DNA of 51,612 nucleotides from Basidiobolus meristosporus CBS 931.73 (lineage: Eukaryota; Fungi; Basidiobolomycota). The stretch's first letter is position 1. Every line of letters starts with the position of its first letter. The notes beneath the pieces were generated by a model. It was not told where the DNA came from. It saw nothing but the letters and a program-made list of their open reading frames with translations, and did no database searches. This document shows positions 1 through 51,612 of this stretch, in pieces. Where the stretch lies: NCBI GenBank assembly GCA_002104905.1, contig MCFE01000628.1, forward strand, positions 1 through 51,612, written 5' to 3'. The translations under genes were made by a program, and so were the position numbers.

Positions 1-49
1 GCTCTGCATGTAAACAGTAACTGGTCAATGGAATCTTCCCACTTGCTAA

Positions 50-398
50 TGTTGTAGTTATTAAGTTGTCACCTAAATATTTATGCTAGTTTAGTCACAT
101 AGATCTTATTCTTTGATTAGCATTCTGTCCTGACCAAATTTCTTGTGGGGATTTACTTCATATATTTTTACCAAATTATCAGGTACCCAGATTATGATCT
201 TTCTCGAAGTTGTCCAAAAGCCCCCAAATTTTGCACACATACTTTTGGGACCTTCTGTAGCAAACTCTGCACATTTGCTTGCTCTACTTTATCAAAAGTA
301 TAAACACCATACTTTTGATCAATAAATCTACAAGTGAGTAACATGGAAGTCCTTTAGTTGTTCACATCATTTCCAATACTCCTCAGAATATTGCAACA
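50..398 (+). repeat. Diverged LTR of copia family A (solo or orphan)
   Basis: TGTTG...TGCAACA termini, about 349 bp, colinear with the A LTR at 1225-1574 (GACCAAATT, CAGGTACCCAG, TTTGCACACAT, AAAGTATAAA blocks). No PBS follows and the flanks GCTAA/GTCAA match only partly. Confidence 0.65.
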
Positions 399-769
399 GT
401 CAACAACCCCATTTGCATACTTTGTAAGCATTTCTCACCCAAGAGTGAAAAATTTATTTGTGCTGGTGTATTCAGTCCAGCCCAATTGTCAAGATCCTGC
501 AAGGAGAACATTTTAACAGCGGCAGATTGGAATTCATGATCCTCTTGATAAAATTGTGACAGAATCTTGAAGGTGTTTGGGTGTCTGGACTGCCTAATAT
601 AGTCATGTCCTTGAATATGTTTTGATGGTATTAAGGTCAGTTTTTTGTGACTTTGTAACAATCTTATTGTGGTCTACATTATTTTGACAGGAACAAACTG
701 GTCAATATATATAATTGCCCTGTGTGATAAAAAACATCAGGGTGCATTGTGGTGCATATTTTGTAATTC

Positions 770-976
770 ATCTAAAAGTGGCAAGGAATGCCAGGGCATC
801 ATTAGAAGACATCTATCAGACATGTTCAGCTACTAAGAGTGTGTATCTTGGTCAAAATACTTTATCAAAAAGATTCTGCCAAGAGAAGAAACAGGATATC
901 TAACTATCACATTTTCTCTGTTGACCAATGAGATGAAATCAATTGGCATACAATCTATTCATGAAGATGTCATAGC
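770..976 (+). pseudogene. gag: Old copia-A gag remnant (A0), part 1
   Basis: Translation ARNARASLEDIYQTCSATKSVYL resembles A1 Gag AKNAWKALEDTYQSCSAAKKMYL. Interrupted at ATAGC (972-976) by LTR A3. Confidence 0.65.
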
Positions 977-1224
977 TGTTGTAAAAATTTATATCTCTAC
1001 CTAACTTAGTGATGTAGATCATTACCTACAAGCTCTATAGAATAGTGATCAAATTCCTTGTTGGGATTTACTCACATTATCTTCACCTAAATATTGTTGT
1101 AAAAATTTGAAATTCCACCTAAGTGTTCACATAACTTAGTCACTTAGATCATTACCCTCAAATCCTAGAGAATACTGACCAAATTCCATGTTGGGATTTA
1201 CTTGGAATATTTTCACCAAAATAC

Positions 1225-1574
1225 TGTTGTAAAAATTTGTATTTTCCACCTAAATATTCACCTAACTTAGTCACTTAGATCATCACCTTTAAATCCTAGA
1301 GAATATTGACCAAATTCCTTGTCGGGATTTACTTAGAATATTTTCACCAAAATAACAGGTACCCAGAACATGAAAATTCTCAAAGTTGTCCTAACAGCCC
1401 CAAACTTTGCACACATGTTCTTGGGACCTTCCTTAACCTATTCTACATGTTTGTAATGCCAAGACCAGGTAAAAGTATAAATACTACTTTTACATTCAAT
1501 AAATCATTAAGTGAAAACCACATAATCTACTTGTTCTCCAAGTCACTTCCAATATCTCCAAGACTCCTACAACA
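1225..1574 (+). repeat. A1 5' LTR
   Basis: TGTTGTAA...TACAACA inverted termini. TATA-like TATAAATA 1476-1483 and AATAAA 1498-1503. Confidence 0.95.
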
Positions 1575-1586
1575 GGTTATGAGCCC
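1575..1586 (+). promoter_or_regulatory. Primer-binding site complementary to the anticodon arm of initiator tRNA-Met (half-tRNA priming, Ty5/copia type)
   Basis: GGTTATGAGCCC directly abuts the LTR and is the reverse complement of GGGCUCAUAACC. Same motif at 6138, 11237 and 13134. Confidence 0.85.
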
Positions 1587-1605
1587 CGAGCTGTCACTCT
1601 CTGCA

Positions 1606-4600
1606 ATGTCTACTACTGCTATTACTGGAATTTTTCCCTCTGCTGAAAAGTTGGATGGCTCTAACTACCAAGTGGGGAAGGTGAAGATGAAGATGCTGCT
1701 GCAAGAAAGAGGCCTTTGGGATATTGTCATGGGAGAAGAATGCCCTCCTAAAAACATGGGAGAGGAAGCCTTAAAGTACCAGAACAAAGAACAAAGTGCC
1801 TTTAACTGCATTTGCCTTAATGTCATGGACAAATTGTTAATTCAATGCTCAAGAGCAAAAACGGCAAAGAATGCCTGGAAGGCATTAGAAGACACCTACC
1901 AGTCATGTTCAGCTGCCAAGAAAATGTATCTGAGAAGAAAATTCTTTACTACAAAGATGCTGCCAGGAGAAGAGATGAGAAATATAATTAACAGAATTAC
2001 CCTGCTGGTAGATGAGATGGAATCTGTGGGCGTACCAACTACTGATGAGGATGTGATAGTTACCATCCTGAATAGCCTGACAGACAAGTTTCAGGGCCTT
2101 GTTTCAGCCCTAGAGTCCAGAACTGAAGTTTTGACCTTAAATTACGTATATGGAAGGCTCCTGGATGAAGAATTAAGAAAATCAAGCGCCAATAAGAAGG
2201 AAGAAGAAAATGCTTTAATAAGCAATGATAACCAACAAAGGAGGTACCCAAGACCCTACTAAGGCAACAGCAACCTATTTTGCAACTATTGCAAAAGGAA
2301 AGGACACACATCAGACCGGTGTCTCAAAAAGAAAGATAATCAGCAAAAGAAGCCTGAATATGGAAATGCTGCAACAACTGAAGATAGACTATTCATATCT
2401 GCACTAAATATGACCACAAACAAGGATTCTCAGACGTGGTATATTGACTCTGGAGCTTCTCAACACTTTACACACCAAAAAGAACTTTTTACCCAATATC
2501 AAGAAATTCCAATTAAGAAGGTTTTCATGGGTGACAATAGAACACTTGATGCAGTGGGAGAAGGAACTATTCAAGTAAACCTTAGAAGCAGTGAAGGAAG
2601 CCATACACTGACCTTTAAAGAAGTACTCTATGTACCAGAAATAGCCAAGAACCTACTCTCTGTAAGCAAGGCCACAGCAGAAGGACTCAGTTTCAGTTTT
2701 GACAATTCTGGATGCAGGATCACTGATCAAAATGGTGCTCATATTGCTTCGGGCATCAGAGATCAGAATCTATACAAGTTGACTTATATTCCATCATATC
2801 TGGAAGCCAATATAAGTAACTTAAATGAAGAAACACCAATGCTTTGGCACAGGAGATTTGGGCACATCAATTTTGATTATTTGCGCAAAATGATCAAAGA
2901 TCAGCTAATTTCTGGAGTGAAAATTGATCCCCCAGCTAATTTGGAGCACTGTGAAGCCTGCATATATGGGAAACAAGCTAGACAACTGTTCAAGAGCTCT
3001 GGGTTAATCAAAACTAAGAAAAAATTAGATCTAATTCACTCAGATCTGTGTGGACCTATGCAAAATTTATCCTTAGGCGGGATGAAGTATCTAATCACTT
3101 TTATTGATGATTATACAAGATACACATGGGTCTACTTCATGGAGAGAAAGGAAGAAGCTCTGTCTAAGTTCAGGGAGTTTAAAGCCATGGTGGAGAGAGA
3201 AACTGGTGAAAAAATTCAAGAAAATACGCTCCAACAATGGTGGAGAATATACCTCAAAACTCTTCATCCACATCTGCAAAATTCATGGGATAAAGCAAGA
3301 GACTACTGTACCATACTCCCCACAGCAAAATGGAGTAGCAGAACAAGCTAACAGATCAATCATTGATATGGCAAGATCTATGATCCATGATCAAAAATTA
3401 TCCTATGTTTTTTGGGCGGAATCAGTTGCCACTGCTGTATATCTTAAAAATAGGAGTTATAACAGAATACTTTGTGATTCTACTCCATTTGAAGCATGGT
3501 ATGGATACAGACCAAGTGCAGAACATCTAAGAATATTTGGGTGTACAGCATATGCCAAAAAACTGGCCGGAAATCAGTCAAAATTTGAGCCAAAAAGTGT
3601 AAAATGCATATTTTTGGGCTACTACAATGAGAGTAAGGCATACAGACTCTACAATACCAAAGCAAAGAAGCTTATCAAGTCCAGGGATGTGTTGTTTGAT
3701 GAAAATTCAAAATTTTCACAAAAAATGACATCAGATGATGACAAAAATTTGATCTCAAGTCCACCAATTGCCAGGATTGAATCAGAGCAAAACAATGAAA
3801 ATTTTTTCACTCCAGAGGACTCTACAACTGTGGTTCAGCCAGAATCAGTGCCCAGGAATATCCCAGAAGTGATCATTCCAGTATCAAATGCCCGGAGATC
3901 AAATTGGACAAGAAATAGCCCAAATTACTATATTAATGAGGGTACAAACTTAGCCTATGCCTATTCAGTCCATATTGATGAACCCCAGACTGTAAAAGAG
4001 GCCCTAAATAGCCCTCAGACGGAGTTTTGGAGATCTGCAATGACTGAGGAATATCAGGCCCTGATGGAAAATCAAACTTGGGACTTAGTCAAATTACCAA
4101 TCAACCAAAAATCAATTGGATGCAGATGAGTCTTCAAGACAAAATACAAGGCTGATGGTACAATTGAAAGATACAAAGCAGGACTTGTAGCCAAAGGATA
4201 CTCTCAAACAAAAGGACTTGACTATACTGAGACCTTTGCACCGGTAGTCAAGTTTAATTCCATCAGATTAATATTGGCTATTGCAGCCAAGTATAAGTTT
4301 TTTATTCATCAAATGGATGTAAAAACTGCATTTTTGAATGGAGAACTTGATGAGGACGTATATATGGACCAGCCTGATGGGTTTATTGACCAAGATAACC
4401 CCCATTTGGTCTGCAAGCTTAAAAAGTCACTATATGGTCTCAAACAATCACCAAGAGCCTGGAATTGCAAGATAGATTCTTATTTGGAATCTTTGAGTTT
4501 CAAAAGGAGTAATGCTGACTATAGTATATACTATAAGCCAGATAGAGCAAATCCCGTTCTATTAGCTCTATAGGTGGATGATCTTATTATAGCCGCCAAT

Positions 4601-5551
4601 AACCTAGAAACATTGGAAGAGACTAAATCCAGCCTATCTAAGGAGTTCAAGATGTCTGATTTAGGAGAACTTAGTTACTACTTAGGGATTAAGTTCTCCA
4701 TAGACAGAAGTACCCAGACTATCACCCTAAGTCAATCCAAGTATATTCAAGATATACTAAAGAAGTACAAAATGGAAGACTGTAAACCGGCAGCTACCCC
4801 AATGGAGACAAACCTTAACTTGGTCAAAACTCAACCAAATCAAGAGAGCTTGGTGCCATCTGAAAGCCCTGACTTTCCTTATCAATCTGTAATTGGCAGT
4901 CTGATGTATATCATGCTTGGAACACGTCCAGATATCTCATATTCAGTGGGAGTTGTCAGCCAACATAATCAGAATTATGGATCTGATCATATTGCAGCAG
5001 TTAAGCGGAGTTTTAGATACCTAAAAGGAACTGCTGATATCTGCTTAAGATACACTTATAATGATTCAGAACAGAATCTTGTGGGATACTCTGATGCTGA
5101 TTGGGGACAAAATTTGGAAGACAGAAGATCCACCACAGGATACACCTTTCTTTACTGTAAAGGAGCAATTTCATGGAATTCAAGAAAGGAACCAACCGTA
5201 GCACTTTCTACTACAGAGGCAGAGTATATGGCAGCCTGTGAAGCTACAAAAGAAGCAATGTGGTTAAGAAAGCTGTTTACAGATTTAGGCCTATGTCAAA
5301 AAACACCTATTACTTTATTTCAAGATAATCAAGGATGTATACATTTAGGTAGAAATCCAACTTTTCATGCTAGAACCAAGCACATAGATATTAGACATCA
5401 TTTCATACGTGAAGCTATAGAGAATAACTTAGTTAGCTTAGTTTACTGTCCTACAGATGAAATGATTGCAGACATATTTACCAAACCATTAGCTAGAGAC
5501 AAGTTTGAATATTTTAGGTCAAAATTAGGACTAGTCAGTATGAACATTTAG
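1606..5551 (+). pseudogene. pol: A1 gag-pol polyprotein (Gag, CCHC knuckle, PR, IN, RT, RNase H), disrupted
   Basis: CNYCKRKGHTSDRC; WYIDSGASQH; HRRFGH..CEAC; HSDLCGP; PQQNGVAE; [12 protein letters not shown]; YSDADW; ADIFTK. Lesions: TAA 2260, +1 frameshift about 3215, TGA 4127, TAG 4571. Confidence 0.95.
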
Positions 5552-5553
5552 CT

Positions 5554-5562
5554 GAGTGGGAG
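5554..5562 (+). promoter_or_regulatory. Polypurine tract of A1
   Basis: GAGTGGGAG immediately 5' of the 3' LTR. Same in A2 and, as GAGTGGAAG, in A4. Confidence 0.8.
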
Positions 5563-5912
5563 TGTTGTAAAAATTTGTATTTTCCACCTAAATATTCACC
5601 TAACTTAGTCACTTAGATCATCACCTTTAAATCCTAGAGAATACTGACCAAATTCCTTGTTGGGATTTACTTGGAATAATTTCACCAAAATAACAGGTAC
5701 CCAGAACATGAAAATTCTCAAAGTTGTCCAAACAGCCCCAAACTTTGCACACATGTTCTTGGGACCTTCCTTAACCTATTCTACGTGTTTGTAATGCCAA
5801 GACCAGGTAAAAGTATAAATACTACTTTTACATTCAATAAATCATTAAGTGAAAACCACATAATCTACTTGTTCTCCAAATCACTTCCAATATCTCCAAG
5901 ACTCTTACAACA
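5563..5912 (+). repeat. A1 3' LTR
   Basis: Direct repeat of 1225-1574 (about 97.7%). Confidence 0.95.
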
Positions 5913-6168
5913 AATACTAGGTACCCAGTACATGAAAAATTTTCAAATTTGTTCAAACAGCCCCAAACTCTGCACACATGGTCTTGGGACTTTTCTTAAC
6001 CTATTCTACATGTTTGTAATGCCAAGACCATGTAAAAGTATAAATACTACTTTTGTATTCAATAAATCATTAAGTGAAAACCACATAATCTACTTGCTCT
6101 CCCAATCACTCCCAATATCTCCAAGATTCTTACAACAGGTTATGGGCCCCAAGCTGTCACTCTCAGCA

Positions 6169-9100
6169 ATGTCTACTACAGCTATTACTGGAGTTTTCCC
6201 TCTGCTGAAAAGTTGGATGGATCTAACTATTAAGTGTGGAAGGTGAAGATGAAGATGCTGCAACAAGAAAGAGGCCTTTGGGATATTGTCATGGGAGAAG
6301 AATGCCCTCCTAAAAACGTGGGAGAGGAAGCCTTAAAGTATCAGAAGAAAGAACAAAGTGCCTTTAACTGCACTTGCCTTAATGTTAAAGACAAATTGCT
6401 AATTCAATGCTCAAGAGCAAAAATGGCAAAGAATGCCTGGAAGGCATTGGAAGACACCTACCAGTCATGTTCAGCTGCCAAGAAAATGTATCTGAGACAA
6501 AAATTCTTTACTACAAAGATGCTGCCAGGAGAAGAAATGAAAAATATAATTAACAGAATTACCTTGCTGGTAGATGAAATGGAATTGGTGGGTGTACCAA
6601 CTACTGATGAGGATGTGATAGTTACCATCCTGAATAGCCTGACAGACAAGTTTCAGGGCCTTGTATCAGCCCTAGAGTCCAGAACTGAAGATTTGACCTT
6701 AAATTATATATATGGAAGGCTCCTGGATGAAGAATTAAGCAAATCAAGCACCAATACAAAGGAAGAAGAAAATGCTTTAATAAGCAATGAAAACCAACAA
6801 AGGAGGTACCCAAGACCCTACAAAGGCAACAGCAACCTGTTTTGAAGCTACTGCAAAAGGTAAGGACACACATCAGACCTGTGCTTCAAAAAGTAAGATA
6901 GTCAGCAGAAAAAGCCTGGATATGGAAATGCTGCAACAACTGAAGATAGATTATTCATATTGACACTAAATATGACCACAAACAAGGATTTTCAGACATG
7001 GTACATTGACTCTGGAGCATCTCAACACTTTACACACCAAAAAGACTTTTTACCCAATAGCAAGAAATTCCGATTAAGAAGGTTTTCATTGGTTGACAAT
7101 AGAACACTTGATGCAGTGGGAGAAGCAACTATCCAAGTAAACCTAAGAAGCAGTGAAGGAAGCCATACACTGACTTCCAAAGAAGTACTTTATGTACCAG
7201 AAATAGCCAAGAACCTATTATCTTTAAGCAAGGCCACTGCAGAAGGACTCAGTTTCAGCTTTGACAATTCTGGATGCAAGATCAGTGATCAAATTGGTGC
7301 CCATCTTGCTTTGGGTATAAGAGATCAGAATCTATACAAGTTGACTTATATTCCATCATATTTGGAAGCCAATATAGGTAACTTAAATGAAGAAACACCA
7401 ATGCCTTGGCACAGGAGATTTGGGCACATCAATTTTGATTATTTGCGCAAAATGATCAAAGATCAGCTAATATCTGGAGTAAAAATTAATCCCCAAGCTA
7501 ATTTGAGGCACTGTGAAGCCTGCATATATGGGAAATTAGCCAGACAACTGTTCAAGAGCTCAGGATTGATCAAAACCAAGAAAAAATAGATCTAATTCAC
7601 TCAGATCTGTGTGGACCTTAGCAAAATTTATCCTTAGGCAGGATGAAGTATTTAATCACTTTTATTGATGATTATACTAGATACACATGGGTCTACTTCA
7701 TGAAGAGAAAGGAAGTAGTTCTGTCTAAGCTCAGGGAGTTTAAAGCCATGGTGGAGAGAGAAACTGGTGAAAAAATCAAGAAAATATGCTCTGACAATGG
7801 TGGAGAATATGCCTCAAAACTCTTCATCCACATCTGCAAAATTCATGGGATAAAGCAAGAGACTACTGTACCATACTCCCCACAGCAAAATGGAGTAGCA
7901 GAACGTGCTAGCAGATCAATAATTGATATGGCAAGATCTATGATCTATGATCAAAAATTATACTATGATTTTGGGCAGAATCAGTTGCCACTGCTGTATA
8001 TCTTAAAAATGGGAGTTATAACAGAATACTTTGAGATTCTACTCCATTTGAAGCTTGGTATGTATATAGACCAAATGCAGAATATCTAAGAATATTTGGG
8101 TGTACAGCATATGCCAAGACACTGCCTGGAAATCAGTCAAATTTGAGCCAAAAATGTAAAATGCATATTTTTGGGCTACTGCAATGAGAGTAAAGCATAC
8201 AGACTCTACAATACCAAAGCAAAGAAGCTAATCAAGTCCAGGGATGTGTTGTTTTATGAAAATTCAAAATTTTCACAAAAAATGACATCAGATGATGACA
8301 AAATCTGATCTCAAATCCACCAATTGTCTGGATTAAATCAGAGCAAAACAATGAGAATCTTTTCACTCCAGAGGACTCTATAACCGTGGTTCAGCCAGAA
8401 TCAGTGCCCAGAAATATCCCAGAAGTGATCATTCCAGTATCAAATGCCCAGAGATCCAATTGGACAAGAAATAGCCCAAATTACTATATCAATGAGGGTG
8501 CAAACCTAGCCTATGCCTATTCAGTCCATATTGATGAACCCCAGACTGTAAAAGAGGCCCTAAATAGCCCTCAGACAAAGTTTTGGAGATCTGCAATGAC
8601 TGAAGAATATCAGGCCCTGATGGAAAATCAAACTTGGGACTTAGTCAAATTACCAATCAACCAAAAATCAATTGGATGCAGATGGGTCTTCAAGACAAAA
8701 TACAAGGCTGATGGTACAATTAAAAGATACAAAGCAAGACTTGTAGCCAAAGGATGCTCACAAATAAAAGGACTTGACTATACTGAGACCTTTGCACCAG
8801 TAGCTAAGTTTAATTCCATCAGATTAATATTGACTATTGCAGCCAAATATAAGTTTTTTAATCATGAAATGGATGTAAAAGCTGCATTTTTGAATGAAGA
8901 GCCTGATGAGGACATGTATATGGACCAGCCTGATGGGTTTGCCAACCAAGATAACCCTCATTTGGTCTGCAAGCTTAAAAAGTCTCTATATGGTCTCAAA
9001 CAATCACCAAGAGCCTGGAATTGCAAGATAGATTCTTATTTGGAATCTTTGAGTTTCAAAAGCAGTAATGCTGACTATAGTATATACTATAAGTCAGATA

Positions 9101-10107
9101 GAGCAAATCCAGCTCTATTAGCTCTATAGGTGGATGATATTATTATAGCCACCTATAACCTAGAAACATTGGAAGAGACTAAATCCAGCCTATCTAAGGA
9201 GTTCAAGATGTCCAATCTAGGAGAACTTAGTTACCACTTGGGGATTAAGTTCTCCATAGACAGAAGTACCCAGACTATCACCCTAAGCCAATCCAAGTAT
9301 ATTCAAGATATACTAAAGAAGTACCAAATGGAAGACTGTAAACCAGCTGCTACCCCAATGGAAACAAACCTTAACTTGGTCAAAACTCAACCAAATAAAG
9401 AGAGCTTGGTGCCATCTAAAAGCCCTGACTTTCCTTATCAATCTATGGTTTGCAGCCTGATGTATATCATGCTTGGAACATGTCCAGATATCTCATATTC
9501 AGTGGGAGTTGTCAGCCAACATAATCAGAACTACGGATCTGATCATATTGCAGCAGTTAAGCGGATTTTTAGATACCTAAAAGGAACTGCTGATATCTGC
9601 CTAACATACACTTATAAGGATTCAGAACAGGATCTTGTGGGATACTCTGATGCTGATTGGGGACAAAATTTGGACGACAGAAGATCCACCACAGGATACA
9701 CCTTTCTTTACTGTAAAGGAGCAATTTCATGGAGCTCAGGAAAGCAACCAACCGTAGCACTTTCCACCACAGAGGCAGAGTATATGGCAGCCTGTGAAGC
9801 TACAAAAAAAGCAATGTGGTTAAGAAAGCTTTTTACAGATTTAGGCCTATGTCAAAAAACACCCATCACTTTATTTCAAGATAATCAAGGATGTATACAA
9901 TTAGGTAGAAATCCAACTTTTCATGCTAGAACCAAGCACATAAATATTAGACATCATTTCATACATGAAGCTATAGAGAATAACTTAGTTAGCTTAGTTT
10001 ACTGTCCTACAGATGAAATGATTGCAGACATATTTACCAAACCATTAGCTAGAAACAAGTTTGAATATCTTAGGTCAAAATTAGGACTAGTCAGTATGAA
10101 CGTTTAG
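6169..10107 (+). pseudogene. pol: A2 gag-pol, multiple frameshifts and stops
   Basis: ORF fragments 6234-6845, 6960-7589, 7643-8089, 8386-9129, 9130-10107 are colinear with A1. Confidence 0.92.
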
Positions 10108-10697
10108 CTGAGTGGGAGTGTTATAAAAATTTGTAATTCCACCTAAATATTCACCTAGCTTAGTCACTTAGATCATTACCCTCAGATCCTAGAGAATACT
10201 GACCAAATTCCTTGTTGGGATTTACTTGGAATAATTTCACCAAAATACCAGGTACCCAGAATATGAAAAATTCTCAAAGTTGTTCAAACAGCCCCAAACT
10301 TTGCACACATGGTCTTAGGACCTTCCTTAACCTATTCTACATGCTTGTAATGCCAAGACCATGTAAAAGTATAAATACTACTTTTACATTCAATAAATCA
10401 TTAAGTGAAAACCACATAATCTACTTGTTCTCCCAATCACTTCCAATATCTCCAAAACTCTTACAACAAGTATCAGGTACCAAGAACATGAAAATTCTCA
10501 AAGGTGCTCAAACGGCCCCAAGCTTTGCACACATGTTCTTGGGGCCTTCCTAAATCTATTCTATTGGCTTATTATGCCAAGATTATACAGAAGTATAAAT
10601 ACTCCTTTTACAATCAATAATTAACTAAGTGAAAACCATATAATCTACCTGTTCTCCTAATCACTTCCAATATCTCCAAGACCATCACCTCAGTAGC

Positions 10698-10890
10698 TAC
10701 CCACCTATATAGCCTGAAAGGCATATTTTAGGGCCTCTTATAAGCCCTAGAGTGCAGAACTGAAGTCATGATCTTAAAGTATCCATATAGAAGTCCTAGA
10801 TATGGAATTTAGAAAATCCAGTGCAAATATGCAGGAAGAAGACAATGCTCTAATAAACAATGACTGCCACCAAAGAAGGCACTCAAGACC
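10698..10890 (+). pseudogene. gag: Old copia-A gag remnant (A0), part 2
   Basis: GCCCTAGAGTGCAGAACTGAAG...EEDNALINND matches A1 Gag C-terminus (ALESRTE...EEENALISND). Confidence 0.65.
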
Positions 10891-10896
10891 CTCTAA

Positions 10897-11345
10897 TGTA
10901 CTGAAAGTTTGTATTTGCACCCAAATACTGGCCTCACTTAGCCACTTAGATTATTACCTACAAATCTCAGATACTCCTAAGTTCTTGGCATGGACTAAGA
11001 GTATTTTCACTAAAGTACCAGTTACCCAGAGCATGCAACTTCTCAATGTTGCCTAAACCACCCCAAAGTTTGCACACATGCTCATGGGACCTTCTTGAAC
11101 ATATTATGTATGTTGGATCTGCCAAGACTATGTAATGTACAAAAATAGCTTTTACATTCAATAAATTATCAAGTGAGTACTACATACTCTATCTGCTCCC
11201 TCAATCACCACAGGTATCTTCAAGAATCTTACAGCTGGCTATGAGCCCTAAGCTATCAAATTTTGGAGTAGCTACTACTGGTAATGTCTGAATTCTTCCC
11301 TCTGCTGATAAGTTGTTGAGATCTAGCAACCAAGTCTAGAAGGTA
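10897..11345 (+). mobile_element. Truncated old copia-A copy (A6): degraded 5' LTR about 10897-11236, PBS and gag start
   Basis: LTR blocks conserved; GGCTATGAGCCC at 11237; TTCTTCCCTCTGCTGATAAGTTG matches the gag 5' end. Confidence 0.65.
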
Positions 11346-11349
11346 TGCT

Positions 11350-12161
11350 CTAAGAAAAATAATTTGGTCCTGTGAGTGGATCCAATCCAGATTGGCTGTC
11401 AAGATCCTGCAATGGGGCTGTAATAACACTTGCAGCTTTAGATTATTGACCCCCTCACACTTATTTGACAAGATTATGATGGTGTCTTGCTGAGTCTACT
11501 GCTCAGTAGGTAAATAAACGTAATGGTGTTTAAATGCTCCTATGACAGGATTTCATTGGTATCCTTATGGCTCAATAGTGGCCTACACCTATTTGAGAAG
11601 ACCCAACTGGCCAGTACATCAGATTGCTATACATGGAAGAGAACTTGACAGTATTTTCATGGCCTTGATTCAAAACATCTTTTGGCATTATAATGCAGTA
11701 CAACAGCCCATAGCTGGCACTGTATACTGCTAGCATACCAATCTACCAAATGGTGTTTCCTTTTGCTACCTCCCCTTGTACCATTCATATATACCACTGT
11801 ATACTCATTCCAATGTATCTGCTTACCCACTACTACTATGTGCACTTCACAAATATTTTGAAAACAAAACTTTGGCCTCCTGCTTACTAACATCTACATA
11901 TGTGCACACCTGCCACAGTTGACTAACTTCTATCACCTCAACTTTATGGCTTTTCAGTGTGATACTTTTGAGTTTGCCATAAACCTTGTATTGCTGGTAG
12001 CATATACATCATGCTAACATATGCTTGATTGCTACCACCATTGCCACAAAAACCTCTTGAATATCTGTAAAAGACTTTTTGGTACTTGGCCAATATATTC
12101 CTTTGCCCTGCAGGTTGTAGTCCCCCTTGTAGATACACTCAGGTGCTTTTTTAGTAGAAGT
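11350..12161 (-). mobile_element. 3' part of the CACTA-like element, homologous to 34660-35480
   Basis: Reverse-complement blocks match, e.g. CCAATCTACCAAATGGTGTTTCC..CTACCTCCCCTTGT vs 35050-35092 and TTTGGTCCTGTG.GTGGATCCAATCCAG vs 35441-35470. Confidence 0.7.
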
Positions 12162-12715
12162 TGTGGGTTATTACCATCTCTACTTGGTAGTTGAGAGAGC
12201 TTGTAGGTCAAGTCAGTACTGCTTGGCTCAGAATAGCTTCTAATAGAAGGTAGTAAGGTAATAAAGACATGTGTTCATTATGTCCAAAAAACCCTGCCAT
12301 TACAATCTTGACTCAATCAGATTTATATATCTCACTGGAAGGGACTTAGGTTATAGACAGTATGCTTTAAATAGGTGTGTGAACACCTTTATGTTATGGT
12401 AAGTGTCTCAACTGTTGTTAAGATTTGTAATTCCACCTAAATAGTCACCTACCTTAGTCAGCTCATTACCTTCAAATCCTGGGGAGTACTGACCAAATTC
12501 CTTGTTGGGATTTACTTGAAGTATTTTCACCATAATACCAGGTACCCAGAACATGAAAATTCTCAAAGTTGTCCAAACAGCCCCAAGCTTTGCACACATG
12601 TTCTCAGGACCTTGCTTAGCCTATTCTATGTCTTTATTATGCCAAGTACATGTAAAAGTATAAGTACTTCTTCTACATTCAATAGATCACTGAGTGAAAG
12701 CCATGTAGTCTACTT

Positions 12716-13085
12716 TGTGGGATATTACTGACTGTACTTGGTAAGTGGGATAGCTTGTAGGTCAAGTCAGTATCACTTGGTTCAGAATAGCTTCCAATAG
12801 AAGGTAGCAAGGTAATAAAGACTTGTGTTTATTCCATCTAAATCCCCTTCACTTGGTTCAATTGGGTACATATATATATCACTTGGGGGTGCGTAGATAA
12901 TAGACAATGTGTTATAAAATAGGGGTGTGAACACCTTCCTGTTATGGTAAGTGCTCTAACTAGATAAGGGCAGGGATAGGAGGGAGGGCATGTAGTGGAA
13001 CCATAGGGAGGATACTGGGGGACTTTGGGTAGGACTCTGGGGAGAACTCTTGGGCAAAGAGTGGGTAAGGCATTTAGTACTCACA
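12716..13085 (-). repeat. Solo LTR of Ty3 family B inside the A4 5' LTR
   Basis: TGTGGG...ACTCACA is the reverse complement of the B1 LTR. Perfect TSD TACTT (12711-12715 / 13086-13090). Confidence 0.9.
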
Positions 13086-13164
13086 TACTTGTCCTCCCAG
13101 ATCACTTCCAATATCTCCAAGACTCTTATAACAGGTTATGAGCCCCAAGCTGTGACTATCTGCA

Positions 13165-14249
13165 ATGTCTACTACTACTATTACTGGAATTTTTCCCTCT
13201 GCTGTAAAGTTGGATGGATCTAACTACCAAGTGTGGAAGGTTGAGATAAAGATGCTGCAACAAGAAAGAGGCCTTTGAGATATTGTCATGGGAGAGGAAT
13301 ACCCTCCTAAAAACATGGGAGAGGAAGACTTAAGGCACCAGAAGGAAGAACAAAGTGGCTTTAACTGCATTTGCCTTAATGTTGAAGACAAATTGCAAAT
13401 TCAATGTTCAAAAGCAAAAACGGCAAAGAATGCCTGGAAGGCATTAGAAGACACCTACCAGTCATGTTCAGCTGCTAAGAAACGTTATCTTAGACAAAAA
13501 GTCTTTGCTATAAAGATGCTGCAAGGAGATGAAATGAAAATTCTAATTAACAGAATTACCCTGCTAATGGATGAGATTGAATCTGTGGGCATTCCAGCCA
13601 TGGATGAGGATATGAGAATAACCATCCTGAGTTGCCTGACAGACAAGTTTCAGGGCCTTATATCAGCCCTAGAGTCCAGAACTGAACATTTGACCTTAAA
13701 TTGCATATAAGGAAGGCCCCTGGATGAGGAATTAAGAAAATCAGGCACCAATAAGAAGGAAGAAGAAAGTGCTCTAATAGGCAGTAATAACCAACAAAGA
13801 AGGTATCCATATCCTTACAAAGGCAACAGCAACCTGTTTTGCAACTACTGCAAAAGAAAAGGACTCACATCAGACTGGTGTCTCAAAAAGAGTGATAATC
13901 AGCAAAGATGACTAAATATGGAAATATTGCAACAACTGAAGACAGTCTATTCATATCTGCACTATATTTGCCCACAAACAGAGATTCTTAGATGTGGTAC
14001 ATTGAATTTGGAGCATCTCAACACTCTACAAACCAAAAAGTACTTTTACCCAATACCAAGAAGTTCCAATCAAGAAGATTTCATAGGTAACAATAGAACA
14101 CTTGATGCAGTGGGAGACAGAATTATCCAAGTAAACCTTAGAAGCAGTGAAGGGAGCCATACACTCACCTTTAAAGAAGTACTCTATGTACCAGAAATAG
14201 CCAAGAACCTGCTCTCTGTAAGGAAGGCTACAGCAGAAGGACTCAGCTT
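13165..14249 (+). pseudogene. gag: A4 gag-protease remnant
   Basis: ORFs 13288-13710 and 13918-14265 match A1 Gag and PR (AKNAWKALEDTYQSC; EVLYVPEIAKNLLS). Confidence 0.85.
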
Positions 14250-17200
14250 TGTGGGTTATAACTGACTGTACTTGGTGAGTGGGAGAGCTTGTAGGTCAAG
14301 TCAGTTGCAAATGTTGTTGGGGCTTGTCCTTGTTATGGTCAATGTGATGGTGGGGGACCTTTTCAAGAGGGTGTTCACATGGTTGGCAGTCACCCATTGT
14401 TGATAACAAGTTTTTGCTTCTTCCACGATGTATTGTAGCTCTTCCATAGAAGCTGTGGTGCAATTGAGGCACTTTTGCACTCTCCTCATGGTCTCTACCA
14501 AGTCCACAGTGGTTTACTTGGCTTCTTGGAGTTGGACTGTGTACTGGTTCCTGAGTTGTCCTATGGTAAACCACCGTAATAGTTGTAACACAGCAACTTG
14601 GTAGATCACATGGGTTAACTGGCTGGTGTATTTAATCCATTTGTATATCTTCCCTAGGATGGTTCCTTCTTGGAAATGCGGTTCAAGATGTTTGCAAATT
14701 TCTTGGAGAAGTCCCTTGATTGGGAGTTCTACTTTGAGTGCTCTTGCGGCTTGTACCAAGTCTGTGTATACCTCAACAACCGTGGTACCTATTAATAACA
14801 AGTATGCAACAAAACAGGGGGGCGCTCAAGGTCTTGTGAGGGTGCAACAGTTGATTCCTTGCATCTTCTGTCTGACTGTGTCCAGTGAGATACCGGAATC
14901 AGTGCAGCATCCTTCTCATTAATGATCAAGGAACCTCCTCTCAGGTGGTACATGGTCTTCTTGTGTAGTGTCTCCTTACTTTGTATTGGCATGGGTAACT
15001 TGTCTTGTCCCTCTCTGATTGTGCCTTGAATCAACATTACTGCTCTGGCAAACAACCATTCATAGGTGGCTCTTGTGGCACGTAATATTTGTACCATATC
15101 TCTGAACACTTGCAGGTTGGTCTTGTTTTTGATATCATCTTGGTTATTGCTGGTGGGAGGGGTATCACCAGTTTTGGGTGAACTGTTTCCTTTGGTGCTT
15201 TCCATATGCATTCTTTTGTTCTCCCTTTTGGGCAAACTTCCATGCACATATCATTTGTACCTATAGAGACAAAATTTTCCTCTAATAAACTTTGTATGTA
15301 TCCTATGTCTTCATCTATCCTTGTCCTAATAGTTGTTTAATAACACTTTGATTTCAGATGGGCTGGCGCTACATTGCTGATTGTCTTATTGTTCAGGGTG
15401 ATGGTGAACTTTGGCCAGTAGTCTAAACTATAACCATGCAAGGGCCAATCCATTGGGGTGTAAATAGTGGGCAAAACTTGAGGCCTGCAACAGTTTGGTT
15501 GTACCACACTTAATTGCGTGGTTTCCACACTTGTCCCATTAGTTTCTCATTTTTGGGTGGAGGGGGAAGGTGCTTGTCAACATTTTTGAATACTTTGATG
15601 TATAGGTGGGCAATACAGTGTACCAACCTTTCTACATAGATATTATGTGTTGTTAAGGGGACACCATCAATTGTCAATCCAGCTTATTCACACCACTTGG
15701 GCCTTTGTCCATACAGAACTTTGTACAGGGAGAGACCTGTTGTCTTATTTGGTATTGTACACATTGCTAGGAGTGTCAGTGGGAGTAGCTTGGCCCATGA
15801 CTGCGGAAGTTCCCAGCAAAGCTTCTCTAGTATGCAGCAACATGTCTGGTTCATCCTCTTGGTTAATCCATCGGTCTAGGGATGATACACGGCCGTAAAG
15901 ACCTGTTTCATGCCCATCATTTTGCACAAATGGGCCAAGGTACTGTTCAGGAAGGAACCACTATTGTTGGACAGGAGTATCAGAGGATATCTGTGCCGGC
16001 AGATGAGGTGTTCTAGAATGAATTGGGCGGTTGTCTTCTGATCTTTATTTCAAGTGGCTTGGGCTTCTATCCACTTTGAGAAATAACTGGTAGTAATTGA
16101 TGTATTGTTCTCCTTTCTTTGTTTTCATGAAGGGGCCAACAGAGCCAATCCCTGAAGAGTGGAAGTGTAGGTCAAGCGGTATTGGTGTGGTTGTCCCTAT
16201 TATCTGACTCCAGTTAAATATTTCACATGTGGAGCATCTTTGTAATATAATCATGACTTTGATCATCATTTTTTCCAGTAAAATGTCTTTCTTAACATCT
16301 TATATGCTGTTAGGGGGTTAGTGTGTACTAATGACCTATGTCTTTCTTGTATGATTTCTTTGCAGGCATTTACCAGGGGTACTTTAGCGCTGGGCTGTCC
16401 TTGGAGGAACCATAATTGGTCTTCTTGTACTTTGTACTGACACCATTTACTTGAAAAGTCTTGCTTCTGCTTGTTTGTAACAATGTGTTGGGGGTAATTC
16501 CCTTGTCTTTTAAAGCAGATTACATCCTTGTAGTCATTGCTGACATGTACTTGGCAAACAGGATAGCAGCTGAGGAGGTCTGCATCCTGGTGTGTCTTGC
16601 CAGTGCAATGAATTATTTTGAAGTTGTATTCTTGTAGTTGGAGGGCCCAATGTGCTAGTTGACTTGTAAAGTCTTTAGTTTTCATCAGCCAGACAAGTGT
16701 ACTGTGGTCCATTACTATTGTGAATTGGTGACCATGTTTGTATGTATGGAATTGTTTAATTGAATAAACAACAGCCAGACATTTTGTCTTAGTAACAGGG
16801 AAGTAATGTTTGTGTTTGCTTTGCAAACAGCTCATGTAACCAATTGGGTGGAATCTGCCAGGTTGGTGGTATTGTCCCAGCAAAGCACCTATACTGGTGA
16901 GACTTCCTTCACAATTAATAAAAAATCCGGCATCCCAATTGCAAAAATGTAACACAGGCTGTGATGCCAAGGAATGTTTCAGCTGATTGAATGCTCTCTT
17001 TTGAGGCTGCTCCAACCACACAAAACACTAGCCTTTTGTGTCAATTTGTACATGGGGGCTGCTATTGTTGCAAAGTTCTTGACAAAGTGGCAATAGTAGA
17101 CAGCTAATCCTGGGAATCCCAAAACTACATTGATATCCTTTGGTGTAGGTGTATCATGCATGGCTTTTAGGAGTAAAGTAGATGGGTATATCCCATCTGG

Positions 17201-20081
17201 CAAGATCTTGTGGCCCAGGAACAACAATAGTGTATACAGGAAATGGCACTTTTTGGGATGAAGTTTGAATTGGCTCTTGAGGAGGGCTCTCAGGATATGT
17301 TGCACATTGTGTATATGTTCTTCTACATTGGGGAAATATATGGTGATGTCATCCAGATACACAAGAGCACATCCCATTGTAAATTTTCTAGCACCTTATT
17401 GATCATTCTTTGGAAAGTAGCAGGAGCATTGTAGAAGCCAAAGGGTAGTTAATTCCATTTGTATAATCCAAACAATGTTATATAAGCAGCTTTGGGTTGA
17501 TCTTCCAGGGCTACTTCTACTTGCCAATACCTGGAAATTAAGTCAAGAGAGCTAAAATATTTATCTCCAATTAATCTGTCCAAGAGCTTGTTTATCTGCA
17601 GTAGTGAATACACATCCTTTCAGGTGATGGCATTCAATTTTTGGTAGTTGATGCAAAAATGTTGCTTTCTATCTTTCTTTGGGACTATCACTACAGGGGA
17701 GGCCCAAGGAGACTGGCTCTCTGTATTGATGTTTTCATTTAATAGTGTTTTGATTGTCTCTTTGATATAGTTTGTGTCAATTTTTGAGTTCCTATAGGCT
17801 TTTTGCTTGATGGGATATTTGTCAGTAAGGTGGATTTGGTGATATACCCCAGGTATATGACCAATTACTTGGTTCTTAGAGAATACTCAGGCAAGCAGGT
17901 GTATTCCTTCTAAGAGCTTTTCTTGTAATATAGGTGGCAGACTGGGGTCCACATCTAGTTCAGGGAGTTCTTCTTCTGGTTCCTTATTTTAGGTGGTCCT
18001 TGGTTGTTTCTGACAACTTCCTCTAGGTTTAACAATGGCACTCCTCTTGGCAATGTCACCATGTGTTGCCTGTTGTTAACCACTAAGCACTACAGACTTT
18101 GGGTTTCAAATTTTGGTGGTATCCATACTTTAGGGATCAAGATTCCTTCCAGTTGTATGGATGCTTTTGTTGTGGCTATCATTCTTCTGCTTCTCAAATA
18201 AGCTATTGGTGTCTTTAATGGGATCACTGTCTCACTGGAGGGTGGTATTTTTATCACCTTTTATGTGATGATTGGAGACTGCAACAGTTTCACCTCTTTG
18301 ATTGTCACACTGTTGCAACATACCTTGCTCTCATTGGTGATATGAATCAGTAGGATACTCTTGGTATCCCACCTGAGTTCAGATGCACTGTAGAGTATGA
18401 CCATCTTATGTTGGATAAACCAACTCTTGCCAATGAGTAAGTCATTGGCTGAGACAAGTAGAACCTCAACATGTTGGTGTTTAATCAAGTTGCCTAGCCA
18501 GATGGGGAAATTAGGCACCACTCCTACTGTTGTGTCCAGCTGGTCATTTGCTAGCTGTACCCAAATGGTGTTGTTGGGGACTAAATCTAACTTGAGATGT
18601 TTTGCTAATGACTCTGACATGATCAATGTAGAGGATCCTGCGTAAATAAGGGCAGGAATCTCCATATTCTCTATACGTATCTTTACATATGTACCTTTAT
18701 TTGGTTTTTGTAGGACCATCTGGTTGACATGAAGGGTTGTTATCTCCTTCATTCCCTCTATCAGTTCCTTGACTAGAGCTTGGCCAAGTCCCAGTAAATT
18801 GGTTGTTGGGAAGGTTGCCTTGGTTTGCTCTAGTGCCTTCATTACGGGGAATAAGCTGTGGGAAGATGTACAAGTGTTCTTTGTTTGCTTCAACACCTCT
18901 TCCCAAGGCTCATTCTATACCTCTTCACCAAGTTCTGCGTACTTTCCTTTTGACAGAACCTCTACTCCAGGTTCCTTTGCCTCCTCTCTAGAAGCATCAT
19001 GTTAACGCTTCTTCTTCCGCACTTCAACTGTTCTGACCAGAGGGCTTAGATTGACTGAGTCCTGTTGGCCTCCTGGCAAGGGACTCTGTCTTTTGATGCC
19101 TTCTCTTTTGTGTCCGGAGCAGGTTCTTGTCCATACCGTTTTTTACATTTGTAGGCTCAGTGGCCTAATTCTTCACATACATAACACAGGTACTGTTGTT
19201 GCGGTTGTTCCATCCGTTGGGTCAGGGCTTGCACCAGGGCCTCTAGATCTACAACAGCTTCCCAGAGTTTATCACCTTCTTTGAGGACTTCTTGGACATT
19301 GTTGATTGAGAGTTCTTGGACCTTTTGCCATAATTCCTCTAACTCATGGTCTTGTGGGGAGGCAATTTTTTCTTTCTTATAGGGGATCCCTGTCCTTCAA
19401 CTCAACTGTTGTAAAGATTTGTAATCCCACCTAAATAGTCACCTAACTTAGTCAGCTCATTACCTTCAAATCCTGGGGAGTACTGACCAAATTCCTTGTT
19501 GAGATTTACTTGAAGTATTTTCACCATAATACCAGGTACCCAGAAAATGAAAATTCTCAAAGTTGTCCAAACAGCCCCAAGCTTTGCACACATGTTCTCA
19601 GGACCTTGCTTAGCCTATTCTATGTCTTTGTTATGCCAAGTACATGTAAAAGTATAAGTACTTCTTCTACATTTAATAGATCACTGAGTGAAAGCCATGT
19701 AGTCTACTTTGTGGGATATTACTGACTGTACTTGGTGAGTAGGAGAGCTTGTAGGTCAAGTAGTACCACTTGGTTCAAAATAGCTTCTGAAAGAAGGTAG
19801 CAAGGTAATAAAGACTTGTGTTTATTCAGTCCAAATCTCTTTGTTCCCTCACTTGGTTCAATTGGATATATATATCACTTGGGGGGACTTAGATAATAGA
19901 CAATGTGTTTGAAAATAGAGGTGTGAACACCTTCCTGTTATGGTAAGTGCTCTAACTAGATAAGGGCAGGAATTGGAGGGAGGATGCGTGGGGGAATCAT
20001 AGGGAGTATACTGCGGGACTTTGGGTAGGACTCTGGGGGGAACTTTTGGGCAAAGAGTGGGTACTACATTTAGTACTCACA
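14250..20081 (-). mobile_element. Ty3 element B2, degenerate. 5' LTR 19710-20081, 3' LTR truncated to 14250-14304, PBS and gag 5' part replaced by foreign DNA
   Basis: TSD AGCTT (14245-14249) / AGCTC (20082-20086) in A4 pol. ORF3, IN, RH, RT, PR and gag C-terminal remnants colinear with B1 (ORFs 14514-14801, 16266-17021, 16979-17377, 18261-18896). Confidence 0.88.
19401..19736 (+). repeat. Recent duplicate of 12407-12742 (A4 LTR segment with both of its junctions)
   Basis: About 7 differences in about 303 nt. Includes the flanking CTCAAC, a private 4-nt deletion and the TACTT/B-LTR junction. Confidence 0.9.
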
Positions 20082-22455
20082 AGCTCCAGCTTTGATAATT
20101 CTGGATGCAGGATCACTGAGCAAAATGGTGCCCATATTGATTTGGGTATCAGTGATCAGAATCTATAAAAGTTGGTTTATATTCCAGCATACTTGGGAGC
20201 CAATATAAGTACCTTATATGAAGAAGCACCAATGCTTTGGCACAGGAGATTTGGGCATATCAATTTTGATCATTTGCGCAGAATGACCTAGGATCAGCTA
20301 ATTTCCAGAGTAAAAATTGCTCCCCCAGCTAAGTAGAAGCACAGTTAAGCTTGCATATATGGGAAACAAGCCAGACAACTGTTAAAGAGCTCTGGGTGGA
20401 TCAAAACTAAGAAAAAATTAGATCTAATTCACTCAGAACTGTTTACCTATACAAAATTTATCCTTAGGCAGGAGGAAGTATCAAATCACGTTTATTAATG
20501 ATTATTCAAGATACACATGAGTCTACTTCATGGAGAGAAAGGAAGAAGCTTTTTCTAGGCTCAGGGAGCTTAAAGCCATGGTGGAGTGAGACACTGGTGA
20601 AAAAATTCAAGAAAATATGCTCTGGTAATGGTGGAGAATATAACTCAAAACTCTTAATCCACTTCTGCAAGATTCATGGGATAAAGCAAGAGACTACTGT
20701 ACCATACTCCCCACAGCAAAATGGAGTAGCAGAATGTGCAAACAAATCAATCATTGACATGGCAAGATCTATGATCTATGATCAAAAATTATCTTATGAT
20801 TTTTGGGTGGAATCAGTTGCCACAGCTGTATATCTTAAAAATAGGAGTTATAACAGAATACTTTGTGATTCTACTCCATTTGAAGCATGGAATGGATACA
20901 GACCAAGTGCAGAACATCTAACAATAATTGGGTGCACAGCATATGCTAAGAAACTGTCTGGAAATAAGTCAAAATTTGAGCCAAAAAGTGTTAAATGCAT
21001 ATTTTTGGGCTACTGAAATGGGAGTAAAGCATACAGACTCTACAATACCAAAGCAAAGAAGCTAATCAAGACCAGGATGTGTTGTGCGGTGAAAATTCAT
21101 TACTTTCACAAAGAATGACATCAGATGATGACAACAATCCGATCTCAAGTCCACCAATTGTCAGAATTGAATCAGAGCAAAACAAAGAAATTTTTTCACT
21201 TCAGGGGACTTTCCAACTGTGGTTTATTGTGAATCAGCGCCCAGGAATATCTCAGAAGTGATCATTCCAGTATGAAATGCCTGGAGATCCAACTGGACAA
21301 GAAATAGCCTAAATTACTACATCAATGCAGGTACAAACTTAGCCTATGCCTATTCAGTCCATACTGATGAGCCCCAGATTGTAAAAGAGGCCCTAAATAG
21401 TCCTCAGACAGAGTTTTGGAGATCTTCAATGACTGAGGAATATCAGGCTCTGATGCAAAACCAAACTTGGGACTTAGTCAACTTACCAATTAACCAATGA
21501 TCAATTGGATGCAGATGGGTCTTTGAGACAACATATAAGGCTGATGGTACACTTGAAAGATACAAAGTAAGACTTGTGGCCAAAGAATACTCTCAAACAA
21601 AAGAACTTGACTATATTGAGACCTTTGCACCAGTAGCCAAGTTTAGTTGCGTCAGATTGACATTGGCCATTACAGCCAAATATAAGTTTTTTTAATTATC
21701 ACATGGATGTAAAAACTGCATTTTTGAATAGAGAACTTGATGAGGACTTGTATATGGACAAGCCTGATGGGTTTGTTGACCAGGATAACCCCCATTAGGT
21801 CTGCAAGCTTAAAAAATCTCTATATTGCCTCATGCATTGACCAAGTGCCTGGAATTGCAAGATAGATTCTTATTTTGAATCTTTGAGTTTCAAGAGGAGC
21901 AATGCTAAAATGAGCATATACTTTAAGCCAGACTGAGCAAATCCAGCTCTTCTAACACTATAGGTGGATGATCTTATTATAGCCACCAATAACCTAGAAA
22001 CATTGGAAGAGACTAAATCCAGCCTATCTAAAAAGCTCAGGATGTCTAATCTAGGAGAACTCAGTTACCACTTAGGGATTTAGCTCTTAAAGTAACCAAC
22101 TGTAGCACTTTCTACCACAGAGGCAAAGTATATGGCAGCCAGTGAAGCTATAAAAGAAGCTATGTGGCTAAGAAAGCTTTTTACTGATTCAGGCCTATGT
22201 CAAAAAATGCCTACCATTTTATCTCAAGAAAATCAAGGATATATACAAATAGGCAAAAATCCAACTTTTCATGCTAGAACCAAGCACATAGATATCAGAT
22301 ATCATTTCATATGTGAAGCTATAGAGAATAGCTTGGTTAGCTTAGTTTACTGTCCTTTAGATGAAATGATTGCTGACATATTTACCAAACCATTATCTAG
22401 AGACAAGTTTGAATATCATTGGTCAAAATTAGGACTAGTCAGTTTGAGTATTTAG
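20082..22455 (+). pseudogene. pol: A4 IN-RT-RNase H remnant with an about 490-nt internal deletion near 22085
   Basis: ORFs 20498-21016 and 22132-22455 match A1. Sequence jumps from CTTAGGGATT to AACCAACTGTAGCAC. Confidence 0.85.
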
Positions 22456-22647
22456 CTGAGTGGAAGTGTTTTAAAAATTTGTAATTCCACCTAAATAATC
22501 ACCTAGCTTAGTCACTTATATCATTACCTTCAAATCCTAGGCAATACTGACCAAATTCCTTGTTGGGATTTACTCAGAATATATACCCAGAACATGAAAA
22601 TTAATAAGTTGTTCAAACAGCCCCAAAATTTGCACAAATGTTCTTGG

Positions 22648-23037
22648 TATGAGTACTCAATGTAGTACCCACTCTTTGCCCAAGAGTTCTCCCAAGAGTT
22701 CCCTCCAGAGTCCTACCCAAAGTCCTCCAGTACCCTCCCTATGATTCCCCCACACGTCCTCCCCTCCTATCCCTGCCCTTATCTAGTAAGAACACTTACC
22801 ATAACAGGAAGGTGTTCACACCCCTATTTTATAACACATTGTCTATTGTCTAAGCCCCCCCCCCAAGTGATATATATATCTACCCAATTGAACCAGGAAG
22901 AACAACGAGATTTGGACAAAATAAACAGAAGTCTTTATTACCTTGCTACCTTCTTTCGGAAGCTATTCTGAACCAAGTGGTACTGACTTGACCTACAAGC
23001 TCTCCCACTCACCAAGTACAGTCAGTAATAACCCACA
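22648..23037 (+). repeat. B1 5' LTR (390 bp)
   Basis: TA/TGTGAG...CCCACA. Direct repeat of 29038-29425. Contains an ATATATAT TATA-like run. Confidence 0.95.
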
Positions 23038-23041
23038 TATT

Positions 23042-23055
23042 TGGTGCTGTCTCTG
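23042..23055 (+). promoter_or_regulatory. Putative primer-binding site of B1
   Basis: TGGTGCTGTCTCTG starts 4 nt after the LTR; TGG is complementary to tRNA CCA. Cognate tRNA not identified. Confidence 0.55.
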
Positions 23056-23078
23056 CGGAAATAAGCACAAGAGAGGTA

Positions 23079-23951
23079 ATGACTACTACAATCAAACTAA
23101 AAACATACAAGGGAAAGAGAGAGAAAGCCCTTGAGTGGTTCGATAAGTTTGAGAGAGTTGCGGTTGATGCAGGATGGGACGACGATAAGAAAGTAAGAGA
23201 GTTCGCAAGACATATGGAAGGGTCAGCATGGCGATGGCATTATGGGTTGGAAGACGCAGTCAAAGACAACTGGGATGCACTAGAAGAAGCCTACAAGACA
23301 CGCTTTCTATATGCCAAAGGATACCACTACGAAGCCCTTCTACTGTCCTTGCGGAAGAAAAGCAGTGAAAGCTATGAAGCCTACACTGAACTGTTTCTCC
23401 AACAAGTTCGATGTCTCCCGAAGGACGAAATCGCCAAACGACAGCTCATGAGGTATTACATCATGGGCTTAGATGACAAAATAAGACGTAGGGCGTCCAA
23501 AGAACAACAGGGATGTAAAACGTTGCAAGAGTTGGTCAAACAAGTACAAGGGGTCATCTTGCTATGGGGGCTACCCTATAGTGATACGAATGATTGAAGG
23601 ACAGGGATCCCCTGTAAGAAAGGAAAAATTGCCTCCCCAAAAGACCGTGAGTTAGAGGAATTACGGCGAAAGGTCCAAGAACTCTTGATCAACAATGTCC
23701 AAGAAGTCCCCAAAGAAGGTGATAAACTCTGGGAAGCTGTCGTAGATCTAAAGGCCCAGGTTCAAGTCCTGACCCAACAGATGGAACGACCGCGACAACA
23801 GTATCCGTGTTATGTGTGTGGAGAAGTAGGTCACCGGGCCCATGAATGTGAAAAACGGTACGGAAGAGAAGCCGTACCGGACACAAAAGAGAAGAAGGCG
23901 TCAAAAGACAGAGTCCCTTGCCAGGAGGCCAACGGGACTCAGTCAATCTAA
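23079..23951 (+). CDS. gag: B1 Gag with CCHC zinc knuckle, one in-frame TGA at 23595
   Basis: ORFs 23079-23597 and 23685-23951 share a frame with no other stop. Retrotransposon Gag pattern (WFDKFERVA...W...K...F) and CYVCGEVGHRAHEC. Confidence 0.85.
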
Positions 23952-26900
23952 GCCCTCTGGTCAGGACAATCGAAGTGCGGAAGAAGAAGCGTCAACATGA
24001 TGCTTCTAGAGAGGAGGCAAAGGAACCTGTAGTAGAGGTTCCGTCAAAAGGAAAGAGCGCGGAATTAGGTGAAGAAGTACGGAATGAACCTTGGGAAGAA
24101 GTGTTAAAGCGAACAAAGAACGCTAGCACGTCTTCTCATGGCCTATTCCCCATAATGAAGGTACTAGAGCAAACCAAGGCAACCCTCCCAATAACCAATT
24201 TACCAGGACTGGCCCCGGCTCTAGTTAAGGAACTGATAGAGGGATTGAAGGAGATAACGACCCTCCATGTCAACCAGACGGTCCTACAAAAACCGAATAA
24301 AGGTACATACGTAAAGGTACGTATAGAGAATAAGGAGATTCTCGCCCTTATTGACACAGGATCCTCTACGTTGATCATGTCAGAGTCATTAGCGAAACGT
24401 CTAAAACTAAATATAGTCCCCAACAACACCATTCGAGTACGGCTAGCAAATGACCAACTGGATACAACGGTAGGTGTGGTGCCTGATTGCCCCATTCGGC
24501 TAGGCAACTTGATAATACGCCAAGATGTTGTGGTCCTACCCGTCGCAGCCAACAACTTACTCATTGGCAAGAGTTGGTTTATCCAACATAAGATGGATAT
24601 ACTTTACAGTGCATCTGAACTCAGGTGGGATACCAAGAGTATCCCACTGATTCATATCACCAATGAGAGCAAGGCGCGTAGCAACAGTATGACAATCAAA
24701 GAGGTGAAACCATCGCAGTCTCCGATCATCACACAAAAGGTGATAAAAATACCACCTGCCAGTGAGACGGTGATCTCATTAGAAACACCAATAGCTTATT
24801 CAACAAGCGGAAGAATGATAACCGCAGCAAAAGCATCCAAGCAACTGGAAGGAATCTCGATCCCTAAAGTATGGATACCACCAAAATTTGAAACGCAAAG
24901 CCTGAAATGCTTAGTGGTTAACAACGGGCGACACACGGTGACATTGCCTAGAGGAGTGCCATTGTTAAACTTAGAGGAAGTCGACGGAAACGACCAAGGA
25001 CCACCTCCAAACAAAGAACCAGAAGAAGAACTCCCCAAACTAGATGTGGACCCCGGTCTACCGCCTACGTTACAAGACAAATTCCTAGAAGGAATACGTC
25101 CGCTTGCCCGAGTATTCTCTAAGAACCAAGTAATTGGTCATATACCTGGGGTATATCACCAAATCCACCTCGCCAACAAATACCCCATCAAGCAAAAAGC
25201 CTATAGGAATTCGAAAATTGACACAGACTATATCAAAGAGATAATTGAAACTTTGTTAAAAGACAACATCATTACAGAGAGCCAGTCTCCGTGGGCCTCC
25301 CCCATAGTGATAGTCCCAAAGAAAGACGGAAAGCAACGCTTTTGCATCAACTACCGGAAATTGAACGCCGTCACCCGGAAGGACGTGTATCCGCTACCGC
25401 AAATAGACGACCTCTTGGACAGATTAATTGGAGCTAAATATTTTAGCTCTCTTGACTTAATCTCCGGGTATTGGCAAGTAGAAGTAGCCCCGGAAGATCG
25501 ACCCAAAACCGCTTTTATAACATCGTTTGGATTATACAAATGGAACCGACTACCCTTTGGCTTGTGCAATGCCCCCGCTACGTTCCAAAGGATGATCAAC
25601 AAGGTGCTAGGAAATCTACGATGGGAATGCGCCCTTGTGTATCTGGACGACATCACAATATATTCCCCCGATGTAGAAGAACATATACACAACGTGCAAC
25701 GTATCCTGACATCCCTCCTCGAGAACCAACTCAAACTACATCCCAAGAAGTGCCATTTCCTGTATACAAAATTGTTGTTCCTGGGCCACGAGATCTTGGC
25801 AGATGGAATATACCCATCTACGTCACTCCTGAAAGCCGTTCAAAATGCACCTGCACCAAAGGACATTAATGCAGTGTTGGGATTCCTAGGATTAGCCGGC
25901 CACTATTGCCGCTTTGTCAAAAACTTTGCGACGATAGCAGCCCCCCTATACAAATTGACGCAAAAGGGCCAGTGTTTTGTATGGTTGGAGCCTCAAAAGA
26001 GAGCATTTGATCAGCTGAAACATTCCCTGACGTCACCGCCAGTGTTACAGTTTCCCAATTGGGATGCAAGATTTTTTATTAACTGTGATGGAAGCCTCAC
26101 CGGTATAGGTGCCGTACTGGGACAATACCACCAACCCGGCGAATTCCACCTGATCGGTTACGTGAGCTGTTTGCTAAACAAACACAAACGCCACTACCCT
26201 GTTACCAAGATAGAATGTCTGGCTGTTGTTTATTCAATTAAACAATTCCATACATACATACATGGTCGCCAATTCACGATAGTAACGGACCACAGCGCAC
26301 TGGTCTGGCTGATGAAAACTAAAGACTTTACTGGCCAACTAGCACGTTGGGCCCTACAACTACAGCAATACGACTTTGAAATAATTCACCGCGCTGGCAA
26401 GAAACACCAGGACGCAGACTTCCTCAGTCGCTATCCCGTTTGCCAAATACGTGTCAGTGATGAGTACGAGGACATAATCTGCTTTAAAAAGAAAGGGAGG
26501 TATCCCAAACACGTCGTTACAAACAAACAGAAGAGAGAATTTCGAAGGAAATGGTGTCAGTACGAAGTACAAGAAAATCGACTATGGTTCCTCCAAGGAC
26601 AGTCCAGAGCCGAGGTACCCCCACTAGCAGCCCGTGAAGAAATCATACAAGAAAGACATATGTCATTAGGACACGCTAACCCCCTAATGACATATAAGAT
26701 GTTAAGAAAAACGTTTTATTGGCAAAAAATGATGACCGACGTTACAAATACGTTACGAAGATGCACCACTTGCGAAAGATTCAACCGGAGTCAGAAGATA
26801 GGGACAACCGCACCAATACCAGTTGACCTGCCCTTCCACCGAGTGGGGATTGACTTTGTTGGCCCCTTTATGAAAACAAAGAAAGGAGAACAATACATAA

Positions 26901-27694
26901 TAATTGCTACCGATTATTTCTCAAAGTGGGTAGAAGCCCAAGCCGTCCGCAATAAAGATCAGAAGACAACCGCCTGATTCATTCTAGAACACCTCATCTG
27001 CCGACACGGATATCCTCAGATACTCCTGTCCAACAATGGTGGTTCCTTCCTGAACAACACTGTGGCCCACCTGTGCAAAATGATGGGCGTGAAACAAGTC
27101 TTCACGGCCGCGTATCACCCCCAGACTAACGGATTAACCAAGAGGATGAACCAGACGTGTTGCTGCATACTGGAGAAGCTTCACTGGGAACTTCCCCAAT
27201 CATGGGCCGAGCTGCTCCCACTGACACTCCTAGCAATGCGCACCACACCGAATAAAACGACGGGTTTCTCCCCATATGAAATCCTATATGGACAAAGACC
27301 CAAGTGGCGGGAGGAAGCTGGATTGACGATGGAAGGTGTCCCCCTGACGACACATAACGACTATATAGAAAGGTTGATACACCGTATTGCCCACCTATAC
27401 ATAAAAGTATTCGAAAATGTTGACAAGCACCTTCCCCCTCCACCCAAAAATGAGAAACTAACGAGACAAAAGTGGAAACCAGGCGATAAGGTGTGGTACG
27501 ACCAAACCATTGCAGGCCTCAAGTTCCGCCCACAATTTACACCCCAATGGATTGGCCCATGCACCGTTATCAGTTTGGACCACGGACCAAAGTACACCAT
27601 CACCCTGAATAATAAGACAATCAGCAACGTAGCGCCAGCCCATCTGAAACCGTTTCATGATGATCCACCAATCATCACTGAGACCAAAGTGTGA
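23918..27694 (+). CDS. pol: B1 Pol (PR, RT, RNase H, IN with GPY/F module), -1 frame relative to gag, one in-frame TGA at 26975
   Basis: ALIDTGS; PWASPIVIV; YLDD; CDGS...IGAVL; H...H...C..C; GIDFVGP; WIGP. The pol frame is open from 23852. Confidence 0.95.
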
Positions 27695-27823
27695 TTAAAC
27701 AATTATCAGGACAAGGATAGAGGAAGACACGGGATACATTCAAAGTTTATTAGAGGAGATTTTAGTCGATATAGGTACAAATAATATGCGCGAGGGAGTT
27801 TGCCCAAAGGGGAGAACAAAAGA

Positions 27824-28993
27824 ATGCATATGGAAAGCGCCGAAGGAAACAGTTCACCTGAAACTGGCGATACCCCTCCCACTAGCAAGAACCAAGATGA
27901 TATCAAAAACGAAACCAACCTGCAAGTGTTAAGAGATATGGTACAAGCGTTACGTACGACGAGAGCCACCTATGAAGAGTCGTTTGCCGGAGCAGTCACG
28001 CTAATACAAGACACAATCAGAGAGGGACAAGACAAGTTACCCACGCCAATACAAAGCATGGAGATACTACCCGAGAAGACCATGTACCACCTAAGAGGAG
28101 GTTCCTTGATCATTAAGGAGAAGGACGCCGCGCTGATTCCCGTATCCATACTGGACACAGTCAGACAGAAGACACAAGGAATCAACTGTCGTGCCCTCAC
28201 AAGACCTCAAGAGCCCCCCTGTTTTGTTGCATACTTGCCATTAATAGGTACCACGGTTGTTGAGGTATATGCAGACCTGGTACAAGCTGCAAGAGCACCA
28301 GAAGTAGAACTCCCGATTGAAGGACTCCTCCGAGAAATTTGCCAACATCTTGAACCACATTTCCAAGAAGGAACCATCTTAGAGAAGATACGCAAACGGA
28401 TTAAATACACCGGCCAGTTAACCCATGCAATCCACCGAGTTGCTGTGTTACAACTATTACAGTGGTTTACCATAGGACAACTCAGGAATCAGTACAAAGT
28501 CCAACTCCAAGAAGCCGAAGAAACCGCCACGGATTCTGTAGAAACCATGAGGCGAGTATGAAAGCGCCTTGATTGCGCCACAGTTTCTACGGAAGAACTA
28601 CAATACGTCTCGGAAGAAGCAAAAACTTGTTATCGACAACGGGTGACTGCCGACTGAGTGTACGCCCTCTTCAAAAGGTCCCCCGCCGTCATATTGAACA
28701 CAAAAAGGACAAGCCCCGATAACGTTCGCAAGATAAAGAAGCAAGACTTTATCGCACTATTGCACCTTTTCTCGTTCTCCGACCCTCCCAAGGAACTTAC
28801 CCAGAACCCTATGGTTCGCCAACTATTTGGCTCTGTGGAAAACATCCCTCGAGCAACACAGGCCACACCCCACTCTGCCGCCAAATGGTATCAGGTACTC
28901 GCCCGCAATCCCCTCACGAGCGACAACCAGCAATGGTACTACGGTGACTCCCCATGCTCCGTAAACAAAATTGATCCTGGAGAAGCAAGTTAG
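27824..28993 (+). CDS. B1 ORF3, about 389-aa protein of unknown function, in frame with pol, two in-frame TGA (28559, 28655)
   Basis: ORFs 27800-28561 and 28658-28993 share a frame. Both TGA are CAA or CAT in B2/B3. Homologous remnants in B2 (14305-15260) and B3 (30121-31300). Confidence 0.8.
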
Positions 28994-29037
28994 TCAAAGA
29001 ACTTCAAGGACGAAGCTCCCACTTAACCCCCGGGATA

Positions 29038-29425
29038 TGTGAGTACTCAATGTAGTACCCACTCTTTGCCCAAGAGTTCTCCCAAGAGTTCCCTCCAGAG
29101 TCCTACCCAAAGTCCTCCAGTACCCTCCCTATGATTCCCCCACGCGTCCTCCCCTCCTATCCCTGCCCTTATCTAGTTAGAACACTTACCATAACAGGAA
29201 GGTGTTCACACCCCTATTTTATAACACATTGTCTATTGTCTAAGCCCCCCCCAAGTGATATATATATCTTCCCAATTGAACCAGGAAGAACAACGAGATT
29301 TGGACGAAATAAACAGAAGTCTTTATTACCTTGCTACCTTCTATTGGAAGCTATTCTGAACCAAGTGGTACTGACTTGACCTACAAGCTCTCCCACTCAC
29401 CAAGTACAGTCAGTAATAACCCACA
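29038..29425 (+). repeat. B1 3' LTR (388 bp)
   Basis: TGTGAG...CCCACA. About 8 differences from the 5' LTR, including C-run length. Confidence 0.95.
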
Positions 29426-29771
29426 CTTGGGACCCTCCTTAGCCTGTTTAATGTGTTTGTCATGCCAAGACCATGTAAAAGTATAAATACTACTTTTACA
29501 TTCAATAATTCATTAAGTGAAAGCCACATTATCTATTTGTCCTTCCAAATCACTTCAAATATCACCAAGACTCTTACAACATCAACTACATAAGAACAGG
29601 AAATAGGCAGAAGGCCATGTAAGGGAGTCATAGGGAGGATACTAGGGGGACTTTGGGTAGTACTCAGGGGGAACTCTTGGGCAAAGAGTGGTTACCACTT
29701 TTAGTACTCATATATCCCAGGGGTTAACAGGGAGCTTTGTGACTAAAGTTGCATGGCCAACTTGCTGCTCA

Positions 29772-30120
29772 TGTTCTAAGTATTTGTAATTCCACATGAA
29801 TATTCACCTAACTTTGTCACTTAGATCATTACCTTCAGATCTTAGGGAATACTGACCAAATTCCTTGTTGGGATTTATTAAGATTATTCTCACCAAAATA
29901 TCAGGTACCCAGGAAATGAATATTTTCAAAGTTGTTCAAACAGCCCAAGCTTTGCACACATGCTCTTGGCACCTTCCTAAGCCTATTCTACATGTTTGTA
30001 ATGCCAAGACCATGTAAAAGTATAAATACTACTTTTACATTTAATGAATCATTAAGTGAAGACAACATAATTTACTTGTTCTCCCAAATCACTTCCTTTA
30101 TCTCCAAGACTCTTACAACA
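29772..30120 (+). repeat. Solo LTR of copia family A inside the B3 ORF3 3' end
   Basis: TGTT...TTACAACA, 349 bp. B3 sequence is continuous on both sides. TSD degenerate (GCTCA/TCTCC). Confidence 0.85.
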
Positions 30121-32619
30121 TCTCCAGGGTTGCTATTGCTTATTGAGTAAAGAGAGCAATCATAGTAACATTGTTGGTTGTTACTAGCAAGGGTATTGGA
30201 GGCATGTACCTGATACAATTTGGCAGCAGAGTGGGGCACAGCTTGGGTTGCTCAAGGGATGCTTTCTGCAACGCCAAATGGCAAACCATAGGGTTGTGGG
30301 TGAGCTCCTTGGGGGGATTAGAGAGCAAGAAGAGATGCAGTAATGCAATAAAGTCTTGCTTCCTTATTGTGCAACATCTTTGGGGCTTGTCCTTGTCTTA
30401 CTCAACATGATGGTGGGGGCTCTTTTGAAGAGTGTGTACACTTGGTTAGCAGTCATCTTTTATTAATAACAAGTTTTTGCTTCTTCTGAGATGTATTGTA
30501 GTTCTTCTGTAGAGACTGTGGCACAATCAAGGTGTTTTTGCACTGCTCTATGGTTTCTATAGAGTCTGTAGTGGTTTCTTTGGTTTCTTGGAGTTGGACT
30601 TTGTACTGGCTTCTGAGCTGTCTTATGGTGAACCACTGTAACTGTTGCAACACAGCAACTCAGTGGATAACATGGGTCAGCTGGCTGGTGTATTTAATCT
30701 GTTTGCATATCTTCTCTAGGATGGTTCTTTTTGGAGATGCAATCTGAGATGTTTGCAGATTTTTTGAGGAGTCCTACAAATAGGAGTTCTACTTCTAGTA
30801 CCCTTGTGGCTTGTACCAGGTCTACGTATACCTCAATAACCACAGCACCTATCAATAGTAAGTATGCAACAAAACAGGGGGGTCTTGAGGCCTTGTGAGC
30901 ACATGACAATTGATTCCTGGTACTCTATGATGGACTATGTGCAGTAAGAACACAGGTGTCATTGCAGTATCCTTCTCCTTAATGATCAAGGGACCTCCTC
31001 TCATGTGGTGTACTGTCTTCTTGGGTAGTATCTTTGTACTTCATATTGGCATGGGTAACTTATCTTGTCCTTCTCTGATTGTGTCTTGTAATAATGTGAC
31101 TGCTCTGGCAAACATCCTGTCATAGGTGGTTCTTGTCACATGAAAAGCTCATATCATATCTCTCAATGCATGCAGGTTGGTCTTACTTCTGATATGGTCT
31201 TGATTCTTACTGGTGGGAGGAGTATCACCAGCTTTGAGTGAGCTATTTCCTTCAGCACTTTCCATATGCATTCTTTTGAACTCCCTTCTGGGCAAACTTC
31301 CTTGTACATATTGTTTGTACTTATATCAACTAAATTCCCCTTGTATAAGTTCTGTATCTATCTAGTGTCTTCCTTTATCCTTGTCCTGATAGTTGTTTAA
31401 TTTCACTTCAGCCTTGGTGATGATTGGTGGATCTTCTTGAAACAGTTTCAGATGGGCTAGCACTATGTTGCTGATTGTTGTACTGTCCAGGGTGATGGCG
31501 TGCCTTGGTCCATGGTCCAAACTGATACTGGTGCAAGGGCCAGTCCATCAGGGTACAAGTTGTGGGCAAAACTTGAGGCCTTCAGCAGTTTGATCATACC
31601 ACACCATATTGCCTAGTATTCACATTTGTCTTGTTAGTTTCTTATTTTTAGGTGGAGGGGGAGGGTGTTTGTCAACATTTTTGGCACTTTTGTGCATTGG
31701 TGGGCTATATAGTCTATCAACCTTTCTATGTAGTCATTATGTTTTGTCAGGGTAACACCTTCCATTTTCAGTCCTGCTTCTTCACACCACCTGGGTCTTT
31801 GTCCATATAGGATCTTATAAAGGGAGAAGCCTGCTGTATTATTTGGTATGGAACACATTCCAGGAGTGTCAGTGGGAGCAGCTTAGCCCATGACTGGGGA
31901 AGTTCCCAGTGAAGCTTCTCTAGTATACTGCAACATGTCTTGTTCATCCTCCAGATAATCTGCTGGTCTGCAGGTGATACACAGCTGTGAAGACCAGTTT
32001 CATGCTCATCATTTTGCAGAGGTGGGTCACAGTGTTGTTCAGGAAGGAACCACTGTTGTCAGACAGGAGTATCTGAGGAAATTTGTGTCAGCAGATGAAG
32101 TGTTTTAAGATGCATTGGGCAGCTGTCTCCTGATATTTATTCAAGATGGCTTGGGCTTCTACCCCCTTTGAGAAGTAATTGGTAGCAATTATTATGTATC
32201 ATTCTCCTTTCTTTGCTTTCATGAAGGTGGCAACAAAGCTGATCCTTACTTGGTGGAAGGGTAGGCTAACTGGTATTGGTGCAGTTGTCCCTATCTTTAG
32301 ACACTGAATAAATCTTTTGCAGGTGGTGCATCTTTGTAATGTATTGTGACATTGTTGAAGAGAAAAAAAATCATGTGGCTTTTGTGGCAAGCCTCTTAGC
32401 CATGAAGCATGCATACAGCATAGGATGCATTACAATGAATACGGCTGATGTTTTGCCACACAAGTCATATTTGACCATTCATTGGTCACTAATGTACCAA
32501 CATTATCTTGCTGGCCAGTTGATACTTGTATATTAGCACCTGGCTGTCTCTGTCACCTGACACAAACTGAGTCAGGTGAGTTTGTGCAGCCTTTAGGCAC
32601 ACCTTAGCCTTCTGAATAT

Positions 32620-34664
32620 GGCATGCAGAGTGATATCTCTGACAAAGAAGGCTTGCTGATGGATTGTAGGCCTATCTCCCCTAACAACAGTGCCACATAT
32701 GAGCCTGGTCAAATCCCAATATGCAATGAGACAATGCCTGTTAATACAAATGCCAAGGACACTTTATGGAGCCAAGTAAGCTCAGTAATCCATCTACTGA
32801 TGAATGATGTAATTTTGTGGCCAGAGGAGTGGCACATTTCCACTAATATCAGTATTGGGGGCTTTGAGGATTTACTACTACTTCTTGCCAAAATCATTCT
32901 GGGATGCAACTCACTATGTACATTATGCAAGTGGACAATGGTCATGTGGATGGCAAAATATGATCCAGAAATGGTCCTGATTCCAGCATGTGTTAACAGT
33001 TGCATGGCATTCACATCCAAAAATGCTACCATTGCAACATGTGCAAATTGTCAGGAATCCACCACCATTGAGGGAAAACATTGTTCACACTCCAGATATA
33101 TTCCAGTAATACCCTCTCTGAGGAAGCTAATGCAGTCCAACAATATTGCAAAGCTCTACAGTACCGCACTTGGTATCAATCAAGTGCAAACATATCCAAT
33201 ATACTTGATGGCAAACATTGCAAGCAGCTAAGAAGCAAGGGCTACTATGAAGGTATGTATGACCATGCCATTGCCTTAGCACTTGAGGGATTCTCATTTA
33301 ACAAGTACTCTACCAGCAAATCCTGCTGACCACTGATTCTCATCGATCTGAATATACCACCCACCTCACAGTATCTGAGCAATAATCTGCTTGTAGTCTC
33401 ACTGGTATCTGGGCCTAAATTACTGTCCAACCTGGATAGCTACCTGTATCTATTGCTGGATGAGTTTTGTATGCTTTCCAGCAGGATAATACCAAATAGC
33501 AGTCATGTAAAAGCGCATATTAGTATCTGCATTGGAGATACCCCAGCCATCAGCAAGATAGCAGGTTTTTTTGTGCACAATAGATGGTATTGCTGTTGAA
33601 TATGTGAGATCCAGGGGATTTACTCCATAACTCACACATGTTATCATTACCCAGACACCAGCACTAAGAACATCATCTTCCCACACAGAGAATTTACAGA
33701 AATCAGCGTGCAATTGCAGCAAAGTTGGCCAGCTATAGGTCATTAGCTGGAATATGGAATCAATCCAAAACCAGAGATACTTAAGATAGAGGGTATATTT
33801 TGGAGCAAAAGCTTTCCACCAGGAGCAATGCATTTGCTTTTTTACAATATCACTATACTGATGACCAAGTTTTACATGGGGCATTTCAAGCTAAATGAAC
33901 CCTTTAATATAAAGTAGAAATTTGAAAGAATTGGCAACATATTACAGAGTATCAACTTCCTTAAGTACTTCTCACAGGCTCCAATCAATATACATGTGCA
34001 TATGCAACAATACAAATGCAAAGACTGGATGAACTGGATGTGTATTTATTCAAGTTGCATTCTGAAGCCATTCCTACCAAGAGTGCATTGGAAGCATTAG
34101 GACTTATATGTGGACATTGTAGGAATATTTATCCAGAAGCGGATCACCAGTGCCATCTTGACACATCTACAGCTGTTGCACAAGGAGGTTATGATGGGAT
34201 TTGAGCAACTATACTACAAGCACAGAGCCAAAAGTGTAGATCTCTGCCACTACTGTATCCATTCTCTACTCAATCTTGCATGGTGTGTGGAGAATATTGG
34301 GCCTTGCTTCTCCTTTTGGGAGTTTCATATGGAGCAGATTTGTGGGGAGATAGGAAGACCAGCCAAGCTGCAGGTACTACCATATCCCAATCTCATCAAG
34401 AATATAACCTTAAAGTCTGTCATGGATGTGTTGAGTTGGCACATGGAGGACAGCCCGGAAGTGTTGGAAAATGCTGAGGACAAATGCGCACATGGAGACA
34501 CCTATGCCTATGGCATTAAGAAGCTAAGCAGCCCCAATGTGTGGGTAATCAGTTATGTAATGCAAAGTTGGGTTGGGTGCAACAAGCAACTAATTTTGTT
34601 AGGAAAACTCTACCACGGTATGCCAGATTTGTCCTGGTCACAAGCCAACATCTACGCTACTTAA
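32620..34664 (+). pseudogene. CACTA/EnSpm (Transposase_21/TNP2-like) transposase remnant
   Basis: Motifs across frames: CVNSCMAFT..C..C; YIPVIPSL; NIPP...NNLLVVSLVSGPK..NLDSYL..LLDE; IGDTPAISKIAG; FP.GAMHL; IHSLLNL...IGPCFSFWEFHMEQICG...PYPNL. Associated DNA spans about 32355-35480 inside B3 pol. No clear TIR. Confidence 0.75.
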
Positions 34665-37600
34665 TACAGAAATCACACAAACAGGAGCCAGAGCACACCT
34701 ATAAGGGGGACTAGAATCCAGCAGGGAGAAGGAATATATTAGCCAAATACCAAGAAGTACTTTGGGGATATTCAGGAGGTACTTGTGGCAACAACCAAGC
34801 ATATGTTTGCAAGATGTATTTGATACCAGCAGTACAAGGTATATGGCAACTTTGCAAGTATCACACTGAAAAGCTGTAAAGTTGAGATGATACAAGTATT
34901 TCAATTACGGCAAATGTGTGAGTTTGTAGTGTTTTGTAAGCAGAAGGCCATAGTTTTTTTTTAGATTCAAACTATATGTGGAATACCCAAGTTAGTAGTG
35001 GGTGAGCAATTAAAGAGAGGTGATTCTACAGTGGAATATATGAGTTGCACAAGGGGAGGTAGAAAAAGGAAATACCATTTGGTAAATTGGTACCGTAGCA
35101 TTATACAGAACCAGTTGTAGGCCCCCATACTGCCAATATATTGCCATCAAAGTCTTGCCATAAGGCTGTTGAAATACCATGAAGTTTCTTGCTGTACAAG
35201 GCAATTGGATGTCCTGGTTGGTTGGATCAATTTAGAATAGTGGTAGAGCACAATAAGACTGCAACAATACCATGCAATTGTTGTCACAGCACCAATTTAA
35301 ATCTTGTCAAGTTTTATCACTTTATTTGGTAGTAAAATTAGTAAATACCTTTGTACTCCCATCATCAGATTGTTTAGAGGGTCACTAATTCCAAGCTGCT
35401 GGTATTATGACAGTCTCTGAATGGGATCACAATGGGTGATCTGGATTGGATCCACCCACAGGACCAAATAATTTTTTGTAGGGGGTATTTGGGATACTTC
35501 TCCCTTGTTTTAGAGCAGATAAAGTTCTTGTAAACATCACTCATGCATATTTGGCAAGCAGAATAGTAATTGAGGAAGTCTGCATCTGGGTGTTTCTTGC
35601 CAGTGCACTGAATTATTTTGAAGTTGTATTCATGTAGTCAGAGGGCCCAATCTGCTAGTTAGCTGTTGAGGTCTTTAGTTTCTATTAGCCAGACCAGTAC
35701 ACTGTGGTCTGTTACTATTGTGAATTGGGACCATGTATTTTTGTATGGAATTGTTGAATTAAATATGCAACTGCCAGGCACTCTATCTTGGTAACTGGGT
35801 AGTTACATTTGTGTTAGTTCATTAAATGGCTCACATTACCAACTGGGTGGAATTTGCTGGGTGGGTGGTACTGTCTCAGTGCAGCACTTAAACCAGTGAG
35901 TCTTCTATCACAGTTAATAAAATTAGCAGATCTCAGTTGGGAGAACATAACACTATGAGTAACATCAGGGAATATTTAAGCTGATTGAATGGCTTCTCTT
36001 GAGGCTCTAAGCACATAAAACACTGGTCTTTCCACATCAATCTGTACAGAGGGCTGCTATTGCCACAAAGATTTTGACAAAGCAGTAATAGTAGCCAGCT
36101 AATACTAGGAATCCAGAAGCTGCATTGTTACACTTTGGTATGTGTATTTCTTGAGCAGCCTTTAATAGTGAAATAAATGGGTATATCCCATCTGCCAAGA
36201 TCTTGAGGCCCAGGAACAACAACCTTGTATTCAAAAGTGCACTTATTGGGATGTAGTTTGAGTTGGTTCTTAAGGAGGGCTGTCAGGACATATTGCCTGT
36301 TTTGTATATATGCTTGTACACATGGGAAATATATGGTGATGTTGTTTAGATACACAAGAGCAAGTTCCCATTGTAAATTTCAAAGCACCTTATTGATCAT
36401 CTTTTGGAATGTTTCAGGTGCTTTGCACAAGCCCAAGGGCAATTGATTCCATTTGTATAATCCCAGCAACGTTATGAAAGCGGTTTTGGGTTAATCTTCT
36501 GGGACTACTTCTACTTGCTAAAGCCCAGAGATCAAGCTGAGAGAGCTAAGATATTTAGCTGCTACTAATCTGTGCAAGAGGTTGTCTGTTTGGGGTAGTA
36601 AATACATGTCCTTTTGGGTGACTGCATTCAACTATTGGCTGTCAATGCAAAAATGTTGCTTTCCTTCCTTCTTTGGGGCTATCACTACAGGGGAGGCCCA
36701 TGGAGAATAGCTCTCTGTAATGATGTTGTCCTGTGATAAAGTTTTAATTGTCTCTTTAATATAATCTGTCCCAGTTTTTGAGTTCCTATAGGCTTTTGGC
36801 TTGATGGGGTATTTGTGGCAAGGTGGATTTAGGTATATACCCCAGGTATATGGCCAACTACCTGGCTCTTAGAAAATACATGTGCAAGCAGGTGTTCTCC
36901 TTCTAGGAACTTGTCTTATGGTGTAGGTGGTAGACCACAGTCCACATCCAGTTCAGGGAACTCCTCTTATAGTTCCTTGCTTGTAAGTGGTCCTTGGTCA
37001 TTTCTGTCAACTTCATCTATTCTTAACATTAGCACTCCTCTATGCAGTACCACCATGTGTTCTCTGTTGTTAACTGTGAAGTATTCCAACCTTTGCGCTT
37101 CAAATTTTGGCAGTATCAATACCTTAGAGATCAAGGTTCCTTCTAGATGGTCAAATACCTTGGTTAGGGCTATTGTTCTTCCATTTGTCAAATATGCTAA
37201 TGGTGTCTCTAATGAACTCATCATTTCACTGCCAGGTGATATTTTTATCACCTTTTGTGTGATGATTCAAAACTGTGACAGTTTCACCTCATTGATTGAC
37301 GCACTGTTACTACATGCCTTGGTCATATTGGTAACATGAATCAGTGGGATACTCTTGATATCCCATATGAGCTCAGATGCACTACACAGTATGTCCATCT
37401 TATGTTGGATAAACTACTCTTGCTAACAAATAAGTCATTGGCTGCAATGGGTAGGACCACAACATCTTGATGTATAATCAGGATACCTAGCCAGATGGGG
37501 TAATCAAGCACCACACCCACTCAGGTGTTGGGTTGGTCATTTGCTAGCTGTACTTGAATGGTGTTGTTAGGGATTATAGCTAGCTTTGGGTGATTTGCTA

Positions 37601-37793
37601 ATGACTCCAAGATGATCTACACATAGGATGCTGTATTGATGAGGGCAAGAATCTCCTTATTCACTATGAGTACTTCAAGACATGTTCCCCTGTTTGGCTT
37701 TTGTAGGACAATCTGATTGACATGAAGGGCTGTTATTTCTTACTATCCCTCTGACAGTTCTTTGGCTAGGTCTGGGGCAATTCACAGCAAATA

Positions 37794-38360
37794 GCCCTTT
37801 TTTGGGGATCAATGTTGTGAACAATGTGTAAGAGTATATATGGATCAAAGGCATGCATCTGGTACACAATGCCCATAGCACTCTGAGTCTAGTGGCTGAG
37901 GCTTTTAACATGTGACAAAAATGCATGGCACTGTGTTGGTTCACAAGTACAATCTGGCACTATAAGTGCTTTGTATAGGTTTAACTTTAGGGCTAATATC
38001 TCAATATAGTGCCAGATGGTACCAGTGGACTAAGATAGTGCCATGCATTTTATGACATACTAAAAACATCTGCAGCAAGACTCAGAGTGACATGATTATT
38101 GGGTACCAGGTGTATGCCATCTGCTCTTCTTTGCTTTGGCACATCATGCCCAACATTTAACCCAAAAAAAGGTCAAAAAATGAGTTATCTGTAGTGAAGT
38201 AGGTAAAACAAACGCTACTTTGCAAGATGCTGTAGAATTATGCTTCATACTATGCGGCTAAGTATTGTTGTATTTGACTTTTTGGGAACACACAACACTT
38301 TTTGGCCCTCCTGGCTCAATGTAACACTATTGAACAGAAAAAGTCCAAAATTTACCTTAT
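37794..38360. repeat. Fold-back palindromic element D1 (left arm truncated)
   Basis: 37794-37964 is the reverse complement of 38005-38174 (about 75-80%) around a 40-nt spacer. The right arm continues to about 38360. Confidence 0.8.
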
Positions 38361-38558
38361 CCAGAGCAATACAAGCAAGAGGTAGGTTACAATTCACATC
38401 AACCAGCCTTATGATTCTACTACACACTGAGTTTCATTAAAGCATAAAGAGCTACCAGCAAGACATTAGATTTTCTCAAAATCACTTGATGGCCTGCCTG
38501 TTAAGCTACACTCCAGTGAAGTAGATGGGTTGGCAAAGGAACAAAATCCGTCCAATAC

Positions 38559-38926
38559 TTTTACAGTCTACCACTTTTATGTTTAAGTTTACTCAGTTTT
38601 TAGTCATATCAACTAGTTAATGCTTAATGTATGGCTATAGTGGTGTCATTTATCAAGTCAGTAGGATCAATCAGCAGTTGAATTAGTAGCTCCTTCTTAG
38701 AAAGGAATAGAAATATTAAGTATGATCTAATAAGGTGAAAACAATAAGATTAAATGAGTTATCTGCCATAATTTGCATTGGGACATACAATTAGTCAGCA
38801 TGTGATCTGGCAAAGTATATACAAGGAGCCGCTAGAACCCCAACAAAAGTCAGTTCATGTTTTAGCAAATACAGTATTTGCAAAGTTTCCTATTGCTATG
38901 CAACTCTTATATCAAGACTTGTTACA
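38559..38926 (+). repeat. Degraded solo LTR of Ty3 family E
   Basis: 368 bp, colinear with 46535-46902. No TSD recognised. Confidence 0.7.
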
Positions 38927-39589
38927 ACATAGCCTCTACCTCACCCTTTGCAGACAGTGTGGAGATCTAATTGGCACACAAGGAGACTATGACAAGAAAT
39001 ACAACGGCTTTTAGATTACCTGTGGTGGGACTTAACGTAATGAAATAGGCCAACACAGAGGTAGCACCACTTCTTCAAGAGCAGTGTTCAGGAACTGATA
39101 GCCAAACCTATGTATCTGTAAAGCTTAGTTACATGGTTCAATACTTAACAATCTTGGGAAATCACAACCATATTCCTTGTGGTGCAAGAGCTTTGGATAT
39201 ATTTGAGATGAATGGGAGAACTAGTACATTACCTGGTTGTTGCGTACTCATATATTGGATGTGAAGGTAGTATTTATACTTTTACATGACCTTAGCAAAG
39301 CAAGCTTGTAAAAAGCACCTAGGAAGGTGCTAAGTATATGTGTGTAAAGAATGGGGCTGTTAGGATACCATTAAAAATTTGAATGTTCTTGGTCCCTCAT
39401 GTTATAATGTCTGAATTTCAGGTACATCCCTGCAAGGAGTTTGATCAGTATTCTGTACAACTTATAGGGAATAACTCAAATCACTACACCAGCAAATACC
39501 TATATGGAAATGCAGATTTACTTCAGCTTTACTCTACACTGAAGCTACAATAAGTGGGACTATACAGCTAAGTATGAGTGATAACTCAG

Positions 39590-40855
39590 GGTGAAAACAT
39601 GATACTTCTAGAGGGGAGGGAAAGGAACCTCTGGTGGAGGTTCTGCCAAAGGGAAAGAATATGGAAGTAAGAAAAGAAGTATATCACAAGGCCTAAGAAG
39701 AAGTATGAAAACAAGCTAAGTATGCTAGTGTGTCCTCCCATGGCCAATTCCCTATAATAAAGGTAATAGAGCAAACCAAGGCATTTCTTGCTATAACCAA
39801 TTTACTGGGAGTTGCTGTGGCTCTGGTCTAAGAATTGTTATAGGGATTAAAGGATATAACAACCGTTCATGTCAACTAGATGGTCCTACAAAAGCCAAAT
39901 AAGGGTACATATGTAAATGTATGTATTGAGAATAAGGAGACTCTTGCCTTCATCAACATAGGGTCCTCTGTGTAGATTATGTCAGAGTCATTAGTAAAAC
40001 ATTCAAAATCAGATATAGTCCCCAACAACACCATCTGAGTACAGCTAGGTAAAACCAAGTAGACACAACAGTAGGCATGGTACCTAATTGTCCATTAGGC
40101 TAGCTAATCTGAGTATACAGCAGGATGATATGGTCCTGCCTGTTGCTGCCAACAACCTACTTATTTGCAAGAGTAGGTTGACATATTTTACAGTACATCT
40201 GAACTCAGGTGGGATACCAAGAGTATCCCACTGATTCATGCCACCAATGAGACCAAGGTATGTGGTAACAGTGTAACAACCAAAAAAGTGAAACATTCAC
40301 AGTCTCCAATCATGCACAAAAGGTGATAAAAATACCACCTGCCAGTGAGATGGTGATTTCATTAGAGACACCATAAGCAAATTTGGCAAATTGAAGAATG
40401 ACAACCTCAACAGAGTTATTTGACCTTCTAGAAGGAATCTTCATTACTAAAGTAATGATATTGCATAACGGAGTGCTGTTGCTAAACAAGAGGAAGTTGA
40501 CAGAAATGACCAAGGACCAGCTACAAGCAAGGAACCAGAAGAGGAGCTCCCTGAGCTGAATGTGGACCGCAGTCAACTGCCTATCCTACAAGTCAAGCTC
40601 TTAGAAGGAATGCGCTCTCTTGCGCTCTCTTGCTCAAGTTTTCTCTAAGAACCAGGTTATTGGTCATATAGTTGGGGTATATCACTAAATCCACCTTGCC
40701 AACAAACACCACATTGAGCAAAAAGCCAAAAGGAACTTAAAATTAACACAGAGTATATCAAAGAGACAATTGAGAACTTTATCAAAGGACAACATCATTG
40801 AATAGAGCCACACTTTGTGGGCCTCCCCCATATTGATAGTCCCAAAGAAGAAGAG
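39590..40855 (+). pseudogene. pol: Ty3 family B pol fragment (B4): PR, linker and start of RT
   Basis: Colinear with B1 about 23995-25325, heavily mutated. Confidence 0.8.
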
Positions 40856-40859
40856 GAAT

Positions 40860-40966
40860 AGTAGTAAGGAGGTATGAGGGACTCACCGCAAAGATACTGG
40901 GCAGACTTTGGTAAGACTCTGGAGGAACTCTTAGTCAAAGAGTGGGTATTACATTTTGTACTCACA
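40860..40966 (-). repeat. Terminal fragment of a B LTR
   Basis: GACTTTGGTAAGACTCTGG...AAAGAGTGGGTATTACATT..GTACTCACA matches the reverse complement of the B LTR 5' end. Confidence 0.7.
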
Positions 40967-42498
40967 TACTGATGTGGCTGAACCTGGTTTAGCTAGCTAC
41001 TATATGTGGCATAGGAGACTGGTGCAAATTGGGAGTAGTAAACAAACTGGCTTTGTCAAAAATTGGCTTGCTTTGGTCTGAAAGTATGCAGCCACCATTG
41101 AATGGAGTGTCAACAATAAGCTTTGAGAAGCATACATGCTAAGCAATATTCCAAGAACATAGGAGGAATCAACACCACTAAAATCCTGGCTATTCAGCAA
41201 TCTGACATATTCAGGGCCCAGAGAACTCACTTGTTTGGATTAATGAGATGCATCTTCATACATCTCAAGTGCTGAGGAAAAAGCTCCAAAAACCTTAATT
41301 CACTTGAAGAGTATGGCACCAGCTTAGCACAGGCATAAGTTCAAGGAACTATGTGGTGACAAGGGGGGTAAACATTGTACAATGGGTCTGCTAAGTGCTA
41401 CTTGGTTGTTTGTACATTGCACAAAAGAGCTGATCTATATTGACCACAACAAAGTAGAATGGGACAATTTGCTGCAAGGCCCATTGTATGAAAGATTGGT
41501 CAGCTACCAGATATTGCATACTACTTGTTCAGAAGATATGCACCTGATATAACTAGATGTAGACAAAGAATTAACTAGTTCTAAATCAGAGCAAATCATC
41601 TTATCTATGAGTCTGATAAGAATAGCAAATGTCACTGGAGCATGATGAATGATATACAACTTGAGTAGCCTATTTTGTCATATGTGCCCATCTATGAAAT
41701 CTGCTTCTGACAATGAACTTGTCATTTTGAGCTTTATAGTACCTAGATGTGTAAGAGGAGGGCCAATTATCAATTAAGAAAAGCATGCAAAGACTGGTAG
41801 ACCAAGAAAAGAACTGAAGGCATGCAGAATGCAAGTATTGGGTAACTACACCAGTTAATACAACTCAGCAGCTAAATAAATAAACAGCAACTCAGAATTA
41901 GTATTAGTCACTCTATTACTCATTTACAGTCTACCTGTTGCAACTCTCCTCAACTATATGGTCCTATTATAGCTCCCATTTGTCAAGATCCAAGCATTAC
42001 TATTACCCAACATTAAACATCATACTTACTCTGTTGAGTAATGCTAGATTGGGCCATAGATGCCAAATGATGTATATTGTGCCAGGGAGGTCAGTTAGAT
42101 TCTTACTTGGTTACAGAGTGTGTAGCATAGTCATTCATCTTCTTGCAAAGCAGCCCTTGGGTTCCACCCATTGTGCCAGAGAAAATCCATATTTTTAACT
42201 CTTACTAGAAATCAATGTGTTGCAAGATGTACATAAAGACAGAGAGACTGATGACATGCATCTAGTACTCTATACTCAATGAACTCTGATTCTAGCTCCT
42301 GCAGCTTGTAACACGTTAGAAAATGCATGGCACTGTCCAGCACTAAAGAAGCTCTGTATAGGTTTTACTTTTGGGCTAATCTATGAATATAGTACCAGAG
42401 TATGAGAGTGGACCAAGATATTGCCATGCATTTTTGTGACATATTACAAGCTATGGGGGCTAGAATGAGAGTACCATGGATATAGAGTACCTGGTGCA

Positions 42499-44929
42499 CG
42501 CCATGATCTGACAACTGAATGTATACATTAGGTCTGCTTTTAGTTAAATCAATTAGTATTATGTGTAGCCTAGCAGTTTACCATTGTTAACTTTCAAATC
42601 AGTAGTATTTATTAGCTGATGAATTAGCAAATCTTTATCAGACAGAAATAGATATGTAAAGTAAGATCTAGTTGGGCAATGATGATTCAATCATATGAGT
42701 CATTAGCTATAACCTACATTAAGATATATAATAAGTCAGCAACTGATCTGGCCAATTGTATATAAGGAGCTGTTGGAACTGCTATAAAAACCAGTTCAAG
42801 TTTTAGAGGATACAGTATTAGCTAACCTCCACATTCTTCTACTACTCTTAAACCAAGACTTGTAGCATTAACAGTGGCATTAACTATAAACCTCCCTCCT
42901 GAAGAGAGAAGAAGCCTCTCCCAAGATGTTAGAAAGTTAAGAATGAAAGAATACCATGCAGCAGATCCTGGTGCAACAACAGCACTACTCCAAATCCACA
43001 GCCTGCTACAACAAGGAATGACTACTATGGATTAGGCCCAGAAAATCCTTATCAAAAGCAGCTTTAGTGTTAAGGCTAATCAGTACCATGGCAGAGTCAA
43101 TGATAACTTGGAACTAGGCTCTTTTAAGTTGTAGAGTATTTAAGGTTATAGGAGGTCCTTCAAATACAAATTGCATTACACAACTTCTTAATTGGCAGAT
43201 GCATCTTTGCAGTGGTACCATAACAAGGTTAGATCTGCCACTCAGGTGAAATGCTTCACTATCTCAGGCTGGGCTGAGTTGCTGTTGGAAATTCAGGATG
43301 CCTTTGAACCTTCACATCAGCAGACACTGCTAACAAGGAAGCTGAAGACACTCAGACAGAGAGGAATGGTTCAGAAAAACATTTATGAGTATAGATGTCT
43401 GCTTGGGCAGATAGAAAGTATAAGCTCCCTTGATCAAGTTGATCAGGTTATAGATGAGCTGCAGAAAAGAACTTGCAAGGAGGTAAGTTATCAGAGACTG
43501 CAGACTACTGAAGAAGCTGTTAAGATTTACATTGAATATGACTCAGCTTTGTTTGGAGTTTGAAAGCCTACAGTATTACTCATAAAAGCTTCAGGAATCT
43601 TGAGCAGCCTCATAGCATATCAGAACTCAGATCACTTCATAGAATGATTTTCTATTAATGGAGATTTGTCAAGTCCTTTTCAAGTACTACAGCCCCTTTT
43701 ACTGATATCCTCAGGAAATACAACACATTAAAGTGGAAATACCCTGAAAGACTGTATCTCAGATGCTTAAGAATTAACATACCAAGATGCCAAGCTTAGT
43801 TATATGACTTAAGAAAAGGGTTCACTCACTGCACAGACACTTCAGATTAGGCAATTGGTTGAGTACCAAGCAAAAAAATTGGATTCCTACCTGGAAATGC
43901 AGCTTATTTAACATTTAAGAACCTTGGAGTGTCACCCTGGAGCTAAGATACAAATGGGGTGACACTATACAAATTTGGTAACAAGATGCAAATTTTTGTA
44001 TCTTTAACAATTTACAAATTTGGGTCGTAGTTACCAGATTAGGGAATTTCTTAAGATACAAATGGGGTGACACCATATAAAATCAGTAACAACGGGTAAA
44101 TTATTGTATCTTTAATATTTTACAAAGTTGGGTTGTAGTTACTGGATTGGGGAATTTATATAGATACAAATACGCTGGCACTATACAAATCTAGTAACTA
44201 ATAAGTTGCTGAAAAGTTAAAGGACTATTTGTAAAAATGCTGACCAAGTATGCAAATGGAGTTGTAAATAGATGGGCTGAGTATATTGACTAGGCACTGT
44301 TTGCCTGCAGAGTGCAGGTGCACAGCACTACCCAACAGTTGCCATTTGCTTAGTGTATGGATGAGAAGTTGAGGATTCCAGGAGATCTCACACTGCCAAA
44401 ACTCAATGGCAACTTAGAGGATGAACTCAGTCAGCCTTGTAGACATCAGCAATTGGAACAAAAGTCAGGAGGCATAGGCCAAAGTCTCTGAAAGTCCAGA
44501 AAAGAGGAAGCAGAGATTTGATGAGACTACAGTACAGGTAGCTTTGGCACTTGGACAAAGTTTGAGATACAACTGACAGGATCATTCAAGCTCATCAGGA
44601 AATGTCCACATGTAGCTTAACAAGTGGTAGATGAACAAGGAAATACACATGAAGATATAGCTTAAAAAGACACACTCAAGCTAGCAGGACATATTGACAA
44701 TGCTGAACAATTATGATACAGGTACCACAAAAAAGAGATTCAGGAGAGCCCTCTCAGCTTTGGTAGGGAGGACTGTACTGATCTGATGCTTTTAGTAAAA
44801 TTAACTAGTTTTATGTAGAGCCTTCAAGAAGATATTGGAACTTCAATATAATCAGTTAAAGTTTTTAGTGAATACAACACTAGCTAAACTCCCTATTCCT
44901 CAACAACTCTTATATCATGAATTGCAACA
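42499..44929 (+). mobile_element. Internally deleted Ty3 element E2 (5' LTR about 42499-42867, gag, RH fragment, IN C-terminus, PPT 44762-44773, shortened 3' LTR 44774-44929)
   Basis: gag ORF 43192-43563 resembles E1; 43640-43920 matches E1 RT/RH; 44200-44700 translates to KYA...WAEYID.ALFACR...H.TT and later KFE...GSF (Ty3 IN C-terminus). Confidence 0.7.
43947..44200. repeat. Tandem repeat, 108-bp unit, about 2.4 copies
   Basis: GATACAAAT starts at 43947, 44055 and 44163. Each full unit has an internal inverted TTGTATC. Confidence 0.8.
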
Positions 44930-45599
44930 CACAGGTCTTCAGTTCTTGTGTCCTCCCACACGTTATGTACAACATTGATCCCAAAAAAAAGGTCAAGAAA
45001 TGGATTTTCACCAGCACAATGGGTGAAACACAGGGGCTGCTTTGCATGAAGATGGAGAACTATGCTTCACACTCTGTGTTCAAGTAGAGGTTTACTATGC
45101 CTCTCTGGCACACAATGGCAGCATTAGGTACTCATGGCTCAATGTGGCATTATCCAATGGGACAAGTCTGCATATTGCCCAATGGTTACAGCATGTTATT
45201 GTACAATGAGAAGCTCTCCTAACTAATTGATACCACTGTACTACATTTGGAAAGGTATCAGCACTGAGCTTCATCCCCACAAATATTAGCTCTATCTTTT
45301 AACCAGGTTGTATTATGTCCAGCATGACCACAACTTGCTCACTAATGGCAGGCTATAATTCCCATAGCAGATATGTAGAACATAGTCAGCTTTGGAGATC
45401 CTGTTTGTGTAAAGACAGCTCTCCAACATAACCAAGAAGCCTAACAAAAGTGTGAAACAGCTTGTTACTGCTATCAGCAATATTGCAGAAGACTTGACAG
45501 CATTAATGCTTAAGTTGATGACAAAGAGAAGATAATTGCTTCTTTACAAGGTGTGTGACTTATTTCAGCATTTGTCTGTAAAGTACTGTCATTGTTTCA

Positions 45600-45885
45600 C
45601 ATGTTATGCTGGAGAGAATCCATATTTGACCTTTTGTTTTACACCAATGCTGTGCATAATATGTATGAGCATAGAAGAACTAAAGACCTCCATTTGTACT
45701 TAATGCCTATGGTAATCTGATTCTAGCAGCAGAGGTTTGCAACATGTCACAAAAATATACACTGCTATCCTGGTTCAATGATATTGTTCGGTACTATTGT
45801 CAGATATAAGCTCAAAGTAAAACCTATACATTGCACCAATGTGATCAGACAGTACTAAAACACAGTCAAAAAGAGTTTGTCATGC
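45600..45885. repeat. Degraded D fragment (D4): left arm plus core in reverse orientation
   Basis: GAGAATCCATATTTGACCTTTT arm block; ATAAGCTCAAAGTAAAACCTATACA is the reverse complement of the core. Confidence 0.55.
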
Positions 45886-46534
45886 ATTTGACTTGTTCTG
45901 TCAGATAATGCCACATTGAGCCATGAGTGCCAAATGATGCCATAGTGTGCTAGGGCAGCAAAGTGGACCCATACTTGACCACCATGTGGGAAACATAGTT
46001 CTTCATCTTCATGCAAAGTGGCCTCTGTATTTCACTCATTGTACTGGAGAAAATTCATTTTTGACCTTTTTTTTGGGATCATTGTTGTGCCTGATGTGTC
46101 AGCTCACAGATGGACTAACAATATTTATCTGGTACTTGATGCACATGGCACTCTGACTCCAGCTCCTGTGGCTTGAAACATGCTAGAAATGCATGGCACA
46201 ACCTGGCCCTATATTTAAATATTAGCCCTAATGTAAAACATATAAAAGGCACTTTTAATGCCATATTGTGCCAGTGTGCCAATACTGTGCCATGCTTTTT
46301 TTAACATGTTACAAGCCACAGGAGCTAGATTCAGAGTGCCATGGGTATTGAGTGCCAGATTGATGTCTTCATCCCTTCTAAGTTCTTACACATCCTGCAT
46401 AACATTGATCCCAAAAAAAGGTCAAAGATGTATTTTCTCCAGTACAATGAGTGAAATACAGAGGTCACTTTGCATGAAGATGAAGAACTATGTTTCCTAC
46501 ATGGTTGCCAAGTGTGGGTCCACTTGGCTGCCCT
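45880..46534. repeat. Fold-back element D3, best preserved; right arm cut by E1
   Basis: 45952-46085 vs reverse complement of 46405-46534 about 90% identical, inner arms about 80%. Core at about 46220-46253 in reverse orientation. Confidence 0.88.
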
Positions 46535-49500
46535 TGTTATGATCTGCCGCTTGAATGTTTAAGTTAGATCAGTTTTTAGTCAAATCAATTAGTATATGTT
46601 TAGGTTATCAGTATATCAGTATTATCTATGAAATCAGTAGCATTAGTCAGCAAATGATTCATCAGATCCTTATCAGACAGAAATAGATATATTAAGTAGG
46701 ATCTAATTGGGTGATGATGATGCAATCAAATGAGTCATCAGCTACAACCTACATTAGGAAATACAATTAGTCAGCAATTGATCTGGCAAAATGTATATAA
46801 GGAGCTGCTGGAACCTCAATAAAAATCAGTTTAAGTTTTAGTGAATACAATACTAGCTACACTCCCTATTCCTCTACAACTCTTATACCAGGACTTGTAA
46901 CATTGGTAGCAGCAATAACCAGAAACCTCACTCCGGAAGAAAGAAGAAAATACCTTGAAGATGTTGGACAATCAAGAATGGAAGAATGCCATGCAGCAAA
47001 TCCTGGCCCAACAGCAACAGTTACTCCAGATCCTCAGCCAACAGCAACAAGGAATGACTACCATAACTCAGAACCAGCAAAACCCTGTCAAGAGCAACTT
47101 TAGTGTGAAGGTCAACCAGTACCATGGCAGAGTCAATGAAAACCTGGGAACTGGGCTCTTTCAGATTGAAGAAGCTTTTAAAGCTAAAGGAATTGCTCCA
47201 GAAAGCAAGTTGCATTATGCTGCTTCTTACCTGGCAGATGCAGCTTTACAGTGGTAACACAACAAGATCAGGTTGGCCACTATGATGGGATGCTCAACAA
47301 TCTCTACCTGGGATGAGTTTGTGTTGGAAATTTAGGATGCTTTTGAACCTCCACACCAGCAGACACTACTAAGAAGGAAGTTAAAGACACTCAGACAGAG
47401 AGGAATGGTGCAAGAATACATCTATCAGTACAGATGTCTACTTGGACAATTTGAAAGAATGGACCCCTTGGATCAAGTTGAGTACTTTATTGAAGGGTTG
47501 AAAGAAAGAACTTGCATGGAAGTGAATTACCAAAGACCTCAGACTATTGAAGAAGCCATCAAGATTGCCATTGACTATGACTCAGCTAAGTTTGGAGTTG
47601 GGAAGCCTACAGTGACTAATCAGAAAGGCTACAATCATTATGAAAGAAGACAATCAGAAGCAGTACCAATGGAAATAGACGCTATGCAGAGGAATTCTAC
47701 CTCAGAAGAATGTAAGAAGAAAGGACTTTGCTTCAATTGCCATCAACAAGGGCATATTGCAAAGTACTGCCCTCAGAGAAGAAATGGACACCAGCCAACA
47801 AGAACCTTCAATCATATTGAGTCCCATGAACACAGTAATGTGGAAGATGAGCTTGAAGAAGACTTGGAACTCACCTTCCATATGACAGAAGAGTACTTGT
47901 CCCAAATGACCTCAAACTCAGGGAAGTTATTGTACTTGAATGGAGTAATCAATGGAGTACCTGCTAAGATCATGATTGACTCAGGAGCATTGCATGAGTA
48001 CATGTCGGAGCAATTTGCCTTGAAAGCTGGAATCAACTTGGAACCTACCAAATCAGCTTCAGTCTCCACTGCTGATGGGAACTCTCACATAATCAACCGT
48101 ATTACCCAGCCAGTAAGAATGAAGATCAATGACTATGAAGAAGACCTACAGGCTTATATATTTGGGAACTGCAAGTTTGACCTTGTACTTGGAAAAACCT
48201 GGCTATTTTGTCATAATCCATCTATCAACTGGAGAACCCATGCTACTCAGATCCAAAAAGACAACAAGACCTATGAGCTATTACCTGCCAGGCTGGATTT
48301 CAACTTGGTCAATTCCAGTATGTGTGCGACAAGTGAACTTAGCAATACCCAGTTCTGTAGAGCACTTAGAAAAGGTACCCAGATGTTCCTCATGGCTGTA
48401 TTACAGGAGGATTCCACTACCCCAGCACCCCAGCAGGTCCAGACTCTCTTGAAGAAATATTTGGACGTGTTTCCAGATGAGCTTGTAAGCCTACCACTAG
48501 TCAGAGACATGGATCATGACATTGGCACAGGAGATAGCCCTCCAGTGAGCAAGACACCTTACAGAATGAGTCCATTGGAATTGGAGGAAATGAAGAGACA
48601 AATTGATCAGCTATTGGAGCAAGGATACATCAGACCCAGCAAGTCACCCTGGGGAGCACCAGTGCTTTTTGTGAAAAAGAAGAATGGAACACTTAGGATG
48701 TGAATTGACTACAGAGCCCTGAACGCAGTTACCATCAAGAATAAGTACCCCATACCTCGGATTGATGAACTTTTGGACCAACTTAATGGAGCCACTATTT
48801 TCAGCAAGATTGACCTCATGTCAGGATACAACCTGATTAGGGTGAAGCCAGAAGACATCCCTAAGACAGCATTCAGGACCAGATATGGACATTACAAGTA
48901 CTTAGTGATGAGTTTTGGCCTCACCAATGCCCCTGTAACTTTCATGACCCTGATGCAGACTGTCTTCTAGGAGTACTTAGACAAGTTTGTCATAATCTAC
49001 CTAGATGATATACTGATATACAGCAAGACAGAAGAGGATCACTTGGTGCACATTGAAAAGGTCTTGAAGAAGCTAAGAGAGAACAAGCTTTATGGCAAGC
49101 TACCCAAGTGTGAATTCTTCAAGGAACATGTAGAATATCTGGGACACATAGTGACTAGCACAGGAGTAACCTTAGACCCCAAGAAGGTGGAAGTAATCAA
49201 GAATTTGATGCAGCCCCACAGCATATCAGAACTCAGATCATTCCTTGGAATGGTTTCCTATTATTGGAGATTTGTCAAGTCTTTTGCAAGTATTGCAGCC
49301 CCTTTAACTGATATCCTCAAGAAAGACAATGCCTACAGGTGGGACATAGCTTGTGAGACTGCCTTCCAGATGCTCCAGAATGAACTTGCTAAGCTGCCAA
49401 GCTTAACAATACCAGACTTGAGAAAAGAGTTCACTCTGTGCACAGATGCTTCAGATTATGCAATTGGTGGAGTGCTGAGCCAAGAACACAAGGGAAAGGA

Positions 49501-49968
49501 CTACCCTGTTGCCTTTGAATCCAAGAAACTGAACTCAGCAGAACAAAACTATCCAGTCCATGAGAAGGAGATGCTTGCTATAATACACTGTTTGAAGACA
49601 TGGAGATGCTATATTGAAGGAGTCAAATGCACTGTGAAGACTGATCATGCCTCCCTCAAGTATATATTTACTCAGAAGGTACTCTCTAGAAGAATGACAA
49701 AATGGAGTGTATACATTCAGCAATTTGACCTGGAGATTGTCTACTGCCCTGGAAAAAACAACACGGTTGCTGATGCCTTATCTAGATTAGATCAAGTTGC
49801 ACAACTCAACTTGGTGCATGAATCAGATTGGCCTAGCCTATTACCAAAGTACTTGGAGGACCAAGCCATTCCTAATGAGGTGGATGAAGATATCAAGAAG
49901 ATAATCCGTGATGAAGCCAGCAAATTTGTTGTACAGGATGAAACACTCTACCAAATTGTTGATGGAAG
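46535..49968 (+). mobile_element. Ty3/gypsy element E1 (5' LTR 46535-46902, putative PBS TGGTAGCAG at 46904), interrupted before integrase by F
   Basis: TGTTA...TAACA LTR followed by gag-PR-RT-RH. RT resembles Tf/Tcn (chromovirus-branch) sequences. Remainder presumably beyond the window. Confidence 0.9.
46961..49968 (+). pseudogene. pol: E1 single-frame gag-pol with four nonsense codons and no frameshift
   Basis: ORFs 46955, 47405, 48773 and 49043 share a frame. CFNCHQQGHIAKYC; MIDSGA; SPWGAPVLFV; YLDD; TDAS..AIGGVL. Stops replace Y, Q, C and probably Q or R. Confidence 0.9.
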
Positions 49969-50337
49969 TGTTGCAATTTAAGAAGTGATTTGGATATAAG
50001 GAACTTATCAAGAAATAGTGATAATAGTTGAACTGTTGTTTATTCATAAAGAAGCTCAGTATTTATACCTTTGTAGAAGTAATACAGCTGCAACACTAAG
50101 TAGGGAGGGTTTCTCAATATTCAGGAGCATTCTGTAACAGTTTCAGGGTTAGTACATAATGTTTGGTAATAGTGCTAATTTGATCCTGACTATAAGGGAA
50201 TAATCATAAGATCATATATCTGGAGAAAGTGGCGAAGTTAAGGCAGTAAATGAGTCCTACAGTGACTAAGACTAGCCTAGAATTGTTAAGTAAATTTTTA
50301 GCTGCTGAATGATACCAAATAGTCCAATATTTCAACA
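49969..50337 (-). repeat. 3' LTR of copia family F (369 bp)
   Basis: TGTTG...CAACA termini. PPT GAGGGGGAG on the minus strand at 50338-50346. Confidence 0.88.
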
Positions 50338-51612
50338 CTCCCCCTCAACTAAATAATTTCTTAATCCCAATTTCTCTCTAAGGATCTCAAACTGTGGCCT
50401 AACTAGTGGTTTTGTCAATATGTCTGCCACCATTTTGTCAGTTGGGCAGTAAACCAGCTCTACTAAGTTATTTTCTACAGCTTCCCTCACAAAGTGATGC
50501 TGTATATCAATGTGCTTAGTTCTGGCATGATTAGTAGGATTTCTAGCTAATGAAATACAACTTTGATTATCCTTGTAAATACATGTTGGTTCACCTGAAT
50601 TAAAACCTAAGTCTTTGAATAATTTTCGTAGCCATATAGCCTCCTTAGTTGCTTGACATGCAGCCATATATACGGCTTCAGTTGTAGATAGTGCCACAGT
50701 TGGTTGTTTCTTGCAATTCCAAGTAATAGCTGCACCAGCATAAAGAAATACATAGCCTATGGTAGAGCATCTGTCAATCAAATCCCTACCCCAATCTGAA
50801 TCACTATAACCATCAAATTTTTGCCTATTAGCTGCTCCAGAGTATTCCAGAACCATATATATGGTACCTTGTAGATATCTGAAAATCCGCTTAACTGCTG
50901 CAATTTGATCTGATCCATAATTCTGCATGAATTGACTGACTATTCCAACTGCTACTGCAATATCTGGACGTGTAGACACCATCAAGTACATTAGGCTACC
51001 GACCATTGATTGATAGGGAAAGTTTTGGTCCATATTTGAGCCGTTTTCATCTATAACTGGCTGAGATTTGCTTAATTTCAGGTTATTGTCCATAGGGGTT
51101 GCTGCAGGTTTGCAATTTTCCATTTTGAAGCGTCTAAGAATGTCCCTGATGTACTTAGACTGATTCAGCACAATTTTCTGCGTAGGTATGTTAAATTTGA
51201 CCTCAATTCCAAGAAAATAGCTCAATTTTCCAAGATCTTTCATCTCAAACTTGCTGAAGAGATCTGATTTCGTCTGTTTAAGTGCCTCTTGATCACTTGT
51301 AGCTATAATTAGGTCGTCCACATAAAGAACTAGGATGATCACACCCTTTTTGAGCTGTTTCACATATATACTGTGATCTGCAGTGCTACAAGAGAACCCA
51401 ATTTCCTCTAGATATGTGTCAATCTTGTTATACCATGCTCTGGGTGCCTGCTTAAGCCCATACAACAATTTTCTAAGTTTGCACACCTTATGGGGGCTTT
51501 TTGGATCGGTAAAACCTTCTGGTTGCTCCATATATATAGTTTCTTGCAAATCCCCATTTAGAAAGGCTGTTTTGACGTCCATTTGGTGTAGATCTAGACT
51601 GTGTACAGCTGC
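50332..51612 (-). CDS. pol: Copia family F RT-RNase H, open through the window edge (partial pol)
   Basis: [12 protein letters not shown]; LYGLKQAPRAW; LYVDD (Tyr = TAT); YSDSDW; ADILTK. No stop over more than 416 codons. Confidence 0.95.
   Translation of the reverse strand, partial: AAVHSLDLHQMDVKTAFLNGDLQETIYMEQPEGFTDPKSPHKVCKLRKLLYGLKQAPRAWYNKIDTYLEEIGFSCSTADHSIYVKQLKKGVIILVLYVDDLIIATSDQEALKQTKSDLFSKFEMKDLGKLSYFLGIEVKFNIPTQKIVLNQSKYIRDILRRFKMENCKPAATPMDNNLKLSKSQPVIDENGSNMDQNFPYQSMVGSLMYLMVSTRPDIAVAVGIVSQFMQNYGSDQIAAVKRIFRYLQGTIYMVLEYSGAANRQKFDGYSDSDWGRDLIDRCSTIGYVFLYAGAAITWNCKKQPTVALSTTEAVYMAACQATKEAIWLRKLFKDLGFNSGEPTCIYKDNQSCISLARNPTNHARTKHIDIQHHFVREAVENNLVELVYCPTDKMVADILTKPLVRPQFEILREKLGLRNYLVEGEC

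What the first reader, a model, noticed from the sequence alone, without database searches (positions are those of the whole stretch)
977..10692. Copia family A inserts into its own LTR at one fixed nucleotide position (twice, nested)
Seen: A1 sits in the A2 5' LTR and A2 sits in the A3 LTR at the same homologous site, ...TTCACCAA[AATAC/AATAT]CAGGTACC..., each with a 5-bp TSD and in the same orientation. The empty allele is visible in other LTRs (about 10238-10260, 29889-29910). Established: TSDs indicate integrase products, and some LTR elements target chromatin marks or bound proteins (Ty5-Sir4, Ty3-TFIIIB). Inference: a protein bound in U3, or a sequence or structure next to the GGTACC palindrome, tethers the integrase. 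That would be a self-targeting strategy that also splits the host copy's promoter-bearing LTR.
Basis: partly seen in the sequence, partly recalled or inferred. Interest (0 to 1): 0.85.

Follow-up and report, generated by a model that had tools for sequence, protein, structure and literature searches.

The report
Copia nest reusing one LTR site
Three copies of one very abundant copia-type jumping gene in the fungus Basidiobolus sit one inside the other, and both inner copies entered the outer copy's terminal repeat at exactly the same five bases; this hints at a preferred landing site but, with only two events, does not prove one.

Summary
A1 (1225-5912) splits the 5' LTR of A2 (1095-1224 and 5913-6137). 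A2 splits solo LTR A3 (977-1094 and 10469-10692). A3 lies in the gag gene of an older copy, A4. Both LTR insertions use homologous LTR positions 126-130, in the same orientation, with 5-bp duplications (AATAC/AATAC; AATAT/AGTAT).

LTR-pair divergence rises outwards (K2P 0.023 for A1, 0.076 for A2, about 0.2 for A3 against the others). This fits successive integrase insertions and rejects tandem duplication, a duplicated-LTR element, gene-conversion copying and an assembly artefact.

The site abuts the best-conserved LTR block, CAG(G/T)TACCCAG. No DNA hairpin is predicted there, and no target consensus is shared with other family insertions.

The tethering interpretation stays untested. I could not reach other genomic copies. 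The one reads call was truncated and had no positive control. The family is very abundant, so self-nesting alone needs no targeting.

The scan's first readers noted a similar same-5-bp case on another piece of this genome (s1-209652, unchecked).

My odds are about 45% for a real U3 hot spot and about 38% for coincidence. The closest precedent is Tf1 with Sap1.

The parts
774..976 (+). A4: gag of an older, diverged copy (about 73% identical to A1), left of the A3 insertion; ends in ATAGC
   Evidence: blastn with A1 as query, A1 positions 633-835; flanks printed
977..1094 (+). A3 solo LTR, 5' part (LTR positions 1-130 equivalent); its last 5 bases, AATAT, are the left copy of the target duplication of A2
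1095..1224 (+). A2 5' LTR, 5' part (positions 1-130); its last 5 bases, AATAC, are the left copy of the target duplication of A1
   Evidence: (93% identical to A2 3' LTR positions 1-130)
1225..5912 (+). A1, the innermost and youngest copy. LTRs are 1225-1574 and 5563-5912 (342/350 identical, K2P 0.023). The primer-binding site GGTTATGAGCCCC starts at 1575. Domains are gag, protease, integrase, RT and RNase H. The copy is defective (stops and a frameshift, TAG at the RT YVDD Tyr, 4571-4573).
5913..6137 (+). A2 5' LTR, 3' part (positions 126-350); its first 5 bases, AATAC, are the right copy of the target duplication of A1
6138..10118 (+). A2 internal region (94% identical to the A1 internal region), defective
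10119..10468 (+). A2 3' LTR, intact, with the empty target site AATAC at 10244-10248 followed by CAGGTACCCAG at 10249-10259
10469..10692 (+). A3 solo LTR, 3' part; its first 5 bases, AGTAT, are the right copy (one mismatch) of the target duplication of A2
10693..10896 (+). A4 gag continues (starts GTAGC, the right copy of the target duplication of A3)
   Evidence: blastn, A1 positions 833-1038

Best explanation
The locus is a real stack of four same-strand copies of one Ty1/copia family, built by successive integrase-mediated insertions: A3 into the gag of A4, A2 into LTR A3, and A1 into the 5' LTR of A2. This much is shown. The two insertions into LTRs used the same 5 bp of U3, positions 126-130, directly upstream of the conserved box CAG(G/T)TACCCAG. 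I infer that this reflects a locally preferred target in the family's own U3. The integration complex would be positioned there by something sitting on or next to that box, such as a DNA-bound host factor or a fixed nucleosome edge in an active LTR. This would resemble Tf1 integrase, which inserts at fixed distances from the Sap1 motif, a protein that also binds LTRs. A broader, Ty5-like pull towards repeat-rich chromatin may add to it, because the family has a half-tRNA-type primer site and an LISSPP motif in the integrase tail. Self-nesting as such needs no targeting, because the family is extremely abundant.
For: The split is exact, with 5-bp duplications taken from each host's own sequence. 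LTR-pair divergence is 0.023 for A1 and 0.076 for A2, with A3 about 0.2 from the rest. A1/A2 internal divergence (0.060) roughly equals the sum of the two half-ages, as expected for two separate retrotranspositions from one lineage. The position and orientation are the same, about 1/700 for the pair. The site abuts the longest nearly invariant LTR block, kept even in A4 and A5 at about 70% identity. The site shares no flank pattern with the other family insertions in the window (A3 in gag; C in a family B LTR, TCAAC), so simple sequence preference does not explain it. Five of eight insertions into LTR elements in this window hit LTRs. An unchecked first-reader note reports another same-5-bp pair on another piece of the genome. 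Precedent: Tf1 insertions cluster at -9/+19 of the Sap1 motif (PMC5741268), and Sap1 binds within LTRs (PMC7175516).
Against: There are only two events. About 1,700 windows of this genome were read, so a look-elsewhere effect applies. Eight of ten intact sites in the window are empty. In the reads call, none of the 15 listed joints (of 2,621) is LTR end to LTR position 126. Listed joints show the LTR end joined to internal positions 2148, 2104 and 2568, so the family also nests elsewhere. That table was truncated and lacked a positive control. No hairpin is predicted at the site. No binding factor is known, and the family's copies here are all defective.
Confidence: 0.45

Rival explanations
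1. Coincidence. Both insertions are ordinary integrations. Repeat-rich DNA, and perhaps LTR or promoter regions in general, is simply the commonest or a mildly favoured target in a genome flooded with this family. Two hits on the same 5 bp are chance, noticed because many windows were screened.
For: 150,523 of 1,759,702 contigs of run X1 lie on this 5-kb stretch at 80% likeness or more. Other self-nesting junctions exist at internal positions. A3 and A5 are inserted in gag, and C in a family B LTR. Most copies of the site are empty. Other first-reader notes describe nests at varied positions and in antisense (unchecked).
Against: My rough expectation for a same-site pair within one window, genome-wide under uniform insertion, is only about 0.03-0.3. 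A second such case was noted elsewhere (unchecked). The orientation is also the same, and the site abuts the most conserved LTR motif.
Confidence: 0.38
2. One integration followed by copying. A single original insertion at this LTR site was later carried into another LTR by gene conversion or unequal recombination guided by LTR homology, so the shared site reflects descent and not targeting.
For: Ectopic copying does happen in this window. The segment 12407-13085 (A-type LTR positions 1-308 plus a family B LTR) recurs at 19401-20083 with about 97-98% identity over the A part. All copies have the same orientation, as recombination requires.
Against: The flanks a3/a2 are 74% identical while the adjoining LTR starts are 90-93% identical. 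b2/b3 are 79% identical while b1'/b2' are 95%. No single tandem duplication or crossover yields the observed order (three 5' LTR parts, then a 3' part, an internal region, a full LTR plus an extra 3' part, and the same again). A1's LTRs are more alike (97.7%) than A1 is to A2 (94%), as for a fresh retrotransposition. The two duplications differ and match their own hosts. A3 is too diverged (74-83%) for efficient homologous exchange.
Confidence: 0.07
3. Assembly artefact. The nest is a mis-join of reads from different copies of a high-copy repeat.
For: The family is very abundant. No listed contig piece in the reads call spans the junctions.
Against: Mis-joins occur inside shared sequence and give normal-looking LTRs. 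They do not give abrupt LTR-terminus junctions with matching 5-bp duplications and three differently diverged partial LTRs whose halves rejoin to exactly 350 bp. Run X1 holds 83% of the sampled words of 900-6200.
Confidence: 0.03

Closest known systems
[quoted passage not shown]
   Same: This is an LTR retrotransposon whose insertions fall at fixed single-nucleotide distances (-9/+19) from a bound motif (PMC5741268). The guiding protein also binds within the element's own LTRs (PMC7175516). It is the best model for 'fixed base next to a conserved box in U3'.
   Different: Tf1 is a Ty3/gypsy element that mainly hits Pol II promoters of host genes. Here the element is Ty1/copia, the only documented targets are its own LTRs, no factor is known, and there are two events against tens of thousands.
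Ty5 (Saccharomyces) targeting of silent chromatin through an integrase hexapeptide and Sir4
   Same: Both are Ty1/copia elements. The primer site GGTTATGAGCCC is of the anticodon-stem 'half-tRNA' type. An LxSSxP-like motif (LISSPP in A1, PISSPP in C) lies behind the integrase core. The hexapeptide-Sir4 tether is described in PMC7459421. Such a pull towards repeat chromatin would explain the clustering.
   Different: Ty5 targeting is regional, within silent domains, and not to one base. The exact Ty5 motif (LDSSPP) and the tRNA complementarity are recalled from memory and were not checked here. No Sir4-like partner was examined.
Ty3 integration at Pol III start sites via TFIIIB
   Same: The position is fixed to within a base or two by a DNA-bound complex, with a 5-bp duplication.
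   Different: The target here is not a tRNA gene. Ty3 is a gypsy-type element.
DIRS-1 of Dictyostelium, which inserts into its own copies
   Same: It has a documented preference for existing copies of itself (PMC5633606).
   Different: DIRS-1 uses a tyrosine recombinase and shows no apparent sequence preference. Here a DDE integrase makes 5-bp duplications at one site.
Ordinary nested LTR-retrotransposon clusters (maize-type nests)
   Same: Younger elements lie inside older ones, flanked by target duplications, and age increases outwards.
   Different: Ordinary nests are not known for reusing the same base of the same family's LTR at successive levels.

Membership tests
Ty1/copia (Pseudoviridae-type) LTR retrotransposon | Domain order gag - protease - integrase - reverse transcriptase - RNase H | tested here: met
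   Pfam matches along A1, in order: Retrotran_gag_2, Pol_BBD, gag_pre-integrs, rve, SH3_retrovirus, RVT_2
Ty1/copia (Pseudoviridae-type) LTR retrotransposon | Direct LTRs with TG...CA ends and a 5-bp target duplication | tested here: met
   350-bp LTRs run TGTTG...CAACA. Duplications are AATAC/AATAC, AATAT/AGTAT, ATAGC/GTAGC and TCAAC/TCAAC
Nested LTR-retrotransposon insertion (successive integrations) | The host LTR halves rejoin exactly after removing the insert and one duplication copy; the inner element is younger than the outer | tested here: met
   The A2 halves align 350/350 without gaps. K2P is 0.023 (A1), below 0.076 (A2), below about 0.2 (A3 against the others)
Tether-directed, base-precise LTR-element integration (Ty3/TFIIIB, Tf1/Sap1 type) | Many independent insertions pile up at a fixed distance from a bound motif | tested here: inconclusive
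   There are two events at the same base next to the conserved CAG(G/T)TACCCAG. The genome-wide test was not possible
Tether-directed, base-precise LTR-element integration (Ty3/TFIIIB, Tf1/Sap1 type) | Physical or genetic interaction between the integrase and the DNA-bound factor | not testable with these tools
   No candidate factor is known
Ty5-like heterochromatin-targeting copia | A short LxSSxP-type targeting motif in the integrase C-terminal region | tested here: met
   LISSPP (A1, about 3747-3764) and PISSPP (C); LISNPP out of frame in A2. Only the motif's presence is shown, not its function
Ty5-like heterochromatin-targeting copia | Primer-binding site complementary to the anticodon stem-loop of initiator tRNA-Met | tested here: inconclusive
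   GGTTATGAGCCCC lies directly after the 5' LTR in A1 and C. The tRNA sequence is recalled from memory and was not compared here
Ty5-like heterochromatin-targeting copia | Insertions confined to silent chromatin through a Sir4-like partner | not testable with these tools
   No chromatin data and no partner were examined

The most novel reading that the evidence does not exclude
A Ty1/copia family of an early-diverging fungus 'homes' into its own U3 with single-base precision and fixed orientation. A factor bound to the conserved CAG(G/T)TACCCAG box of active LTRs would place the integrase 1-5 bp upstream of the box. New copies would then stack inside old ones, a self-made safe haven that may have helped the family reach very high copy number.
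Probability: 0.3. Interest if true: 0.7.

Novelty: new variant of a known kind. Interest (0 to 1): 0.45.

Why it matters
Base-precise targeting is known for only a few LTR elements: Ty3 at Pol III start sites and Tf1 next to Sap1 sites. I found no report of it for a copia-type element aiming at its own LTR. If real, it would be a compact, testable model in a culturable fungus. It would show how a retrotransposon can expand enormously while sparing host genes, and how a promoter-bound factor steers an integrase. If it is coincidence, the locus is an ordinary, well-resolved nest.

Tried and rejected
1. Reads test. Only Logan contigs were available. Laying four runs on 900-5912 gave 150,523 contigs for X1, and the joint and loose-end tables were cut to 15 of 2,621 and 24 of 10,318 rows. 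The locus's own right junctions run off the stretch or are not listed, so there was no positive control. No piece spans the junctions. The test therefore decides neither the hot-spot question nor assembly support.

2. Other copies through proteins. The best hit to the A1 RT/RNase H ORF is only 72% identical, so the family is absent from that collection.

3. DNA pattern scans for LTR motifs in metagenome, viral and prokaryotic genome collections found nothing. These collections do not hold this fungus.

4. Earlier-notes search by sequence and by motif was blank.

5. Hairpin or cruciform at the site: z-scores from -0.4 to +0.9. Rejected.

6. An element with a duplicated 3' LTR part (5563-6137 paired with 10119-10692), or a tandem duplication with a period of about 4,561 bp. 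Rejected because b2/b3 are 79% identical while the neighbouring parts are 94-95%.

7. Unequal crossover or gene conversion copying the junction. Rejected on the divergence pattern.

8. Integrase-independent insertion by homology to the primer sites (as in PMC11042837, seen). By eye I saw no similarity of the target to the primer-binding site, the polypurine tract or the LTR ends, and proper 5-bp duplications are present.

9. A shared target consensus among family insertions. None was seen by eye among the flanks. A3 and C share TGTC-N5-TAC, but the LTR site does not.

10. The 30-51.6 kb part of the window holds only old, degraded repeats and gave no further test case.

Full report
**What is there.** The window's first 30 kb is almost entirely LTR retrotransposons. 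Earlier notes of this scan name the genome as Basidiobolus meristosporus, an early-diverging fungus (I did not verify this). Family A has 350-bp LTRs that run TGTTG...CAACA. LTR starts lie at 977, 1095, 1225, 5563 and 10119, and LTR ends at 1574, 5912, 6137 and 10468. I ran blastn with the intact LTR 10119-10468 as query. It gives partial matches for LTR positions 35-129 at 999-1093 and positions 1-130 at 1095-1224. Full LTRs lie at 1225-1574 and 5563-5912. Positions 125-350 match at 5912-6137, and positions 125-340 at 10468-10682.

The order of parts is therefore as follows:
- A4 gag
- A3 LTR, 5' part (977-1094)
- A2 5' LTR, 5' part (1095-1224)
- A1, complete (1225-5912)
- A2 5' LTR, 3' part (5913-6137)
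- A2 internal region
- A2 3' LTR (10119-10468)
- A3 LTR, 3' part (10469-10692)
- A4 gag, continued

A3 is a solo LTR inside the gag of an older copy. The gag match runs over A1 positions 633-835 at 774-975 and resumes at positions 833-1038 at 10694-10896, with flanks ATAGC and GTAGC. Pfam matches along A1 give the Ty1/copia order: gag, protease barrel, pre-integrase, integrase core, SH3, RVT_2. A1 is defective, with several stops and a frameshift.

**The observation.** It is right, to the base. A1 is flanked by AATAC on both sides, and A2 by AATAT and AGTAT. I removed one duplication copy and joined the two A2 5' LTR halves in memory, for comparison only. They align to the A2 3' LTR over 350 against 350 bases with no gap. 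Both insertions lie at LTR positions 126-130, on the same strand as their hosts, directly before CAGGTACC. The empty site is present in eight other LTRs of the window. It is removed by a 17-bp gap in one more, the 3' LTR of element C.

**Are these independent integrations?** I tested the alternatives by pairwise identity of all partial LTRs.
- The 5' and 3' parts pair as the nesting model predicts: a1/a1' 96.9% and b1/b1' 98.2% for A1, and a2/a2' 93.1% and b2/b2' 92.9% for A2.
- The two A3 parts are distant from everything else (about 74% and 79-84%).
- K2P distance is 0.023 for the A1 LTR pair and 0.076 for the A2 pair. The A1/A2 internal regions differ by 0.060, close to the sum of the two half-ages. 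This is what two separate retrotranspositions from one lineage would give, with the inner one younger.
- One alternative is an element whose LTR carries a duplicated 3' part (5563-6137 paired with 10119-10692). Another is a tandem duplication with a period of about 4,561 bp. Both need b2 and b3 to be as alike as their neighbours, but they are 78.7% identical against 94-95%.
- No single crossover reproduces the observed order of parts.
- Copying of the junction by gene conversion is a live process here. The segment 12407-13085 recurs at 19401-20083 and is about 97-98% identical over its A-LTR part. It does not fit the nest, though. a3/a2 are 74% identical while the adjoining LTR starts are 90-93%, and each duplication matches its own host's variant of the site.
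- An assembly mis-join would not create abrupt terminus junctions with matching duplications between three differently diverged partial LTRs.

**Is the shared site more than chance?** For this pair alone, the same position and orientation within a 350-bp LTR has odds of about 1 in 700. Two things weaken that figure.
- First, the family is very abundant. In run X1, 150,523 of 1,759,702 contigs lie on 900-5912 at 80% likeness or more. Landing in one's own family therefore needs no targeting.
- Second, about 1,700 windows of this genome were read, so some coincidences will be found.

My rough estimate of the expected number of same-site pairs within one window, genome-wide under uniform insertion, is 0.03-0.3. 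This is an inference from assumed copy numbers, not a measurement. A first-reader note reports 'two copia LTR insertions at the same 5 bp of the family's own LTR' on another piece of the genome (s1-209652). If that holds, and especially if it is the same LTR position, chance becomes unlikely. I could not check it.

**The attempted decisive test.** I laid two samples' contigs on 900-5912 so that right-hand junctions elsewhere in the genome would show as 'LTR end goes back to LTR position 126'. None of the listed joints is of that kind. Listed joints and the between-letters table do show the LTR end joined to internal positions 2148 (4 and 2 contigs), 2104 and 2568. The family therefore also nests at other places. 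The locus's own junctions are not listed either, so the test had no positive control. I draw only a weak inference: the site is not an overwhelmingly dominant target. Every other route to more copies failed.

**What could make the site special.**
- In an alignment of eight LTRs, including A4 and A5 at about 70% identity, the block CAG(G/T)TACCCAG immediately 3' of the site is among the best conserved. Ten of its eleven columns are invariant. This fits a functional protein-binding element in U3, about 120 bp upstream of the TATA-like GTATAAATAC.
- Single-strand DNA folding around the site is no better than for shuffled sequence, so a hairpin is not supported.
- The flanks share no pattern with the other family insertions in the window: A3 in gag, and C in a family B LTR with TCAAC.
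- Within the window, five of eight insertions into LTR elements hit LTRs: A1, A2, two family B insertions at A-LTR positions 196-200 and 304-308, and C in a B LTR. This hints at a general LTR or promoter preference, but solo LTRs make the baseline uncertain.
- The family also carries Ty5-like marks. The primer site GGTTATGAGCCCC lies directly after the 5' LTR, and an LISSPP/PISSPP motif lies behind the integrase core. These would suit a regional pull towards repeat chromatin (Ty5 hexapeptide and Sir4, PMC7459421), not a base-precise one.

**Comparison with known systems.** The nearest precedent for a fixed base next to a bound motif is Tf1. Its insertions cluster at -9 and +19 of the Sap1 motif (PMC5741268), and Sap1 binds preferentially within LTRs (PMC7175516). 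Ty3 is similarly precise at Pol III start sites. DIRS-1 prefers its own copies, but through a tyrosine recombinase and without sequence preference (PMC5633606). My literature searches found no report of a copia-type element reusing one base of its own LTR. These searches cover only the held library.

**Verdict.** The structure and the same-site reuse are real. The nest is the product of ordinary integrase insertions. Whether the site is a true hot spot is open. I put it at about 45%, with coincidence at about 38%, copying by recombination at about 7% and artefact at about 3%. The test that would settle it is simple once the whole assembly is at hand: map all A-in-A-LTR junctions onto LTR coordinates.

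Noticed in passing
window 4571-4573, 9127-9129, 21961-21963: All three family A copies (A1, A2, C; 88-94% identical) read L*VDD, with TAG where the Tyr of the reverse-transcriptase YVDD motif should be. The stop was inherited through retrotransposition. Either it is read through or these lineages are copied by enzymes supplied in trans. This agrees with first-reader note s1-209646.
   Followed up: partly
window 1575-1587, 13134-13146; about 3747-3764 and 21137-21154: The primer-binding site GGTTATGAGCCCC is of the initiator-tRNA anticodon-stem ('half-tRNA') type, by memory. An LISSPP/PISSPP motif lies behind the integrase core. Both are Ty5-like features, as other first-reader notes on this genome say.
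   Followed up: partly
window 12407-13085 and 19401-20083: A composite of A-type LTR positions 1-308 (with its flanking CTCAAC) plus a family B (Ty3-type) LTR occurs twice. The A part is about 97-98% identical, and identity falls off inside the B LTR. The second copy replaces the region next to one LTR of a minus-strand B element. It looks like ectopic gene conversion between B LTRs that dragged the neighbouring A LTR along.
   Followed up: partly
window 12163-29712: A second nest. Element C (family A-like, 12413-29581, duplication TCAAC) sits in a family B LTR (12163-12412 and 29587-29712). C carries three B insertions: a solo LTR (12716-13085) at A-LTR positions 304-308 (TACTT); a minus-strand B (14250-20083) in the internal region (AGCTT/AGCTC); and a plus-strand B (22648-29425) at A-LTR positions 196-200.
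   Followed up: partly
window 22575-22590: The 3' LTR of element C lacks 17 bp that cover exactly the target site and half of the GGTACC box (alignment). The cause is unknown.
   Followed up: no
window 51-30120: All seven family A-like copies in the first 30 kb (A4, A3, A2, A1, A5 at 10897-, C, and the LTR at 29772-30120) are on the + strand. The two-sided chance is about 1.6% if orientations were independent.
   Followed up: no
window 900-5912 (reads): The family is very abundant in the 2016 sample: 8.6% of all contigs of run X1 lie on this stretch. Several internal-deletion joints, such as 2275 to 2541, have contig depths many times those of single listed contigs, which suggests amplified deletion derivatives. 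A second sample from 2013 carries only more distant relatives.
   Followed up: no
window 29772-30120: A complete A-type LTR has non-matching flanks (GCTCA / TCTCC). It is not a simple solo LTR with a target duplication. It may be a recombinant between two elements or the remnant of a truncated one.
   Followed up: no

What the first reader, a model, noticed from the sequence alone, without database searches (positions are those of the whole stretch)
4571..4573. All three A copies have TAG exactly at the Tyr of the RT YVDD motif
Seen: CTA TAG GTG GAT GAT in A1 (4571), A2 (9127) and A4 (21961). These copies differ by several to over 10 percent and inserted at different times. Family F has TAT here. 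A T/C to G transversion is not the C-to-T decay seen elsewhere, so the stop was almost certainly in the source element(s). Two explanations: (a) a non-autonomous lineage mobilised in trans for a long time; (b) programmed leaky termination. Established: tRNA-Tyr is a natural UAG suppressor (TMV), and UAG followed by G and a purine-rich run is a known read-through context. Inference: read-through here would restore the YxDD Tyr and could titrate RT against Gag-PR-IN.
Basis: partly seen in the sequence, partly recalled or inferred. Interest (0 to 1): 0.85.

Follow-up and report, generated by a model that had tools for sequence, protein, structure and literature searches.

The report
Shared stop codon in copia RT
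Three separately inserted copies of one copia-type jumping gene all carry the same TAG stop in place of the essential tyrosine of reverse transcriptase, so the stop was inherited from their source elements; most likely these copies borrow the enzyme from working relatives, but leaky reading of the stop is not excluded.

Summary
CTATAGGTGGATGAT occurs exactly three times (4568, 9124, 21958). The TAG sits at the Tyr of the RT YVDD motif: Pfam RVT_2 position 167. The closest outside relative and in-window family F both have TAT there.

The three copies are independent insertions: each has LTRs, two have 5-bp target duplications, and LTR pair divergence is 2.3%, 7.1% and 16.1%. Of 27 internal in-frame stops, 26 are private to one copy; only this TAG is shared. 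Three independent T>G hits have a probability of about 7e-8, and local gene conversion is excluded. So the TAG was in the source elements over a long period.

Mechanism is unresolved. I favour trans-mobilised RT-null elements (0.6):
- A1 and A3/A4 also share a 1-nt frameshift in the integrase core, carried by about 75% of read depth, so the family evidently transposes with borrowed proteins.
- The 3' context (GUG GAU) fits no known read-through motif.
- No significant RNA structure follows the stop.

However, the sources stayed otherwise intact, with 0 disabling hits downstream against about 6 expected. A simple decaying dead lineage is therefore rejected. Either recombination with intact elements or genuine Tyr-inserting read-through (about 0.17) is needed. 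The genome-wide TAG/TAY ratio could not be obtained.

The parts
1225..5912 (+). Copy A1, the youngest Ty1/copia element. LTRs 1225-1574 and 5563-5912 (8/350 differences); TSD AATAC at 1220-1224 and 5913-5917; gag ATG at 1606.
   Evidence: Pfam order gag, PR beta-barrel, integrase, RVT_2
4571..4573 (+). TAG at the Tyr position of YVDD in A1
9127..9129 (+). The same TAG in copy A2
21961..21963 (+). The same TAG in copy A3/A4
5913..10471 (+). Copy A2 (main part). The first 130 nt of its 5' LTR lie at 1095-1224, cut off by the insertion of A1. LTR pair 25/350 differences; TSD AATAT / AGTAT.
12411..14249 (+). 5' half of copy A3/A4 (LTR, gag, start of PR), ending at the A1-equivalent of 2693
20087..22647 (+). 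3' half of copy A3/A4 (from the A1-equivalent of 2694 to the first 180 nt of the 3' LTR; the rest of that LTR is at 29426-29581). It has a 486-nt deletion in RT-RH. LTR pair 53/330 differences.
4574..5551 (+). A1 open frame after the TAG, 325 codons: the rest of RT plus RNase H, with all conserved residues kept, ending in a second shared TAG at 5549
9130..10107 (+). A2 open frame after the TAG, 325 codons, 92% identical to that of A1
3215..3215 (+). Extra T (GAAAAAATTC against GAAAAAATC in A2) that shifts the frame inside the integrase core just before SDNGGEY. It is shared by A1 and A3/A4 (20606) and absent from A2 (between 7775 and 7776).
   Evidence: about 25% of contig depth lacks it in two runs
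50332..51612 (-). Family F copia RT-RNase H: an open frame of 426 codons running off the window, with TAT at the YVDD Tyr (codon starts at 51324); 67% nucleotide identity to A

Best explanation
The TAG is an inherited allele of the source elements of copia family A. It is not decay that happened after insertion. As encoded, these elements cannot make an active reverse transcriptase. They are copied because their cis-acting parts (LTR ends, primer-binding site, polypurine tract, packaging signal) are intact, and RT (and, for the frameshifted type, integrase) is supplied in trans by coding-competent elements of the same or a compatible family. The rest of the reading frame stays intact because defect-bearing and intact RNAs are co-packaged and recombine, or because the partial products are still selected. 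This matches what has been described for non-autonomous Athila elements whose ORFs remain under purifying selection. Shown here: shared origin of the TAG, independent insertions of different ages, a second shared defect, and the lack of a read-through context. Inferred: trans-complementation, recombination with intact elements, and the existence of TAY-bearing helpers.
For: Evidence that the TAG came from the sources:
- Three of three copies have it, with identical 15-mers.
- 26 other internal stops are private and none is shared by two copies.
- Three independent T>G changes at one site have a chance of about 7e-8.
- TSDs and LTR pairs show three separate retrotransposition events; LTR pair divergence is 2.3%, 7.1% and 16.1%.

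Evidence for trans-mobilisation:
- A1 and A3/A4 share a 1-nt insertion that breaks integrase in its catalytic core.
- About 75% of contig depth in two DNA runs carries that insertion. The family, with 113,701 contigs laid, has therefore amplified mostly as protein-defective copies, which needs trans-complementation anyway.

Evidence against a read-through signal:
- No stimulatory motif follows the stop (GUG GAU against CA(A/G)N(U/C/G)A; PMC4150775).
- Folding after the UAG is not better than shuffles.
- The codons after the TAG are almost the same as in the TAT-bearing relative L001, so the context was not remodelled.

Precedent: non-autonomous LTR elements that keep intact ORFs under purifying selection are described for Athila (PMC2410132).
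Against: - No TAY-bearing copy of family A was seen. All three in the window have TAG, and the read table did not show position 4573.
- The sources at the three insertion times were almost identical. Private branch lengths of 2.06%, 3.6% and 8.6% roughly equal half the LTR divergence.
- The sources were otherwise intact. In a neutrally drifting clonal lineage about 25 disabling hits are expected over the ORF and about 6 downstream of the TAG between the oldest and youngest insertion. None was seen (P about 1e-11 and 0.002).
- The A1 lineage shows purifying selection: 28 synonymous to 19 non-synonymous private changes, against 29:71 expected.
- These points are natural under read-through. Under this explanation they need frequent recombination with intact elements.
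Confidence: 0.6

Rival explanations
1. Functional stop-codon read-through, programmed or merely leaky. A fraction of ribosomes decode UAG with near-cognate tRNA-Tyr, which restores YVDD exactly. RT-RNase H is then made at a low ratio to Gag-PR-IN in an element that otherwise has a single gag-pol frame. The TAG lineage would be autonomous or semi-autonomous.
For: - The TAG is present at three insertion times spanning about 7% neutral divergence per lineage.
- The 325-codon frame after the TAG is open in A1 and A2, with all conserved RT and RNase H residues.
- No further disabling change accumulated in the sources, against about 6 expected downstream (P = 0.002).
- A1-A2 omega downstream is 0.59, similar to 0.36-0.66 upstream.
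- In yeast, Tyr makes up 92% of the residues inserted at UAG (PMC4150775).
- A2's source had no other defect.
Against: - The 3' context is not a known leaky one, and unprogrammed read-through in yeast is below 0.3% (PMC4150775).
- No significant downstream structure was found. Pseudoknots could not be tested.
- Two of the three sources carried a frameshift 1.35 kb upstream, so the TAG would not be reached in frame.
- dN/dS downstream has no power: 3:4 and 4:6 private changes, pairwise p = 0.07.
- A Tyr codon is one of the commonest one-step routes to a stop, so the position is less of a coincidence than it looks.
Confidence: 0.17
2. The stop is removed or recoded at the RNA level. One route is splicing that uses the GT right after TAG (TAG|GTGGAT). 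The other is A-to-I editing of UAG to UGG, as known in some filamentous ascomycetes (from my own knowledge).
For: AG|GT is present at the site. There is no other evidence.
Against: - GTGGAT is a poor donor.
- Any intron starting here would delete the catalytic VDD.
- Editing would give Trp, not Tyr, in the motif.
- No RNA run was listed, so neither route could be tested.
Confidence: 0.03
3. The shared TAG spread between neighbouring copies by gene conversion after insertion, or arose repeatedly at a mutational hotspot. It would then say nothing about the source elements.
For: The copies lie within 20 kb of each other, and A1 sits inside A2.
Against: - A1 and A2 differ at 4557 and 4583, and A3/A4 differs at several sites within 15 nt upstream of the TAG, so a conversion tract would have to be under 30 nt.
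- T>G is the rarest change.
- No other stop is shared.
Confidence: 0.03

Closest known systems
Non-autonomous Athila (Ty3-type) elements of Arabidopsis with intact ORFs under purifying selection (PMC2410132)
   Same: Elements that cannot transpose on their own yet amplify and keep conserved reading frames. Recombination among lineages is invoked to explain this.
   Different: Athila cases lack whole genes or domains. Here the element is full length and is disabled by a single nonsense codon at the RT catalytic Tyr (plus a 1-nt frameshift in many copies). The superfamily (copia) and the host also differ.
BARE-2 / BARE-1 of barley (own knowledge; cited in papers listed)
   Same: A copia-type sublineage with one small inherited coding defect that is mobilised by its autonomous sister and reaches high copy number.
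   Different: BARE-2 loses Gag expression, not RT. The autonomous partner is known there and has not been found here.
Gag-pol stop-codon read-through of retroelements (MuLV UAG-G plus pseudoknot, own knowledge; Candida Tca2 UGA plus putative pseudoknot, PMC2194720, abstract seen)
   Same: An in-frame stop upstream of RT that would set a low RT-to-Gag ratio; UAG followed by G as in MuLV.
   Different: Those stops lie between gag and pol, not inside a catalytic motif, and depend on a defined downstream structure. None was detected here, and the stop replaces an essential residue.
Near-cognate decoding of UAG by tRNA-Tyr in yeast (PMC4150775)
   Same: Gives the residue that would restore YVDD without a scar.
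   Different: Measured in favourable CA(A/G)N(U/C/G)A contexts, in a [PSI+] upf1 strain. The context here is different and the host is a distant fungus.

Membership tests
Ty1/copia LTR retrotransposon | Domain order gag, protease, integrase, RT (RVT_2), RNase H | tested here: met
   Pfam Retrotran_gag_2, Pol_BBD, gag_pre-integrs, rve, SH3_retrovirus and RVT_2, in that order. RNase H motifs aligned.
Ty1/copia LTR retrotransposon | Direct LTRs ending TG...CA and a 5-bp target-site duplication | tested here: met
   350-nt LTRs TGTTG...ACAACA. TSD AATAC for A1 and AATAT/AGTAT for A2.
Non-autonomous LTR element mobilised in trans | The same coding defect in independent insertions (defect older than the insertions) | tested here: met
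   TAG in three of three copies and the extra T at 3215 in two of three; all other stops are private.
Non-autonomous LTR element mobilised in trans | An autonomous partner with matching LTR ends and primer-binding site exists in the same genome | not testable with these tools
   No TAY copy of family A is in the window. Family F has TAT but is only 67% identical, and its LTRs are outside the window. The read table hid position 4573. The protein database holds nothing above 72% identity.
Non-autonomous LTR element mobilised in trans | Relaxed selection on the disabled coding region | tested here: not met
   The sources stayed intact: 0 disabling hits against about 6 expected downstream of the TAG (P = 0.002). 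Omega is about 0.6 downstream. This is compatible only with a recombining or still-selected non-autonomous lineage, as in Athila.
Programmed stop-codon read-through | Stimulatory sequence right after the stop (CA(A/G)N(U/C/G)A, CAR-YYA or UGA-CUA types) | tested here: not met
   The sequence after the UAG is GUG GAU GAU. Motif taken from PMC4150775.
Programmed stop-codon read-through | Stable conserved RNA structure a few nucleotides downstream | tested here: inconclusive
   Minimum-energy folds of 80-130 nt give z -0.5 to -1.6 in all three copies. Pseudoknots are not covered by the tool.
Programmed stop-codon read-through | The stop is fixed in all active copies and the downstream frame is under purifying selection | tested here: inconclusive
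   Three of three copies have it in the window; the genome-wide state is unknown. The downstream frame is intact in A1 and A2, but substitution counts are too small.
Programmed stop-codon read-through | The upstream frame is continuous, so that ribosomes reach the stop in frame | tested here: not met
   The sources of A1 and A3/A4 have the +1 nt frameshift at 3215. Only the A2 type is continuous.

The most novel reading that the evidence does not exclude
Family A is an autonomous copia lineage that has lived for a long time with UAG in place of the catalytic Tyr codon of RT. Near-cognate tRNA-Tyr reads it at a low rate and restores YVDD exactly. One nonsense codon inside the enzyme would then do the job that gag-pol frameshifting or read-through does in other retroelements, namely keeping RT scarce relative to Gag-PR-IN.
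Probability: 0.15. Interest if true: 0.85.

Novelty: new member of a known kind. Interest (0 to 1): 0.45.

Why it matters
If the ordinary reading holds, this is a clean, datable example of a very abundant retrotransposon family in an early-diverging fungus. The organism is Basidiobolus meristosporus according to earlier notes, which I did not check. Most members are protein-defective 'cheaters' that nevertheless keep intact reading frames. That bears on how trans-complementation and recombination shape families of mobile elements. If the read-through reading holds, it would be the first retroelement known to me that regulates RT dosage by a stop codon placed on a catalytic residue. It would also be a natural reporter for Tyr-inserting UAG suppression. 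A simple k-mer count in existing reads can separate the two readings.

Tried and rejected
Searches that led nowhere:
- RNA runs: none was listed, so expression, splicing and editing could not be examined.
- DNA reads: one read-laying run on 1600-5560. It showed the family is hugely abundant and gave the 3215 indel share. I draw no inference from its absence.
- Protein database: a search with the 325-aa downstream piece found nothing above 72% identity, so the host's own copies are not in that collection.
- Metagenome scan: a pattern with N at the third codon position gave 0 hits.
- Earlier findings, searched by sequence and by words: nothing on this TAG.

Ideas considered and rejected:
- UAG reassigned in this genome. 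The same family ends its ORF with TAG, stop usage of other ORFs in the window is ordinary, and the window holds no suppressor tRNA.
- DNA-level tandem duplication of A1/A2. Rejected by the TSDs and complete LTRs.
- Gene conversion. Rejected by flanking differences.
- TARE1 of tomato as a precedent. It is autonomous and not comparable.

Substitutions were counted column by column only.

Full report
OBSERVATION

The 15-mer CTATAGGTGGATGAT occurs at 4568, 9124 and 21958 without mismatch. It occurs nowhere else even with two mismatches allowed (0.19 expected).

In A1 the frame reads ...NPVLLAL*VDDLIIA. Pfam RVT_2 covers the upstream piece to profile position 166 and resumes at 169 at the second residue after the stop, so the TAG takes the place of the YVDD tyrosine.

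The closest protein in the public collection is P0001, 72% identical, from an ENA metagenome contig. It reads ...SPVLLALYVDDLIIA, with codon TAT. Family F at the right end of the window (minus strand) also has TAT.

ANATOMY

- **A1 (1225-5912)** has 350-nt LTRs (TGTTG...ACAACA) and the target duplication AATAC. It sits inside the 5' LTR of A2.
- **A2** is made of 1095-1224 plus 5913-10471, with duplication AATAT/AGTAT. A2 in turn sits at the same LTR position of an older remnant.
- **A3 and A4** are the two halves of one element. They are collinear at A1 position 2693/2694 and separated by Ty3-related DNA.

There are therefore three independent retrotransposition events, not DNA duplications.

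| Copy | LTR pair differences | LTR divergence | Private changes in 3488 shared internal columns |
|---|---|---|---|
| A1 | 8/350 | 2.3% | 72 (2.06%) |
| A2 | 25/350 | 7.1% | 126 (3.6%) |
| A3/A4 | 53/330 | 16.1% | 300 (8.6%) |

(LTR values; private changes.) The private branch lengths are close to half the LTR divergence of each copy.

WAS THE STOP IN THE SOURCE?

Yes.
- Of 27 internal in-frame stops in the three copies, 26 are private (2, 7 and 17). None is shared by two copies, and only the TAG at 4571 is shared by all three.
- T>G is the rarest class of change, 16 of 498. The chance of three independent T>G changes at one given T is about 7e-8.
- Copies differ within 15 nt on either side of the TAG, so a conversion tract would have to be under 30 nt.

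A SECOND SHARED DEFECT

A1 and A3/A4 share an extra T: GAAAAAATTC, against GAAAAAATC in A2.
- This shifts the frame inside the integrase core just before SDNGGEY.
- In two DNA runs that hold the family (113,701 and 90,612 contigs laid), about a quarter of the depth at 3215 lacks this T. About three quarters therefore carries the frameshift.
- All eight of A2's 1-nt deletions lie next to homopolymers. Another of them is the same A6TT to A6T change, at 3025. A2's in-frame state may therefore even be a private accident.

Either way, most of this very abundant family descends from sources that could not make integrase, RT or RNase H in one frame. The family must be transposing with proteins supplied in trans.

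TESTS OF READ-THROUGH

- **Context.** GUG GAU follows the UAG. This does not fit the yeast motif CA(A/G)N(U/C/G)A. Unprogrammed read-through in yeast is below 0.3% (PMC4150775). The G at +4 is forced by the valine codon. The following codons are nearly the same as in the TAT-bearing relative L001.
- **Structure.** Folds of 80-130 nt after the UAG give z-scores of -0.5 to -1.6 in the three copies. Pseudoknots cannot be tested with the tool.
- **Selection.** Pairwise A1-A2 omega is 0.59 after the TAG (16 synonymous, 25 non-synonymous, p = 0.07) and 0.36-0.66 before it. Private changes after the TAG are 3:4 (A1) and 4:6 (A2), which gives no power.
- **RNA.** No RNA run was listed.

WHAT DOES NOT FIT A SIMPLE DEAD LINEAGE

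- The sources at the three insertion times were almost the same sequence.
- A1 has evolved more slowly than A2 since their split: 72 against 126 private changes, p = 1.5e-4.
- A1's private changes are biased towards synonymous: 28:19, against 29:71 expected under its own mutation spectrum.
- I took the disabling rate from A2 and A3/A4 (0.094 per substitution). A neutrally drifting clonal lineage would then have collected about 25 disabling changes in the ORF, and about 6 after the TAG, between the oldest and the youngest insertion. None is seen (P about 1e-11 and 0.002). With the time gap halved the values are 2e-6 and 0.04.
- The 325-codon frame after the TAG is open in A1 and A2 and keeps the conserved RT and RNase H residues.

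The TAG-bearing sources were therefore kept intact. This could be by selection on their own translation, which implies read-through. It could also be by continual recombination with intact elements, or by selection on partial products. Non-autonomous Athila elements with ORFs under purifying selection are a published precedent for the latter (PMC2410132).

VERDICT

I rank the explanations as follows.

| Explanation | Confidence |
|---|---|
| Inherited RT-null allele in elements mobilised in trans, with recombination keeping the frame intact | 0.6 |
| Functional Tyr-inserting read-through | about 0.17 |
| RNA-level removal of the stop | 0.03 |
| Gene conversion or mutational hotspot | 0.03 |
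| Unassigned | remainder |

Three things weigh for the first: the shared integrase frameshift proves trans-complementation in this family, there is no read-through signal, and there is published precedent. Two things weigh against it: I found no TAY copy of the family, and the TAG persisted through three sampled time points.

The decisive figure is the share of TAG against TAT/TAC among young intact copies in the genome.

The host is Basidiobolus meristosporus according to earlier follow-up notes of this scan. I did not verify this.

Noticed in passing
window 3209-3217 (A1), 20600-20608 (A3/A4), 7770-7777 (A2): A 1-nt T insertion after an A6 run breaks the integrase core in A1 and A3/A4 but not in A2. 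About 75% of read depth carries it. On GAA-AAA-ATT-C a +1 slip of the tRNA on AAA would re-pair perfectly and restore the frame, so recoding is conceivable but untested.
   Followed up: partly
window 999-1354, 5563-6137, 10119-10682: A1 is inserted in the LTR of A2, and A2 in the LTR of an older copy. Both insertions are at the same LTR position (126-130), with 5-bp duplications AATAC and AATAT/AGTAT.
   Followed up: yes
window 6138-10118 (A2 internal): All 7 private stops and all 8 one-nt deletions of A2 lie before about 8303. The last 45% (integrase C-terminus, RT, RNase H) has none, although it has a similar substitution density. The end-gap probability is about 5e-4, but the comparison was chosen after seeing the data. 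Unexplained.
   Followed up: partly
window 5549-5575 (and 10105, 22453): The terminal stop of the pol frame is also TAG in all three copies. It is followed in frame by LSGSV, which resembles the C-terminal QSGSVG tail of relatives P0002 and P0010. That stretch is also the polypurine tract plus LTR start, so the conservation may be at the DNA level.
   Followed up: no
window 22650-29425: A young Ty3-type element (LTRs 97.9% identical) whose long frame is interrupted only by in-frame TGA codons at 26975 and 27692, and later at 28559 and 28655. None has the UGA-CUA context that other notes report for LINEs of this genome.
   Followed up: no
window 12407-13085 and 19401-20081: A 680-nt composite (the first 308 nt of a family A LTR joined to an inverted Ty3 LTR) occurs twice at 92% identity. 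One copy lies on each side of the Ty3 internal region that splits A3/A4. This is a rearrangement that simple nesting does not explain.
   Followed up: no
window 13131-14249 and 20087-22466 (A3/A4): The private changes of the oldest copy are unusually rich in transversions: A>T 39, T>A 20, and only 59% transitions against 67-74% in A1 and A2. Several of its stops need two changes in one codon.
   Followed up: no
window 1600-5560: The family is extremely abundant in the DNA runs of the same organism: over 110,000 Logan contigs at 80% identity or more. It is also present in more diverged form in a run coded organism C, which its listing nevertheless marks as having the same species label as X1 (4,209 contigs).
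   Followed up: partly
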